Shown here in pieces: positions 1 to 64,000 of a DNA stretch of 64,000 bases; positions within the stretch are counted from its first letter, which is position 1; every line of letters begins with the position of its first letter. The DNA is taken from the NCBI GenBank assembly GCA_964535825.1, contig CAZHUC010000003.1, forward strand, positions 6,485 to 70,484. The letters are read 5' to 3'. The position numbers and the translations under genes are program-made. The notes under the pieces are model-generated. The model did not search any database and was not told the origin of the DNA. It saw only the letters and a list, made by a program, of their open reading frames with translations. Source of the DNA: an uncultured Rickettsiales bacterium. GTDB taxonomy: Bacteria > Pseudomonadota > Alphaproteobacteria > Rickettsiales > SXRF01.

Positions 1-1254
1 GGTGTGCTGCCGCAGGATGAGATAGAGAATTTCGTAGCCCTCGGGGAGTTATCGCTTGATGGCGGATTGCTTGCTGTTGCCGGTGTGCTGCCTTCTGCCA
101 TGCAGGCGATCGAGACAGGAAAAGGGATCATCTGCCCGTCAGCAAATGGTGGGGAGGCGGCGTGGTCTGGTGTTGCACCGGTACTTGCACCACCATCGCT
201 TCTTGCACTCATCAACCATTTCAAAGGCACGCAAGTGCTCGCGCAACCGGAATGCGAAACGGCGGTGGCGACCGGTCGCATCGTTGATATGCGTGAGGTA
301 CGTGGTCAACCAATGGCACGGCGTGCGCTGGAAGTGGCCGCGGCCGGTGGCCATAATTTATTGATGAGCGGCCCGCCGGGTGCGGGGAAGTCGCTCCTTG
401 CTTCGTGCCTGCCGGGCATATTGCCGCCACTGGATGCCAAGGAAATTCTTGAAGCAAGCATGATCGCATCCATCGCCGGAAAACTCGAAGGCGGTAAGCT
501 AAGCAGCCGCAGGCCATTCCGTGACCCGCATCATAATGCCTCGCAGGCAGCGATGGTGGGTGGTGGTAAGCGCGCACTGCCGGGAGAGATATCATTGGCG
601 CATCATGGGGTGTTATTCCTTGATGAATTGCCGGAGTTTCCGCGTGCGGTGCTGGAATCACTCCGCCAGCCGCTGGAAACGGGCCGTATCAGCGTGGCGC
701 GTGCGCAGGCGCATGTGACCTATCCGGCGCGATTCCAGCTGATCGCTGCGATGAATCCCTGTCGTTGCGGCTACTTAAGCGATGCGGAGCGTGCCTGCAA
801 CAAAGCCCCCAAATGCGCGGTGGATTACCAATCGAAAATATCCGGCCCACTTTATGATCGTTTCGATATGGTCATTGAGGTGGCTGACTTACCAACGCTT
901 GATATGCTGAATCAGAATACCGGTGAATCCAGTGCCGAGGTGGCAAAGCGCGTTGCGGTCGCAAGGGACAGGCAACGTGCACGCTTTCAGGAACTGAAAC
1001 TGCCCTATGCCACCAACGTGGAATTGCAGGGTGAGTTACTGCATTCTGTGGTCGCTCCTGATGCGGCGGGTAAGAAACTGCTGGAAGAAGCTACCGAAAA
1101 ACTCAGACTTTCCATGCGCGGATATACGCGTGTGTTACGCGTGGCGCGTACCATCGCCGACCTTGAAGGGGCTCAGACCGTTGGCCACAGCCATATTGCT
1201 GAAGCCCTCTCATATAGGCAAATGCAGTTCGGCAGACAACTGGAAGCAGCCTAA
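1..1254 (+). CDS. comM: YifB/ComM-family Mg-chelatase-like AAA+ ATPase (N-terminus cut by window edge)
   Basis: The ORF is open to base 1. It has a Walker A motif LMSGPPGAGKSLLAS, LFLDELPEF (Walker B-like), and the CRCGY...C..C Zn-ribbon-like segment typical of ComM/YifB. The 416 aa seen compare with about 500 aa for full-length members. Confidence 0.9.
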   Translation, partial: GVLPQDEIENFVALGELSLDGGLLAVAGVLPSAMQAIETGKGIICPSANGGEAAWSGVAPVLAPPSLLALINHFKGTQVLAQPECETAVATGRIVDMREVRGQPMARRALEVAAAGGHNLLMSGPPGAGKSLLASCLPGILPPLDAKEILEASMIASIAGKLEGGKLSSRRPFRDPHHNASQAAMVGGGKRALPGEISLAHHGVLFLDELPEFPRAVLESLRQPLETGRISVARAQAHVTYPARFQLIAAMNPCRCGYLSDAERACNKAPKCAVDYQSKISGPLYDRFDMVIEVADLPTLDMLNQNTGESSAEVAKRVAVARDRQRARFQELKLPYATNVELQGELLHSVVAPDAAGKKLLEEATEKLRLSMRGYTRVLRVARTIADLEGAQTVGHSHIAEALSYRQMQFGRQLEAA

Positions 1255-1315
1255 GATACCGAAAAACCTTAGATTTTCTGCGCTTGACCGCGTTAACACA
1301 TGGTATAATATCAAT

Positions 1316-1497
1316 AGCGATGGTGCGCCCAAAAGGGCGTTAAAAGGGAATACGGTGCAGGGAAACCTTACTCCGTAGCTGTTCCCCCAACTGTAAGTGG
1401 ATGCCAGAGGTGTGATACACCGTCACTGGGAAACCGGGAAGACGAAATGCCTCAGTCGCTTAAGCTCCACAAGCCAGGAAACCTGCCATCACGCATC
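1316..1497 (+). promoter_or_regulatory. Cobalamin (B12) riboswitch
   Basis: Conserved core read directly: ttaaaagggaatacggtgcag...gctgttcccccaactgtaagtgg, then gtcactgggaa, then the B12 box aagccaggaaacctgcc at 1471-1487. It lies about 85 nt upstream of the ATG at 1582. Exact 5'/3' boundaries are approximate. Confidence 0.85.
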
Positions 1498-1581
1498 GCG
1501 CGCTTCTAGGGAAGGGGTGGTTTCCTTAAAAGGGCATAGTGCCTGTAGCGATGTATAACATAATGTTTTGGAGTGTATCTT

Positions 1582-2889
1582 ATGCCTACTGAATTAGACG
1601 AATCAGCCGTAGCCCCGAATGAAACCGCACCACAAGCCAATGTGCTTGATGTAAATCTCTTTGATAAAGAGCAACGCGCCGTGCAGTACCTGCAATATGC
1701 CGGACTGCTTGGTGGTAATGATGATATTACCACGCTGAACCTTGCAAAGGTGGTAAACCATGCGGCTTATGCCGATGAGAAATCTGGCAATATCCCGCAG
1801 CTGCAGGAACAGTTCCGTACAGCGATGACAGTTGAGCAGGATATGGCAAAGCTCGCTGAAGGCGGCGCAGAAAGCCCTGTATTTAAACTGGTGGATGGGG
1901 TACTGGCGGCACGCATTGCACAGGCGCAAAAGAGCATCGAAGAGCTGGATGCACTGCCTAGCACACTGAGCACCGATGAATTCAACCGCACGCGCAAGCG
2001 TGCCGAAGCGCGCATCAAGAAATATTCAATGGATCGCGAATATAACCAGTCGAACCCTGATATGATCAACAAAATCGTGCGCGAGCACCCGGAGGTGTTG
2101 ACCGCAGGTAAATATCTTCCTATTGGCCGTCTGGCCATCGAGACCGGCCTGGTCAAAGGTGATAAGTCCGTGGCAGCGGATATGGTGGATGATACGCTGG
2201 CAAACGCCGCGGCACATTCCATGCTGCATGTGGCAGAAGAAGTGATGAGCACATCAGATGCTGACCTTGCCATCAATAGACGTTTCCCTGATCGCTACCG
2301 TTCAAACATTATGGCGAAAGCTACCGATACAGCAGCAACCACGACAGCGATCGAACAGGTAAAAGTATTCGATGATGCAACGCCGGAACTGGCGCGCGTA
2401 CAGGCGCTCAAGACCATGCTTTCTGCGCATCTGCATGAAATGACCAAGCATACACGCGATGAAAATGGCAACAGCAATCCGCCGGTCGAGCAACTGGCTG
2501 AGGCACTGACACAGGTAAAACCTTTGGTGCGCGAATACCAGTCTGCCACCATGTCGCTTGCTTACCATTTCCTTGGCGAAGGCGAGGGCAAGGATGATCC
2601 GCGTATGCAGAAACTGCGCGAACATCTGGCAAGCATGATGGAAAAGAACAAGATCCCACTCATGATGGATAAAGCGGAAGCAGAACGCGCCGCTAACACA
2701 TTGGTAGAAAGAAGTGCTGCATTCCTCCGTGAGAAAGAGGCGAAAGCTATCGCCAATATCGACGCGCTGGTAATAAAAGCCACGGCTGCAAAAGTGATCG
2801 GTATGGCAGAAAAATACGCCAACGCACCGGCTGCGAGCTTTGCCGAGAAGGCAGAACGTCCTGCCAGCGCCATCGGTTTAGGCCAGTAG
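1582..2889 (+). CDS. Hypothetical protein, predicted alpha-helical and soluble, no recognisable family
   Basis: Long ORF directly downstream of the B12 riboswitch. GGAG at 1570-1573 sits 8 nt before the ATG at 1582; the track start 1573 is a GTG. No signal peptide, TM segment or catalytic motif is recognisable. Confidence 0.7.
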   Translation: MPTELDESAVAPNETAPQANVLDVNLFDKEQRAVQYLQYAGLLGGNDDITTLNLAKVVNHAAYADEKSGNIPQLQEQFRTAMTVEQDMAKLAEGGAESPVFKLVDGVLAARIAQAQKSIEELDALPSTLSTDEFNRTRKRAEARIKKYSMDREYNQSNPDMINKIVREHPEVLTAGKYLPIGRLAIETGLVKGDKSVAADMVDDTLANAAAHSMLHVAEEVMSTSDADLAINRRFPDRYRSNIMAKATDTAATTTAIEQVKVFDDATPELARVQALKTMLSAHLHEMTKHTRDENGNSNPPVEQLAEALTQVKPLVREYQSATMSLAYHFLGEGEGKDDPRMQKLREHLASMMEKNKIPLMMDKAEAERAANTLVERSAAFLREKEAKAIANIDALVIKATAAKVIGMAEKYANAPAASFAEKAERPASAIGLGQ

Positions 2890-2893
2890 GGAG

Positions 2894-3274
2894 ATGCATA
2901 TGCGTTTAGTATTTGCAGCAGCATTGATCGCGGCTTTCCCGGCCTATGCCGATATTTCTGAGAACCAGAACCAGTATGCTAAAGATCGCGAGAAAGCGAT
3001 CTCGCAGTTCACGCCAGAGCTGGGCAAGCATTGCCTGAAGGATCTTTCAGATAAAAAGAAACAGTCGATAGAGCCACTCGGCACAGCTTCATACAATGAT
3101 CTTATCTCACGCCAGATCTATAAAACCGTGTTCTGGAATCACTCGGATCGCGGTGTGGCATTTACCCTGCCGGTCAAGGCGGGGGATGCAACAGGCGATA
3201 TTGCATGCCTCTATTCTGTGAAAGATGGCGGGCTTACATTCGAATTATCGCAGCAACTCTTCGGAAAATTCTAG
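2894..3274 (+). CDS. Small exported hypothetical protein
   Basis: It starts 4 nt after the stop of the upstream gene and is preceded by GGGAG. The N-terminus MHMRLVFAAALIAAFPAYA/D looks like a Sec signal peptide. No known family was recognised. Confidence 0.6.
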   Translation: MHMRLVFAAALIAAFPAYADISENQNQYAKDREKAISQFTPELGKHCLKDLSDKKKQSIEPLGTASYNDLISRQIYKTVFWNHSDRGVAFTLPVKAGDATGDIACLYSVKDGGLTFELSQQLFGKF

Positions 3275-4239
3275 AAGTGTTTGTATCCTGTCTTCTTCAG
3301 GATGATAGGAAGATCATTTTTATCAAGTAAGGTGACGCCTTTACCGGCGGTCACCTTACCGATCTTTGTGATTGGCGTATCGGTTTCGCGCGCCAGCGTG
3401 GCTAGTTGCTGTTCCGCTGAAGCTGGTGCGGTAAAAAGCAATTCATAATCATCACCGCCGGTGATGATGCGCTCCCGTAGGTCAGGATAACGGTTCACAA
3501 GGCTCGCGGCAGAGCGTGACAGCGGAATCTGCGACGCGTGGATGGTTGCACCTGTGCCGGAGGCTTCACATAGATGGCCAAGATCCTGAACCAGCCCATC
3601 GGAAATATCCATGCAGGCATGAACGACGCTTATGAGTTTCTGCCCCAGTGCCACACGCGGTTGCGGCAGGAAATAACGTTGTTCCAGTTCATCATCACGT
3701 TCAAAGGTCGGGTTCAATTCACCGTTTAAGGACATCAGTCCAAGTGCGGCATCACCGATCGTGCCGCTTACATACACATCATCACCAGCTATTGCGGTGC
3801 TCCGTTTTAGCATGCGGCCTGTATCTACCAGACCTAATGCGGTGAGTGAAAGGCATAACATGCCAAGGGTTTTGGTAGTATCGCCGCCGGCAAGATGGAT
3901 GGCATATTCCTGCTGGTCCTGTTTCAGGCCTTCGGCAAAACCTTCTATCCAGCGAGCGTCGATCTCCTGCGGGATAGAAAGGGCAACGAAATAGCACATG
4001 GGGGTTGCGCCTTTGGCCGCCAGATCAGAAAGATTCACGCGCAGTAATTTTTTTGCAATGAGCGCAGCTTCTTCCGTGCCAAGAAAATGCACGGCCTCAT
4101 TGACGGCATCTTTGGTAATGACCAGCTGCTTTCCAGCCGGAACATCAATGAGTGCGGCATCATCAGATAGATTCAGGCTACCGGGAAAACCCACAGACAG
4201 TGGGGAAAAGTACGTTCGGATAAGGCCGAACTCATCCAT
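3271..4239 (-). CDS. thiL: Thiamine-monophosphate kinase
   Basis: N-terminus MDEFGLIRTYF, AIR-synthase-like fold motifs (GDDAA, GGDT, DISDGL), 322 aa, and the conserved position downstream of nusB. Confidence 0.9.
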   Translation of the reverse strand: MDEFGLIRTYFSPLSVGFPGSLNLSDDAALIDVPAGKQLVITKDAVNEAVHFLGTEEAALIAKKLLRVNLSDLAAKGATPMCYFVALSIPQEIDARWIEGFAEGLKQDQQEYAIHLAGGDTTKTLGMLCLSLTALGLVDTGRMLKRSTAIAGDDVYVSGTIGDAALGLMSLNGELNPTFERDDELEQRYFLPQPRVALGQKLISVVHACMDISDGLVQDLGHLCEASGTGATIHASQIPLSRSAASLVNRYPDLRERIITGGDDYELLFTAPASAEQQLATLARETDTPITKIGKVTAGKGVTLLDKNDLPIILKKTGYKHF

Positions 4240-4705
4240 AGGTTGCCGCTAAGGTGGAGAGTGCGCCATGCACGAAATCCACTTCCTTATCAGAGAAGAA
4301 GCTGCGTGCCATACGAGTGTATTCATCGATGATGATGTTGGATTTGATCTCTTTGTAGAAGAACATTTCATAGATGCCACATTGCAGGAGTGCCACGAGC
4401 AGATGGCTCATGCGCTCGCGCTTCCATTCACTGGTGAGCACTTCATCGAGCCGCGCATTCACCTCATCCATGCGGGAGGTAACGCCTGTAAGCAGGGCCT
4501 CTACCAGCGGATAATTCGGTTCAAGCGGCACGCCGACCATCAGGCGCTGTTCACTTTTGTTATTGGCCAGTTGCGCCTTGAGGGATGCCACCTGCTTTGC
4601 TGCATCCTTCTTGTCACCCGTGATGGCGTGTTGATAAAGCGCCTGCACGGCAGCCATACGCGCTGCGGATTTTTTCTGGAGTGATGGATTTTGTTTAGGC
4701 TGCAT
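4232..4705 (-). CDS. nusB: Transcription antitermination factor NusB
   Basis: 157 aa, RMAAVQALYQ-type N-terminus, and conserved ribH-nusB-thiL synteny. Confidence 0.9.
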   Translation of the reverse strand: MQPKQNPSLQKKSAARMAAVQALYQHAITGDKKDAAKQVASLKAQLANNKSEQRLMVGVPLEPNYPLVEALLTGVTSRMDEVNARLDEVLTSEWKRERMSHLLVALLQCGIYEMFFYKEIKSNIIIDEYTRMARSFFSDKEVDFVHGALSTLAATYG

Positions 4706-5120
4706 AATGTTTTTTCAGTTCGATCAGTTTCAGGCAGGCCTCTGCTGCGTCCTTGCCTTTGTTGCCTTGGTTAACATTGGCACGCACATTGGCTTGCTGC
4801 ATGGTCTCTACCGTGAGGATACCATATCCGATAGCAGCATTGTGGGTGAGTGCAAGCTCCATGAGCCCGCGCGCGCTTTCGGCGCAGATGTAGTCATAAT
4901 GGGTGGTCTCACCGCGGATCACACAGCCGAGAGCAATATAGCCATCATACTTCCTGCTGCTGAGTGCAAAGCGAATGGCAGGCGGAATTTCAAATGCGCC
5001 GGGCACAGTGATCTCTTCATAGGTTGCGCCGCTTGCATCGCATGTGGCTCTTGCGCCTTTTAGCAATTCATCGGTGATCTCGGGATAATAGGGGGAGGTA
5101 ACGATAAGGATATGTGCCAT
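4695..5120 (-). CDS. ribH: 6,7-dimethyl-8-ribityllumazine synthase
   Basis: 141 aa. Motifs VPGAFEIP and GCVIRGETTHYDYI are typical of lumazine synthase. Confidence 0.93.
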   Translation of the reverse strand: MAHILIVTSPYYPEITDELLKGARATCDASGATYEEITVPGAFEIPPAIRFALSSRKYDGYIALGCVIRGETTHYDYICAESARGLMELALTHNAAIGYGILTVETMQQANVRANVNQGNKGKDAAEACLKLIELKKHYAA

Positions 5121-5124
5121 ATGA

Positions 5125-6222
5125 TTATATCAGGTTCTGTTTGCCGGTGACGCGCAGCCCATAGCCTTCGAGGCCAACGATGGGGCGGTCAGAGTTTGTG
5201 AGTAATATCATGTCGCGCACGCCGAGGTCGAGCAGGATCTGTGCGCCGATGCCGTAATCGCGCAGGTCGCTTACCGCGTATTTTTCGCCTTTTTCCTTAC
5301 TTGCGACACGGCGTTTGACGCTATCGGACAGGCTGGTGGCGCTTGGTTCACGGATGAGGAGCAGCACGCCGCCTTCGCGTGCGATGATCTCCATGGATTT
5401 TTGTTTGCTGATCCCAGATTCGGTGTCGCCAAGCACGTCGCGCAGTACATCCAGCTTGTGCACACGCACGAGTGTTGGTTTATCTGGTTTTATGTCACCT
5501 TTCACCAGCACCACATGCTCTGCGTAATGCAAGGTGTTGGTATATATCATCATGGTGAAGTCACCGCCGTACTTGCTGTTGAACGGCGTTTCCACCACGC
5601 GCTTTACCAGCTTTTCCGAACGCCTGCGATAGGCGATCAGATCGGCGATGGTGGCAATTTTAAGATTATGTTGTTTGGCAAATTCCATGAGGTCTGGCAG
5701 GCGTGCCATCGAGCCGTCGTCATTCATGATCTCGCAGATCACACCGGAAGGATTCAGTCCGGCAAGACGTGCGATATCCACGGCAGCTTCCGTGTGGCCG
5801 GCGCGCACGAGCACGCCGCCATCTTTGGCGATCAGCGGGAATACGTGGCCGGGGGAGGCGATATCAGTTGCGCCTTTTTTAGGATCTATCGCTACCTTGA
5901 TAGTTTGCGCGCGGTCGGCCGCGGAGATGCCGGTGGTCACGCCTTCGCGTGCTTCGATCGAAACGGTGAATGCCGTCTGATGACGCGACTGGTTCTCTGG
6001 CGACATCAGGTTGAGGCCAAGCTGTTTGGTGCGTTCGGTGGTAAGGGTGAGGCAGATAAGACCACGTCCATATTTGGCCATGAAGTTCACTGCTTCAGCA
6101 GTTGCGAATTGCGCGGGGATGACGAGGTCGCCTTCATTCTCGCGATCCTCATCATCGACCAGAATGAACATCCGGCCGTGTTTTGCGTCTTCAATGATGT
6201 CTTCAATGCGGGATAATGTCAT
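5125..6222 (-). CDS. ribBA: Bifunctional 3,4-dihydroxy-2-butanone-4-phosphate synthase / GTP cyclohydrolase II-like protein
   Basis: DHBP synthase motifs ([16 protein letters not shown]) are followed by a RibA-like C-terminal domain. 365 aa, in the rib operon context. Confidence 0.92.
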
Positions 6223-6797
6223 GCCCTAAGCAGCCTTTCTGCATAGCGCGCCATGAGGTCGATCTCGAGATTGAGCGTATCACCGTTCTTGCGATGTTTA
6301 AGGGTCGTATGCTCCCAGGTATGCGGGATGATATTCACCCAGAACCGGTTGCCTTCCACTTTGTTTACTGTAAGCGATATGCCATCCAGCGTGACCGAAC
6401 CCTTGGCGGCAATAAAGCGTGATAAGTTCTCTGGTGCATCCAATGCAAGTATATGTGAGCCGCCGGATTCCCGCATATTCGATATGGTCGCGATGCCATC
6501 CACATGGCCGGTGACAAGATGGCCATCGAGCGAATCGCCAAGCTTCAGGGAGCGTTCTAAATTCACCGCATCACCCTTGTTCCAGCGGTATGCTGTGCAG
6601 GCGATGGTCTCATTTGAAATGTCGGCGCTGAAGCCACCGGCATTTTTTTCGGCCACGGTCAGGCAACAGCCATTCACTGCCACAGAATCGCCCATGCGTA
6701 ATTCATCTGCGAACGGGCAGGTGATTGAAACGCGCACGTCGCCTTGTTTTGTAAGGTCGGCGATAGTGCCTGTATGGGTTATGATGCCGGTGAACAT
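6219..6797 (-). CDS. ribE: Riboflavin synthase (alpha chain)
   Basis: MFTGII.. N-terminus, duplicated lumazine-binding repeats (GDSVAVNGCCLTV / GSVTLDGISLTV), 192 aa. Confidence 0.92.
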   Translation of the reverse strand: MFTGIITHTGTIADLTKQGDVRVSITCPFADELRMGDSVAVNGCCLTVAEKNAGGFSADISNETIACTAYRWNKGDAVNLERSLKLGDSLDGHLVTGHVDGIATISNMRESGGSHILALDAPENLSRFIAAKGSVTLDGISLTVNKVEGNRFWVNIIPHTWEHTTLKHRKNGDTLNLEIDLMARYAERLLRA

Positions 6798-7804
6798 GGC
6801 TCTAATATTTCCAGTTGGTCAGGAGGGAAGGGAATGTAGCCCACTTTGTCCCATTGTTCCAGCAGGTTGAGGGTTTTTTTGCTGGCAAATACATCAAGCC
6901 CGCCTTCACCTATCGTAATGGGGGCTTTGAACCAATAGAGTCTGTCTACTAAGCTGCTGTTTATAAAAGCTGTATTGAGTCCCTGGCCGGCTTCTACCAG
7001 CAGGCGGGTAATGCCCTTCTCAGCCAGTGTTTTAATGGCAGATTCGAGGGATGAGGACTCCAGCACCCATAACGGGACAGCATCCTGCGATTGTATAAGC
7101 TTGGATGTCACAGGCATCCGGTGGTTTCTGTCCAGCACCACACGAATGGGAGATCTGTGCTCGAGGCCGGCAATGCGCACGGTGAGCAATGGGTCGTCGG
7201 CCAGTACCGTGCCGATGCCGGTAAGCACTGCATCGAACTCGCTGCGCAGGCGATGCACTTCGTTACGAGCTGGCTCTGATGTGATCCATTTTTTTGCGCT
7301 GCCGGAGGGGTAGGCAATTTTACCATCGGCAGATGTTGCGATCTTCAGCGCAACATACGGCCGCTTCTTTTCTACGACTGAGAAGAAGCCGCGGTTGATC
7401 TCGCATGCTTCTTTTGCGCAGACATTCTCTATCACTTCGATACCTGCCGTCTTGAGTTTGGCAATGCCTGCGCCATTAACGTGCGGATGGGGATCGCGGC
7501 ATGCGATGACACAGCGTGTGATGCCAGCGGCAATGATCGCATCCACACATGGCGGTGTTTTTCCGTGATGCGAGCAGGGCTCAAGCGTGACATATAAGGT
7601 TGCGCCGTGCGCTGCACTGCCTGCTTGTTTCAGCGCTTCGGTCTCGGCGTGTGGGCGTCCGCCTTTATGTGTGAATCCCTGGCCGATGATGTCGCCGTCT
7701 TTTACAACAACCGCGCCCACAGACGGGTTAGGCCATGTCTGGCCAAGGTGGGTCTTTGCAAGCGAAAGTGCCTGCTGCATGTGGGCTATGTCATGACTAG
7801 CCAC
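6779..7804 (-). CDS. ribD: Bifunctional riboflavin biosynthesis deaminase/reductase RibD
   Basis: CMP/dCMP deaminase zinc motifs HAE...PCSHHGKTPPC are followed by the RibD C-terminal reductase domain. The track start is a GTG; an ATG at 7780 is an alternative start. Confidence 0.9.
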   Translation of the reverse strand: MASHDIAHMQQALSLAKTHLGQTWPNPSVGAVVVKDGDIIGQGFTHKGGRPHAETEALKQAGSAAHGATLYVTLEPCSHHGKTPPCVDAIIAAGITRCVIACRDPHPHVNGAGIAKLKTAGIEVIENVCAKEACEINRGFFSVVEKKRPYVALKIATSADGKIAYPSGSAKKWITSEPARNEVHRLRSEFDAVLTGIGTVLADDPLLTVRIAGLEHRSPIRVVLDRNHRMPVTSKLIQSQDAVPLWVLESSSLESAIKTLAEKGITRLLVEAGQGLNTAFINSSLVDRLYWFKAPITIGEGGLDVFASKKTLNLLEQWDKVGYIPFPPDQLEILEPCSPAS

Positions 7805-7812
7805 CGAAATAC

Positions 7813-8193
7813 TCAGTATGGGCGGGGGAATGGTTTGCGCGCACCACGCTGCTCAATGTCCGGCAGACCAGATTCTGTCGATGGCGGAATAATAGGAGGG
7901 CGTTCTTCTGTGAATGTGTTGGGGCGCTTGGTGTCAATGCCTTCAGCGTCATCCGCGTCTGTTTCTGCGAGTGGTTCACTAGTGCCATCGGCTTCCTGTT
8001 CAATAACGTCCGCGCTATGCCCGGTATCGTTAGTGAAACACTGCCAATGATTACACCTTTCACCGATGACCGGCATGTAACTTCCCACATGGTCCGCCCA
8101 GCCATAGATGGTCTGGCAGCTGGTAAGCAACAGGCTGCTTGTAGAAATAACTAATGCTGTACGCAGGCTACTCACCCTTGACACCCAGCTCAT
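7813..8193 (-). CDS. Putative small lipoprotein, acidic, hypothetical
   Basis: Lipobox-like LLLTSC follows a hydrophobic stretch. The ORF sits between nrdR and ribD. The start is uncertain: ATG at 8193 overlaps the nrdR 3' end by 26 nt, and GTG alternatives exist at 8184 and 8175. Confidence 0.5.
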
Positions 8194-8626
8194 CCACAAT
8201 GTTCTCGAAGTCTTTGGCTTCGCGGAAATCACGATATACCGAGGCAAAGCGGATATAGGCTACGGTGTCCACTTTCTTCAGTTCTTCCATCACGGCCTTG
8301 CCGATCATATCGGTAGGGATCTCGGCATCGCCGGAGCTTTCCAGCTTTTGTGCCACACGGGTAATGATCTGTTCGATCTGCTCAGGCGGTACAGGGCGCT
8401 TGCGCAATGCCAGCTGAATGGAGCGTGCCAGTTTCTCGCGGTCGAACATGCGGTGCTCGCCATTCTTCTTGAGCACGGTGAGTTCACGCAGTTGCACGCG
8501 CTCGAACGTGGTGAAGCGTGAATTACACTCAGGGCAATAGCGGCGGCGGCGGATGGTTAAACCATCTTCGCTTGGCCGCGAGTCTTTTACCTGTGTGTCG
8601 TCATGTCCGCAAAATGGGCACTTCAT
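8168..8626 (-). CDS. nrdR: Transcriptional repressor NrdR
   Basis: MKCPFCGH...C..C zinc ribbon plus an ATP-cone. 152 aa, in the canonical position next to the rib genes. Confidence 0.93.
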
Positions 8627-8629
8627 ACA

Positions 8630-9946
8630 TTACCTCTGGTCTAACCCGGAATAGATAGGGAATTGCTTGCACAATATTTCCACTTTGGTGCGCACCTGTT
8701 TTTCAACCGCGCTGGTATCACCGCCTCCCGCAAGGCCATCGAGCACATCTCCAATAAGGTTGCCGATCTGCTGGAATTCAGCCGTGCCAAAACCGCGTGT
8801 CGTGCCAGCCGGAGTTCCGAGGCGAATGCCTGAGGTGATGAATGGTTTTTCTGTATCGAACGGAATGGCGTTCTTGTTGCAGGTGAGGCCTGCGCGCTCG
8901 AGGCTTTCCTCGGCGGCTTTACCGGTCACGCCTTTAGGGCGCAGGTCAACCAGCATCAGATGGTTATCCGTGCCGCCGGTGGTGATAGCAACACCGCGGC
9001 TAACCAGTGTTTTTGCCAGCATCTGTGCGTTCTCCACCACTTTCTTGCCATAGGTTTTGAATTCAGGGGTGAGTGCTTCACCGAACGCTACCGCTTTCGC
9101 TGCGATCACATGCATCAGTGGACCACCCTGAATACCCGGGAAAATGGCAGAGTTGAATTTTTTGCCGAGATCCACGTCGTTCGACAGAATCATACCGCCG
9201 CGTGGGCCACGCAGTGTTTTATGGGTAGTGGTAGTAACTACATGCGCATGCGGCAGCGGGTTCGGATACAGGCCTGCAGCAACGAGGCCAGCGAAATGCG
9301 CCATATCCACCATGAGATATGCACCCACTTCATCAGCGATCTTGCGGAAGCGTGCAAAATCGATTGCACGTGGATATGCAGAGTAACCGGCGATGATGAG
9401 CTTTGGTTTATGCTCGCGCGCCATCTTTTCCATGTTCTCATAATCAAGTGTGAGATCAGATTCTTTCACACCGTATGCGACCGCTTTGAACCATTTACCG
9501 GATTGGTTCACAGTTGCGCCATGTGTAAGGTGACCACCTGCGGCAAGTGACATACCAAGGATGGTATCCCCCGGCTGGAGCAATGCGTTGAATACGCCCT
9601 GGTTCGCCTGAGAGCCAGAATTTGGCTGCACGTTCGCATAGGTACAACCGAACAGTTTGCAGGCACGCTCGATAGCAAGCGCTTCTGTTTTATCTACAGC
9701 TTCACAGCCACCATAATAGCGTTTACCGGGATAACCCTCAGCATATTTGTTGGTAAGCACTGAGCCTTGTGCAGCGAGCACAGCACGGCTTACGATGTTC
9801 TCTGATGCGATCAGTTCGATCTGCGTTTGCTGGCGATGGAGTTCTTCCTCCAGTGTAGCAAATACAGCAGGGTCAGCAGCAGCAATATCAGTATCAAAAA
9901 AGGGATTCATGGTGTGGCTTTCAGAAAGTTTACGCTCAGCGGTCAT
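8630..9946 (-). CDS. glyA: Serine hydroxymethyltransferase
   Basis: Motifs [24 protein letters not shown] and [14 protein letters not shown] (the PLP lysine) are present. Start is taken at the internal ATG (MTAERK...), because the track ORF extends into the upstream rpiB gene. Confidence 0.95.
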
Positions 9947-9962
9947 ATTTTTTCCTATTTTC

Positions 9963-10397
9963 TTATGAGAATTTTTGTACCCGGCCGGCATGTCTGCCGC
10001 CTTCGAACTCGGTGGTGAAAAAAGTCTTGGCGCACTCGCGTGCAGTGTTCTCGGAGATCTGGCGTGCACCTAAGCACAGCACATTCGCATTATTATGCTG
10101 GCGAGAGAGCGCCGCCTGTTCAGATGTGCATACCAGTGCTGCACGAATATGTTTGTGACGATTAGCGGCCATGCTCATGCCGATACCAGAACCGCAGATG
10201 AGGACGCCGGCGGAATCAACATCTTGTTTCATCCACTCGGCCAGTGCCTGTGCATAATCGGGATAATCTACTGAGGCCGTTCCATTTGGACCAAGATCGG
10301 TCACGGCGCAGCCAAGCGAGGCCAGTTCCTTTTTCAGAACTTCCTTGAGTTCGACTCCCGCGTGGTCGCTTGCGATAGCAACTTTTTTGTTATTCAT
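9963..10397 (-). CDS. rpiB: Ribose-5-phosphate isomerase B
   Basis: [13 protein letters not shown] and [14 protein letters not shown] are typical RpiB/LacAB motifs. Start is taken at MNNKKV; the longer track ORF adds an implausible N-terminal extension. Confidence 0.88.
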
Positions 10398-18595: not shown

Positions 18596-20263
18596 ATGAA
18601 GCTGGATAAACGATTCTTACAACCGCCACATACACGATTCCTGATCGTTACATCACTGGCGATCAATGTGCTGGCGCTTGCTTTGCCGTTGATGACGATG
18701 CAGACCTACGATCGTATCATGGTGAATCAGGCAACCGATACATTGATGGTGCTTGCGTTTGGCGTGCTGATCGCCGCATTAGTCGAGATGGTATTACGTA
18801 TCTGCCGCAGCTATGTCGTGGGATTAAGTGGTGCGCAGTTCGAGCATTATGGCTCGGTAGAAGCGGTAACGCGGCTACTACACGCCGAGGCGCTGGGGAA
18901 ACAGGACGATACATCTGCCATAGCCATGCAGGACATAAGCGCGGTATCGCGCCTCAAGGATTATTACGGTGGGCAGCTTGCGGCCATGTTGCTTGTGGAT
19001 ATGCCTTTTGCTGTGGTGTTCATCGGCATGGTATTTTATCTGGCAGGCTGGCTGGCTCTTGTGCCGTGCACTGTGCTGGCACTGTATGGCTTTGTTTCAT
19101 GGCGACAGGGACGCACACTCAAGTCGCTGATGGATGAACGTGAAGAACAGGACAATCGCCGTTACAGTTTCATTACCCAGTCGCTTCAGGCGGTACATGT
19201 TCTGAAAAGCCTGTGCCTTGAATCGGTCATGGCCCGCCGGTTTGAAGAAGTGCAGCGCGAAAGCGGAAGGGTTAATTTTCGTATCGCCGATATTCAGGGT
19301 GCGGTCGGTACGTTCAGTTACGCAGTATCCCAGATTATGACAGTGGCGGTGGTAACGGCAGGCGCACCACTGGTCATCAACGGACACCTGACAGTGGGGA
19401 TGCTGGTTGCATCCATCATGCTTTCCGGGCAAGTGATGCAGCCCATGCAGCGCGGCCTTGCGTTATGGATACGCATGCAGGACATCGCGATTGCGCGCAA
19501 ACGTCTGATGGCAGTGCTGAACAAACCAGTGCGACAGTTCCACACGCTGGAAGAGCTGGGCGATAATCACGGCGTGTTGCGTATGCAGAATGTACGGTTC
19601 TCTTATGTCGATGGAGATCCTTTGCTTGATGGCGTATCGCTGGACATCGCACCGGGCGAGACAGTGGCCATTCAGGGTGCTCCCGGCTGCGGCCGTACCA
19701 CATTATTGGAATTGATGGCTGGGCTTATCCTGCCGGATCGTGGGAGAATATTATTATCCGGCATGGATGTATCACGTATCCCGCCGGCGCAACGCACGCG
19801 GTTCATCGGATATCTGCCGAACAAAGGGACGATACTGCGTGGCAGTATCATGGATAATCTGACAGGATTTGACCCGCGCCATCAGGTGCAGGCACATGAA
19901 ATGGCGGAGCTGCTTGGTATCGAGAGGGCGGTAGCCCTGCTGCCCGCAGGCTATGACACGCCGCTGGATGGATTGACGACGGACGTGATACCGCCAGGAC
20001 TCAAACAGCGCATCGCCGTGGCGCGTACGCTCCTGCTTAAGCCACGCTTCATATTGTATGATAATGCCGATCAGGGGCTGGATCGTGAGAGTTACACCCG
20101 TATCTTTGACCTGCTGGCGCGCCTGAAACGCAAGGCAACGCTCGTGATCGTATCGGAAGATAATAATATCACTAGCCTTGCCGATCGCGTGGTTGATATG
20201 CGGCATGGCTCGCTCATGCAGGTGATGGAACCCATACAGTTCATGGCGGCGGGGCAGGCATGA
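18596..20263 (+). CDS. Type I secretion ABC transporter subunit with degenerate nucleotide-binding motifs
   Basis: Six-TM exporter domain plus an NBD. Walker A is GAPGCGRTT (Lys to Arg), the Q-loop position is LPNKG, the signature is IPPGLKQR instead of LSGGQ, Walker B is FILYDNAD (Glu to Asn), and the H-loop region is VIVSEDN (no His). Start is taken at ATG 18596, after the hairpin. Confidence 0.85.
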   Translation: MKLDKRFLQPPHTRFLIVTSLAINVLALALPLMTMQTYDRIMVNQATDTLMVLAFGVLIAALVEMVLRICRSYVVGLSGAQFEHYGSVEAVTRLLHAEALGKQDDTSAIAMQDISAVSRLKDYYGGQLAAMLLVDMPFAVVFIGMVFYLAGWLALVPCTVLALYGFVSWRQGRTLKSLMDEREEQDNRRYSFITQSLQAVHVLKSLCLESVMARRFEEVQRESGRVNFRIADIQGAVGTFSYAVSQIMTVAVVTAGAPLVINGHLTVGMLVASIMLSGQVMQPMQRGLALWIRMQDIAIARKRLMAVLNKPVRQFHTLEELGDNHGVLRMQNVRFSYVDGDPLLDGVSLDIAPGETVAIQGAPGCGRTTLLELMAGLILPDRGRILLSGMDVSRIPPAQRTRFIGYLPNKGTILRGSIMDNLTGFDPRHQVQAHEMAELLGIERAVALLPAGYDTPLDGLTTDVIPPGLKQRIAVARTLLLKPRFILYDNADQGLDRESYTRIFDLLARLKRKATLVIVSEDNNITSLADRVVDMRHGSLMQVMEPIQFMAAGQA

Positions 20264-22416
20264 TGAAAGAGAATGCGGTAAAAAAAGATCATCCGTCCGA
20301 ATGGCTTGCCACATTGGCAGAGAATAATGTACTGCGCTGGCGGCATGGCAATAATAATACTGGCCTGTTGCTTGCGCCATTGCTTGAAGTGAACGGGTGG
20401 CAGGGCAACGTCATGAGTCTGGTGGATGCGTTACCGGTGACCGCTTCGGAAGTGGCAGTACAGGACCTGCTCGGCGTCATGGGATCGCTGGGCTATCACA
20501 TACATCAGGAACGGCGCAGCAGCGCATCAATCACAGCAGAAGACCTGCCTGCCTTGTTCGTGCCGGATAAGGCGCAGGGTTGGCATACGGCGTGGGTATT
20601 GCGTGAACTCGGCCCGTATGGGCTGATAAGGGATGATGGGCGTGAACAGGTACGAGGTCCGCTTTCTTTAAGCTCTGGTACATTATATCGCTTCAATCGC
20701 CGTGATGATGATGCTGAAGATGCATCATCGAATGTTAGTTGGATTACAAAAACTATTCAGCGTTTCCGTATGGTATTCTGGCATGTGGCGATACTGAGCC
20801 TGATGATGCACTTCTTTACACTGGCCATGCCGATCTTCAGCATGACGGTCTATGACAGGGTGATCGCTGCGCATGCGCCCGGAACATTGCCACTACTTGC
20901 AGTTGGCGTATTTATGGCGCTGTTCGTAGAAAAGATCATCCGCTGGATCCGTGTGCGTGGTGCAGGCTGGATCGGTGCGCGCAGTGGCCTGATGGTATCG
21001 CAGGCTATGTTCGAGCAATTATTGTTCTTGCCGGCATCGGTCATCGAGCAGGCTTCGGTTTCAGCGCAACTTGCGCGGTTGCGTGCATTTGAGGCCGTGC
21101 GTGATTTTGTAACAGGCCCGATGTTCCTGACGCTATTGGAAATGCCATTTATTGGGATTCTTGTACTGGCTATCGCATGGCTGGCCGGGCCAGTTGCCTG
21201 GATCTCCGTCGGGATAACGACCGCCTATGTATTATTACTGCTTGCAACGCGCTCACGCTGGAAGCGTCTTGGACAGGAATCTGCACACGCGGCAGCAAAA
21301 CGCCAACAGGTACTGATGGATATTATTGATCATAGCAAAGCGATCTATGCAGCAGGCATGAGCGAGCGGATGATACAACGCTTTGCGAATACAAGCTGGC
21401 AGGCATCGCGCACACAACACCAATATGCCATGACGGCCTCCACCGTGCAGTATATCGCGAGTTTCCTGACCATCGTGGCCGGACTACTTACGATCGCGTG
21501 GTGTCTTGCCAGAATATGGCAGGGCGAGATGACCGCAGGCGCGATGGTCGCCACCATGATCATCACATGGCGGGTGCTGTATCCGCTGCAGGCCTTATGC
21601 ACTATTCTGCCGTATCTTGAGCAGATCAGGGCTTCGGTAAAGCAGGTGTCGCAACTCATGGCAATGAAGCCAGAAGCGCATGCCATGCGCCATGTGCTGG
21701 CAGATCGCTCACTGGAAGGAAATATCTGTTTCCAGAATGTCAGTCTGCGCTATAGCCGCAAAAGTGACCCCGTGTTTCTGAACCTGAGCGCCGAAATAAC
21801 CAAAGGGCAGGTGGTAGCGATCTATGGCGGTAACGGTAGTGGTAAATCGAGCGTGCTGCGCATGGTATTAGGGCTTTATGCGCCAGCCATGGGTGTCATA
21901 CGCCTTGATGGCGTGGATCATCGGCAGTTCGACCCGCGTGCACTGAGAAGACAAATTACTTATCTGCCACAATCAACAGAACTATTACCCGGAACTATTG
22001 CTGATAATTTGCGCGTAGTAAATCCTCTCGCGCCGGATTCACGCCTGCGTCAGGCCTTGCTCTGGGCAGATGCATGGGACATGGTTGATGAAATGCCGGC
22101 TGGCCTGAACACACGATTGTTCGCAGGCGGTGTCATCCCATCGAGCGGGTTCTCAGCCAGGTTATGCCTGGCCAGGTTATATCTGGCCGACAGGCCTATT
22201 GTACTGGCAGATGAGTTGCCTGCTGCACTTTTGAATACATCAACCGGCACACGCTTCCAGAATTTCCTGAATGAATGTCGTGGCAAACGCACGGTGCTGT
22301 TCGTAACGCATCGCGAGGACATGCTGGCACACGCCGATCAGGTGATATGGATGAAAACAGGTGGCGTGCCGGTGGTCGGGCGGCCCGGGCAACACATGTC
22401 CCAGACAAAGGAGTGA
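20260..22416 (+). CDS. Type I secretion ABC transporter subunit with N-terminal Cys-less C39-like domain and canonical Walker A/B
   Basis: 718 aa. The roughly 150-aa N-terminal extension has no Cys. Walker A is GGNGSGKSS, the Q-loop is LPQS, Walker B is IVLADE, the H-loop is FVTHR, and the signature is divergent (IPSSGFSAR). The ATGA start/stop overlaps the upstream ABC gene. Confidence 0.85.
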   Translation: MMKENAVKKDHPSEWLATLAENNVLRWRHGNNNTGLLLAPLLEVNGWQGNVMSLVDALPVTASEVAVQDLLGVMGSLGYHIHQERRSSASITAEDLPALFVPDKAQGWHTAWVLRELGPYGLIRDDGREQVRGPLSLSSGTLYRFNRRDDDAEDASSNVSWITKTIQRFRMVFWHVAILSLMMHFFTLAMPIFSMTVYDRVIAAHAPGTLPLLAVGVFMALFVEKIIRWIRVRGAGWIGARSGLMVSQAMFEQLLFLPASVIEQASVSAQLARLRAFEAVRDFVTGPMFLTLLEMPFIGILVLAIAWLAGPVAWISVGITTAYVLLLLATRSRWKRLGQESAHAAAKRQQVLMDIIDHSKAIYAAGMSERMIQRFANTSWQASRTQHQYAMTASTVQYIASFLTIVAGLLTIAWCLARIWQGEMTAGAMVATMIITWRVLYPLQALCTILPYLEQIRASVKQVSQLMAMKPEAHAMRHVLADRSLEGNICFQNVSLRYSRKSDPVFLNLSAEITKGQVVAIYGGNGSGKSSVLRMVLGLYAPAMGVIRLDGVDHRQFDPRALRRQITYLPQSTELLPGTIADNLRVVNPLAPDSRLRQALLWADAWDMVDEMPAGLNTRLFAGGVIPSSGFSARLCLARLYLADRPIVLADELPAALLNTSTGTRFQNFLNECRGKRTVLFVTHREDMLAHADQVIWMKTGGVPVVGRPGQHMSQTKE

Positions 22417-22419
22417 TAT

Positions 22420-23811
22420 ATGAAACTGAACCACATGAATATTTTCAGGCACAATACTATGCGATCGTGGGTACGGTATCTGAACACCGTCTTTGCACGA
22501 TATTTTATCGATGATGTGTCTACGCTCAGCCAGTCACAGGCATTCAAGGAAACATCACTGCCGAAATTGCTGACACTGACCATGGCCACGCTTTCAGTGT
22601 CGACATTAGCTTTCATCGGCTGGTCTGCCATTACGCCAGTTAAAGAACTTGCGCGCACAGAAGGGCAGGTCGTGCCTACCGGATATAGCCGGCTGGTGCA
22701 ACATCTGGAAGGCGGGCTGGTCCGCGAGATACTGGTACATGAAGGTGATTTTGTTCAAAAGGATCAGGTGTTGGTGCGGCTCGATGGCGCAGGCACAGAA
22801 GAAGATCTGCGTGAACAGGAGGCGCGTGTACGCGGGCTTTCTCTCCAGCATGAACGGCTGCGGGCGCTGTTGGAAGGTCGCAAGCCGGATTTTAGCAGAT
22901 TTCCTGCCGATAAATCAGATATTGCTGAGCAGCAGAAAATGTTCGATACCGCTCAGGAAGCGCGTAGGCGTGAACGCGCCGTGCTGGAGGAACAGATAGC
23001 GCAAAAAGAAACAGCGATCACTCGTATCGAGCAATCGCTGGCCACAGCAAAATCCAACCTTGCGCTTTCGGGTGAATCGCAGGCCATATATGCCAAGCTT
23101 GCAAAGGATGGACTCACCGCGCGCACCACCTATATCAAGAAACAGGAAGAATACAATTCGCGCGAAGGCGATGTTTCCTCACTCTCGCGGCAGAAAGAAG
23201 AAGCCACCGATGAATTAACGGAATATCGCCAACGACTTGACGCACTGACCGCCCAGCAGCGCGATAGTGCATATAGTGAATTGCACCGTGTAGAGTCGGA
23301 TCTGGCGCAGGCCTCAGAGAACCTGAAGAAACGGCAGGACAGAGTAGGACGTCTGGATGTCCGTTCACCAGTGATGGGATATATCAAAGGACTAAAACTA
23401 AATACTATCGGTGCAGTCATTCCTGCCGGCCAGACACTCATGGAGATTGTGCCGGTGGAAGAGCAATTGGTGGTCGAGCTTAAGATCATGCCGCAGCAGA
23501 TCGGCAGGGTAGAGACCGGCCAGACTGTGCAGGTAAAGATAGATTCTTACGACTATGTGCGCTTCGGCACGATCGAAGGCAGGCTGGAGAGTATTTCTGC
23601 CACTACCTTTACCGATGAAGCACGCCGTGAAGATTATTATAAAGGGCGCGTGCGCATGGCAAAGAGCTATGCCGGTCATGTGCCGGGACTTCATCCCATC
23701 ATTCCGGGGATGACAGTGGATGCAGATATTGTAACCGGCGAGAAGAGCGTGCTTGCCTACCTTCTGAAACCTATACGCTCAGCCATGTATAACTCTATGA
23801 CGGAGCAATAA
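22420..23811 (+). CDS. HlyD-family type I secretion membrane fusion protein
   Basis: One N-terminal TM, a long coiled-coil region, lipoyl/beta-barrel motifs and the C-terminal GMTV.ADI.TG.KSVL.YLLKP signature of the HlyD family. Confidence 0.9.
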   Translation: MKLNHMNIFRHNTMRSWVRYLNTVFARYFIDDVSTLSQSQAFKETSLPKLLTLTMATLSVSTLAFIGWSAITPVKELARTEGQVVPTGYSRLVQHLEGGLVREILVHEGDFVQKDQVLVRLDGAGTEEDLREQEARVRGLSLQHERLRALLEGRKPDFSRFPADKSDIAEQQKMFDTAQEARRRERAVLEEQIAQKETAITRIEQSLATAKSNLALSGESQAIYAKLAKDGLTARTTYIKKQEEYNSREGDVSSLSRQKEEATDELTEYRQRLDALTAQQRDSAYSELHRVESDLAQASENLKKRQDRVGRLDVRSPVMGYIKGLKLNTIGAVIPAGQTLMEIVPVEEQLVVELKIMPQQIGRVETGQTVQVKIDSYDYVRFGTIEGRLESISATTFTDEARREDYYKGRVRMAKSYAGHVPGLHPIIPGMTVDADIVTGEKSVLAYLLKPIRSAMYNSMTEQ

Positions 23812-23812
23812 T

Positions 23813-24775
23813 ATGAAAGCTGCAACGCTTGCTGTGCCTGTATCCGTATCGGCCATGCCAGTACGGAAACCTGCCTTGTTAGCTGTAGATGATGACCGTG
23901 TCATGCTCTCTATGCTGACGCAGATACTCGAAGGATTTGGCTACACTGCCCATAGTGCGAGCTCTGGCAGTCAGGCATTGCAGACGTTGCTAGCATCACA
24001 CGATACCATTGATGCGATCATACTGGATCAGGAAATGCCAGGGCTTGATGGTTTGCAGGTGGTGGCACAGATGAAAGCCGATCCCAAACTATCTTCTATT
24101 CCCATCATCATGCTCACAGGGAATTCAGCGCAGGAGAAGATCCGTGAGGGCATAGATGCAGGTGTGTTCTATTATCTGGTGAAGCCTGCCTCAGAGGATC
24201 TGATAAAAAGTGTTGCAGCGGCAGCTGTGCGTGAAAGAAAGCACCGGCGCATCCTTTCGACCCAGCTAGGTCGCTATGATGTGGCACTTAAGGCGGTAAC
24301 TACAGCACATATACAGGTGCGCAGTCTTTCTGAAGCAGAAAATGTAGGGTGTATGATAGCATCCTGCTTTCCCGTACCAGAACGTGTGGTGACCGGGCTG
24401 ATGGATCTTCTGGTGAATGCAGTAGAGCACGGCAATCTTGGCATCACATATGAAGAAAAAACGCAATTACTTCAGGAGAATCGCTGGCAGGATGAAATAG
24501 CCCGCAGATTAACTCTCCCGGAATATGCAGAAAAGATAGCTGATGTTGTATATCAGCGGAAACCAGAAGGGTGGTTCGTGCAGATCACGGATCAGGGTAA
24601 GGGGTTCGACTGGCGGCGTTACTGGCAGATCGATCCTGCGCAGGCCACAGCCAGTCATGGCCGCGGTATCGCGCGGGCAAGGCTTCTTTCCTTCGATAAG
24701 ATAGCATACAACGAAGCAGGCAATCAGGTGACGGTAATGGTACAGGCATCTGCTGCGGATGATTTCACATGGTGA
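23813..24775 (+). CDS. Response-regulator receiver fused to an RsbW/SpoIIAB-like HATPase (serine-kinase/anti-sigma-type) domain
   Basis: REC motifs (LLAVDDD, IILDQEMPGLDG, MLTG, VKP). The C-terminal part has LVNAVEHGN and ITDQGKGFD motifs of the HATPase_c_2 type. It starts 2 nt after the hlyD-like stop. Confidence 0.78.
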   Translation: MKAATLAVPVSVSAMPVRKPALLAVDDDRVMLSMLTQILEGFGYTAHSASSGSQALQTLLASHDTIDAIILDQEMPGLDGLQVVAQMKADPKLSSIPIIMLTGNSAQEKIREGIDAGVFYYLVKPASEDLIKSVAAAAVRERKHRRILSTQLGRYDVALKAVTTAHIQVRSLSEAENVGCMIASCFPVPERVVTGLMDLLVNAVEHGNLGITYEEKTQLLQENRWQDEIARRLTLPEYAEKIADVVYQRKPEGWFVQITDQGKGFDWRRYWQIDPAQATASHGRGIARARLLSFDKIAYNEAGNQVTVMVQASAADDFTW

Positions 24776-24779
24776 TGCC

Positions 24780-27539
24780 ATGACGGATGAAACCGATATT
24801 GTCATTGAACTTACCCACAAGCGGATCGTACGCAGTTATCGTATCGCACTTTCGCTGGTTGCGTGCGTAGTTATTTCCATTGCCGGTATTACCACACATC
24901 TGCTGTCCGATCAGGAAACCAGTGCCGCACTTATCAATGTTGCTGGTAAACAGCGGGCATTGTCACAGCGTATTGCACTATTTACCATGGAATTGTCGGT
25001 CATCCGCGAGAGTGAACGGACAACGATCCTACAATCGCTGATGAGGTCGATCGATGAAATGGATCATGCGCATCAGGCCTTGTTACACGGCAACCCGTTA
25101 CGGCAGTTGCCTAACCTTCGTTCCGATACATTAAAGAAAATGTATTATGAAGCACCTCTTTTCCTGGATAAGCAGGTAGCGGAATATCTGGCCAATGCCC
25201 GGCAGATCTTACGATTGCCACCAGATCAGATCACCCAGGATCACCAGCTAGTGCAGGCACTGGTCAGCCAGGCAAACCAAAGGATACTTGACTCACTGGA
25301 TGCAGCGGTAACGCAATACCAGCATGAAAGCGAAGAGTATACCCGCTTCTTGTATGATGCCGTGGTGATACTCTCAGTAGCAGCTTTGTTACTGCTTGCT
25401 GCGGTCGCCATCTTTGTACTTAAGCCTGCGGTCGATTATGTATCACAGGCACATCGAAAATTGATCGAACTGAACAAACTCAAAGGTGATTTCCTTGCCA
25501 ATATGAGCCACGAGATTCGTACCCCGATGAACGGGATCTTCGGTATGACGGAGCTATTGCTGGAATCTTCCCTGAACCAGCGTCAGCAGCAATATGTGCG
25601 GACATTGCAGAACTCTGCCGATCACCTGCTTGGCCTAATCAATGATATTCTGGATTTTTCAAAGCTCGAAGCGGGCCAGATGAAACTTGATCCTATCCGG
25701 TTCAACCTGCTGTCAACGATAGAAGACGTTCTGGATCTGCTGGCCGCCCGTGCGCGCGAAAAGAATATAGAGCTATTGCTGAGATATGCACCAGGCACAC
25801 CGCGTTTTGTGGTGACCGACCCGGGGCGTATGCGTCAGATATTGTTCAACCTCATCGGCAATGCCATTAAGTTTACCGATAAAGGCTATGTGCTGATCAA
25901 TGTGGAATATATAGCTGCAGAACATGGTGTGGACAGCAAGGCATGGTTGAAAGTGCGCGTGGAAGATACAGGGATCGGCATCCCTGAAGACAAGATCAAT
26001 GCACTGTTCGCCAAATTCATGCAGGTGGAGAGTGGCAGCACCCGCGCGCGGCAAGGGACTGGCCTGGGGCTTGCCATATGCCGCAATCTGATACGTCTGA
26101 TGGGTGGTGATATACGCGTCGAAAGTACACCGGGTAAGGGTACGGTATTCAGCTGGGAGATACCACTACAAGAAGCAGGCGACCGGGAAAATACAACCAG
26201 CAAACATGAAAAACTTTCAGGATTACGAGTGTTGCTGGTGGATGACCTCGCGCCGAACCGTACGATGTACTCTGAGACACTGATCGCGGCGGGTATGGAA
26301 TGCCTGATCGCTGAGAATGCCGATGAGGCAATATCCCGCCTGCGCTATGAAGCGGCGAACAACAGGCCCATACAAGCGATTATCACAGATTTTGTTATGC
26401 CTGATAAGGATGGTATCGCGCTGACGCGCTTTGTGAAATCAGAAGATACGTTAAAAAATATACCAGTCATCATACTAAGCTCAGCTGGTGAGAGTGGGCT
26501 GGTAAAGCAATTCTCTGATGCCGGTGCAAGCGCGTGTTTGAATAAACCTGCCTCACGCCAGCAGTTATATGACACACTGGTACATGTGCTGGAAGCAGTA
26601 GAGCGAGGTGATTCCAGTAATATTATCACTACGGAAGCAAGTGGCGCACTTTCTGCGCGTCGGCTGCTGTCGCGGGAAAAACCACTCTACGGCACACATA
26701 TATTATTGGTGGAAGATAACCGGGTGAATATCGAGGTCGCCACTGAGATGTTACAGATCCTGGGATGCCGTGTGACTTCAGCAGAGAACGGGCAGGTGGC
26801 TGTCGAGGAAGCACAAAAACAAAAGTTTGACCTGATCTTCATGGATTGCCAGATGCCGGTGATGGATGGGTTTGAAGCTGCACAGCATATCGTTTCTCTT
26901 AAATCACAGAAGAAGATCGCGCCAGTGCCGATCATTGCACTTACGGCTAATGCTATGAAGGATGACCGTGAACGCTGCCTCGCCAGCGGTATGGATGATT
27001 ATTTGAGTAAGCCGGTGCGAAAGGCGAACCTGGAAGCATGCCTATTAAAATGGCTGCGGGATAAGCTGGAGAAAATGCCATCAACTGTGCCTGTGATGAC
27101 ATCACAGGTAAACACCGGTGATCAAACGGATGCTCCTCCGATTGTACTGGAAGTGGCAGAAGCCAATATGCAGGATTACGGTATCGATGCAGAGGCGTTT
27201 GGCCTAACACAAAAAACGTTGGGCGATAAACTGTCGACCGTGACCGGGTATTTCATGGAAGATTGTGAGGATTATCTTAAACGTATAGAAGCAGCTGTCA
27301 TGCAGGGTGACCCTTCATCAGCGGTGATGCCTGCGCATACGCTTAAAAGCTCCAGTAAACAATTCGGGCTTTTGAATATTTCGGAACTGGCAAGAAGGGC
27401 AGAGGCTTCTGCACGCGCCTATGCAAAGGGTGAGTCAGCGGAGGATATCCAGCCATTGCTTGTCCAGATGCGTGAACATTTTGAGAAAGCAAAACCATTC
27501 CTTGCCGCCATACAGTCGCAAGGGAAACAAGCTGCATGA
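24780..27539 (+). CDS. Hybrid sensor histidine kinase (PilJ/NarX-type periplasmic sensor, HisKA, HATPase, two REC domains, Hpt)
   Basis: INVAGKQRALSQRIA (PilJ/nitrate-sensor-type N-terminal motif), H-box FLANMSHEIRTPMNGI, N/G boxes (NLIGNAIKFT, DTGIGI, GTGLGLAI). Two receivers are present (LLVDD...ITDFVMPDKDG; LLVEDN...IFMDCQMPVMDG). The C-terminal Hpt has HTLKSSSKQFG. An alternative ATG lies at 24759. Confidence 0.88.
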   Translation: MTDETDIVIELTHKRIVRSYRIALSLVACVVISIAGITTHLLSDQETSAALINVAGKQRALSQRIALFTMELSVIRESERTTILQSLMRSIDEMDHAHQALLHGNPLRQLPNLRSDTLKKMYYEAPLFLDKQVAEYLANARQILRLPPDQITQDHQLVQALVSQANQRILDSLDAAVTQYQHESEEYTRFLYDAVVILSVAALLLLAAVAIFVLKPAVDYVSQAHRKLIELNKLKGDFLANMSHEIRTPMNGIFGMTELLLESSLNQRQQQYVRTLQNSADHLLGLINDILDFSKLEAGQMKLDPIRFNLLSTIEDVLDLLAARAREKNIELLLRYAPGTPRFVVTDPGRMRQILFNLIGNAIKFTDKGYVLINVEYIAAEHGVDSKAWLKVRVEDTGIGIPEDKINALFAKFMQVESGSTRARQGTGLGLAICRNLIRLMGGDIRVESTPGKGTVFSWEIPLQEAGDRENTTSKHEKLSGLRVLLVDDLAPNRTMYSETLIAAGMECLIAENADEAISRLRYEAANNRPIQAIITDFVMPDKDGIALTRFVKSEDTLKNIPVIILSSAGESGLVKQFSDAGASACLNKPASRQQLYDTLVHVLEAVERGDSSNIITTEASGALSARRLLSREKPLYGTHILLVEDNRVNIEVATEMLQILGCRVTSAENGQVAVEEAQKQKFDLIFMDCQMPVMDGFEAAQHIVSLKSQKKIAPVPIIALTANAMKDDRERCLASGMDDYLSKPVRKANLEACLLKWLRDKLEKMPSTVPVMTSQVNTGDQTDAPPIVLEVAEANMQDYGIDAEAFGLTQKTLGDKLSTVTGYFMEDCEDYLKRIEAAVMQGDPSSAVMPAHTLKSSSKQFGLLNISELARRAEASARAYAKGESAEDIQPLLVQMREHFEKAKPFLAAIQSQGKQAA

Positions 27540-29671
27540 ACACAGAGTTAGATAAGGCAAATCTGCCTACCATTCAGTCGCGTCTTTTCTCGTCGCTGGT
27601 ATTGACCGGTGTTGGCATGGCGTTGATCGCAGCACTTGGTATTGGTATTGCGGATATTTTCTCGGCGCGTCGTATGATCGTTGAGAACCTGGTGCATTAC
27701 AGTGAAGCGATGAGCAGGGTATCGGCATATAATATTCAGGATTCTGTAGAACTTGAACAACATCTGAGAGATTTCAGCGGCCAGCCTGGTCTGGAAGTAA
27801 GCTGCATATACAGTGCAGAAAATACCTTGCTTGCGGCATGGCAGTATAACAGTTCGCAAGCAACAAATTCATGCCAGAAGGTCATCGGTAGCACCGGTAT
27901 CAGGGAGACAGTGTTTACCATTACGATCGTTCGGGAGATATTCGACGATAGCAAAAAATATCTTGGGTATATTTACCTGGAGGGTAATTTGCGGCGAATT
28001 GAAAGTTTCGCGATACGCATTGTAGCGACATTGCTTCTGCTTGCGGCGAGTACGGTGGTGTTATGCACCTTCATCGCAAGGCGTGTAGCGCGTCGCATTA
28101 GCCAACCCATGTCGGATATCATCCAGCATATCGAATGCCTGTATTCAGAATCGGAACGGGCGTGCGCTTTGCCGCGCACCTCTGCCACTTATGAAACAGA
28201 AAAACTGCTTGCTGCGATCAATCGTATGCATGAGATGCTGGCATCCACCATGATGCCGCGTGACCAGGTAGACGCCATCATACGCTGGCATGACAGTAAA
28301 ATGGCAGGCTTGCTGGCGTTGCTTAGGAGTCGTCTGTCACAGGATTCCATACTCATCCCATGCCTTACTGATTATACGTTGTTGCTGGAGGTACGAAGAA
28401 CCGGTCATAAACAAAAATCTTCCCCATTTGATATACGCGCGGTTGCAGACCGGGCATTTTCAAGTGCAAAGAAGATACAGCCACCCGGTGAATTATTGCA
28501 TGCGACCCTGTCACTTAAACAGGATATGCCGACCTATTGGCAGGGAGATGCGGAGCAGATAGAAAGTTTGCTCAGGCATTTGATGCTGATCTCACTTAAA
28601 CGTACGCGCAGTGGCATGAGTTGCCTGCGGCTGGAGGCAGGCAAAGGTAAAAATAGTGAATCGATATTGTATTTCTCGCTGGAAGATACAGGTAGCGAAC
28701 TACAAACCATGCAGATTAATCGCTGGATGAAGGAAGCCCTGGCAGGGGCGACAACACTGCAGGAAATAGTCGATATTTCATGGGTAGTGGTGGCACGCAC
28801 GGTGTATACGCTTGGTGGTGAGATCACCTATACAGCGTCTGAAGGGCAGGGACTTTGCCTTTCTGGCTGGTTGCCAATGGCTGTGGCGGAATATGATACG
28901 CCGATCGTAACGAAAAGAAATGCAGCAGCGCAAGGATTGCCACCGCTTATACTCATGGTCGAAGATGATCGTGTGAACCAGCAGACACAACGCGCCCTCT
29001 TTGAAAAGGCCAAATGCCAGATATTCTCTGTAAGTAGCGGGGAACAGGCACTTGAATGGGCGGCGTTGCTGCCTTACTCACTGATCGTGTTAGACCAGAT
29101 ATTACCTGATATGTCAGGTACGCAGGTTGCCGCTAAACTGAACAGCATGATACTCGACAATGTCATGCCGCCGACCCCGATCATCGCCTTGTCGGCAACA
29201 CACACATCACAGCATGGCGATATGTGGCAGAATATGCAGGTGGTGAGTGTTATGACCAAGCCACTTACCAGTGATGCAGTAAAGCGTATATGCCATGGTA
29301 TCCAACCAGCGGATGCGACCTTCTTCGTCAGTATGGGTAGCGATGTTGGCAGGGAGTTACGCACAGTGCTTGGGGCAAAAGCGAGCGGATTGCATGAACA
29401 ATTGTATCAGTATCTTATTGAGTTATGTGATGCGCTGCGATCACCACATCTTGTGCCGGCGGAGGCTGCACAGCGCGTCCATGCTGTGAAGTCAGCCGCG
29501 CTCACACTTGGCTATGACAGGCTTTCTGCCTGTCTTGGCGCGCTGGAATTTACCATGCGATCCGGCGACAGAATATTTATCGAAGAAAATCTCGCAGTGG
29601 TTATTTTTTACCTACAGCAGGCGGCACAGCAGTTTCAGAATCCTGCCCAGCGTGTGGCATTATCATCGTAA
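27536..29671 (+). CDS. Hybrid histidine-kinase-like protein with degenerate ATP-binding boxes, REC and Hpt-like domains
   Basis: Two TM segments flank an extracytoplasmic region. The kinase-like core has a divergent H-region (RWHDSKMAGLL), no N-box Asn (RHLMLISLKRT) and weak G-boxes. A canonical REC follows (LMVEDDRVNQ...IVLDQILPDMSG...TKP), then an Hpt-like C-terminus (VHAVKSAALTLG). The ATGA start overlaps the upstream kinase gene. Confidence 0.7.
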   Translation: MNTELDKANLPTIQSRLFSSLVLTGVGMALIAALGIGIADIFSARRMIVENLVHYSEAMSRVSAYNIQDSVELEQHLRDFSGQPGLEVSCIYSAENTLLAAWQYNSSQATNSCQKVIGSTGIRETVFTITIVREIFDDSKKYLGYIYLEGNLRRIESFAIRIVATLLLLAASTVVLCTFIARRVARRISQPMSDIIQHIECLYSESERACALPRTSATYETEKLLAAINRMHEMLASTMMPRDQVDAIIRWHDSKMAGLLALLRSRLSQDSILIPCLTDYTLLLEVRRTGHKQKSSPFDIRAVADRAFSSAKKIQPPGELLHATLSLKQDMPTYWQGDAEQIESLLRHLMLISLKRTRSGMSCLRLEAGKGKNSESILYFSLEDTGSELQTMQINRWMKEALAGATTLQEIVDISWVVVARTVYTLGGEITYTASEGQGLCLSGWLPMAVAEYDTPIVTKRNAAAQGLPPLILMVEDDRVNQQTQRALFEKAKCQIFSVSSGEQALEWAALLPYSLIVLDQILPDMSGTQVAAKLNSMILDNVMPPTPIIALSATHTSQHGDMWQNMQVVSVMTKPLTSDAVKRICHGIQPADATFFVSMGSDVGRELRTVLGAKASGLHEQLYQYLIELCDALRSPHLVPAEAAQRVHAVKSAALTLGYDRLSACLGALEFTMRSGDRIFIEENLAVVIFYLQQAAQQFQNPAQRVALSS

Positions 29672-30993
29672 TATTCCGTAGGCTCGTAAATCTCTACGCC
29701 GAGCGCTAATTCCTGTGCAGTCAATTTACCTAGTGTGGCCAGTAAGCGGTATGCCTCCAGCCGTACATTCTTTTGCGCCTGTATCTCTGTCACTTGTTGT
29801 GCCAGCAGTTCATTTTGTGCATCAAGCACATCCTGGAATATGCGGACACCTTCCTGGTGTTCCGTTGTGATGCCTTTCAGGGCCTCTTCCGCCGCCACCG
29901 CAGCGCGGTTCGATGTTTCGATCACCTGACGGGAAGCATGGTATCCGTGCCATTGTGTTTCGGTGCGCTCAATGACACTGCGCGCTGTATCCATTTTTTC
30001 CTGCTCCAAGCGGTTGTGGATGGTTTTAGCTTCACGCACACGCGCATATTCCGCACCGCCCTGATAAAGGGGTATGCGCAGATTCAACGTAAGCCTGTCC
30101 TCGCGCACCTTTGAAGAGCCGGCGGATGTCGTACCAAGCTCATCTCCCATACTGCCGCGCAGGCTAAGTGATGGCCAGAGTGAAGACTTGCGGGCGTTGA
30201 TATCGTATTTACTGGCGCGCAGTTCACGCATGGCGATCAGCAGCTCCGGCGCATTCAACGCCTGTTCTTTCGCCGTAGGCAATGAGTCCGGAAGATTGGC
30301 GGGCATGGCAGGGTAATGAAGTGTTTCGGAGGCAAGACCTGTGGCACGTTCGAATGCTGCGCCAGCGATTGCCCATTCTCCCTGCACGCGCGCAAGGCCC
30401 GATTCAGCTTCTGCCAGGCGGCTTTCAGCCTGTGCGATGTCAGTGCGTGTGCCGTCGCCAGCCTTGAAACGTTTTTCTGCACCGTCGCGTTGCTTGCGGA
30501 TATTCTCTACATTCTGGCGGTTCAGGTCCAGAAGCTGTTGCTTCTCGGCGAGATCGAGATATGCAGCGATGGCATCCAGCATCACCTGTTCTTCAGTCAG
30601 CCATAACTGTGCACGGCCAGCGGCGACGCGTTGTTTCGCAGCGCGAAATTCTGCCAATGTACCAAATCCATTGAATATTGGCTGTTCAGCATTGACAGAG
30701 CGCGTCCGTGTATCACCATATGTAAAGCCGGAATCATTGGTTTCACTGCGCCTGCGACCATAATCGATCGAAGCAGACGCATTCGGACGGAAACCGGAAT
30801 AGGCGATCGCCACCCGTTCATCGAGCGTTTTTAGGTCCTCGCGTTCGGCCGAGAGTTTAGGGTCGTTTTCATATACATAGGCGAGGGTACGCACGAAATG
30901 GCTGCGTTCCGGCGGCGGCATATCTATTTCAGCCGCACCTGCTGGCGCATTCATCAATAATGCAGTGAAAACAGATAGATAATATATTCGCAT
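29635..30993 (-). CDS. tolC: TolC-family type I secretion outer-membrane protein
   Basis: Signal peptide, then two OEP repeats with typical TolC motifs (ENDPKL.AER, FRPN.S......R). 452 aa. Confidence 0.88.
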   Translation of the reverse strand: MRIYYLSVFTALLMNAPAGAAEIDMPPPERSHFVRTLAYVYENDPKLSAEREDLKTLDERVAIAYSGFRPNASASIDYGRRRSETNDSGFTYGDTRTRSVNAEQPIFNGFGTLAEFRAAKQRVAAGRAQLWLTEEQVMLDAIAAYLDLAEKQQLLDLNRQNVENIRKQRDGAEKRFKAGDGTRTDIAQAESRLAEAESGLARVQGEWAIAGAAFERATGLASETLHYPAMPANLPDSLPTAKEQALNAPELLIAMRELRASKYDINARKSSLWPSLSLRGSMGDELGTTSAGSSKVREDRLTLNLRIPLYQGGAEYARVREAKTIHNRLEQEKMDTARSVIERTETQWHGYHASRQVIETSNRAAVAAEEALKGITTEHQEGVRIFQDVLDAQNELLAQQVTEIQAQKNVRLEAYRLLATLGKLTAQELALGVEIYEPTEYYDDNATRWAGF

Positions 30994-31243
30994 ATGGTTT
31001 TATAATAGATATTTTCATTTAAATATCAATCAAAAGTTGTTATACGCCGATCTCGCGTTTAAACACTGGAAAAATAGCGGCTATTGTCGCCGGATCGTTA
31101 GAAAAAGGTGACATATGGTTACCATTAGATGCACGCCAGACCGAAAATGCTTGGCTTATAAGAAAGATTGTATTACACATGCACTCCCTGCAAAAAAGCA
31201 GGTGAGTACCCATATATTTTGTATACTATGGTGTTTCTGGTGA

Positions 31244-31320
31244 CGCGGGGTGGAGCAGCCCGGTAGCTCGTTAGGCTCATAACCTAAAGGTCGTCAGTTC
31301 AAATCTGGCCCCCGCAACCA
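31244..31320 (+). tRNA. tRNA-Met (anticodon CAT), initiator-like
   Basis: 77 nt, near-identical in pattern to E. coli tRNA-fMet (cgcggggtggagcagcc.ggtagctcg...ctcataacc...ggtcg.cagttcaaatc.ggcccccgcaacca). It has the C1/A72 mismatch typical of initiators. The anticodon stem has only two of the three canonical G:C pairs. Confidence 0.9.
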
Positions 31321-31324
31321 ACCA
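31276..31324 (+). repeat. attL core (3' part of tRNA-Met plus 4 nt)
   Basis: ctcataacctaaaggtcgtcagttcaaatctggcccccgcaaccaacca is identical to 45315-45363. Confidence 0.9.
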
Positions 31325-31340
31325 GAATATAAAGATAATA

Positions 31341-31367
31341 TAGCCTCCATCGCGAGGCTATTTTTTT
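31341..31367 (+). terminator. Rho-independent terminator-like hairpin downstream of tRNA-Met
   Basis: tagcctc-catcgc-gaggcta followed by ttttttt. Confidence 0.55.
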
Positions 31368-31497
31368 GCCGTTTTTGTTTCAGGTAGGCAATACGTAGGC
31401 GGCAGACGTTATAGCCATCGCTGTAATTTGCATGAACGACTATATAAATTTCACAAGGATGTCCGCCTTTATAAGGTGCGATATCGAAACATTTGAT

Positions 31498-32613
31498 TTA
31501 GTCATATTCTTCTACGCGCGAGAAAAATGGTAACGGTTCTGAAGTTGTATAGCCAGTACGTGCTCCAAATCCTCCGGGAAACCGCTGATACCGACCTTGA
31601 GTAGCATAAACCCTAGCCCCTCGCCGTTTGAATGCGTTAATCACCATTTTTCTAGGATGTGAACTATCATCTTTAGGCGCAGAAACATATGCCGAGAATC
31701 TGGGAGAAGTACCTTCAGGAACAATAGGCCCTAAAAGACGGTTAAGAATCGTGGGGCCAACATTGCGGCGACTGCCGTGATGCGGAATCTGAACAAACAT
31801 AAAGTCTTGAAGGGGAAGACCATTTGTTTCCGCATAATATGCTGCCATCGTTAAGCCCCAATTACCGGCATCTCCTGTCAGTAGGACACGACGCCCTGTT
31901 CCAAAATCCCCGTACAAAATAACACTGCTCTCGTTACTAGCACTAGTAATACCGCCGTCACGTAGCCGTTCTCTATCCCATTTTTCTTCTGTCCAATTTT
32001 GAACTCTAGCAATAGCTTGGTCAAAGATTCTGGCAAGCGTGGATGGTGCCTTTCCTATCCAGAAACCCTTCGTTTCGATTGCTTCTTTATCAGGGTCTGG
32101 TGTGCGGTCGAACTGTGGCAAAAGTATATCATAAACCGCTTTTGAGGGGGAGAGTACCCAGAAGGGACCAATCGCAGTACCAGCAAATGGATAATGAACG
32201 TTTATGTCTCTTTCCACCGCTATTTTGACAAGTTCAGCGAGTAGGTCATATTCCTTCACCAACTTTTGCTGAAGACCAGCGACTGTAAAGCGTTTATCAG
32301 AAAAATAAGGTAATGCCGCCTGAGCTGATGCCCAAGGTAAATGCAGCCAGAAATTCTCAACGTTTAATTTCGTCAATACTTCGCGTAATCCACATGCATG
32401 GTCAGCATCGGCATGAGTTAAAACAACATGAGAAATAATGGCATCAGTTCCAAAAGTCGTATGAATGTGTTCAACAAGCTGTTCACCAGCAGCCGCAGTG
32501 CCGCCGTCAACAATCATTAATTCGTAGGCTTCAGGCGTGCCATATCTAATGACAATAGCATCGCCCGCTTTAGAAGCGTCGCCTACCGGCAAAAATTCGA
32601 TTTCGCAATCCAT
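31498..32613 (-). CDS. ComEC/Rec2-type metallo-beta-lactamase-fold protein (371 aa)
   Basis: MBL motifs in order: MIVDGG, VVLTHADADHACGL (HxDxDH type), LLTGDAG, QIPHHGSRRN. Start is taken at the internal ATG 32613 (MDCEIEF...), 2 nt after the stop of the upstream gene. Confidence 0.75.
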   Translation of the reverse strand: MDCEIEFLPVGDASKAGDAIVIRYGTPEAYELMIVDGGTAAAGEQLVEHIHTTFGTDAIISHVVLTHADADHACGLREVLTKLNVENFWLHLPWASAQAALPYFSDKRFTVAGLQQKLVKEYDLLAELVKIAVERDINVHYPFAGTAIGPFWVLSPSKAVYDILLPQFDRTPDPDKEAIETKGFWIGKAPSTLARIFDQAIARVQNWTEEKWDRERLRDGGITSASNESSVILYGDFGTGRRVLLTGDAGNWGLTMAAYYAETNGLPLQDFMFVQIPHHGSRRNVGPTILNRLLGPIVPEGTSPRFSAYVSAPKDDSSHPRKMVINAFKRRGARVYATQGRYQRFPGGFGARTGYTTSEPLPFFSRVEEYD

Positions 32614-32615
32614 GA

Positions 32616-33482
32616 CTACAACCTGCCTATACCAAAGAGCATGTTGCGTGTTACCGGTGCTGAAGAGGTTGAAATACGCCAAGTACCTCCTGCATCCACG
32701 TCTATAGTGATTTTTCCATCACTTCGGGTAGTAAATACCTTACGGGGGGCTTCAGCAGTTGTTACGCACCCTCTGGTACGGTTCGCGTACCAGTTTACAG
32801 TTTCTTGGGTTGCATGCTCGATACCAGCGTCTGAAATAATGACCGCAGCGGGAATCCAGTTAGTAAATAGCTCTTCATAGCAACCATTCTCACGGCCATG
32901 ATGCGAGGCAACCAACACCGTAGTACCGGCCAAATCCGCCATAAAGCCGGGTTGTCGCATAATCTGTCGCCAGCCTGCTACTTCAAGGTCGCCGGGAAAC
33001 AAAATCTTAAATGCGCCGTACTTTACAAAGGTCGCTATGCTCAGGTTATTGGCATCGGTAAATTGTCCCGGTGCAGTACCATAGGTATTCCAGTAGGAAC
33101 TGTAAGTAACTTGGCCGAAGTCTAAACTTACAGATGCACCACCCGACTGTGCCTCTACCCACTGCAACCAGCTATAAATGTTCTGCACTCCCGGTCCCAT
33201 GCCAAATGCCGCCTTCATGGCGTAAAGTTGGCGGGAACTAATCGTACGATTTCTAATTCTGGCAGCGATATTGCAGTTTTGTGTCAGCCTGACGATATCA
33301 CTCGTATGGTCTTCATCATAGTTGGTATGTATTAAGGCGTCGATTGTTTGACCGCGGAAATGATTTGACGGCCTCCACCCTGTGCTGCTGTTATGCCCAG
33401 CATCAATCATGAGCTTTTTCCCGTTCGGGCAATGAATCATGGCGCATTGGCCATGTTCGACATCGAATATCTCAACGCGCAT
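32616..33482 (-). CDS. ComEC/Rec2-type metallo-beta-lactamase-fold protein, divergent metal motif (288 aa)
   Basis: MBL motifs: MIDAGHN, LIHTNYDEDHTSDI (the second His of HxHxDH is replaced), LFPGDLE, VASHHGRENG. Confidence 0.72.
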   Translation of the reverse strand: MRVEIFDVEHGQCAMIHCPNGKKLMIDAGHNSSTGWRPSNHFRGQTIDALIHTNYDEDHTSDIVRLTQNCNIAARIRNRTISSRQLYAMKAAFGMGPGVQNIYSWLQWVEAQSGGASVSLDFGQVTYSSYWNTYGTAPGQFTDANNLSIATFVKYGAFKILFPGDLEVAGWRQIMRQPGFMADLAGTTVLVASHHGRENGCYEELFTNWIPAAVIISDAGIEHATQETVNWYANRTRGCVTTAEAPRKVFTTRSDGKITIDVDAGGTWRISTSSAPVTRNMLFGIGRL

Positions 33483-33501
33483 CAGTTTTCCTCTTTACCC
33501 T

Positions 33502-34185
33502 TTACTCTTTATACGCATAGGCTTTGAGCATTTCGCCCGCAAAACAACTATAGAACTTAATAAAGCGTACAAGCATCCCCATGCTCAAAATAATTGCAGT
33601 CCATGCCACGATAAGGGCAGTTTCGTCGGTGGCCCCACGAGTAAAGAGCAGTATTGCAGCGACCAAGAAGCTAACGGTCGTGTTTCGGGCAAAGCCATAT
33701 TGGTTTCGGAAGTCATCCATCCGCTTACGGGCATCTTCGTTTTTACGGGCATGTCGGTAAGCCGCATCAAAAATAACGTCAGGATTTGTAGTAATTTGAG
33801 CCTGCGTCAGGCCTTCTTCACGTTGGGCCAGATTGAAAATCTTATTGCGCGTATTTTCTGAAAGTGGGGCATAATACCGTCCAACAAATATGGTGCTTAT
33901 TAGCCAATCAAGCCACCCGGCCTTGTCAGACAATAGAACGGCCGCGGGCGGGCGGAGAATCTTCCGAGCGAAGCACATTTCTATGATAATTGAGGATGGG
34001 ATGGCGATAATCTGCCCAACAATATAGGCTAGGGCTACGGTCAATACGCCCTGCATGAATGTTGGTGTACCGGTTATAAGCAGTGTTCCACCCGTTAAGC
34101 TGTAGTCGAGGGCGAACAGCACCGGTAATCCCGCTGCCAGATACCCGTAAAAATCATAATCTGTGAACGGAAACCACTCTTTCAT
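33502..34185 (-). CDS. Multi-pass membrane protein, hypothetical (227 aa)
   Basis: About four or five hydrophobic segments (aa ~13-30, 43-72, 91-105, 172-188, 193-215) flank a charged helical loop. It is the first gene of the three-gene operon, with a 19-nt gap to the next gene. No family recognised. Confidence 0.65.
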   Translation of the reverse strand: MKEWFPFTDYDFYGYLAAGLPVLFALDYSLTGGTLLITGTPTFMQGVLTVALAYIVGQIIAIPSSIIIEMCFARKILRPPAAVLLSDKAGWLDWLISTIFVGRYYAPLSENTRNKIFNLAQREEGLTQAQITTNPDVIFDAAYRHARKNEDARKRMDDFRNQYGFARNTTVSFLVAAILLFTRGATDETALIVAWTAIILSMGMLVRFIKFYSCFAGEMLKAYAYKE

Positions 34186-34375
34186 CCCGTAGCCTCATAA
34201 AATTTCAATGCGAAAGATATGGGAAGCATAATGAACCTGTACAAGTGCTTAAGCAAAATTGTTTTTGTTAACTATTTGGTTCAGCAGAGGCTTTATACGT
34301 AAAGGCCTATCTTTTAGGCAATTGATTAACCATCTGTTATTGAAATATAAACCATTACACTGTATAGTTATCTGC

Positions 34376-34681
34376 ATGTTGCGCATGTTTTTTACATTAC
34401 TGGTAGTTCTCGGCCTGATGGCATCTCCCGTGCTGGCAGACCAGTGTGCACTCGGGCATGAAGCAGTGTGCGCGGCTTTCGACCATCAGGATACAAACGG
34501 TAACGATAACGAACACGTACAGCATGCAGGCTGCTGCCATGGTATGCAGGCCGAGCGTATCGCGCCTTCATCATTTGACATAAGCCTTACCGCATATACC
34601 ACTTCTATCCCGCGTCACCCGGATGGCCTGATTCCACAGGCTGAACTTGCTCCGCTCTTAGAACCTCCCTCTCACGCTTAA
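34376..34681 (+). CDS. Small exported His/Cys-containing protein upstream of czcCBA (CzcI-like position)
   Basis: Start is taken at ATG 34376 (MLRMFFTLLVVLGLMASPVLA/D signal peptide). The mature part contains HxxxC, CCH and several His. The assignment rests on position only. Confidence 0.45.
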   Translation: MLRMFFTLLVVLGLMASPVLADQCALGHEAVCAAFDHQDTNGNDNEHVQHAGCCHGMQAERIAPSSFDISLTAYTTSIPRHPDGLIPQAELAPLLEPPSHA

Positions 34682-34768
34682 TAACACTTTCGTTGCCTGA
34701 CACGCAGTAGGTGCTTGTGTACCTGCCGCATTGCTCAGGACAGTGTCATTTTAAGCGTGAGAAATAGT

Positions 34769-36040
34769 ATGCGGTCAATTTATTGGATTCTGGGATGTGC
34801 TGTTTTTTATAGCCACCTTGTGGTTGCAGCAGAGCAGCCAACACTGTCATTAGCGGATGCTACCCAGCGAGCACTTGCGGCATCGCCACATATCAAAGCG
34901 TCCGGCGCAGCATTGGAAGCCAGTAAAGGCGAACATCAGCAGGCGGGGGCGTTACCCAACCCGGAACTAGGCGTGGAAGCTGAGAATGTCGCCGGTGGAG
35001 GCCCGTATAGCGGGTTCGACTCGGCGGAAGTGACGCTGGGTGTTTCGCAGCAAATCGAACTGGGTGGCAAGCGCAGCAGCCGGGTGAATATAGCGCAGCA
35101 GAACATGACGCTGGCAGATATGGATAACACTGCTGCACGTCTCACGCTCATCCGCGATGTGACGGTTGCCTATGCCGATGTCGCTGCCGCCGAAGCGCAG
35201 GTCACGCTGGCCGAAGAACAGAAGAAACTGGCCGAAGGCATTCTGCGTAATGTTGCCAAGCGCGTGGAAGCAGCCCGTGACCCATTGATTGAGCGCAGCA
35301 AGGCGCAAGTTGCCATGTCCACCAGCACGATTGCGCTGGATAAGGCGCAGCGGGAATTGACCGTTGCTCGCAAGCGTCTGAATAGCCTATTGGGTGAACA
35401 GAGCAGTGACTACGTGCTGGATAATGAGGCGTTCTTTAACATCACTGAGCCACCAACTTCGGAGGCTTTGGAAAAAGCACTGGCCAAAAATCCCGACATT
35501 GCCCGCTGGCAGGCAGCTATTGCTCGTAGTGAGGCGACATTGGAACTGGAACAGGCAAACGCTGTTCCTGACCCGCGTATCAATGTAGGGGTGCGTGAGT
35601 TTCGGGAGACGAATGACCGGGCTTTTGTGGTGGGGCTTTCCATCCCGATTCCGGTGTTTAACGCCAATCAAGGCAACATCGCTAAGGCCAACGCCGAAGT
35701 AAATCGCACCGGATTTGAAGCATCGCAGGCGAAGGTAACGTTGGGGGCGGAGGCTACGCGGACATCCGAGGAACTGCACTCGGCTTATAGCCAAGCTAAG
35801 ACGCTGAGAGATTCCATCCTGCCTGCGGCGAAGAAAGCCTTTGTATTGGCGCAGGAAGGTTATGATGTGGGCCGTTTCCCGTATCTCGAAGTGCTGGACG
35901 CGCAGCGCACCCTATACGGCGCACGCGAACAGTATCACGCTGCCCTGAAAGAATACCATACCAAACGTGCAGAGCTGGAGCGGCTCACTGCCACCCATCT
36001 GCCTGCATCTGAAATAAAAGAGGTTTCCCATGCGCAATAA
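34769..36040 (+). CDS. czcC: Heavy-metal efflux outer-membrane factor (CzcC/TolC family)
   Basis: Signal peptide from MRSIYWIL, two OEP repeats, and its position first in a CBA-type operon. Confidence 0.85.
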   Translation: MRSIYWILGCAVFYSHLVVAAEQPTLSLADATQRALAASPHIKASGAALEASKGEHQQAGALPNPELGVEAENVAGGGPYSGFDSAEVTLGVSQQIELGGKRSSRVNIAQQNMTLADMDNTAARLTLIRDVTVAYADVAAAEAQVTLAEEQKKLAEGILRNVAKRVEAARDPLIERSKAQVAMSTSTIALDKAQRELTVARKRLNSLLGEQSSDYVLDNEAFFNITEPPTSEALEKALAKNPDIARWQAAIARSEATLELEQANAVPDPRINVGVREFRETNDRAFVVGLSIPIPVFNANQGNIAKANAEVNRTGFEASQAKVTLGAEATRTSEELHSAYSQAKTLRDSILPAAKKAFVLAQEGYDVGRFPYLEVLDAQRTLYGAREQYHAALKEYHTKRAELERLTATHLPASEIKEVSHAQ

Positions 36041-37022
36041 GAAAATCCTGACACTCGCGGTACTGGCCGCACTCATTATCGGTGGGTTCATGTTCTGGCG
36101 CGAGGATGGTCATGAACATGCTCCTGCTGAACAGCAAGCGCATGCGCATAGCGAAGAAGAAAAAGATGAACACGGGCACGCGCACGGCGAAGGGGAGCAT
36201 GGTGAGGAAGGCCATGTGGAGGTAACTCAGGAAATTGCTGTTGAGTCCGGCATCACGGTGGAAGAAGTAGCTCCAGCGACGGTACGCGAGACGGTACAGC
36301 TTACCGGGCGCATACTCCTCAACCAGAATATATCTGCTTATGTGAAGGCGCGTTTTTCCGGCGTGGTGCGCGAGGTGAAGAAGAGCGTAGGCGACACCGT
36401 GGCCAAAGGTGACGTACTGGCGATGGTAGAAAGCAACGACAGCTTGCAGGTCTATCCGGTAACGGCACCGCTTGGTGGCACTGTACTGGAACGCAGCGTC
36501 AATGCAGGCGATACGGCGAGCGATGCACCCATTTTTGTGATTTCCGACCTTTCACAGCTTTGGACTGAGTTCCACGTGTTCCCGCAGGACAGCAGGCATG
36601 TGCAGATGAATCAGAATGTGCGCGTCAGTGGCATACAGGATAATCTCGTGGGCGATGCGCAGGTGTTTTCCATGCTGCCGGTGGCGGAAAGTGCCACGCA
36701 GACGCTGGTGATGCGCGCATTGCTGCCCAATCCAGAAGGCAAATGGCGACCCAGCATGATTGTGCATGGTGATGTGGCGACAGCAGAAAAGGATGTGTCG
36801 CTTGCTGTGAAAACGGAAGCCATACAGCGCATAGGCGAGGATTCAGTGGTGTTCGTGCAGGAGGGCGACCGTTTTGAGATGCGTAAGCTGAAATTGGGCA
36901 TCAGTGACGCGGAGATGACGGAAGTGCTGGAGGGTGTGAATGCAGGTGAGAAATACGCAAGCACGAACAGCTTCCTGCTGAAAGCCGAACTCGGCAAATC
37001 CGAAGCCAATCATGAACACTGA
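36030..37022 (+). CDS. czcB: Heavy-metal efflux RND periplasmic adaptor (CzcB/CusB family) with His-rich N-terminus
   Basis: An N-terminal TM is followed by a HEHAPAEQQAHAHSEEEKDEHGHAHGEGEHGEEGH tract, then membrane-fusion-protein lipoyl/beta-barrel motifs. Confidence 0.88.
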   Translation: MRNKKILTLAVLAALIIGGFMFWREDGHEHAPAEQQAHAHSEEEKDEHGHAHGEGEHGEEGHVEVTQEIAVESGITVEEVAPATVRETVQLTGRILLNQNISAYVKARFSGVVREVKKSVGDTVAKGDVLAMVESNDSLQVYPVTAPLGGTVLERSVNAGDTASDAPIFVISDLSQLWTEFHVFPQDSRHVQMNQNVRVSGIQDNLVGDAQVFSMLPVAESATQTLVMRALLPNPEGKWRPSMIVHGDVATAEKDVSLAVKTEAIQRIGEDSVVFVQEGDRFEMRKLKLGISDAEMTEVLEGVNAGEKYASTNSFLLKAELGKSEANHEH

Positions 37023-37033
37023 GGAACCACGCC

Positions 37034-40000
37034 ATGATTGAACGTATCTTACAATTCTCCCTGCAACATCGGTTGCTAATTGTGCTGGCAACGGCGATGG
37101 TGTGCGCAGTAGGGCTTTATTCCCTGCAAAAACTGCCGATAGATGCAGTGCCGGACATCACCAACAAGCAGGTGCAGATTAACACCACGATGGCAGCACT
37201 CTCACCGTTTGAGATTGAAAAGCAGGTCACTTACCCGATTGAAACCGCACTTTCCGGTATTCCCGGTTTGGAAAGCACGCGTTCGCTTTCGCGCAACGGT
37301 TTCTCGCAGGTGACCGCCGTCTTTGAAGAAGACGTAGATATTTATTTCGCCCGCCAGCAGGTAAGCGAGCGATTAAGCGAAGCCCGCGAAAGCTTGCCAG
37401 AAGGTGCTGAACCGCGCATGGGGGCGATTTCTACCGGCCTTGGCGAAATCTATATGTGGACGGTTTCCTACGCCCATCCGCAGGGTAAAGGGGCAGATAT
37501 CAAAAACGGCGAACCGGGCTGGCAGAATGATGGTAGCTACCTGACCCCGGAAGGGCTCACGCTGAAAAATGAACACGAGCTGGCATCTTACCTGCGCACT
37601 GTGCAGGATTGGATTATTAAACCGCAACTCAAAAGCGTTAAGGGTGTTGCAGGTGTTGATACTATCGGCGGGTACGAGATGCAGTATCACGTGCAGCCGT
37701 ACCCGGAAAAACTCATCGCGCTGGGGCTCACGTTTAGTGATGTCATCGAATCTATCGAGCGCAACAATACCAGCACCGGCGCGGGCTTTATCGAAAAAAG
37801 TGGCGAGGCCTACATGGTGCGGGCGCATGGACGCGTGGATACGTTGGAGCAGCTTGGGCAAACCGTCGTTGCTACGTATAAGAACGTACCGGTATTCCTG
37901 AAAGACGTAGCATTCATCGGTATTGGCAGGGAATTGCGCACCGGCTCGGCTTCCATGAACGCTCAGGAAGTGGTCGCGGGTACGGCCATGATGCTGATTG
38001 GCGAAAACAGCCGTACTGTATCCGAAGCCGTGGATAAAAAACTCATGGAAGTGAATAAAAGCCTGCCACCGGATATTGTGGCCAAGACCGTGCTTAACCG
38101 CACCAAGCTGGTGGATTCTACTATCGCCACCGTGCAAACGAATCTGACAGAAGGTGCGTTGCTGGTTATTGCCGTGCTATTCCTATTGCTCGGTAATTTC
38201 CGCGCTGCGCTGATTACGGCACTGGTTATTCCCATTGCCATGCTGATGACAGCAACCGGCATGGTACGTGCCGGTATCAGCGGCAATTTGATGAGCCTCG
38301 GCGCACTGGATTTCGGCCTGATTGTGGATGGTGCGGTCATCATCACGGAAAACGCGTTGCGCAGGCTTGCCATGCGCCAGCATCATGAGGGACGTTTGCT
38401 CAATCTCTCGGAGCGAATGCACGAAGTAATGGCAGCCAGCAAGGAAATGATTCAGCCCACCGTGTTTGGGCAGGCCATCATCATCCTTGTCTATGTGCCG
38501 CTGCTGACGTTTTCCGGCATAGAAGGAAAAATGTTCGAGCCGATGGCGATGACGGTTATCTTCGCGCTGGTGGCGGCCTTCATCTTGTCGCTTACTTTCG
38601 TGCCTGCCATGATTGCGCTGTTCGTCACCGGCAAGGTTGAGGAGAAAGAAAGCAAGGCGGTCTCCAAGGCAAAGAACTGGTATGTACCATGGCTTACCTT
38701 CGCTATTAACCGCCCGATGCCGGTCATCGGTGCGTCTGTTGCAGGCTTTGTGCTGTCGCTGTTGCTGTTTACCACGATGGGACGCGAGTTTATCCCCACG
38801 CTGGATGAGAAGGACATTTCCATGCACGCTATGCGTATCCCCAGCACATCGTTGGCGCAGTCGCAGGCCATGCAGTTTCAGGTAGAAAAAGCGGTCAGCA
38901 ACGTGCCGGAAGTAGATTTTGTTTTCTCCAAAATCGGCACGGCGGAAATGGCCGCAGACCCCATGCCGCCCAACGTGGCCGATACTTTTATCATTCTTAA
39001 AGACCGCAAAGAGTGGCCGGATTCCAACCTTTCCAAGCCGGAGTTGATTGCCAAGATTGAAGCGGAAGTAAACAAACTCCCCGGCAATGCCTACGAGTTC
39101 ACCCAGCCTATCCAGATGCGTTTCAACGAACTGATTTCCGGCGTGCGCAGCGACGTGGCGGTAAAAATCTATGGCGATGATTTTGAGCAGATGCAAAAAA
39201 CCGCCGCGCAAATTGCAGTGGTCTTGCGCAAAACGGATGGTGCCGCCGATGTGAAGGTTGAACAGACTGACGGTCTGCCGCGACTTGATGTTGCGCTTAA
39301 CCGCGACGCCATCGCCCATTACGGGTTAAACGTGCAAGACGTACTGGATGTGGTAGCCATGGCCATTGGCGGGCGTGAAGCCGGGCTGATTTTCCAAGGT
39401 GACCGGCGTTTTGACATCGTAGTGCGTCTGCCCGATGCCTTGCGCCAGAACATACAGGCACTGGAAAACCTGCACATCATGCTGCCTGTGAATGACAATG
39501 AGGTGCATACCACACTTAATTACGTCCCACTTAAACAAGTGGCGAAGCTCACTTTCTCCGAAGGCCCGAATCAGGTCAGCCGTGAGAATGGCAAACGGCG
39601 TGTGGTGGTACAGGCCAACGTGCGTGGGCGTGACATAGGCTCCTTTGTTGAAGAAGCGCAGGCCGGTATAGACCAGCAGGTAAAAGTTCCTGCCGGGTAC
39701 TGGCTTGAATGGGGTGGGCAGTTCAAGAACCTGCAAGAGGCAACCGCACGGCTCAGCCTCGTAGTGCCTGCCTGCTTCTTCATGATTTTTGTGCTGCTCT
39801 TTACCGCGCTCGGCTCGACAAAGCAGGCGTTGCTGGTTTTCTCCGGCGTGCCGCTGGCACTCACTGGTGGCATACTGACGCTCTGGCTGCGTGGTATGCC
39901 GTTCTCCATCTCGGCAGCAGTGGGCTTCATCGCGCTTTCGGGCATTGCCGTGCTGAACGGACTGGTGCTGATTACCAGCATCAACCAGCTTATCCGTGAA

Positions 40001-40267
40001 GGCAGAAAACCCGAAGAAGCTATCAGCGAAGGTGCGCTCATCCGCCTGCGGCCTGTATTGATGACCGCGCTGGTGGCCTCGCTCGGTTTCCTGCCGATGG
40101 CCATTGCTACCGGAGCAGGCGCAGAAGTACAAAAGCCGCTGGCAACCGTGGTCATCGGCGGGCTTATCACTGCTACCGCACTCACGCTGTTGGTGCTTCC
40201 CGCGCTTTACCGCCACTTCCAACTGGCGTTAGACGTAATGCAGAAGGAAGAAAATGTGCTTAAATAA
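37034..40267 (+). CDS. czcA: CusA/CzcA-family heavy-metal efflux RND transporter
   Basis: 1077 aa. The N-terminus MIERILQFSL.HR.L and the 12-TM RND architecture with two large periplasmic loops are typical of HME-RND pumps. Confidence 0.95.
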   Translation: MIERILQFSLQHRLLIVLATAMVCAVGLYSLQKLPIDAVPDITNKQVQINTTMAALSPFEIEKQVTYPIETALSGIPGLESTRSLSRNGFSQVTAVFEEDVDIYFARQQVSERLSEARESLPEGAEPRMGAISTGLGEIYMWTVSYAHPQGKGADIKNGEPGWQNDGSYLTPEGLTLKNEHELASYLRTVQDWIIKPQLKSVKGVAGVDTIGGYEMQYHVQPYPEKLIALGLTFSDVIESIERNNTSTGAGFIEKSGEAYMVRAHGRVDTLEQLGQTVVATYKNVPVFLKDVAFIGIGRELRTGSASMNAQEVVAGTAMMLIGENSRTVSEAVDKKLMEVNKSLPPDIVAKTVLNRTKLVDSTIATVQTNLTEGALLVIAVLFLLLGNFRAALITALVIPIAMLMTATGMVRAGISGNLMSLGALDFGLIVDGAVIITENALRRLAMRQHHEGRLLNLSERMHEVMAASKEMIQPTVFGQAIIILVYVPLLTFSGIEGKMFEPMAMTVIFALVAAFILSLTFVPAMIALFVTGKVEEKESKAVSKAKNWYVPWLTFAINRPMPVIGASVAGFVLSLLLFTTMGREFIPTLDEKDISMHAMRIPSTSLAQSQAMQFQVEKAVSNVPEVDFVFSKIGTAEMAADPMPPNVADTFIILKDRKEWPDSNLSKPELIAKIEAEVNKLPGNAYEFTQPIQMRFNELISGVRSDVAVKIYGDDFEQMQKTAAQIAVVLRKTDGAADVKVEQTDGLPRLDVALNRDAIAHYGLNVQDVLDVVAMAIGGREAGLIFQGDRRFDIVVRLPDALRQNIQALENLHIMLPVNDNEVHTTLNYVPLKQVAKLTFSEGPNQVSRENGKRRVVVQANVRGRDIGSFVEEAQAGIDQQVKVPAGYWLEWGGQFKNLQEATARLSLVVPACFFMIFVLLFTALGSTKQALLVFSGVPLALTGGILTLWLRGMPFSISAAVGFIALSGIAVLNGLVLITSINQLIREGRKPEEAISEGALIRLRPVLMTALVASLGFLPMAIATGAGAEVQKPLATVVIGGLITATALTLLVLPALYRHFQLALDVMQKEENVLK

Positions 40268-40561
40268 TACTTCCGATAGCCTTACAGCCGACAATCGCCA
40301 TTTGCAGACACACGCCAAGACATAGGCAAAGCCATCCAACCTTGTATGACTTACCCAACTGGATTTCTATAAATCCGGGGTTGCCGGAGAAGTCTCCCAT
40401 ATCAATCAGATACTGACTGCTCCTTATCTTTGAGCTGACGGTCAGCATAATACCCACCAAATTTAAGGTAAGGCTAATCAACATAACCATGCTCTCAATG
40501 TTATCGGACATTCTGCCTCCAGCTCCTTAATCAAAACAGGGCGAAGAATAGACCTTCCCAG

Positions 40562-40900
40562 CTATTCATACACCTTAAATTCCTTCACCACCCAGCTATC
40601 GTCGTTACCGTCACCGGTATATTTAAGCTGACAGAAGAAATTTGTGCGTATCGTCGCACCAAAGCCATTTTGAGCATCCACGTATGAATTAACAGTGTAA
40701 GTTTGCCCCGCACCGACACGCGCCTGTATCGTCCACGGAAAATCGGCTGTACTGGGCGATTTTAGAGAATTTTCGACCAATTCTTTGCAATAGACAACGG
40801 CATGGACTTCATACCCGCCGCTGGCCTCTATTTTCTTTGGCCCGCTGCTGCACATACCAATTGCGAAGAGAGCGATAATAATTAGTAGTATTTGCCCCAT
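40562..40900 (-). CDS. Putative small lipoprotein, hypothetical
   Basis: Start is taken at MGQILLIIIALFAIGMC, a lipobox-like motif. About 112 aa with no recognisable family. Confidence 0.45.
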   Translation of the reverse strand: MGQILLIIIALFAIGMCSSGPKKIEASGGYEVHAVVYCKELVENSLKSPSTADFPWTIQARVGAGQTYTVNSYVDAQNGFGATIRTNFFCQLKYTGDGNDDSWVVKEFKVYE

Positions 40901-40961
40901 AGTTCCCCCAAGGAACACGACCACCCGTTTTCAGACAGATGGTCGTGGATTCCATGCTGCA

Positions 40962-41579
40962 TTAAAATTGAAAGTTTACGCCCAGGTTGGCAGTAACGGC
41001 ATCTTTGACCGCGCCATCGAAATCCGCGCCCTGATAACGCACGAGTCCGCGAACATTCAGATTGTCCGTCAGCCAGTATTGTACCCCGCCGCCAAAACGT
41101 GCCTTGGTTTCGGTTTCATCAATGGAGCCGGTGCCAAGGCCGGGTGCCGAGGCTTCCACTTCGCCGGTAAGATGCGAAATGCCAACCGTACCGATAAACT
41201 CGAACTTGCCGGAATCGCCTACCGGCAGATAGCCGAGGGCGTCGAGGGTGAAGCCATGAACGCTAGTCTTGGTATTAATGCCAGTGCTGAGCACGTTAGT
41301 CTTGTCGGCCTCATCACCCCATATATACCCGGCCTCAATGCCGAGGTGCTTGTGGACACGCGCACCGACATGCAAGTGAACGCCATGCAGGGAATCGTTG
41401 GCAATATCGTCGCCGTTAATGCCGGTGCCGCCAATATCATCTTCGTAATTGACACTGGTGAACTGATAATCAGCCCCAACATAGGGCTTGAAGAAGAAAT
41501 TAGGCGTATTGGCCTGCGCTGGCGCGGATAAAAGCGCAAGTGCGGACAGGTATAGGGTGGTTTTAAGGTAGGGTTTCAT
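40962..41579 (-). CDS. Outer-membrane beta-barrel protein (OmpA-like/opacity-porin-type 8-strand barrel)
   Basis: Signal peptide MKPYLKTTLYLSALALLSAPAQA, alternating-hydrophobicity strands (YVGADYQF, GIEAGY), and a C-terminal ...NLGVNFQF with terminal Phe. Confidence 0.75.
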   Translation of the reverse strand: MKPYLKTTLYLSALALLSAPAQANTPNFFFKPYVGADYQFTSVNYEDDIGGTGINGDDIANDSLHGVHLHVGARVHKHLGIEAGYIWGDEADKTNVLSTGINTKTSVHGFTLDALGYLPVGDSGKFEFIGTVGISHLTGEVEASAPGLGTGSIDETETKARFGGGVQYWLTDNLNVRGLVRYQGADFDGAVKDAVTANLGVNFQF

Positions 41580-41958
41580 GGTCAACTCCTCGGTTGTGTT
41601 AAAGAACACACCCGTCCTGCGACGAGTGCCGGGGAGTTTGAAAACCTATCTTGTGAAAGGTCGCGCATGTCTTTAGCTTTCGCCTGAACATACACATGCG
41701 CCTCCCCGACATAAGTCGAGGAGTACGATGACGGTGTACAAACCGCACAAGATGAGGTTTCAAAGCCCCGGTGCCAGCTATGGCCAGCACTGCGCCCACC
41801 TTACGGGTAAACGCCAATAAATCAACGAGAATATGGCATGCTGCCCTGAAATACAGGCAGAAAGCCGATTTTGTGGCCACGAAGCAACATTATTTGCACT
41901 CAAGTGCACTACGTTTTTTGGACATTAAGTCGGCCTTTTCGTTGGATGGACATTACCA

Positions 41959-42429
41959 TTACTCCTTATGCATGTTATCCACCCCAGCAGATATTTGCGC
42001 CAGCGTTGCACCTGAGTGCAAAAAGTTGGGGGTTTCAAGTTTTGCCAGTTCCATAAGCATTTTCGTATAATGCGCCATCTCAGCCGTTACTTCACGGTCA
42101 AGAACCGGCAGTTCCTCTTCTTTGGCATACAGCTTCAGCAGGCGTTTTTTCTGCATAGGAACTAATTGCAGCAGTTCCTTGATACAATTTACTTTTACCG
42201 ACTCCTTAGGCTGTTCATTCAGCGGTGTATGCGACATCAACTCCTCCCGATAGCGTGACACTTGTTTACGCAGGGCCTCTTCCGATATGTCAGGCAGAAG
42301 TCCCCAGTCTTTTTTTATTTTCGTTGCTACTATTAAGGCGGATTCCCCAGCCAATAGCATGCTATTCACTTCTTTAATCTGCTCGATGGCCAAGCAGAGA
42401 AGGCTCTTATATTTTTGTTTGATTTTCAT
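41959..42429 (-). CDS. Hypothetical island protein
   Basis: 156-aa ORF whose ATG overlaps the stop of the upstream Rep-like gene by 1 nt (both at 42429). No family recognised. Confidence 0.5.
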   Translation of the reverse strand: MKIKQKYKSLLCLAIEQIKEVNSMLLAGESALIVATKIKKDWGLLPDISEEALRKQVSRYREELMSHTPLNEQPKESVKVNCIKELLQLVPMQKKRLLKLYAKEEELPVLDREVTAEMAHYTKMLMELAKLETPNFLHSGATLAQISAGVDNMHKE

Positions 42430-43484
42430 CAGGCAGCCCCCTGTAAAGGTTCGGCGTACGGAGATAACAAGCCATATTGTTCAAGCAAATTTACCCATTG
42501 CTGCTGCCATGTAGCCTTTGGACTCCACCAACCTGGCACTGCCGACGCAAAGTGCAGCAGTGCCTTCTGGCGACGGTAATGCGGTAAGGATTTCATCGCA
42601 TTAAAGAAGTTCTGAGACTGCATAAGCTCTTTGAAGTTGGCTGGGTCTTTGACGGCGGCATCAATATCCAGCTTTGCCGTCTCAAATACGTGTAGGCGGG
42701 TAAACGGAGTGGACATATAGGCCAGTTCTTTGAGAGCGATGTTTTTGACCATCGCTTCCAGTCGGGTCAAATAGGTTTCAGGCACTGCTTCCTGTTCAAC
42801 GCGCTCCATCTTCTTCTTTCGGTTATAGCATTTGAAGGAAACGGTGCTGCTCTTCTTACCGAAGTAAAGCGTACCATCTTCTTTATTCGGGCTGTATTCG
42901 GGGGAGCTATGCACACGGTCGCAATATATCGAGAGCGATTTCTTTTCCGCTGGAACGTCGTAACAAATCTCCATATACGCAACCTTGGCATCTTGCACGA
43001 TGCCGTTATAGCCGCCGGGCAGGAGCTTATTGAGTTGGCTTTTCGCTGTAAAAACACCCTCAGCCCCCATTTTTGCAGGGTTAAGTGTAATACGTGCGTA
43101 AGGTACACCGGGGAAAATCGGCATAATTTCTAAGAAGAAGTGGGGCACAAGTTTCGATTTCCACTTCCTGAGATAAATAAGTTTCGGCTTCTTACCCGAT
43201 ACCTTGTGCTGCTTACTGAACAACAGCTTAAAACCTAATTCTTTGCCATACATAACCAGTATGTGCTTAATAAACTGTCTTACAGCTTCCTCTTCTACTG
43301 GCAGTAAAAGCACCATTTTATCTATACCCAGATGATGGCTATTATAATTACATCCACTTAGAATCTTGCTCGTATCTATTTTACTTTTGTCGTCTTTACC
43401 AAAGACTGCACAAGCATCATTGTTTCCGCTCAAGCTAGCAGAAGGGTGGTTAAGCGCGGATTTCTTTTTGATATTCAAAGACAC
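42429..43484 (-). CDS. Putative replication-initiation protein (Rep_trans/RstA-like)
   Basis: LYFGKKSSTVSFKCYNRKKKME and LTRLEA resemble the 'Y.G.R.S....R.YdK..E' and '.tR.E.' motifs of rolling-circle Rep_trans proteins of integrative elements and filamentous phages. This is recognition from memory, not a search. Confidence 0.5.
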   Translation of the reverse strand: MSLNIKKKSALNHPSASLSGNNDACAVFGKDDKSKIDTSKILSGCNYNSHHLGIDKMVLLLPVEEEAVRQFIKHILVMYGKELGFKLLFSKQHKVSGKKPKLIYLRKWKSKLVPHFFLEIMPIFPGVPYARITLNPAKMGAEGVFTAKSQLNKLLPGGYNGIVQDAKVAYMEICYDVPAEKKSLSIYCDRVHSSPEYSPNKEDGTLYFGKKSSTVSFKCYNRKKKMERVEQEAVPETYLTRLEAMVKNIALKELAYMSTPFTRLHVFETAKLDIDAAVKDPANFKELMQSQNFFNAMKSLPHYRRQKALLHFASAVPGWWSPKATWQQQWVNLLEQYGLLSPYAEPLQGAA

Positions 43485-43708
43485 GGCTGCTCTCCTGCTG
43501 CACCAACCAGATTCTTTATAAGGAACGCCTGTAAGTCTCCGCGTCTGTAGCGGATAGCGCGTGTTGAAAGGCGAATAAATGGAATGTGCGGCATCTTACG
43601 GCAGCGGTCGCGCTCAAGAAATGCAGCACTAACGCCCAGCAAAGCTGCGGCTTGGTCAGTTTTCAGAAGATTATCGGGGATAATTAAAACGTCATTAGTC
43701 GTAGGCAT
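43475..43708 (-). CDS. AlpA/excisionase-family helix-turn-helix protein
   Basis: Start is taken at an ATG preceded by GGAGG (MPTTNDVL...). The 77-aa protein has LLKTDQAAALLGVS..FLERDR and IPFIRLS.RAIRY, typical of AlpA/Xis-type regulators. It lies adjacent to the integrase. Confidence 0.7.
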   Translation of the reverse strand: MPTTNDVLIIPDNLLKTDQAAALLGVSAAFLERDRCRKMPHIPFIRLSTRAIRYRRGDLQAFLIKNLVGAAGEQPCL

Positions 43709-43863
43709 CCGTACCTCCAAGGAAAGGGTTTTAACTCGCACCCCGCAGCCTTTCGGCTGACTCCCTCCTTGGAAAAGAATGCATACACTATAAATACGCA
43801 CACCTGTGCAATACCCATAACGTCTATGCTGAAACTAACAATTCCTTGCCGAAAAGTCAAGGA

Positions 43864-45123
43864 TTATGCAGATTTTTTATCGTGTATAATAGTCGTGTAA
43901 CTCGTCATCGCGTGCTTATTAATCTTGGCGCATTCCAGAAAATAATCTGTGATGCGCTGCATTGGCTCGCGTAGCTTCTCAACCGAAATAACATTATATC
44001 CGTCCGAAACGTCTGTCTGGCTGATGGTGTGATTCACCAACCGTTTTGCAGAATAATACGGTACGAGCTGGTGCGCAGCGGTAGTAAAGTTACGCCGCAG
44101 GTCATGAATCATAAACTTAACCCCTGATTTCTGCGTAATGGTCTGTATATGACGCCTCGGTTCCTTCAAGTATCCATCCGGCCCATCGCCCGGAAAAACA
44201 AACACGCTGGTTGCCTGACTTTTCCTGTAGGTAAGCAGTTTAAGCAGGAAGTCTGATAACGGCAGGGTATGAGGATTGCCATTCTTCGTATCTTCGATGG
44301 TAAGTTTGCGCGCCTGTAGATTGACGTTCGACCATTTTAACTTTGCAGCTTCGTTGCGGCGCAGCCCAGTGAACAAATCGAATAAAAGGTAGTCTCGTAC
44401 CACCTCTGCCTTGTCCGTATTGTCAGTATTTTTGAGGCTCAGAACGGCTTTGAACCACGCTGGCAGGTCATGTTCTTCGATTATGCTCTGGCGACGGGTT
44501 TTCTTGTGCCACGACTTCGTTGCTGAAAGAATGTGCACTGGGTTGCTGCGTATCAAAGATTCTTCGTCATCCTTCACGTACTTTGCGATAGCAAAGTTAA
44601 AGATGGTGCGAAGTGCTCGCATAGCATTGTCGGCCTGTATTTTACCATTCTCAGCCGCCATGCGTTGATGACGCTTTAGCACCATATCACGGGTAATATC
44701 GTTCAGTTGCTTCTTCTCCCAGTCAGCGAACACCCGCTTTATCATGTACTCCATGTTAGAAACGGTACTGGGTTTCAGGTGGCGGTGCTTCAAATACTCT
44801 TGAAACGCGCATCCTAATGTCTCGCTTTTGGCCTTCTTCTGTTTATCTTCATCAACAGGATTTACCCCATCAGCCATCAGGCCGAGGAATTTTTGGGCCT
44901 TCTTGCGAGCTTCGTCTGGGGCAAGGTGCTCCGTATTGCCGATAATCTTACGGACATTCTTTCCGTTCACACGCTTTTCTACGAAGTAAGTCTTGCTCCC
45001 TTTGCCCACCCTGACGCCGAAGCCTGTCAGTTCCGTATCGCGCATAAATACCTGCCCGACCGGAGACACAGGAAGTCCATCCACTAAAGTTTTAGTTAGC
45101 TTCTTCGGTTCGCTGTGAGCCAT
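43864..45123 (-). CDS. int: Tyrosine-type site-specific integrase (P4-like, DUF4102 N-terminal arm domain)
   Basis: N-terminal arm motif FMRDTELTGFGVRV...KTYF, then catalytic-domain motifs TGLRRNE, HDLRRNF and a late Y. Start is taken at ATG 45123 (MAHSEPKK). Confidence 0.9.
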   Translation of the reverse strand: MAHSEPKKLTKTLVDGLPVSPVGQVFMRDTELTGFGVRVGKGSKTYFVEKRVNGKNVRKIIGNTEHLAPDEARKKAQKFLGLMADGVNPVDEDKQKKAKSETLGCAFQEYLKHRHLKPSTVSNMEYMIKRVFADWEKKQLNDITRDMVLKRHQRMAAENGKIQADNAMRALRTIFNFAIAKYVKDDEESLIRSNPVHILSATKSWHKKTRRQSIIEEHDLPAWFKAVLSLKNTDNTDKAEVVRDYLLFDLFTGLRRNEAAKLKWSNVNLQARKLTIEDTKNGNPHTLPLSDFLLKLLTYRKSQATSVFVFPGDGPDGYLKEPRRHIQTITQKSGVKFMIHDLRRNFTTAAHQLVPYYSAKRLVNHTISQTDVSDGYNVISVEKLREPMQRITDYFLECAKINKHAMTSYTTIIHDKKSA

Positions 45124-45314
45124 CTCGGCTATCTCCGTTGCACTTGAGTGCAATTTGTATTGCACGTAGGCAGAAAGTAGGCATGACATGACCAATTTCT
45201 ACAAACAAGATACTACTCCCTAGCATATAAAGGTCAATAAAATTCTGTAAATTCAACACTTAATACAAGACAAAACAAAACGTGCAAACTATAGCCAAGA
45301 TAGGGTTTTTGAGA

Positions 45315-45363
45315 CTCATAACCTAAAGGTCGTCAGTTCAAATCTGGCCCCCGCAACCAACCA
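45315..45363 (+). repeat. attR core (duplicated 3' part of tRNA-Met)
   Basis: 49/49 identity to 31276-31324. The upstream tRNA 5' half is absent here. Confidence 0.9.
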
Positions 45364-45489
45364 CAGAGCCACTTTCCGAAGATTGCGTTTTTCACGAAAA
45401 TAGCCGGTGCTACGCTGGTGCTACGGTTGCCCCCTATTTGAAGCAAGGCTTTTGATAGGCTATAATGATCCAATGATAAAATTACATTC

Positions 45490-45720
45490 GTGCGTGACAC
45501 CTATACATTCAATTTCGACGGCACGCCTACAGAGTTCGTGGCAGCTTTCCGCGATTATTACGGACCGACCATGAACGCATTCGATGCGGCAAGGAAGAAC
45601 GGCAAGGAGGCTGAGTTGAACAAGGAACTCGACGCACTGTTCATAGCACAGAACAAGAGCGCCGATAAAAACACCGCCGTTATCCCAGCCACTTATTTGC
45701 GAGTGACTGTTTCGCTGTAG
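45490..45720 (+). pseudogene. C-terminal remnant of a class I SAM-dependent methyltransferase-like gene
   Basis: FVAAFRDYYGPTMNAFDAA....ELNKELDALF...N.......IPATYLRVTV matches, from memory, the conserved C-terminal tail of a roughly 260-280-aa methyltransferase family. Only about 76 codons are present and there is no SAM-binding N-terminal part. Confidence 0.45.
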
Positions 45721-45839
45721 GCAGTAGTACACGGTCTAGTAAGACAGACGCCGACGCGATCCTGCAAGTCTCGGTCGGCACGTCATAAAAACTATGGTTT
45801 GGTTTTTACAGGAATCTGGATAACCAGTGCGGACGCTTC

Positions 45840-45872
45840 AGTGTTAAAGTTTGAGCTAAATCGCGCCCCGCA
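45840..45872 (+). repeat. Direct repeat copy 1 (agtgttaaagtttgagctaaatcgc + CCCCGCA)
   Basis: The 25-bp stretch 45840-45864 is identical to 53336-53360 and is followed in both copies by a C-run and GCA. It lies 7 nt beyond the stop of the S8 peptidase gene. Confidence 0.85.
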
Positions 45873-45878
45873 AGCAAC

Positions 45879-47321
45879 TTACTCACATAAATTATTAGCA
45901 CTGACCATCAGAATACCATTTTCCAGGCGTGAGGCATTCTGCTTCAGCTGGCCGTACACGACATCGCGCGATTGTGCGGGGTTAGCCGCAAGTGTTACAG
46001 CCGCAGCGGCCAGTGCATAAGGCACTGCAAGTGAAGTGCCGCTTTCATAATTGCCGGTGTCACCCGATGCCACCCAGACATCCACACCTGGTGCAGCAAA
46101 ATCGATATGCTTTCCACGGTTGGCTTTTGTGAAAAGTTTTTTGTTCGCATCCACTGCAGTAATCGCGATGGTTTTTGGAAGCGCGGCTGGCCATACGGGT
46201 GCAGCACTGGCATTGTTACCTGCGGCGGCGAAAATGATAGCGCCGCGCTGTGCAGCAGCGTTAAAAGCTCGGTTAAGCACCGCATTTTCTGTCTGAGTTG
46301 CCAATGATATACCTATGAGCCGCAGTTTTTTATCCATCAGCCAGTCTAGTCCTTTAATTACCGAACCGATGCTGGCTAGTTGTTTCCCGCTTTCGCTACG
46401 AAGCACCGTGGCGGAATAGAGCTCATTATCTGGCAGCAATCCGTTCAAACCTGCATCTGGTGCATTACCTACCAATATGGATGCGATGGCCGTGGCGTGC
46501 GCTGTGTCCGCTGCCATGCCATCATTCAGGAAGTTTTTGCTGGTGATATCGCGGCCAGAAAATGCCGGATGGCTGGTATCTACGCGACCATCCAGCAAGC
46601 CGATCGGCAGTGACTTCGCTTTATCCGCACAGCTACCATTTTGCTGCCAGCCAATGGTCTTGGCTGCGTAGAGCCGCGGTGTGGAGGCTGCAGAAAGATC
46701 GTTGTTCCAATCAATATCCGCATCAGGAAAATCCTTGCGCAGCGATTTAAGTATTTCCTTAGCATTCGCAGGTGCAGGCAATACGAACATGATATCGCCG
46801 AGCGCACGCAGCACATGTTCTTCTGACCAGGCCATGCCACGGTCACGCAGCCAGCTTTCCAGCTTTGGTTTTTCTGGTGCGCGCATCAGGATAAGTATGT
46901 CTCGCTCCTTCGAGAGTGCCATCGCTTGCACCGGACACAGATGCAGCATCAGCGAAGTCTCTTCCAGCTGTTGCGGGCGACGAGGATCGATCATCGCCAG
47001 ACGATATTTACGGCCTGACTTGATAATATCCGCAGCAGGAAGACGCATAGTGTAACGCGTATCATGGCGCTGCAATACATCAAGCTCAATGCGATTATTG
47101 CCTTCCACCAACACAGGAGTCTTTTCTTTCCACGCCAATAAATGTTGGCCTTCAGCAGTGAAGGGTACACCAGTCATTAGACAATTTGGTAATGTACGAG
47201 TGAAAACAGGTGTGGTTTCCATTGCTGCGGGAGCAGGGACGCCGGCGCGCAATGCTCCCACTTGAGCAAAAGCTTCAGAGGCGTTTGCCAGCAGGCAGAG
47301 TGTGAGGAGTATCCTGCGCAT
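45879..47321 (-). CDS. Exported S8 (subtilisin-like) serine peptidase with a roughly 230-aa N-terminal domain of unknown function
   Basis: Signal peptide MRRILLTLCLLANASEAFA. Catalytic triad contexts are GLLDGRVD (Asp), HATAIASIL (His) and SGTSLAVPY (Ser). Confidence 0.85.
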   Translation of the reverse strand: MRRILLTLCLLANASEAFAQVGALRAGVPAPAAMETTPVFTRTLPNCLMTGVPFTAEGQHLLAWKEKTPVLVEGNNRIELDVLQRHDTRYTMRLPAADIIKSGRKYRLAMIDPRRPQQLEETSLMLHLCPVQAMALSKERDILILMRAPEKPKLESWLRDRGMAWSEEHVLRALGDIMFVLPAPANAKEILKSLRKDFPDADIDWNNDLSAASTPRLYAAKTIGWQQNGSCADKAKSLPIGLLDGRVDTSHPAFSGRDITSKNFLNDGMAADTAHATAIASILVGNAPDAGLNGLLPDNELYSATVLRSESGKQLASIGSVIKGLDWLMDKKLRLIGISLATQTENAVLNRAFNAAAQRGAIIFAAAGNNASAAPVWPAALPKTIAITAVDANKKLFTKANRGKHIDFAAPGVDVWVASGDTGNYESGTSLAVPYALAAAAVTLAANPAQSRDVVYGQLKQNASRLENGILMVSANNLCE

Positions 47322-47917
47322 TATGGCCTCGCTTTCTGCGCGCTTTCCACAATGTCTTTACGGGCACGCAGTACTTCCAGTTTCTGCTCGATATCACCTT
47401 CAGCCGATAGCTGATACACGCCCAGTGCCGATGGTCCTTCCACAATTTGCAGATCAAGCGTTACCAGCAACTCGCGAATATCTTTCTCACTGGCATTTGG
47501 TGCAAACATAATAGTGATAGCCGCACCTTCAACGCTGCTGCTGGCTGCGGTGAGATCCTGCTGCGGTGACTGCCAGACATGCACGGTCTGCACCATCAGC
47601 AGTAAGCAGGCTGCAAGCGCCACAGCACGCCATGCTTTATTATCCTGATCACTGACGCGTGCTGCAAGCTGGCTGAACCAGTCACTTTTTTGTTTTTCTA
47701 CACGGATCATTTTTTCCAGCCGCTTCCAGCCGAGTTCGCCGGGTGATTTCTCCTGCGGCGTTTCCTGCATCTGCGTACGCAGCCTGGTGAGGAACTCCAA
47801 TTCTTCTGCCAATTCAGGATTGTGCTTAAGCCCGTGCTCTACACTTGTCTTTTCTTCGCTGGAAAGCGAGCCGTTGGCATAAAACGGTAGCAATTCTTCT
47901 ACAGAACGTGTGTTCAT
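47321..47917 (-). CDS. Anti-sigma factor (single TM)
   Basis: N-terminal LLPFYANGSLS..E...VE.HL..NPE..EEL.FL motif, one TM (AVALAACLLLMV), and a 4-nt overlap with the upstream ECF sigma gene. Confidence 0.8.
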   Translation of the reverse strand: MNTRSVEELLPFYANGSLSSEEKTSVEHGLKHNPELAEELEFLTRLRTQMQETPQEKSPGELGWKRLEKMIRVEKQKSDWFSQLAARVSDQDNKAWRAVALAACLLLMVQTVHVWQSPQQDLTAASSSVEGAAITIMFAPNASEKDIRELLVTLDLQIVEGPSALGVYQLSAEGDIEQKLEVLRARKDIVESAQKARP

Positions 47918-48468
47918 GATGATACTCCCATGCGTTTAGACAGGCACTGCTTCATGGCCTGCTTGGCGTGGAACATGCGCGTTTTGACCGTGTTCTCCGG
48001 ACAATCCACAATGGTAGCAATCTCCGCGTAGCCCATGTCTTCGAAGAACGCCAGTTCCATCACTGCACGGTGGAGAGTTTTAAGTTTCTCCAGGCAGTAA
48101 TGCACATGCGCGTTCTCTTCGGCATGCAGCATGCAGGCTTCGATGTTGGGCGTTTCATCGGCAATTTCCGGGAAATGCTCTTCATCGATCAACTGTGGTT
48201 TTTTCTTACGTAATCTGTCCATTGTCTTGTAATACGCTATTCCAAAAAGCCAGGTTGATACTTTGGAGCGCCCCTCGAACGTACCGGCCTTTCGCCATAC
48301 ATCGAGGAACACTTCATTAAGTATGTCGGATGCTTCGAACGAATCGTTCAATTTAGTTTTGATAAAACGGTACACACGCCCCTCATAGGCACGGTAAAAG
48401 GCCGCAAGCGCGGCCTCATCACCATTGGCGATCTTTTTCAGGCAGGAAGCAGCGTCGAACGCCGTCAT
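47914..48468 (-). CDS. ECF-type RNA polymerase sigma-70 family factor
   Basis: 184 aa. Region 2 (FYRAYEGRVYRFI....ND...A.DILNEVFLDVW) and region 4 (ELAFFEDMGYAEIA.I...ENTVKTRMFHA) are recognisable. Confidence 0.9.
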   Translation of the reverse strand: MTAFDAASCLKKIANGDEAALAAFYRAYEGRVYRFIKTKLNDSFEASDILNEVFLDVWRKAGTFEGRSKVSTWLFGIAYYKTMDRLRKKKPQLIDEEHFPEIADETPNIEACMLHAEENAHVHYCLEKLKTLHRAVMELAFFEDMGYAEIATIVDCPENTVKTRMFHAKQAMKQCLSKRMGVSS

Positions 48469-48472
48469 AACA

Positions 48473-49630
48473 TTAAGGTGCGATCAGCTTGTGACGCTCG
48501 GAGCGCCCAATGGTCTTGCCCTGCTTATCAAAGGCAATCATACGCCAATCATAGGTGCGGCCAGATTCAAGCCCGGTGTAGGTGATCGCTGTAAGTGATA
48601 GCGACTGCTCATTGCCCGGAACTAACTTGCCAGCAACCAGCGTATCACCGTCGCTTTCCAGTATTTCCAGACGGTATGCACTCGCGCCGTTTACCGGCAT
48701 CCATGCAAAGATGGTCTTGCTGGTGATCTGCTCATCATCCGATGGTTTGGTGACCTCTATCTTCGCAAGCGGAGCTGATACGTCGCTGGATTTTCCATCC
48801 ATCACGAAATAGCGCAGTACAGGAATTTCTATACCACTGGTCGTGTCCTGCACAGAGAACGATACCAGATGCAGGCCGCTACTCCTGGTAGGAAGCGGCG
48901 GGCTTATGATACGCGTGCGACCTTCGCCGGAACTTACAAGACTCTGACGTACTTTCTGCAATACACGGCCTGTGCCAGTGCCAAGGCTTGCTGCGCCATC
49001 CACTACGCGCCATTCACCCTGCAATGTACCGTTGCTCAGGTAGGAGAGGGTGGCGACAGCGCGAATGGTATCACCCTGATGTACCACATCGGTGCGGTTG
49101 TCTTTTTCAAAGGAAAGATCCACACGGCGTATCTCAAGTTCACCGGTATTGCCAAAGCCAGGTGCTACTTTTAACACACCAGTGGCTACGGTTTGCGTAT
49201 CGGTGAACAGGCGTGTGATCACCACCGTGCCGGGACGAGCCGACGCGATAGCACGGGCCTGAGCCGCCGTAAGTGTGAGTGTTTCAGGGAAGGTGATCAC
49301 ACCGGTCTGGAACAACGTGAGCGTGGAGCTTTTGCTGAGCGCTGAGCCGATATTGGTGAGTACGCCATCAACATTCAATACCGCATTGGCAGATGATACG
49401 GTGCGTGTTGCGGTGGTTACCGATTCAGTGCGGTTGACGGCCCATGTAACTGTGACCTTAGGCAGCCCTTTAGGTGATACGGCCACTTGCGCTGGAATAG
49501 GTGTGACGCTGTTCACATCCGCCAAAGCGGGAATAGGTAGTAGCGCCAGCAATAATGCAGCGAGGCTAGAAGCCGAAAAGCATCGGCGCGCGAACGCGCA
49601 ATACGGTAAAGACTTGGTAAGCGGTTTCAT
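48473..49630 (-). CDS. Exported beta-rich (Ig-like repeat?) hypothetical protein
   Basis: Signal peptide ...LAALLLALLPIPALA/DV. The sequence is Thr/Val/Ser-rich and looks like beta-strand. The ATG at 49630 overlaps the 3' end of the upstream gene by 65 nt. Confidence 0.65.
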   Translation of the reverse strand: MKPLTKSLPYCAFARRCFSASSLAALLLALLPIPALADVNSVTPIPAQVAVSPKGLPKVTVTWAVNRTESVTTATRTVSSANAVLNVDGVLTNIGSALSKSSTLTLFQTGVITFPETLTLTAAQARAIASARPGTVVITRLFTDTQTVATGVLKVAPGFGNTGELEIRRVDLSFEKDNRTDVVHQGDTIRAVATLSYLSNGTLQGEWRVVDGAASLGTGTGRVLQKVRQSLVSSGEGRTRIISPPLPTRSSGLHLVSFSVQDTTSGIEIPVLRYFVMDGKSSDVSAPLAKIEVTKPSDDEQITSKTIFAWMPVNGASAYRLEILESDGDTLVAGKLVPGNEQSLSLTAITYTGLESGRTYDWRMIAFDKQGKTIGRSERHKLIAP

Positions 49631-51635
49631 CTTGGGTTACCCCTCCGTGGTTATCTTCTATGGACCCGCGCAGCGCCAATGCTACGCCGGGCTTATTGGT
49701 TTCTGGCTTGATAAGCGTCCATTCCACTTCGCTGGTCGCCATCTGCCTATCAGGTGAGCCGGTGCTGCCGCTGGAAAGGTTCAAATTATAATCGGCGCTG
49801 GCACGCAATACGTTTGGAATAATATTCCCTGATGCGCCAAAATTCAGGGTGGTATCAAAGCTGGTATCAGGTGAATTGGCACGGTCATGGAAGCTGCCCC
49901 CTTGCACGCCACCATGCACTTCCAGATTCTCTGACACGGTATATCCACCGAAGAGGCCGGTGATATTACTCATTGTATCAGAAGCGACATTGGCCTTGTC
50001 TTCGAATTGCGCCAGCGTATGGGTGAGCGACCAATACCAGTCACTATAGCTTGAGCCACCACCCAGCATCAGTGAACGGGAAACGTTATCGGTATCCGGA
50101 CCGGTGTAAGACAACGGTGTATGGATACGATTCATATCGGAAACGAAGCCCGACATCATAAGGTACGGAGTGCCGAGCCATGCCATGTCACCTTCTTGTG
50201 GATCGAAACTATAAGAAGCGTTCATCTGCAGTTGCTGCATGCGGTCACGCGGGGCAGTTGCCAGATCATCAACGTTATTGCTTTCACTCACCAGCTGCAA
50301 CCCAGCCGAGAGTTTATCCCAATACATATTACTGTAGGCAGTGATGGCATTGCGGTCAGCTGCCATACCGGGGTTTGCAAGACTGTTAAAGAACGTATCA
50401 AGGCGCTCATAGCGCACGCCGGTTACCAGATCAGCAGGCTTATCATCAAAGCTTAAGTTGCTAAATGGCCGTGCTTCCATGGCAATAGAATATGCGCCGC
50501 TGGTATCTTCCGGTGCGCTAAGTGCACCACCATCGATATCGTAGTCGGACTGTGCATATTCACCGCGCAACGCTAGACGGCCATCCATCAGCCCCTGCGA
50601 TACCACCATTCCCCAGCCAGAACCTTTTGCAACACCATTAGTTCCGGAAAGTCCTGTGCCAGCGTCGTTACCTTCCCCATCATAATATAATGTGGTGATC
50701 TCCATTGAGCCCGCGTCTGCGGAGAAAGGTTTTAACGATACAGTAGCACCTTCCAGGCGGTTATCAGATTCACCAAGGCCAGTGAAATCCTCAATGCCAG
50801 TGACAGATTCAGGTTTGAAAGCAAACACAGCTCCGCGTGCGCGGCCATCGGCTGCTCCAAGGCGTGCTGATGCCCCACGGCGATAGAAATTGGAAAGCAA
50901 ATACGATTCTACGCCGATATTATGGTGGCCGAGTGTAACACCACCCTGCACATCATTGTCTGCATAGTTCGCGGTCATTTCATATTCGCCGATATCCAGT
51001 GCATTATCGGTGAGTGCCAGATTGTTCTCGCTTTGCGCCAGATAATTGGTGCGGGTGCGTACTTCCCAATTGCCTTCATGCATGTCGGCGTGCAGATTGC
51101 CTGCGCCTGATACAATGGCTCGCTCGTTGCCGCTCGATACGTTCTTGTCAAAGGATCGGTGGCTGAATTCAGTGAGTGTATCTGCCTGAAACGAACCGCC
51201 GCGCAACCATGATTCAGCCGCTGCGATCTGTTGTTGTTCTGTCATGGAAGCTGGTGTCGCGGGCGCTGTTCCGGTTTCGGATACCTGATTGCCACCGATC
51301 ACGAAATCCCAGCTCTGCTTCGGTGTCATCGTGCCGTCAGGATTCATCGCTACCAGCCTTATTTGGTGACGGCCGGGAGCAAGTGGTTCTACCGGAGTAT
51401 AGGTAAAATCATTACCATCCAGCGAAAGCATAGAGGTGATATCTACGCCATCAAGTTCCACGCCCAGCATGGTAAGTTCAGCAAGATCAACATTCTTTGG
51501 CAGATCTATTCGTAGTGGCGCAGTGGGCAGGAACGCGCCACCAGGTGGTGTGGCCAGAGAGGCTTCCCACGCATATGCTGTCTGAGGAAGTCCTAGGCCC
51601 ATCAGGGCCGCACAGGTATAAAGCCGTAAGCGCAT
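49566..51635 (-). CDS. Large outer-membrane beta-barrel protein with N-terminal Ig-like domain, hypothetical
   Basis: Signal peptide ...GLPQTAYA/W. An N-terminal CopC/Big-like segment (YTPVEPLAPGRHQIRLVA) is followed by long alternating-pattern Gly/Ser/Tyr-rich sequence. The C-terminal ...RAPMLFGF has terminal Phe, an OMP signature. Confidence 0.7.
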   Translation of the reverse strand: MRLRLYTCAALMGLGLPQTAYAWEASLATPPGGAFLPTAPLRIDLPKNVDLAELTMLGVELDGVDITSMLSLDGNDFTYTPVEPLAPGRHQIRLVAMNPDGTMTPKQSWDFVIGGNQVSETGTAPATPASMTEQQQIAAAESWLRGGSFQADTLTEFSHRSFDKNVSSGNERAIVSGAGNLHADMHEGNWEVRTRTNYLAQSENNLALTDNALDIGEYEMTANYADNDVQGGVTLGHHNIGVESYLLSNFYRRGASARLGAADGRARGAVFAFKPESVTGIEDFTGLGESDNRLEGATVSLKPFSADAGSMEITTLYYDGEGNDAGTGLSGTNGVAKGSGWGMVVSQGLMDGRLALRGEYAQSDYDIDGGALSAPEDTSGAYSIAMEARPFSNLSFDDKPADLVTGVRYERLDTFFNSLANPGMAADRNAITAYSNMYWDKLSAGLQLVSESNNVDDLATAPRDRMQQLQMNASYSFDPQEGDMAWLGTPYLMMSGFVSDMNRIHTPLSYTGPDTDNVSRSLMLGGGSSYSDWYWSLTHTLAQFEDKANVASDTMSNITGLFGGYTVSENLEVHGGVQGGSFHDRANSPDTSFDTTLNFGASGNIIPNVLRASADYNLNLSSGSTGSPDRQMATSEVEWTLIKPETNKPGVALALRGSIEDNHGGVTQDETAYQVFTVLRVRAPMLFGF

Positions 51636-51714
51636 CCTATTTTCCTTCTGTCAAAAACAGGGGTGAATATTCACCCCTGTTTTTGTATTTCGTAACGTAA
51701 CCAGACATTATTGT

Positions 51715-53118
51715 CTATTCACGCACTTTTTGTACTGCTGGCAGCAGCAAACCTTTCTGCTGTTGCTCAGGGGCTTTCACATTACCTGGATTAGCAGGCT
51801 TTGGTTCTGGCGCTTTGATCTGCAGTGAAGGGCTTGGATCGCCACCCTGGTTCGGTGCAAGTTTCAGCTTTTTATCACCGCCTTTGTCGTCACCATTATC
51901 GAAGCCACCGATCTGGCCACCAGTGCTAACTGCCACGCTTGGTGTGCAGCGGTGCTTGAATACAGCGGTGTCATACTGCTTCCACTCACTCCATGTGCCG
52001 TCTTCATAATTCTTGTAACGAGCCTCGATGCGCATGTTGTGTGTGTAGGTCTTGCTATCAGCGATCGCCATGTAGGAATACTTATCCTGCGACAGTATTG
52101 CCTTGAGAGGGAAGCTGAAATCCAGATAACCACCACCGGTTTTAGGATTTTTTGCGATCTCTGACGTTTCGAAATAGTTGCCGTATGCGCCATAGGTGTT
52201 GCTTATCGCAGCGACACGCAGATCAACAAGACCCTGTTTGCCACCACTGATCGTGAAGTTCATGCGGATAACAGGATCTTTATCCGGTATGCACTTACCT
52301 GTGTAGTTAGGCATGTTGGGCTGGAACTGCACATCATTCAGCATGAATGGCAGGTTCGGGTTCTGGCCGATCTGGTTCGGGTTGTTCTGCATTTGCGCAT
52401 TCACCTGAACGTGATCACCGGTGAGATTTTTGTCGCCCTTATACTTGAGCTTCAGGTTAACCTGTGCGGTAGCCACCTGTGCACGGGACGTACTATCTTT
52501 CTTACACCAGGCGCCCATGGAAACCGTGCGTGACACGGTATATTCATGGTCATTGCGAAGGAATTCGAACTTTTTGCCACCACCCTGAATATGGGCCTGT
52601 AGCTTCTTGTTGAATTCTTCCATCGGGTCGAAACGCACGGCAGGATGCCCATTTTTTATGGATGCCAAGGGCACGTCATAGGTGTCATCATTGCCAGATT
52701 CGGTATTCCACTGGCCGTTGCCGATACCATCCCACACTGTCCATGAGGGTTCATAGTTGGCGTTATGCAGTGCCTGTGGCGCACTTACAGTATCACCACT
52801 TACAACGGCTGGCCCGAAATAGGCGCGGCCTTTATCGTAGTTTACTTTCTTGTCCTTTATGCATTTGACCGAGCCCGTCAGAGGGATCTGGAGTGTGGTC
52901 GTGGTAACTTTGATATCCGCATCATCCGCGAATTTACTGGTTGCTGTATTTTTAAGTTCCACCGTGTTAGGTGCGCCAGCACTGAGAGAGATGCTATCAA
53001 CATATGCATCGCCTCCAGTTGATGGAGGTATGGCGTAGGCCGGCATAGCGGCGCTGCCCAAAAGGGCAAAGGTGGTAACGAATGTGAAAGAATTGTTAGT
53101 GATTTGCGTGCCTTTCAT
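51715..53118 (-). CDS. Exported hypothetical protein (467 aa) with Pro/Lys-rich C-terminal tail
   Basis: Signal peptide ...ALLGSAAMPAYA/I. GGAG lies 6 nt before the ATG. No family recognised. It is the first gene of the operon. Confidence 0.65.
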   Translation of the reverse strand: MKGTQITNNSFTFVTTFALLGSAAMPAYAIPPSTGGDAYVDSISLSAGAPNTVELKNTATSKFADDADIKVTTTTLQIPLTGSVKCIKDKKVNYDKGRAYFGPAVVSGDTVSAPQALHNANYEPSWTVWDGIGNGQWNTESGNDDTYDVPLASIKNGHPAVRFDPMEEFNKKLQAHIQGGGKKFEFLRNDHEYTVSRTVSMGAWCKKDSTSRAQVATAQVNLKLKYKGDKNLTGDHVQVNAQMQNNPNQIGQNPNLPFMLNDVQFQPNMPNYTGKCIPDKDPVIRMNFTISGGKQGLVDLRVAAISNTYGAYGNYFETSEIAKNPKTGGGYLDFSFPLKAILSQDKYSYMAIADSKTYTHNMRIEARYKNYEDGTWSEWKQYDTAVFKHRCTPSVAVSTGGQIGGFDNGDDKGGDKKLKLAPNQGGDPSPSLQIKAPEPKPANPGNVKAPEQQQKGLLLPAVQKVRE

Positions 53119-53335
53119 GACTTTCTCCTATGTAAATGTTTGATGTTGGCTTGCAGTAGTTAGTCGGACGCCAAATCAGAAAGGTTCAAAAAAAATATCG
53201 CCAGAAGAACCTAAATGGAAGATAGATAATAATCAATAGGTTATTATTTCTGACCAATCTCAAAATTAATGTTTACGATTTATATGATTAATTTCTGCAC
53301 TTAAGCCGTACTACAGCAGCGGGATACTCTTCGGA

Positions 53336-53369
53336 AGTGTTAAAGTTTGAGCTAAATCGCCCCCCCGCA
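53336..53369 (+). repeat. Direct repeat copy 2 (agtgttaaagtttgagctaaatcgc + CCCCCCGCA)
   Basis: See copy 1. It lies about 220 bp upstream of the first gene of the ECF/S8 operon. Confidence 0.85.
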
Positions 53370-53587
53370 CCAATCTGGTTTATCTTCGTGCACTTCTGCG
53401 AACACTCTATATTATACCCTTTCTGGAAAAGAAAAACTTTGCTATGGCTTTCGGCGAGTCCTGCGAGCGCATGCAACTGATTATAAGATGGCCGCTAAAG
53501 GGTATATCTCTGACTATAGAATCATTGTATTCACTGATTCAGCCGATAAATTAGCAACACATCTCTTAAACAAAATGAGGGACTGAA

Positions 53588-55174
53588 ATGAACCATGAGA
53601 AAATAAACCTTATCGTCAGACAGGCCACTTTTGATGATGTCCCTGCCATCGCTGAAATGGCAAAGAGGGTGTACGGTGATCTTGCGATGAAAGAAGAGAT
53701 GATCGCCGGGCAACTGACCGCTTTCCCTCAGGGACAATTCGTTGCTACCTATAACGGAGAGATCGCCGGGCACTGCGCAACATTCATCATCTCCGAGGCC
53801 TTGGGCCTCAAATCCCATAGCTGGCGGCAGATCACCGGTCATGGCTTTGCCTCTCGCCACGATCCGGAGGGTGATTATCTCTATGGCATGGAAATTTGTG
53901 TGGATGCACAGTTCCGTGGTCTGCGTATCGGCCAACGTCTTTATGATCGGCGCAAACAATTATGCAAAGACCTTAAACTGAAAGGCATCGTGTTCGGTGG
54001 TCGTATGCCGGGTCTGGCAAAAAAAGTGAAACAATATGGCTCGCCGCAAGCCTATGCGGAACAGGTGCAAAAAGGCGCAATACGCGATCAGGTCATTAGT
54101 TTCCAACTTCGCAATGGATTCAAGATCATAGGTTTGCTGGAAGATTATCTCCCGCTGGATACCGAGTCACTCGGGTATGCCACGCATATGGTATGGTACA
54201 ATCCGAAGGTCGACCACCATACCAATAAACCACAGGAACAGCGTGGTCGTACGCAGAATTCCGTTCGCATCGCCTCGGTGCAATATCAGGCGCGCAAGGT
54301 AAAATCGTTCGAAGATTTTGCTGCGCAGATGGAATATTTCGTCGATGTGGCGGCGGATTACTCTTCGGATTTTGTGGTGTTCCCAGAGATGCTCACCATC
54401 CCGCTGCTTTCTATCGAGAATAAGAAACTCACACCCCAGCAATCCATCGAGAAAATTTCCAGCTACACGGAAGCCTTTGTATCATTCATGCAGAAGCTGG
54501 CCGTATCTTATAACATCAATATTATTGGCGGTTCGCATCCGACCCTGATGAAAGACGGAAGCCTGGAAAATCATGCCTATATCTTTCTGCGCTCCGGTGC
54601 AGTGCATACACAGCCAAAGATCCACCCCACGCCGAATGAGCGCTATTGGTGGAACATTGAAGGCGGCGACAAGCTAAAAGCCATTCAAACCGATTGCGGG
54701 CCTATCGGTGTTCTGATCTGTTATGACTCGGAATTCCCAGAACCGGTGCGTTACCTCACAGATCAGGGCATGAAGATATTGTTCGTTCCATTCTGTACTG
54801 ATGAACGGCAGGGCTATTTGCGCGTGCGCTATTGCTGTCAGGCGCGGGCGATCGAGAACCAGATCTATGTCGTGACCTCAGGCATTGTGGGCAACTTGCC
54901 TGATGTGGAGAACATGGATGTGCATTATGCTGAAAGCGGTATTTTCACACCATGCGATTTTCCATTCGCTCGTGATGGTATTGCGGCAATCGCTGATGCT
55001 AACACGGAAACGATCATCTTTGCTGACCTTAAGCTAGACCAGCTCACCATCAGCCGAAATTCTGGCACAGTGCAGAACCTGAAAGACAGGAGGTTTGACC
55101 TGTATCGTGTGGAATGGAATCCAAAACCTGCTGCACAGCAAGAACCGGTCGTTAAGATTAAAGAGAAGCCATGA
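53588..55174 (+). CDS. Fusion protein: GNAT N-acetyltransferase domain + carbon-nitrogen hydrolase (nitrilase-superfamily) domain
   Basis: The N-terminal GNAT has the QFRGLRIGQRLY acetyl-CoA motif. The C-terminal CN-hydrolase has the Glu (FPEM), Lys, and Cys (VLICYDSEFPE) catalytic contexts. Confidence 0.85.
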   Translation: MNHEKINLIVRQATFDDVPAIAEMAKRVYGDLAMKEEMIAGQLTAFPQGQFVATYNGEIAGHCATFIISEALGLKSHSWRQITGHGFASRHDPEGDYLYGMEICVDAQFRGLRIGQRLYDRRKQLCKDLKLKGIVFGGRMPGLAKKVKQYGSPQAYAEQVQKGAIRDQVISFQLRNGFKIIGLLEDYLPLDTESLGYATHMVWYNPKVDHHTNKPQEQRGRTQNSVRIASVQYQARKVKSFEDFAAQMEYFVDVAADYSSDFVVFPEMLTIPLLSIENKKLTPQQSIEKISSYTEAFVSFMQKLAVSYNINIIGGSHPTLMKDGSLENHAYIFLRSGAVHTQPKIHPTPNERYWWNIEGGDKLKAIQTDCGPIGVLICYDSEFPEPVRYLTDQGMKILFVPFCTDERQGYLRVRYCCQARAIENQIYVVTSGIVGNLPDVENMDVHYAESGIFTPCDFPFARDGIAAIADANTETIIFADLKLDQLTISRNSGTVQNLKDRRFDLYRVEWNPKPAAQQEPVVKIKEKP

Positions 55175-57021
55175 TAGCATTACCCATACTACTTACACTG
55201 GCAACGGTCATTGTTCTGTTCATCTGTTTCATTAAACAGCCGGCACCGATCGAACTTCTGGCACTGGCTGCTGTCGGGTTTCTGATTGCAACAGGCCTGT
55301 TGAAGATGGAGGATTTTCTAACCGTATTCTCCAATCCGGCGGCTATGACGGTGGCAGCTATGTTCATCCTAAGTGCTGCACTCGATAAAACCGGCGTGAT
55401 CGATGCATTGGGCAAATACGCACTGGCTGTTGCCTCGAAGAGTTATCTTCTTGCGCTGGGATTGATCCTTGCGATTGTATTCACCGGGTCGTTCTTCATC
55501 AACAACACTTCTATCGTGCTTATCATGATACCCGTGATGATCGCCTTGGCACACAGCCAGTCACTTTCCGCTTCTAAGCTACTTCTGCCACTTTCTTACA
55601 TGTCGATCCTTGGCGGTACATGTACCATCATCGGTACATCCACCAACTTGTTGGTAGATGGTGTCGGTCAGCAAATGGGCATTCCTGCGTTCAGCATGTT
55701 CGAGATACTTGTGCCCGGCCTGGCTATGGCGGCGGTGGGCGGATCATATCTGCTGATCGTAGGCAGAAAACTACTGCCAGAGCGCAAATCGCTCTCTGAG
55801 TTCTTTGAGCAGCAATTCCAGAAGAAATACATTACCCAGATACATGTCAGTGAAAAATCAGGTTTTGCCGGCAAGACGCTTGCTGAAGCTGGATTCACTG
55901 AAGAGGCAGGATATCAACCGGTCAGGATCATCCGCAAGGCTGAAGAAAAGGATCATGGTATCCGCCGGTTCTTCAGTGGCTCGGAGCTTGTCAAAATTTT
56001 CCGCGAAAAGATCGAATCCAAGAATTTTACTACGGATATTGAACTGGAATCGCGTTTGGAGGTCGGCGACCGCCTGGTACTTCTCACCAGCCAGCGTCAG
56101 GTGCTGACACACGCGAATGAAGAAAACGAAGAATCAGTATTTGAAGAGAATGATGTGGCTGAAGATATGACGATCGTGATGGAAGGCATCGTCGCACCTG
56201 ACTCAAGTTTTGTTGGCAAATATGTACGCCAATTAAAATGGGGCGATAATTACGACATACATATTCTGGCGGTGCACCGCCAGAATGGCAAGATCAGCAC
56301 TGATTTCGAGGATGTACAGCTTTCAGTAGGTGATACGTTGCTCTTACGAGGCAAGGAATCAGAGATACGCACGATCCTTGAAAATGATGAATTACTGAAT
56401 CTCAGCAAACCTGTGATGGATCCGTATAATATCAAGAAAGCTCCTATTGCCATCGCGGCGATCTTCGTTTCGGTGACACTGGCAGTACTGGGCGTGCTCC
56501 CCATCGCGGGCAGTGCCTTCCTGGCTGCGGTGACCGTGGTACTGGCGGGCTGCCTGAAAACGAATGATGCTTACAAAGCCCTGCATGCGGAAGTATTGCT
56601 GCTGATCTATGCAATGCTGGGTATCAGTCTGGCAATGGAGAAGACCGGCGCGATACATTTCATCGTCAATGGCATCATGACGCTGGTGGAAGATTACCCG
56701 GCATTCGTCATCATATCGGTGTTGTACCTGATCACTTCATGTATCACTGAAATTTTCAGCAATAACGCAGCAGCCGTAATGCTAACGCCCATCGCAGTTG
56801 GTCTTGCCCAGCAGCTTGGTGTTGATCCTAAAGCTTTCGCAGTGGCCATCATGTTCGGCGCTTCGGCAAGCTTTGCCACACCGATCGGCTACCAGACCAA
56901 TACGCTCGTATTTAACGCCGGTGGTTATCGCTTTACGGATTATCTGCGCATAGGGCTGCCGATGAATATCATCATGTGGATCGCGGCGTCGATCATTATC
57001 CCTTGGTATTGGGGGCTATAA
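55171..57021 (+). CDS. SLC13/DASS-family permease with central tandem TrkA-C domains
   Basis: 616 aa. Polytopic N- and C-terminal halves with the typical ...FATPIGYQTN..V motif flank two soluble TrkA-C-like segments. The ATGA start overlaps the upstream gene. Confidence 0.85.
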   Translation: MIALPILLTLATVIVLFICFIKQPAPIELLALAAVGFLIATGLLKMEDFLTVFSNPAAMTVAAMFILSAALDKTGVIDALGKYALAVASKSYLLALGLILAIVFTGSFFINNTSIVLIMIPVMIALAHSQSLSASKLLLPLSYMSILGGTCTIIGTSTNLLVDGVGQQMGIPAFSMFEILVPGLAMAAVGGSYLLIVGRKLLPERKSLSEFFEQQFQKKYITQIHVSEKSGFAGKTLAEAGFTEEAGYQPVRIIRKAEEKDHGIRRFFSGSELVKIFREKIESKNFTTDIELESRLEVGDRLVLLTSQRQVLTHANEENEESVFEENDVAEDMTIVMEGIVAPDSSFVGKYVRQLKWGDNYDIHILAVHRQNGKISTDFEDVQLSVGDTLLLRGKESEIRTILENDELLNLSKPVMDPYNIKKAPIAIAAIFVSVTLAVLGVLPIAGSAFLAAVTVVLAGCLKTNDAYKALHAEVLLLIYAMLGISLAMEKTGAIHFIVNGIMTLVEDYPAFVIISVLYLITSCITEIFSNNAAAVMLTPIAVGLAQQLGVDPKAFAVAIMFGASASFATPIGYQTNTLVFNAGGYRFTDYLRIGLPMNIIMWIAASIIIPWYWGL

Positions 57022-57033
57022 TCATAAAGCTAT

Positions 57034-57363
57034 ATGTTGCTATTCTTCGTTGCAACCGCAAGCATGGGCTTCATCGGTTACGAATATGGGCTGAAGGGTA
57101 GGAAACGCCATGTATCCACGAGTTTGTTTGCCGTGATCATTGCCGTGGTGCTCACAATCATTCTTGATATCGACCGGCCACGTCGCGGCCTGATACAGAT
57201 CAGTGATGACAGTTTGATTCGTTTGCAGCAGGTGATCGGGCAGGATGCATTGCTTTCTGCGCCTGAAATGGAAGAAAAAAGTGAAGTAAGTGAACCACAA
57301 GCAGAAGAAGCTAAGGCAGAGGCCGAACCAGTAGAAAAACCGCAGGTGGTTACCCAGAAATAA
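57034..57363 (+). CDS. DUF4239-like membrane protein fragment (possibly truncated)
   Basis: LDIDRPRRGLIQISDDSL matches, from memory, the C-terminal 'LD.PF.G.I.VS..PL' signature of roughly 250-aa DUF4239 proteins. Only 109 codons are present. Confidence 0.35.
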   Translation: MLLFFVATASMGFIGYEYGLKGRKRHVSTSLFAVIIAVVLTIILDIDRPRRGLIQISDDSLIRLQQVIGQDALLSAPEMEEKSEVSEPQAEEAKAEAEPVEKPQVVTQK

Positions 57364-57506
57364 TTAGGGAAGGGGCAAGAGGTGGCCCCACTGCATACAT
57401 TGCTTGGGTTCAAGGAAACACTGTTCCTTGTGATCTTCACATGGCTTGCTATTGCTGGCGCGGGTAGGGCATCAGTGGATCATTTCATCGAGAAGAATTG
57501 CAGGAC

Positions 57507-58337
57507 TTAAATACTAAGCTCTTCAATCTCTACTTTGCTGCCAGAGATACTGGCGAATGAACCCGGTGGCACTTCGTGCCACAACTTGTCTGAATGATCG
57601 AGTGGCTCAGAAACAACAGCAACGCTGTTCCTTGGCATGAGTTCGTTATCCTCATGCAACTGTTTCAGGCATTCCGCATGGGTGGAATAATACTGGCTAT
57701 GCAGCTTGTCGCTTGCAGAATAACGCAATGTGTAGAGCATCTTTCCATCACTTATTGCGCAAGAAAGGATCATGTCTGTTGGAATATTGTGCGCCTCGCA
57801 GGCGCGGCCTATACGCTCTATCGTCCGCTCGATAGCTGCTTTGGGATCGACCTCAAGCCCATAGGTTAGCGCCAGCAGAAAGAAAGTCTCACTATCCGTT
57901 GTGCCGCTCAGCAAATGGAAAAGTTCAGGTGCGATATCGAACTGCAGATCACGTCTGATAATGTCAAAGTTGCCAATATATCCGTTATGCTGAAACAGCC
58001 AGTTCTTATATTTGAAAGGGTGTACGTTGCTGCGCTGGATCGAGCCAACAGATGCAGCGCGTATATGTGCCATAAAAAGTCGTGACTGTATATGGCTGCA
58101 CAATTCGCTGATATTCTCGTTGTTCCATGCGGGGCTTGGTACTTTGAATAAACCGGGTTCAGCCCTGTCGCCGTACCAGCCCATACCAAAGCCATCGCCA
58201 TTGGTTGCCAATATTGAGCCGTCTGGCTTGAAACTTAGCTGTGAATTCAGGCTTTGTTCAATCAATGAGCGAGTCGGCTTTGTGACAAGCGTATCCATAT
58301 ATATTGGTTTGCCGATATATGCGATCCATCTGCACAT
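57507..58337 (-). CDS. Class II (Ntn) glutamine amidotransferase-like protein (YafJ/EgtC-like)
   Basis: The MCRWIAYIG N-terminus puts the catalytic Cys2 in place. 276 aa, and there is no fused synthase domain. Confidence 0.85.
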   Translation of the reverse strand: MCRWIAYIGKPIYMDTLVTKPTRSLIEQSLNSQLSFKPDGSILATNGDGFGMGWYGDRAEPGLFKVPSPAWNNENISELCSHIQSRLFMAHIRAASVGSIQRSNVHPFKYKNWLFQHNGYIGNFDIIRRDLQFDIAPELFHLLSGTTDSETFFLLALTYGLEVDPKAAIERTIERIGRACEAHNIPTDMILSCAISDGKMLYTLRYSASDKLHSQYYSTHAECLKQLHEDNELMPRNSVAVVSEPLDHSDKLWHEVPPGSFASISGSKVEIEELSI

Positions 58338-58477
58338 TTGTAATTTTCCTTTATTTTCTTGGTGTTTTCACGATTTTTTTGCAGGTCCTTTTTCCTTGAA
58401 CTGCTGGTCGATACTCCTATACTTCCTTCTGGAAACATTAGTGCACAAATTATATTAACAATCAATGGTGACATATC

Positions 58478-60259
58478 ATGTGTGGTATTGCGGGAGAATA
58501 TCAGTTTGGACGAGGAGACCTGCCTCACTCCCAGTTGGAAAAAGTTAACCAGAAGCAGCGCGCGCGTGGGCCAGATGGCAACGGCGTGTATTATCTGAAT
58601 GGATTAGCGCTTGCGCATCGCCGCCTCAAGATCTTCGATCTTACCGATCGTGCGGCACAGCCCATGATCGATCATGTGCTTGGGCTGGCGCTGGTATTCA
58701 ACGGCGCGATCTATAATTACCTGGAATTACGCGAAGAATTGCAGGCAAAAGGTTATCAGTTCATTTCGGGTAGTGACACAGAAGTGCTACTCAAAGCCTA
58801 TCATGCCTGGGGAACAGCATGTATCCCACGCCTCCGTGGGATGTTCGCATTCGCTATTTGGGAGCGTGATACCGAGAAGCTAGTGCTTGCGCGTGACCGC
58901 ATGGGTATCAAGCCTCTCTATTATGCCAACTCAGCGAATGGCTTTAAGTTTGCTTCTACGCTGCCGGCATTGCTTGAATTCAACGGTATTGATACATCTA
59001 TCAATAAAACAGCGCTGCATTATTACCTGACGTTCCATGCCATTCCTGAACCACATACGTTGCTTAAAGGAGTAAAGAAATTACCGCCTGCATCCATCAT
59101 GACCGTGCATGCCGATGGAAAGATCGAACAGTCGACATACTGGCAATTGCAGGTCAATGAAGAAAAAACCATCCAGTCTCGTAATGAACAGGACTGGCTC
59201 AAGGCAACGCATGAAGCGCTGATGGTCGCCACAGACCGCCAGCTTGCGGCGGATGTGCCGGTTGGGGTGTTATTGTCGGGAGGACTGGATTCTTCTTTGA
59301 TGGTTGCGCTTGCAGCACAAATTCATGGCCAGAAGATCGAAACATTCTCGATCGGTTTTGAAAGCAGCAATGGCGTGCAGGGGGATGAATTTTATTATTC
59401 TGATCTGGTTGCCAAGCATTTCAATACCAAACACCGGCAGATGCATATTTCAAACAAGCAACTTGTAGATGCCTTGCCGGCATGTGTCTCGGCAATGTCC
59501 GAGCCCATGGTCAGCCATGATAATATCGGATTCTACCTTCTGTCACAGGAAGTGGCGAAGCATGTAAAAGTTGTGCTCTCGGGGCAGGGGGCAGACGAGA
59601 TACTGGCCGGCTATCACTGGTTTCAGACGTTACCATCAGATGCGATGCCTGCAAAAGAGATGGCAGCATTACTGCATGCCAAGGTGGCAGATCGTCCTTA
59701 TGCTGAATATAAAGCGCTGGTTACGCCGGACTATGTATCTTCGAACAAGTCACTGGCATTCTTTGAGGAGCTTTGTAAGAAGAATGGCTCAAAATACGCT
59801 ATCGATAACCTGCTGGTGTATGAAAGCGGGTTCGCACTGGCGAATGGGCCACTGGAGCGTGTTGATAACATGACCATGGCGGCAAGCCTTGAAGCAAGAG
59901 TGCCATTCTTAGATGAGGTCATGGTCGATCTGGCGATGACGATGCCAATATCGTTCAAGCTGCGAGATGGCGGTAAATATATCCTGAAGCAGCTGGCGCG
60001 AAAGATGCTGCCCAAAGAGGTGGTAGATCGCCCGAAAGGTTACTTCCCTGTGCCGGCGCTCACGCATATGCAGGGCAGTACGCTTGAGCTCATGCATGAG
60101 GTGCTATCGCCCAAGAATATCAAGGAACGCGGCATATTTAATCTGGAAATCGTAGAAGATATGCTACATAACCCTGCCAAACATTTAACACCCACTGGTG
60201 GTTCAAAACTATGGCAGGTTGGTCTGCTTGAGTATTGGCTGCAACAACAAGGCCTATAG
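58478..60259 (+). CDS. Asparagine-synthase-family glutamine-hydrolysing amidotransferase (AsnO-like)
   Basis: MCGIAGE N-terminal Ntn domain (HRRLKI.DL, FNG.IYN, DTEV) plus the C-terminal PP-loop SGGLDSS. The N-terminal pattern resembles the NAGGN-type AsnO amidotransferases as I remember them. Confidence 0.85.
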   Translation: MCGIAGEYQFGRGDLPHSQLEKVNQKQRARGPDGNGVYYLNGLALAHRRLKIFDLTDRAAQPMIDHVLGLALVFNGAIYNYLELREELQAKGYQFISGSDTEVLLKAYHAWGTACIPRLRGMFAFAIWERDTEKLVLARDRMGIKPLYYANSANGFKFASTLPALLEFNGIDTSINKTALHYYLTFHAIPEPHTLLKGVKKLPPASIMTVHADGKIEQSTYWQLQVNEEKTIQSRNEQDWLKATHEALMVATDRQLAADVPVGVLLSGGLDSSLMVALAAQIHGQKIETFSIGFESSNGVQGDEFYYSDLVAKHFNTKHRQMHISNKQLVDALPACVSAMSEPMVSHDNIGFYLLSQEVAKHVKVVLSGQGADEILAGYHWFQTLPSDAMPAKEMAALLHAKVADRPYAEYKALVTPDYVSSNKSLAFFEELCKKNGSKYAIDNLLVYESGFALANGPLERVDNMTMAASLEARVPFLDEVMVDLAMTMPISFKLRDGGKYILKQLARKMLPKEVVDRPKGYFPVPALTHMQGSTLELMHEVLSPKNIKERGIFNLEIVEDMLHNPAKHLTPTGGSKLWQVGLLEYWLQQQGL

Positions 60260-60267
60260 GTAGTATA

Positions 60268-61470
60268 ATGACACAGCCGTCGCAGCACGCAATGCAACCT
60301 GTTTTTCATGAAGCTGGCTCTACTTCTGTCTCCGAGCAGACAAAGGACGAGATCGAGTTCCAGACGGCTGGTACGCTGACACTTGGCGTAGAGATCGAAT
60401 TGCAGCTGATCGATAAAACTACGCTAAATTTGTTGCCGCGCGCTGAGGAGTTACTGAAAGCGACGACACATCTGCCGCGCGTGAAACCGGAGTTTTACCT
60501 AAGCACTATCGAGATAAATACCAATAAATGTAATACGGTTCAGGAAGTGGAGTCTGATTTTCGTGAGACCATCACAGGAATCACACCTGTGGTAGATAAA
60601 CTTAATATCGCACTTTCTACTACGGGGGCACATCCATTCGCTAAATACTCGGATTGCATCATCTCGCAGTCCGAGCGTTATCAGGAGCTCATTGACCGTA
60701 ACCAATGGCTTACACGACGCATGACCGTATATGGCCTGCATGTGCATATAGGCATGGCATCGGGCGATGATTGCATCAGGTTCAATAATTTCTTCATGTA
60801 TTTCCTGCCTCATCTGCTGGCGCTCTCTTCAAGCTCACCCTTCTGGCAGGGTGTTGATACCGGTCTTTCTTCCTGCCGCCCGACCACCTATGAGGCACTG
60901 CCAACGGCAGGTCAGCCCTACCATGTGCGGAACTGGAAAGATTTCGAGAGCCTTTACGAGTCGCTGAAAAAATGCGGTTCGATCAAAACATTAAAGGACC
61001 TGTGGTGGGACATGCGGCCGAGCCCTGGCTACGGCACGCTGGAGATTCGTGTTTGTGATGGATGCGCAACGCTTTATGAAGTGCTTGCGATCACGGCATT
61101 CATTCATTCTCTGGCGCATTGGTTCAACGATAACGGCAGTTGGCTGGAATCAGTGAACTATCCTCCGCGCTGGATATCCCGGGAAAATAAATGGCGGGTT
61201 ATTCGCTATGGCCTTGATGCTGACCTGGTGATCAATATCGATGGACGTACCAGACTGCTAAGGGACGATGTGAAAGAGTGGGTAGAAAAAGTGAAGCCGT
61301 ACGCGGAAAAATTGGGCTATCAGGGGTATCTTGCCAACTTGCTTACTTTGATGGAGCGTGGCACCAGTTCAGAACGCCAGCGTAGGGTATACAATAAAAC
61401 AGAATCCTTCGAAGCGGTCATGCACCACAACCTCAAGGAATTCCTGACCCAACAACCACAGTGGTCGTAA
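60268..61470 (+). CDS. Carboxylate-amine ligase, GCS2/YbdK family
   Basis: TLGVEIELQLID, H.H.G and WWD.RP....T.E.R..D motifs typical of YbdK-type gamma-glutamyl ligases. Start is taken at MTQPSQH; the track start at 60235 overlaps the upstream gene by 25 nt. Confidence 0.85.
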   Translation: MTQPSQHAMQPVFHEAGSTSVSEQTKDEIEFQTAGTLTLGVEIELQLIDKTTLNLLPRAEELLKATTHLPRVKPEFYLSTIEINTNKCNTVQEVESDFRETITGITPVVDKLNIALSTTGAHPFAKYSDCIISQSERYQELIDRNQWLTRRMTVYGLHVHIGMASGDDCIRFNNFFMYFLPHLLALSSSSPFWQGVDTGLSSCRPTTYEALPTAGQPYHVRNWKDFESLYESLKKCGSIKTLKDLWWDMRPSPGYGTLEIRVCDGCATLYEVLAITAFIHSLAHWFNDNGSWLESVNYPPRWISRENKWRVIRYGLDADLVINIDGRTRLLRDDVKEWVEKVKPYAEKLGYQGYLANLLTLMERGTSSERQRRVYNKTESFEAVMHHNLKEFLTQQPQWS

Positions 61471-61582
61471 GTATGCTCGTCACCATTGTGCGGCGCACAA
61501 TGGGCGGGGTGAGAATTCGCTTCCAAATTTACCCATTTCATGGTTTTTAGCCAACCGTAGATGGTATCTAACAGGGGTTCGA

Positions 61583-64000
61583 ATGGCACAGTCTGCGCTG
61601 CAACATAAAGACGTTTCGCTGGACGATAAATTTACGCTCGAGACAGGGCAGGCATTCATGTCTGGTCTGCAAGCCTTGGCGCGTATCGCGATCGTGCAAA
61701 AACGCCGGGATCTGGCAGCTGGCCTCAATACAGGTGGTTTCATCTCTGGGTATCGTGGCTCTCCGCTGGGTGCACTTGACCGCGAGCTTGCGAGTGCCAA
61801 CCGCTATTACAAGAACATGGATGTTGTATTCCTACCCGGCGTCAATGAGGATCTCGCCGCCACGGCAGTGTGGGGTACGCAGCAGGTGGGTTTGCTGCCT
61901 GCAGCAAAAAAAGAAGGTGTGTTCGGCATATGGTATGGCAAAGCGCCGGGTGTTGACCGCTCGATCGACGTGATGCGCCACGCCAACGCCAACGGCACTG
62001 CGCCTAAAGGTGGCGTACTTGCTATCGTGGGTGATGACCATGGCTGTAAATCTTCCACACTTTCCTGCCAGAGCGATCATGTGCTGTCTGCGATGCAGAT
62101 GCCGATGCTCTATCCGGAAAGCCTCTCGGAATTTGTGGAATACGGGTTGCTTGGCATCGCCATGAGTCGTTATTCCGGCTGCTGGACCGCTCTTAAAGTG
62201 ACCACCGCTACGGTGGAAACCTCTGGCACGGTGGACCTGACCAGCGAGCAGCGGGATATCCTCATGCCGACGGAGGCGGAATTTACCATGCCACCGGGCG
62301 GCGTGCATATCCGCCTGAATGACATACCGCGTGATATCGACTGGCGCTTGCAGAACTACAAACTCTTCGCCTGCCATGCGTTCGCCCGCAAGAACAAGAT
62401 AGACCGTATCGTGATGGATTCGCCCAAGCCACGCATCGGTATCATCACTGCCGGCAAATCCTATGGCGATGTGCGTCAGGCACTGATCGACCTCGGCATC
62501 ACCGATGAGGTCGCACGCGATATTGGCCTGCGTGTTTACAAGGTCGGCATGCCATGGCCTTTGGAGCCGCAAGGTATCCGCGCCGCCGTTGAAGGGCTGG
62601 AAGAAGTACTTATCATTGAAGAGAAGCGCGAATTCATCGAATTCCAGTTGAAACAATATGTATACAACCTTGATGCAAGCAAACGTCCGGCCACCATCGT
62701 TGGTAAATATGATGAAAAGGGTGAACGCCTGCTGCCGCTGGAGAACGATCATTCCGTAGGCATGGTGACGCATGTCATCGCCAAACGCCTGCGCCGCTTC
62801 TACCACAACGAGAAGGTAGAAAAAGCGCTGAAATTCTATGACGATTTCAATGTCCGTGAAAAGAATTACCTGCCGCCTTCGTTGAGAAGGCCATATTATT
62901 GCGCGGGTTGTCCGCATAACACCTCCACCAAAGTACCCGATGGGAGCTTTGCCATGGTGGGCATTGGCTGCCATTACATGGTGCAGTGGATGGATCGTAA
63001 CTCAGCACTGTGCACCCATATGGGTGGTGAAGGTGTGCCTTGGGTGGGTGCTGCGCCGTTCTCCGATACCAAACATATTTTCGCGAATCTTGGCGATGGT
63101 ACATATTTCCATTCCGGACTGCTCGCCATCCGTCAGGCGATCGCCGCGAAGGTGAACATCACCTACAAGATCCTTTATAACGACGCGGTGGCTATGACCG
63201 GTGGTCAGGCGGTGGACGGCGAAATGCCGGTATACCGTGTGGCACAGCAGGTGATGGCGGAAGGTGTATCCAAGTGCTGGCTGGTGACCGAACGGCCGGA
63301 ACTGTATAATGACCGCAGCCAGATCCCATCGGAAGTTCCTATCCTGCACCGCGCATGGATGGATAATATCCAGAAGGAAGCGCGCGAAACACCTGGTACG
63401 ACCATAATCATCTACGACCAGACCTGCGCCGCGGAAAAACGCCGCCGCAGGAAACGCGGTAAATATCCTGATCCTGCCAAGCGTATCTTCATCAACAAGT
63501 CTGTGTGTGAAGGTTGTGGCGATTGCTCGGTACAGTCAAATTGTATGGCGGTGCAGCCGGTGGAAACTGAATATGGCCGCAAACGCACGATCAACCAGTC
63601 GATGTGCAACAAGGATTTCTCCTGCCTGAAGGGCTTCTGCCCATCATTCGTGACCGTATTGGGCGGAGAACCTAAAAAGACCAAGGCTGGCTCGGTCGAT
63701 GATATGTTCGCGTCATTGCCGAATCCCCGTGTGCCGGATATGGGTGCAGAAGCCTATAACATCATGGTCACCGGTATCGGTGGTACAGGGGTACTCACGA
63801 TCGGTGCATTGCTTGGTATGGCCTCGCATCTTGAAGGCAAGCATTGCCGCGTGCTCGACCAGACCGGACTTGCTCAAAAAGGCGGTGAGGTGCTCTCGCA
63901 TGTGCGCCTTGCAAACAGCCTTGATTCTATCAGCACCGGCCATATCACCACCGGCGGTTCTGACCTGCTCATGGCATGTGACGTGGTGGCATCGGTCGGA
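61583..64000 (+). CDS. Indolepyruvate ferredoxin oxidoreductase family protein (fused alpha/beta), 3' end beyond window
   Basis: This ORF is not in the ORF track because no stop lies in the window. Hand translation from ATG 61583 (AGGGG lies 6 nt upstream) gives MAQSALQHKDVSLDDKF.LE.G..FMSG.QAL.R......RRD...GLNT.GFISGYRGSPLG. The frame stays open for 806 codons to base 64000 and contains the CEGCGDCSVQSNC...CNKDFSCLKGFCPSFVTV ferredoxin-like motif. Confidence 0.9.
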   Translation, partial: MAQSALQHKDVSLDDKFTLETGQAFMSGLQALARIAIVQKRRDLAAGLNTGGFISGYRGSPLGALDRELASANRYYKNMDVVFLPGVNEDLAATAVWGTQQVGLLPAAKKEGVFGIWYGKAPGVDRSIDVMRHANANGTAPKGGVLAIVGDDHGCKSSTLSCQSDHVLSAMQMPMLYPESLSEFVEYGLLGIAMSRYSGCWTALKVTTATVETSGTVDLTSEQRDILMPTEAEFTMPPGGVHIRLNDIPRDIDWRLQNYKLFACHAFARKNKIDRIVMDSPKPRIGIITAGKSYGDVRQALIDLGITDEVARDIGLRVYKVGMPWPLEPQGIRAAVEGLEEVLIIEEKREFIEFQLKQYVYNLDASKRPATIVGKYDEKGERLLPLENDHSVGMVTHVIAKRLRRFYHNEKVEKALKFYDDFNVREKNYLPPSLRRPYYCAGCPHNTSTKVPDGSFAMVGIGCHYMVQWMDRNSALCTHMGGEGVPWVGAAPFSDTKHIFANLGDGTYFHSGLLAIRQAIAAKVNITYKILYNDAVAMTGGQAVDGEMPVYRVAQQVMAEGVSKCWLVTERPELYNDRSQIPSEVPILHRAWMDNIQKEARETPGTTIIIYDQTCAAEKRRRRKRGKYPDPAKRIFINKSVCEGCGDCSVQSNCMAVQPVETEYGRKRTINQSMCNKDFSCLKGFCPSFVTVLGGEPKKTKAGSVDDMFASLPNPRVPDMGAEAYNIMVTGIGGTGVLTIGALLGMASHLEGKHCRVLDQTGLAQKGGEVLSHVRLANSLDSISTGHITTGGSDLLMACDVVASVG

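Follow-up and report, generated by a model that had tools for sequence, protein, structure and literature searches.

A Csx27-like membrane protein and two ComEC-like metallo-beta-lactamase-fold proteins at the edge of a tRNA-Met island: a variant of a widespread candidate anti-phage cassette

Introduction

PDC-M48 is a multi-gene candidate phage-defence system described by Payne, Hughes, Fineran & Jackson (bioRxiv 10.1101/2024.01.29.577857), where it appears as cassette CAS_00157, FAM_01875>>FAM_00178. For the 6A-MBL system (van den Berg et al. 2024, Cell Host Microbe 32:1427), anti-phage activity is cited as confirmed by experiment, and its metallo-beta-lactamase (MBL) pathway has been described as related to type II CBASS. 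Type VI-B1 CRISPR-Cas13b loci carry Csx27 as an accessory membrane protein (Smargon et al. 2017); its family was tied in 2019 both to natural-transformation components and to ubiquitin-like systems (Makarova et al. 2019, FEMS Microbiol Lett 366:fnz088), and the literature predicts a channel for ssDNA. For Csx28, a sister accessory protein, pore formation has been reported.

Here, three adjoining genes of an uncultured Rickettsiales bacterium were analyzed in a DNA stretch of 64,000 nucleotides, referred to below as the window. An earlier note on this DNA recognised no named defence family in the triad. That statement does not hold, since both MBL-fold proteins match component B of PDC-M48, the membrane protein groups with Csx27 and members of the same families are found inside 6A-MBL operons. 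On this comparison, the triad is a fresh variant of a widespread candidate anti-phage cassette and is not unprecedented.

Results

Layout of the locus and of its island

The triad consists of three co-directional genes on the minus strand. They adjoin tRNA-Met, where a 14-kb island with its own integrase has its attL edge (Table 1). The order and the gaps of 19 and 2 nt reported in the earlier note were confirmed, the shorter gap reading TAG-tc-ATG. The mechanical ORF of MBL-2 extends to a TTG at 32682; its start was set at the ATG at 32613 because all 25 aligned homologues (25/25) begin there, at M-x-C-E-I-E-F. Homologues numbered 2389 for MBL-2, 1243 for MBL-1 and 95 for the membrane protein, with E-values down to 1e-170, and by these numbers the three ORFs are real genes and not chance ORFs. 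The hairpin beyond MBL-2 is positional evidence only, the regional count of terminator-like sites not exceeding shuffled expectation.

Table 1. Positions of the triad and of the island features in the window
Feature	Position	Strand	Size and basis
Csx27-like four-TM membrane protein (predicted)	33502-34185	-	227 aa; ORF, AF2 model, PADLOC Csx27
MBL-1, predicted soluble ComEC-like MBL-fold hydrolase	32616-33482	-	288 aa; ORF, PADLOC PDC-M48B
MBL-2, predicted soluble ComEC-like MBL-fold hydrolase	31498-32613	-	371 aa; ORF, PADLOC PDC-M48B, fold search
Spacer between membrane gene and MBL-1, 19 nt, with AAGAGGA Shine-Dalgarno for MBL-1	33483-33501	-	Sequence
Hairpin, 8 bp stem, terminator-like on both strands	31340-31361		Terminator scan; between tRNA-Met and MBL-2 stop codon
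tRNA-Met (CAT), island integration target	31244-31320	+	ARAGORN; Rfam tRNA
attL, 52-nt direct repeat over tRNA 3' end	31273-31324	+	Repeat search
attR, second copy of the 52-nt repeat	45312-45363	+	51/52 positions identical to attL; 14,039 bp away
Tyrosine integrase of the island	43864-45195	-	Pfam Arm-DNA-bind_3 + Phage_integrase

The marks of a tRNA-integrated genomic island are all present, namely a tRNA gene whose 3' end recurs as a flanking direct repeat and, between the two copies, an integrase, and the tRNA-Met, the repeat pair and the tyrosine integrase together substantiate the position beside an att site that had been proposed earlier. The triad is flanked by the tRNA on one side and by czcCBA-like genes on the other; the latter are transcribed divergently, and their czcC-like member lies 530 bp away on the same island. 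GC content of the triad is below that of the flanking chromosomal genes, and GC3 is 0.35 in MBL-2 versus 0.49-0.50 in the membrane gene and MBL-1. The scanned island ORFs and the czc genes include no partner of the ATPase, methylase, toxin-antitoxin or competence kind, as the earlier note had also found, and no further recognised defence gene was found on the island.

Membrane protein

The AF2 model of the membrane protein (pLDDT 93.5) displays helices at residues 10-31, 43-76, 150-184 and 188-224, and a helical insert between TM2 and TM3 that is rich in K/R and is therefore probably cytoplasmic. Four TM helices also fit the hydropathy and the K/R distribution; thus, of the four or five segments counted in the earlier note, four are retained. 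In the alignment of the protein's family (A2), the conserved motifs FPFTDYDFYxYL, DDFRNQYGFxRN and RFxKFYSxF occupy predicted cytoplasmic positions, while the invariant residues D27 and E69 are situated within the modelled TM1 and TM2 helices. The PADLOC Csx27 model PDLC01605 matches residues 10-205 of 227 (E 1.2e-5) and also 18 of the 41 relatives, the best at 1.6e-10; judged by these profile matches, the protein belongs to the Csx27 family. Its fold gave no significant match in PDB or BFVD, and its sequence matched no solved structure.

MBL-1 and MBL-2

MBL-1 carries the motifs D27-x-G, N54-Y-D-E-D-H59, G-D165 and H194-H-G, among which N54, D56, D58, H59, D165, H194 and H195 are invariant. 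The N-x-D-x-D-H motif, which the earlier note had regarded as degenerate, is unchanged in all 34 aligned family members (34/34) and is, by this alignment, a family signature and not decay. The canonical H-x-D-x-D-H noted for MBL-2 was upheld, and its motifs D36-G-G, H67-A-D-A-D-H72, G-D248 and H278-H-G are all invariant in the MBL-2 family. The strongest PADLOC matches of both proteins are to PDC-M48B, namely PDLC04674 for MBL-1 (E 9.8e-73) and PDLC04676 for MBL-2 (E 3e-97, near full length); MBL-1 also scores 22.6 bits against Pfam Lactamase_B, slightly below the cut-off of 22.7.

The AF2 model of MBL-2 (pLDDT 88) contains a helical insertion and a conserved C-terminal tail of low confidence that ends in V-E-E-Y-D. 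The MBL domain of ComEC, 9ic4, ranked first both in the profile-to-PDB search (E 1.4e-5) and in the fold search (E 1.2e-12, TM-score 0.69 on the target), so that these searches, together with the motif set, bear out the assignment to the ComEC-type MBL subgroup made from the letters alone. The second-best fold match was the phosphorylcholine esterase Pce (2bib, 1wra), and therefore the substrate need not be nucleic acid. Neither MBL has a TM segment. As read from the sequence, their N-termini lack a hydrophobic leader and are of the ordinary soluble kind, and both proteins are therefore probably cytoplasmic. Comparison of the two profiles yielded a weak N-terminal alignment alone (49.6%), by which MBL-1 and MBL-2 are distant paralogues within a ComEC-like branch and not products of recent duplication.

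Gene composition of related loci

Comparison of 160 related loci shows conservation of a pair, a small membrane protein adjoining a ComEC-like MBL, in variable order and orientation; at plasmid loci the linkage persists in convergent and divergent orientation. The idea of a fixed triad, as the earlier note had it, is not borne out by this survey, in which the membrane protein with one MBL is what recurs. Linkage was counted in 28 metagenome loci whose membrane-gene relative is flanked on both sides by 1.3 kb or more. An M1- or M2-type MBL is adjacent in 22 of them, three of which hold two MBLs, and in four of the remaining six the neighbour is a 6A-MBL enzyme. The membrane protein's family is usually accompanied by the MBL-1 type, which lies directly downstream on its own in 16 of the 28 loci and with a second MBL in 3 more.

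Among 80 genome loci with an MBL-2 relative, 41 show a same-strand ORF of 150-350 aa that begins a short way downstream, and 37 of these 41 fall into the membrane-protein families c1 and c2, which have TM segments at both ends and gave no PADLOC match; roughly one in three MBL-2 relatives lacks a detectable membrane neighbour. The c1 four-TM partners are remotely homologous to A2 (hhalign 81%, with the YGFxRN motif in common). A single superfamily for all membrane partners was rejected, as A2 and c1 alone are plausibly homologous and no relation to c2 or PDC-M48A could be demonstrated; the last two, which are unrelated small membrane families, replace each other beside the same MBL type.

The closest relative of the membrane gene, L084 (84% identity), has MBL-1 and lacks MBL-2; in general, the pairs most closely related to the window's membrane protein and MBL-1 are accompanied by another third gene or by none. 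These compositions and the deviant GC3 of MBL-2 indicate that the triad is most likely a core pair, membrane protein and MBL-1, to which MBL-2 was added by separate acquisition. Two-MBL cassettes recur in differing orders (L087, L159/161/162, L164, L165-168, L038, L057 and L072), and L087 comprises the same three families as the window. A conserved fourth gene was considered and rejected, since L084 and L164 encode, downstream of MBL-1, mutually unrelated proteins of about 345 aa.

Genomic settings of relatives

Relatives are spread widely and patchily over at least 10 phyla and one archaeal MAG. Frequent settings are tRNA islands, ICEs, plasmids and restriction-modification or BREX-like neighbourhoods; individual relatives lie beside BrxR, MTase, ResIII, a serine recombinase and tRNA-Met, in ICE-like elements, with integrase, transposase and RelE, or with a restriction endonuclease on a plasmid, and several occupy ICE or plasmid transfer regions by VirB/VirD4/TrwB-like genes. 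Their nearest neighbours include DndB, type I restriction-modification, AbiEii, SMODS, ArdC and TrbI, with MTase_II and PDC-S11 also near. These defence contexts are sampled examples and not counts set against a background; most nearest neighbours had no defence match, and some relatives are located among housekeeping genes. Among 2.9 million viral contigs no relative of the membrane gene and only 6 relatives of MBL-1 were found, on which carriage by phage was rejected.

Comparison with described systems

PDC-M48 resembles the window locus in encoding a small membrane protein beside an MBL-fold enzyme, and its component B is matched by both window MBLs. Component A is a different matter. PDC-M48A measures about 165 aa, is predicted to have two or three TM segments and has its gene upstream of one of MBL-2 type (L031, L035, L056); it is matched weakly by just 2-3 of the 41 relatives of the window membrane protein, reaches 5% against A2 in hhalign, and the window protein itself matches Csx27 only. 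Furthermore, two MBLs are carried in the window. As for 6A-MBL, the MBL-fold enzymes have the H-x-D-x-D-H motif in common. Operons identified by the NCBIfam cut-offs, NF058524 for the MBL enzyme (220 bits) and NF058523 for the Cap2/3-like E2-E1-JAB protein, encode the 6A-MBL enzyme and cap2_3 and, after cap2_3, either an MBL-2-type gene (L066 and L073, followed in L066 by a four-TM gene) or an A2-family membrane protein (L106 and L122). Occurrence of the A2 family there agrees with the published link of Csx27 to ubiquitin-like systems. Against NF058524, however, the scores are 23 bits for MBL-2 and 11 bits for MBL-1, compared with 389-442 for true members, and the window lacks a Cap2/3 protein, no match to E1, E2 or JAB having been found among the other island ORFs scanned. 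The triad thus falls outside the formal definitions of both PDC-M48 and 6A-MBL.

The likeness to Csx27 lies in the four predicted TM helices and the near full-length model match, the similarity being modest; in contrast to the Cas13b setting, the window contains no cas13b, no CRISPR-like tandem-repeat array and no Rfam CRISPR match. ComEC/Rec2 (PDB 9ic4, 30bt) provides the best sequence-profile and fold match for MBL-2, shares the motif set H-x-D-x-D-H ... N-N/E-S-S ... G-D ... H-H-G-S and likewise associates an MBL with a membrane component. The window MBLs, in contrast, are free-standing and lack the OB and competence-channel domains, scoring 23-26 bits against a TIGR00361 cut-off of 190, and their four-TM partner is separate and unrelated to the ComEC channel. 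PADLOC matches weaker than those to PDC-M48B were obtained to LmuA, the MBL-type protein of Lamassu (E 1.6e-17 for MBL-2), to the reverse transcriptase-associated MBL DRT RTasMBL (E 1.9e-14 for MBL-2) and to Avs1a of AVAST type 1; a separate profile search gave weak matches to Avs1a (E 1e-11), ComEC and 6A-MBL enzyme models. The similarity to Avs1a, LmuA and RTasMBL implies that this MBL branch has been used repeatedly in immunity. In Avs1a, LmuA, DRT and HamMAB, however, the partner of the MBL is a STAND NTPase, SMC-like LmuB, a reverse transcriptase or a Hachiman helicase, and no such partner occurs here. Among the papers searched, none describes a phage or MGE protection trial for this architecture.

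Discussion

The locus is probably a cassette that arrived by horizontal transfer, combines a small membrane protein with ComEC-like MBL phosphodiesterases and forms cargo of the 14-kb integrative island at its tRNA-Met edge. A role of the triad in defence or against MGEs is likewise judged rather likely from homology to defence MBLs and the contexts of relatives, and in this respect the defence or DNA-degradation function suggested in the earlier note stays the best reading. The core would be the Csx27-like four-TM protein with MBL-1, and MBL-2 would be a sister-family MBL, acquired separately and elsewhere usually found with its own four-TM partner. A membrane-docked nuclease is the specific mechanism that we put forward, tentatively: the two predicted cytoplasmic MBLs, catalytically intact by motif, would attach to the membrane protein at its conserved cytoplasmic face and there, at the inner membrane, cleave phosphodiester bonds in nucleic acid, in analogy to the ComEC MBL domain beside its own channel, and the outcome would be protection against phage or MGEs. 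A speculative extension, which we regard as unlikely, is that the Csx27-like protein and its MBL or MBLs act as a split ComEC, a nuclease station anchored in the membrane, where nucleic acid at or crossing the inner membrane is destroyed. The core would then be the effector shared by Cap2/3-regulated 6A-MBL and, as Csx27, by Cas13b, and the two MBLs of the window would offer differing substrate preferences on one platform.

Abortive infection would reverse these parts, the four-TM protein being the effector, which as a pore or by leaking ions would make the membrane potential collapse, and the MBL or MBLs an infection-responsive trigger or regulator. The last position is common for membrane effectors in type II CBASS operons, and the A2-family protein has it in the 6A-MBL operons of L106 and L122, after the MBL enzyme and Cap2/3; the invariant acidic residues D27 and E69 inside the modelled helices, the pore reported for Csx28, and the swapping of c2 and PDC-M48A beside the same MBL type, as fits interchangeable effectors, point the same way. 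Nevertheless, the metal ligands are strictly conserved in both MBLs and catalysis therefore matters, a substantial minority of MBL-2 relatives have no membrane neighbour, and Csx27-type proteins are not known to form pores or oligomers, the fold searches having given no match to known channels, so that abortive infection appears somewhat unlikely. An obligate three-component machine, in which, along the lines of the earlier note, a membrane sensor recruits an MBL-1/MBL-2 heterodimer, could be read from the tight packing of the genes and from the recurrence of two-MBL cassettes in independent loci, L087 included. It is rather improbable in view of the absence of MBL-2 from L084, the other third genes paired with the closest MBL-1 relatives, the scarcity of two-MBL loci (3/28 of those fully flanked), the deviating GC3 and the usual possession of an own membrane partner by MBL-2 relatives.

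Functions outside immunity, either a split ComEC-like device for DNA uptake and processing or a mobile-element function such as entry exclusion or competition during conjugation, are decidedly improbable. They would account for the ComEC nuclease domain being the nearest solved relative, for the tie of the Csx27 family to natural-transformation operons and predicted ssDNA channels in the literature, and for the relatives in transfer regions. The transformation component linked to Csx27 is reportedly a ComEC-like MBL. Competence genes (comEA, comF, dprA, pilins), on the other hand, were found neither in the window nor among the commonest neighbour families, and the window MBLs lack the OB and channel domains. 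Moreover, the ComEC nuclease domain acts on the outer face of the membrane, whereas both MBLs are probably cytoplasmic by their soluble N-termini. An accessory role in czcCBA heavy-metal efflux, as a metal-dependent hydrolase with a membrane partner, is suggested by the nearby czcC-like gene and is extremely improbable: transcription is divergent, no czc or RND gene appeared among the commonest families of 136 sampled neighbours or at the other loci inspected, and the czc neighbourhood is common only to the identical metagenome contig L001. The context survey effectively refutes it.

Cassettes of a small membrane protein and a ComEC-like MBL are very common, with thousands of homologues on islands, ICEs and plasmids, and the present survey connects PDC-M48, 6A-MBL and the Cas13b accessory Csx27, which are usually handled apart. 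The window supplies a compact three-gene construct with clear predicted catalytic residues. If the minimal pair or triad protects by itself, this would define the effector core of 6A-MBL and provide a handle on the function of Csx27.

Organization of the triad and its island

The three co-directional open reading frames (ORFs), all on the minus strand, were recovered exactly where the earlier note had placed them, as listed in the table. The mechanical ORF of MBL-2 reaches a TTG at 32682. The start M-x-C-E-I-E-F is common to 25/25 aligned homologues, so the start of MBL-2 was set at the ATG at 32613. Database searches returned 2389 relatives of MBL-2, 1243 of MBL-1 and 95 of the membrane protein, with best E-values among non-identical relatives of 1e-170, 1e-139 and 1e-125, respectively, and the ORFs are real genes. 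Co-transcription with translational coupling is plausible.

The triad lies in a complete integrative island, as displayed in the table. The left copy of the direct repeat includes the 3' part of tRNA-Met, and the integrase is located at the island end distant from the intact tRNA. The triad does lie in the cargo position directly beside attL. GC content is 46-49% for the triad genes versus 54-55% for the czc genes. The pair of ORFs beside the integrase is low in GC (45%) and gave no Pfam, NCBIfam or PADLOC match, and no PADLOC model was matched by the island ORFs scanned besides the triad. A small plus-strand ORF (34259-34681) was also observed upstream of czcC, with an internal start MLRMFFTLLVVLGLMASPVLA... 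It displays a signal-peptide-like start followed by a His/Cys-rich segment and has no family match; from these sequence features it could be a periplasmic CzcI-like metal-binding protein. Just outside attR, a row of three minus-strand genes (45879-48468) encodes a 480-aa S8 subtilase, a 198-aa protein of unknown type and a 184-aa ECF sigma factor, and the subtilase also matches the generic PADLOC 'subtilase' model (E 2e-18).

Elsewhere in the window, a cobalamin riboswitch (Rfam RF00174, 93.6 bits) at 1304-1504 on the plus strand lies upstream of an ORF at 1573-2889. A tRNA-Gln gene (15488-15562) precedes a stretch of low GC (42% at 16-17 kb) in which a 751-aa ORF contains tandem repeats of 63 and 126 nt; large ORFs come next at 18557-27539, with a sensor kinase and a TolC-like gene beyond. 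Judging by this layout, the region 15488-18527 could represent a second island or a locus for repeat-protein secretion.

Features of the triad, of its island and of the related 6A-MBL operons (window positions unless a locus is named)
Feature	Position	Strand	Description
Membrane protein	33502-34185	minus	227-aa ORF
MBL-1	32616-33482	minus	288-aa ORF
MBL-2	31498-32613	minus	371-aa ORF
Spacer, membrane protein/MBL-1			19 nt; AAGAGGA seven bases 5' of MBL-1 ATG
Spacer, MBL-1/MBL-2			2 nt; TAG-tc-ATG
Hairpin	31340-31361	both	terminator-like on both strands; between MBL-2 stop and tRNA gene
Integrative island	31273-45363		complete, 14-kb, at tRNA-Met
tRNA-Met (CAT)	31244-31320
Direct repeat, 52 nt	31273-31324 and 45312-45363		51/52 positions identical; 14,039 bp apart
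czcCBA-like RND metal-efflux operon	34715-40267		Pfam OEP and CzcB on the identical contig
Outer-membrane beta-barrel protein, OmpA-like	40962-41609		island cargo
Two ORFs	41959-43484	minus	156 aa and 351 aa; one base common at junction; beside integrase
Tyrosine integrase	43864-45195		Arm-DNA-bind_3 and Phage_integrase; just inside right repeat
Operon meeting both 6A-MBL cut-offs, L066	6414-11874
Operon meeting both 6A-MBL cut-offs, L073	6573-11059
Operon meeting both 6A-MBL cut-offs, L106	4637-8708
Operon meeting both 6A-MBL cut-offs, L122	3461-7644

The two MBL proteins

Neither MBL-1 nor MBL-2 contains a transmembrane (TM) segment, and both are soluble. The motifs of MBL-2 (D36-G-G, H67-A-D-A-D-H72, N227-E-S-S, G-D248 and H278-H-G-S-R-R-N) are all invariant in its family, as are those of MBL-1 (D27-x-G-H, N54-Y-D-E-D-H59, N-N-L-S148, G-D165 and S-H194-H-G-R) in its own. 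The Asn in place of the first His of the canonical motif, which had been read as degeneration of MBL-1, is retained in 34/34 aligned relatives and is therefore a conserved family feature, on which basis MBL-1 should be regarded as catalytically competent.

The proposed ComEC-type affinity was confirmed by both profile and fold searches, in each of which the ComEC MBL domain 9ic4 was the top match for MBL-2. The profile of MBL-2 relatives matched 9ic4 best among solved sequences (E 1.4e-5), the alignment spanning both the H-x-D-x-D-H and H-H-G-S regions, with ComEC 30bt third. The AF2 model of MBL-2 (pLDDT 88, pTM 0.90) gave an E-value of 1.2e-12 and a TM-score of 0.69 on the target for 9ic4, followed by the phosphorylcholine esterase Pce, generic MBL phosphodiesterases and RNases. 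The Pfam match is limited to the N-terminal portion of Lactamase_B, and NCBIfam matches of the window MBLs to Avs1a, ComEC/Rec2 and the 6A-MBL enzyme were all sub-threshold. MBL-1 and MBL-2 align profile to profile over the N-terminal 110 columns only (49.6% probability) and are distant paralogues. MBL-2 contains a helical insertion at residues ~93-203. Its C-terminal tail (..F..VEEYD; window 31498-31530) is modelled with low confidence (pLDDT 47), while F363, V367, E368, Y370 and D371 are nearly invariant in the family alignment. Conservation combined with low confidence suggests a short docking motif, and we infer that the tail may act as a docking peptide.

The membrane protein

The AF2 model of the membrane protein is very confident (pLDDT 93.5, pTM 0.88) and is composed of four long helices (10-31, 43-76, 150-184 and 188-224), with a helical insert of ~75 residues separating TM2 from TM3. 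This insert contains 15 Lys/Arg residues, the two short loops none, so that the N-terminus, the insert and the C-terminus are probably cytoplasmic. Family invariants cluster in these predicted cytoplasmic segments and the adjoining helix ends, forming the motifs FPFTDYDFYxYL at the N-terminus, DDFRNQYGFxRN before TM3 and RFxKFYSxF after TM4. Moreover, D27 and E69 are invariant inside the modelled TM1 and TM2 helices. The fold search returned nothing significant in PDB or viral structures. The PADLOC Csx27 model matched the protein nearly end to end (E 1.2e-5) and 18/41 relatives scanned singly (best 1.6e-10); accordingly, we assign it to the Csx27 family, broadly defined. PDC-M48A, a component of a PADLOC phage-defence candidate, was matched by only 2-3 of the 41 relatives, weakly.

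Conserved neighbours and genomic settings of the relatives

Among 80 metagenome loci carrying relatives of the membrane protein, 28 had at least 1.3 kb on each side and were tallied. The membrane gene precedes an MBL-1-type gene in 16 and follows an MBL-2-type gene in 3; two MBLs are present in 3, and neither type in 6. In 4 of these 6, the membrane gene adjoins a 6A-MBL enzyme (389-421 bits against a cut-off of 220), accompanied in L106 and L122 by the E2-E1-JAB protein cap2_3 (577-583 bits, cut-off 320). An MBL-fold neighbour was thus present in 26/28.

MBL-2 relatives were surveyed in 80 species-representative genomes. They occur in Acidobacteriota, Alpha-, Beta-, Gamma- and Deltaproteobacteria, Nitrospira, Eremiobacterota, Bacillota, Bacteroidota, Planctomycetota, Campylobacterota and one archaeal MAG. 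A same-strand ORF of 150-350 aa starts within ~200 nt downstream in 41/80 loci; two or more TM segments are predicted in 37 of these ORFs, and 37 fall into two BLAST clusters with TM segments at both ends, c1 (n=23; four-TM) and c2 (n=14). A bona fide PDC-M48A (~165 aa, E ~1e-60) lies upstream instead in three loci. By hydropathy only, a small multi-TM ORF lies within 300 nt in 49/69 fully flanked loci. Other orientations were also observed, namely a convergent pair on the Rhizobium plasmid p8 beside a restriction endonuclease and, on an Acinetobacter plasmid, an MBL divergent from an uncharacterised 249-aa gene. Cluster c1 aligned with the window membrane family over 168 columns (hhalign 81%, E 1e-5), sharing YGFxRN before TM3, and is probably a remote relative; hhalign gave no demonstrable homology of c2 or PDC-M48A to that family. 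From these surveys of neighbours and orientations, the conserved unit is a small membrane protein adjoining a ComEC-like MBL, with interchangeable parts.

The order of the parts varies. All three window families occur in L087 (membrane, MBL-2, MBL-1), while L159, L161 and L162 display membrane, MBL-1 type (360 aa) and MBL-1 type (273 aa), L164 displays MBL-2, c1 and MBL-1, and L165-L168 display MBL-1, a third MBL type and membrane; further two-MBL cassettes are found in L038, L057 and L072. Membrane proteins of the window family are paired with MBL-2-type proteins in L087, L101, L108 and L112. The closest relative of the membrane gene (L084, 84% identity) accompanies an MBL-1 67% identical to that of the window and lacks MBL-2, the nearest MBL-1 relatives (75%, 69% and 67%) have differing partners, and third-position GC is 0.35 for MBL-2 versus 0.50 and 0.49 in the rest of the triad. 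Hence the membrane/MBL-1 pair is most likely the core, to which MBL-2 was added through module shuffling.

The L164 locus, with the closest MBL-1 relative (75%), shows another way in which two MBLs are arranged at a tRNA-Met island, a four-gene row (6149-9909) of MBL-2 type, c1 four-TM, MBL-1 and a 345-aa protein of no assigned function.

The cassette of L164 is flanked by BrxR (WYL), an N6/N4 methyltransferase and a ResIII helicase on one side, and by a serine recombinase and tRNA-Met on the other. L165 lies near tRNA-Arg with an HTH/ImmA-like pair; L177 carries an integrase, a Tn5-like transposase with a DruA domain and RelE/antitoxin; in L179 a methyltransferase and a LexA-like repressor accompany a serine recombinase. 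The Kordiimonas and Thiodiazotropha loci lie within ICE-like elements that also encode TraG/TrwB-like proteins, ArdC and a serine recombinase. The commonest Pfam families among the 136 nearest neighbours of MBL-2 relatives were Prok-E2_A (5 proteins), JAB (5) and ThiF (4), followed by T6SS Tle1-like proteins and DNA methylases, with single cases of DndB, type I restriction-modification subunits, AbiEii, SMODS-C, ArdC and TrbI. MTase_II and PDC-S11 likewise occur near MBL-2 relatives. Some relatives are surrounded by housekeeping genes. The membrane-gene and MBL-1 families are almost absent from viral contigs. The settings of the sampled relatives fit mobile, defence-type cargo.

Relation to known systems

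The PDC entries of PADLOC are candidates only, identified in loci of BREX, DISARM and type I restriction-modification systems through "guilt by embedding"; PDC-M48 corresponds to the cassette FAM_01875>>FAM_00178, for which a count of 63 is given (Payne et al. 2024, 10.1101/2024.01.29.577857). Both window MBLs match the PDC-M48B models, but the window lacks the A component and falls outside the two-gene definition. The anti-phage 6A-MBL system of NCBIfam comprises an MBL enzyme and a Cap2/3-like E2-E1-JAB protein; it has been described as experimentally confirmed and ubiquitin-related, and is counted among known jumbo-phage defence systems in P. aeruginosa. The MBL pathway has been described as related to type II CBASS, its fused E2-E1 conjugating its "signaling enzyme". 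Operons past both 6A-MBL cut-offs reuse the membrane family and the MBL-2 family of the window; the window architecture lacks Cap2/3. An MBL-2-family gene follows cap2_3 in L066 and L073, then a four-TM gene in L066; in these Dyella and Pseudomonas loci the MBL-2-type gene is third and 39-41% identical to that of the window, with a c1 membrane gene fourth in Dyella. A Csx27-like protein of the window family comes last, after cap2_3, in L106 and L122. Makarova et al. (2019), as summarised by others, reported that Csx27-family genes accompany components of natural transformation and ubiquitin-like systems, and predicted that the proteins form ssDNA channels.

Proposed mechanism and alternatives

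Sequence analysis indicates that the two MBLs are cytoplasmic, ComEC-like enzymes with intact metal sites. Their four-TM partner has acidic residues conserved within its TM helices, together with conserved motifs in segments predicted to be cytoplasmic. Their genetic linkage is tight and evolutionarily persistent, and both families are reused in 6A-MBL operons. The transformation component linked to Csx27 is reportedly a ComEC-like MBL. Our best guess, offered tentatively, is that the MBLs would be docked on the membrane protein, cleaving nucleic acid at the inner membrane and acting on invading DNA, an arrangement that would form a split analogue of the ComEC channel-plus-nuclease.

The main alternative, which casts the membrane protein as a pore effector triggered by the MBL, is somewhat less probable. 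It agrees with the position of the membrane gene at the end of 6A-MBL operons, after the enzyme and Cap2/3, and type II CBASS operons often put membrane effectors last. The interchangeability of unrelated membrane partners also fits a pore effector. Roles outside defence, such as DNA uptake or processing, competition between elements or an accessory function for czc, are less likely.

The observation in the earlier note stands and its interpretation stands in part. The view that the system is unrecognised does not, since the MBLs match PDC-M48B. The locus is of a kind already recognised, functionally a candidate, rather than a categorically new system. Its architecture is new, combining a Csx27-like four-TM protein with two MBLs, one carrying N-x-D-x-D-H and the other H-x-D-x-D-H, and lacking both Cap2/3 and PDC-M48A. 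The triad is a compact example, open to testing, of a cassette that is very widespread and forms a link between PDC-M48, 6A-MBL and Csx27.
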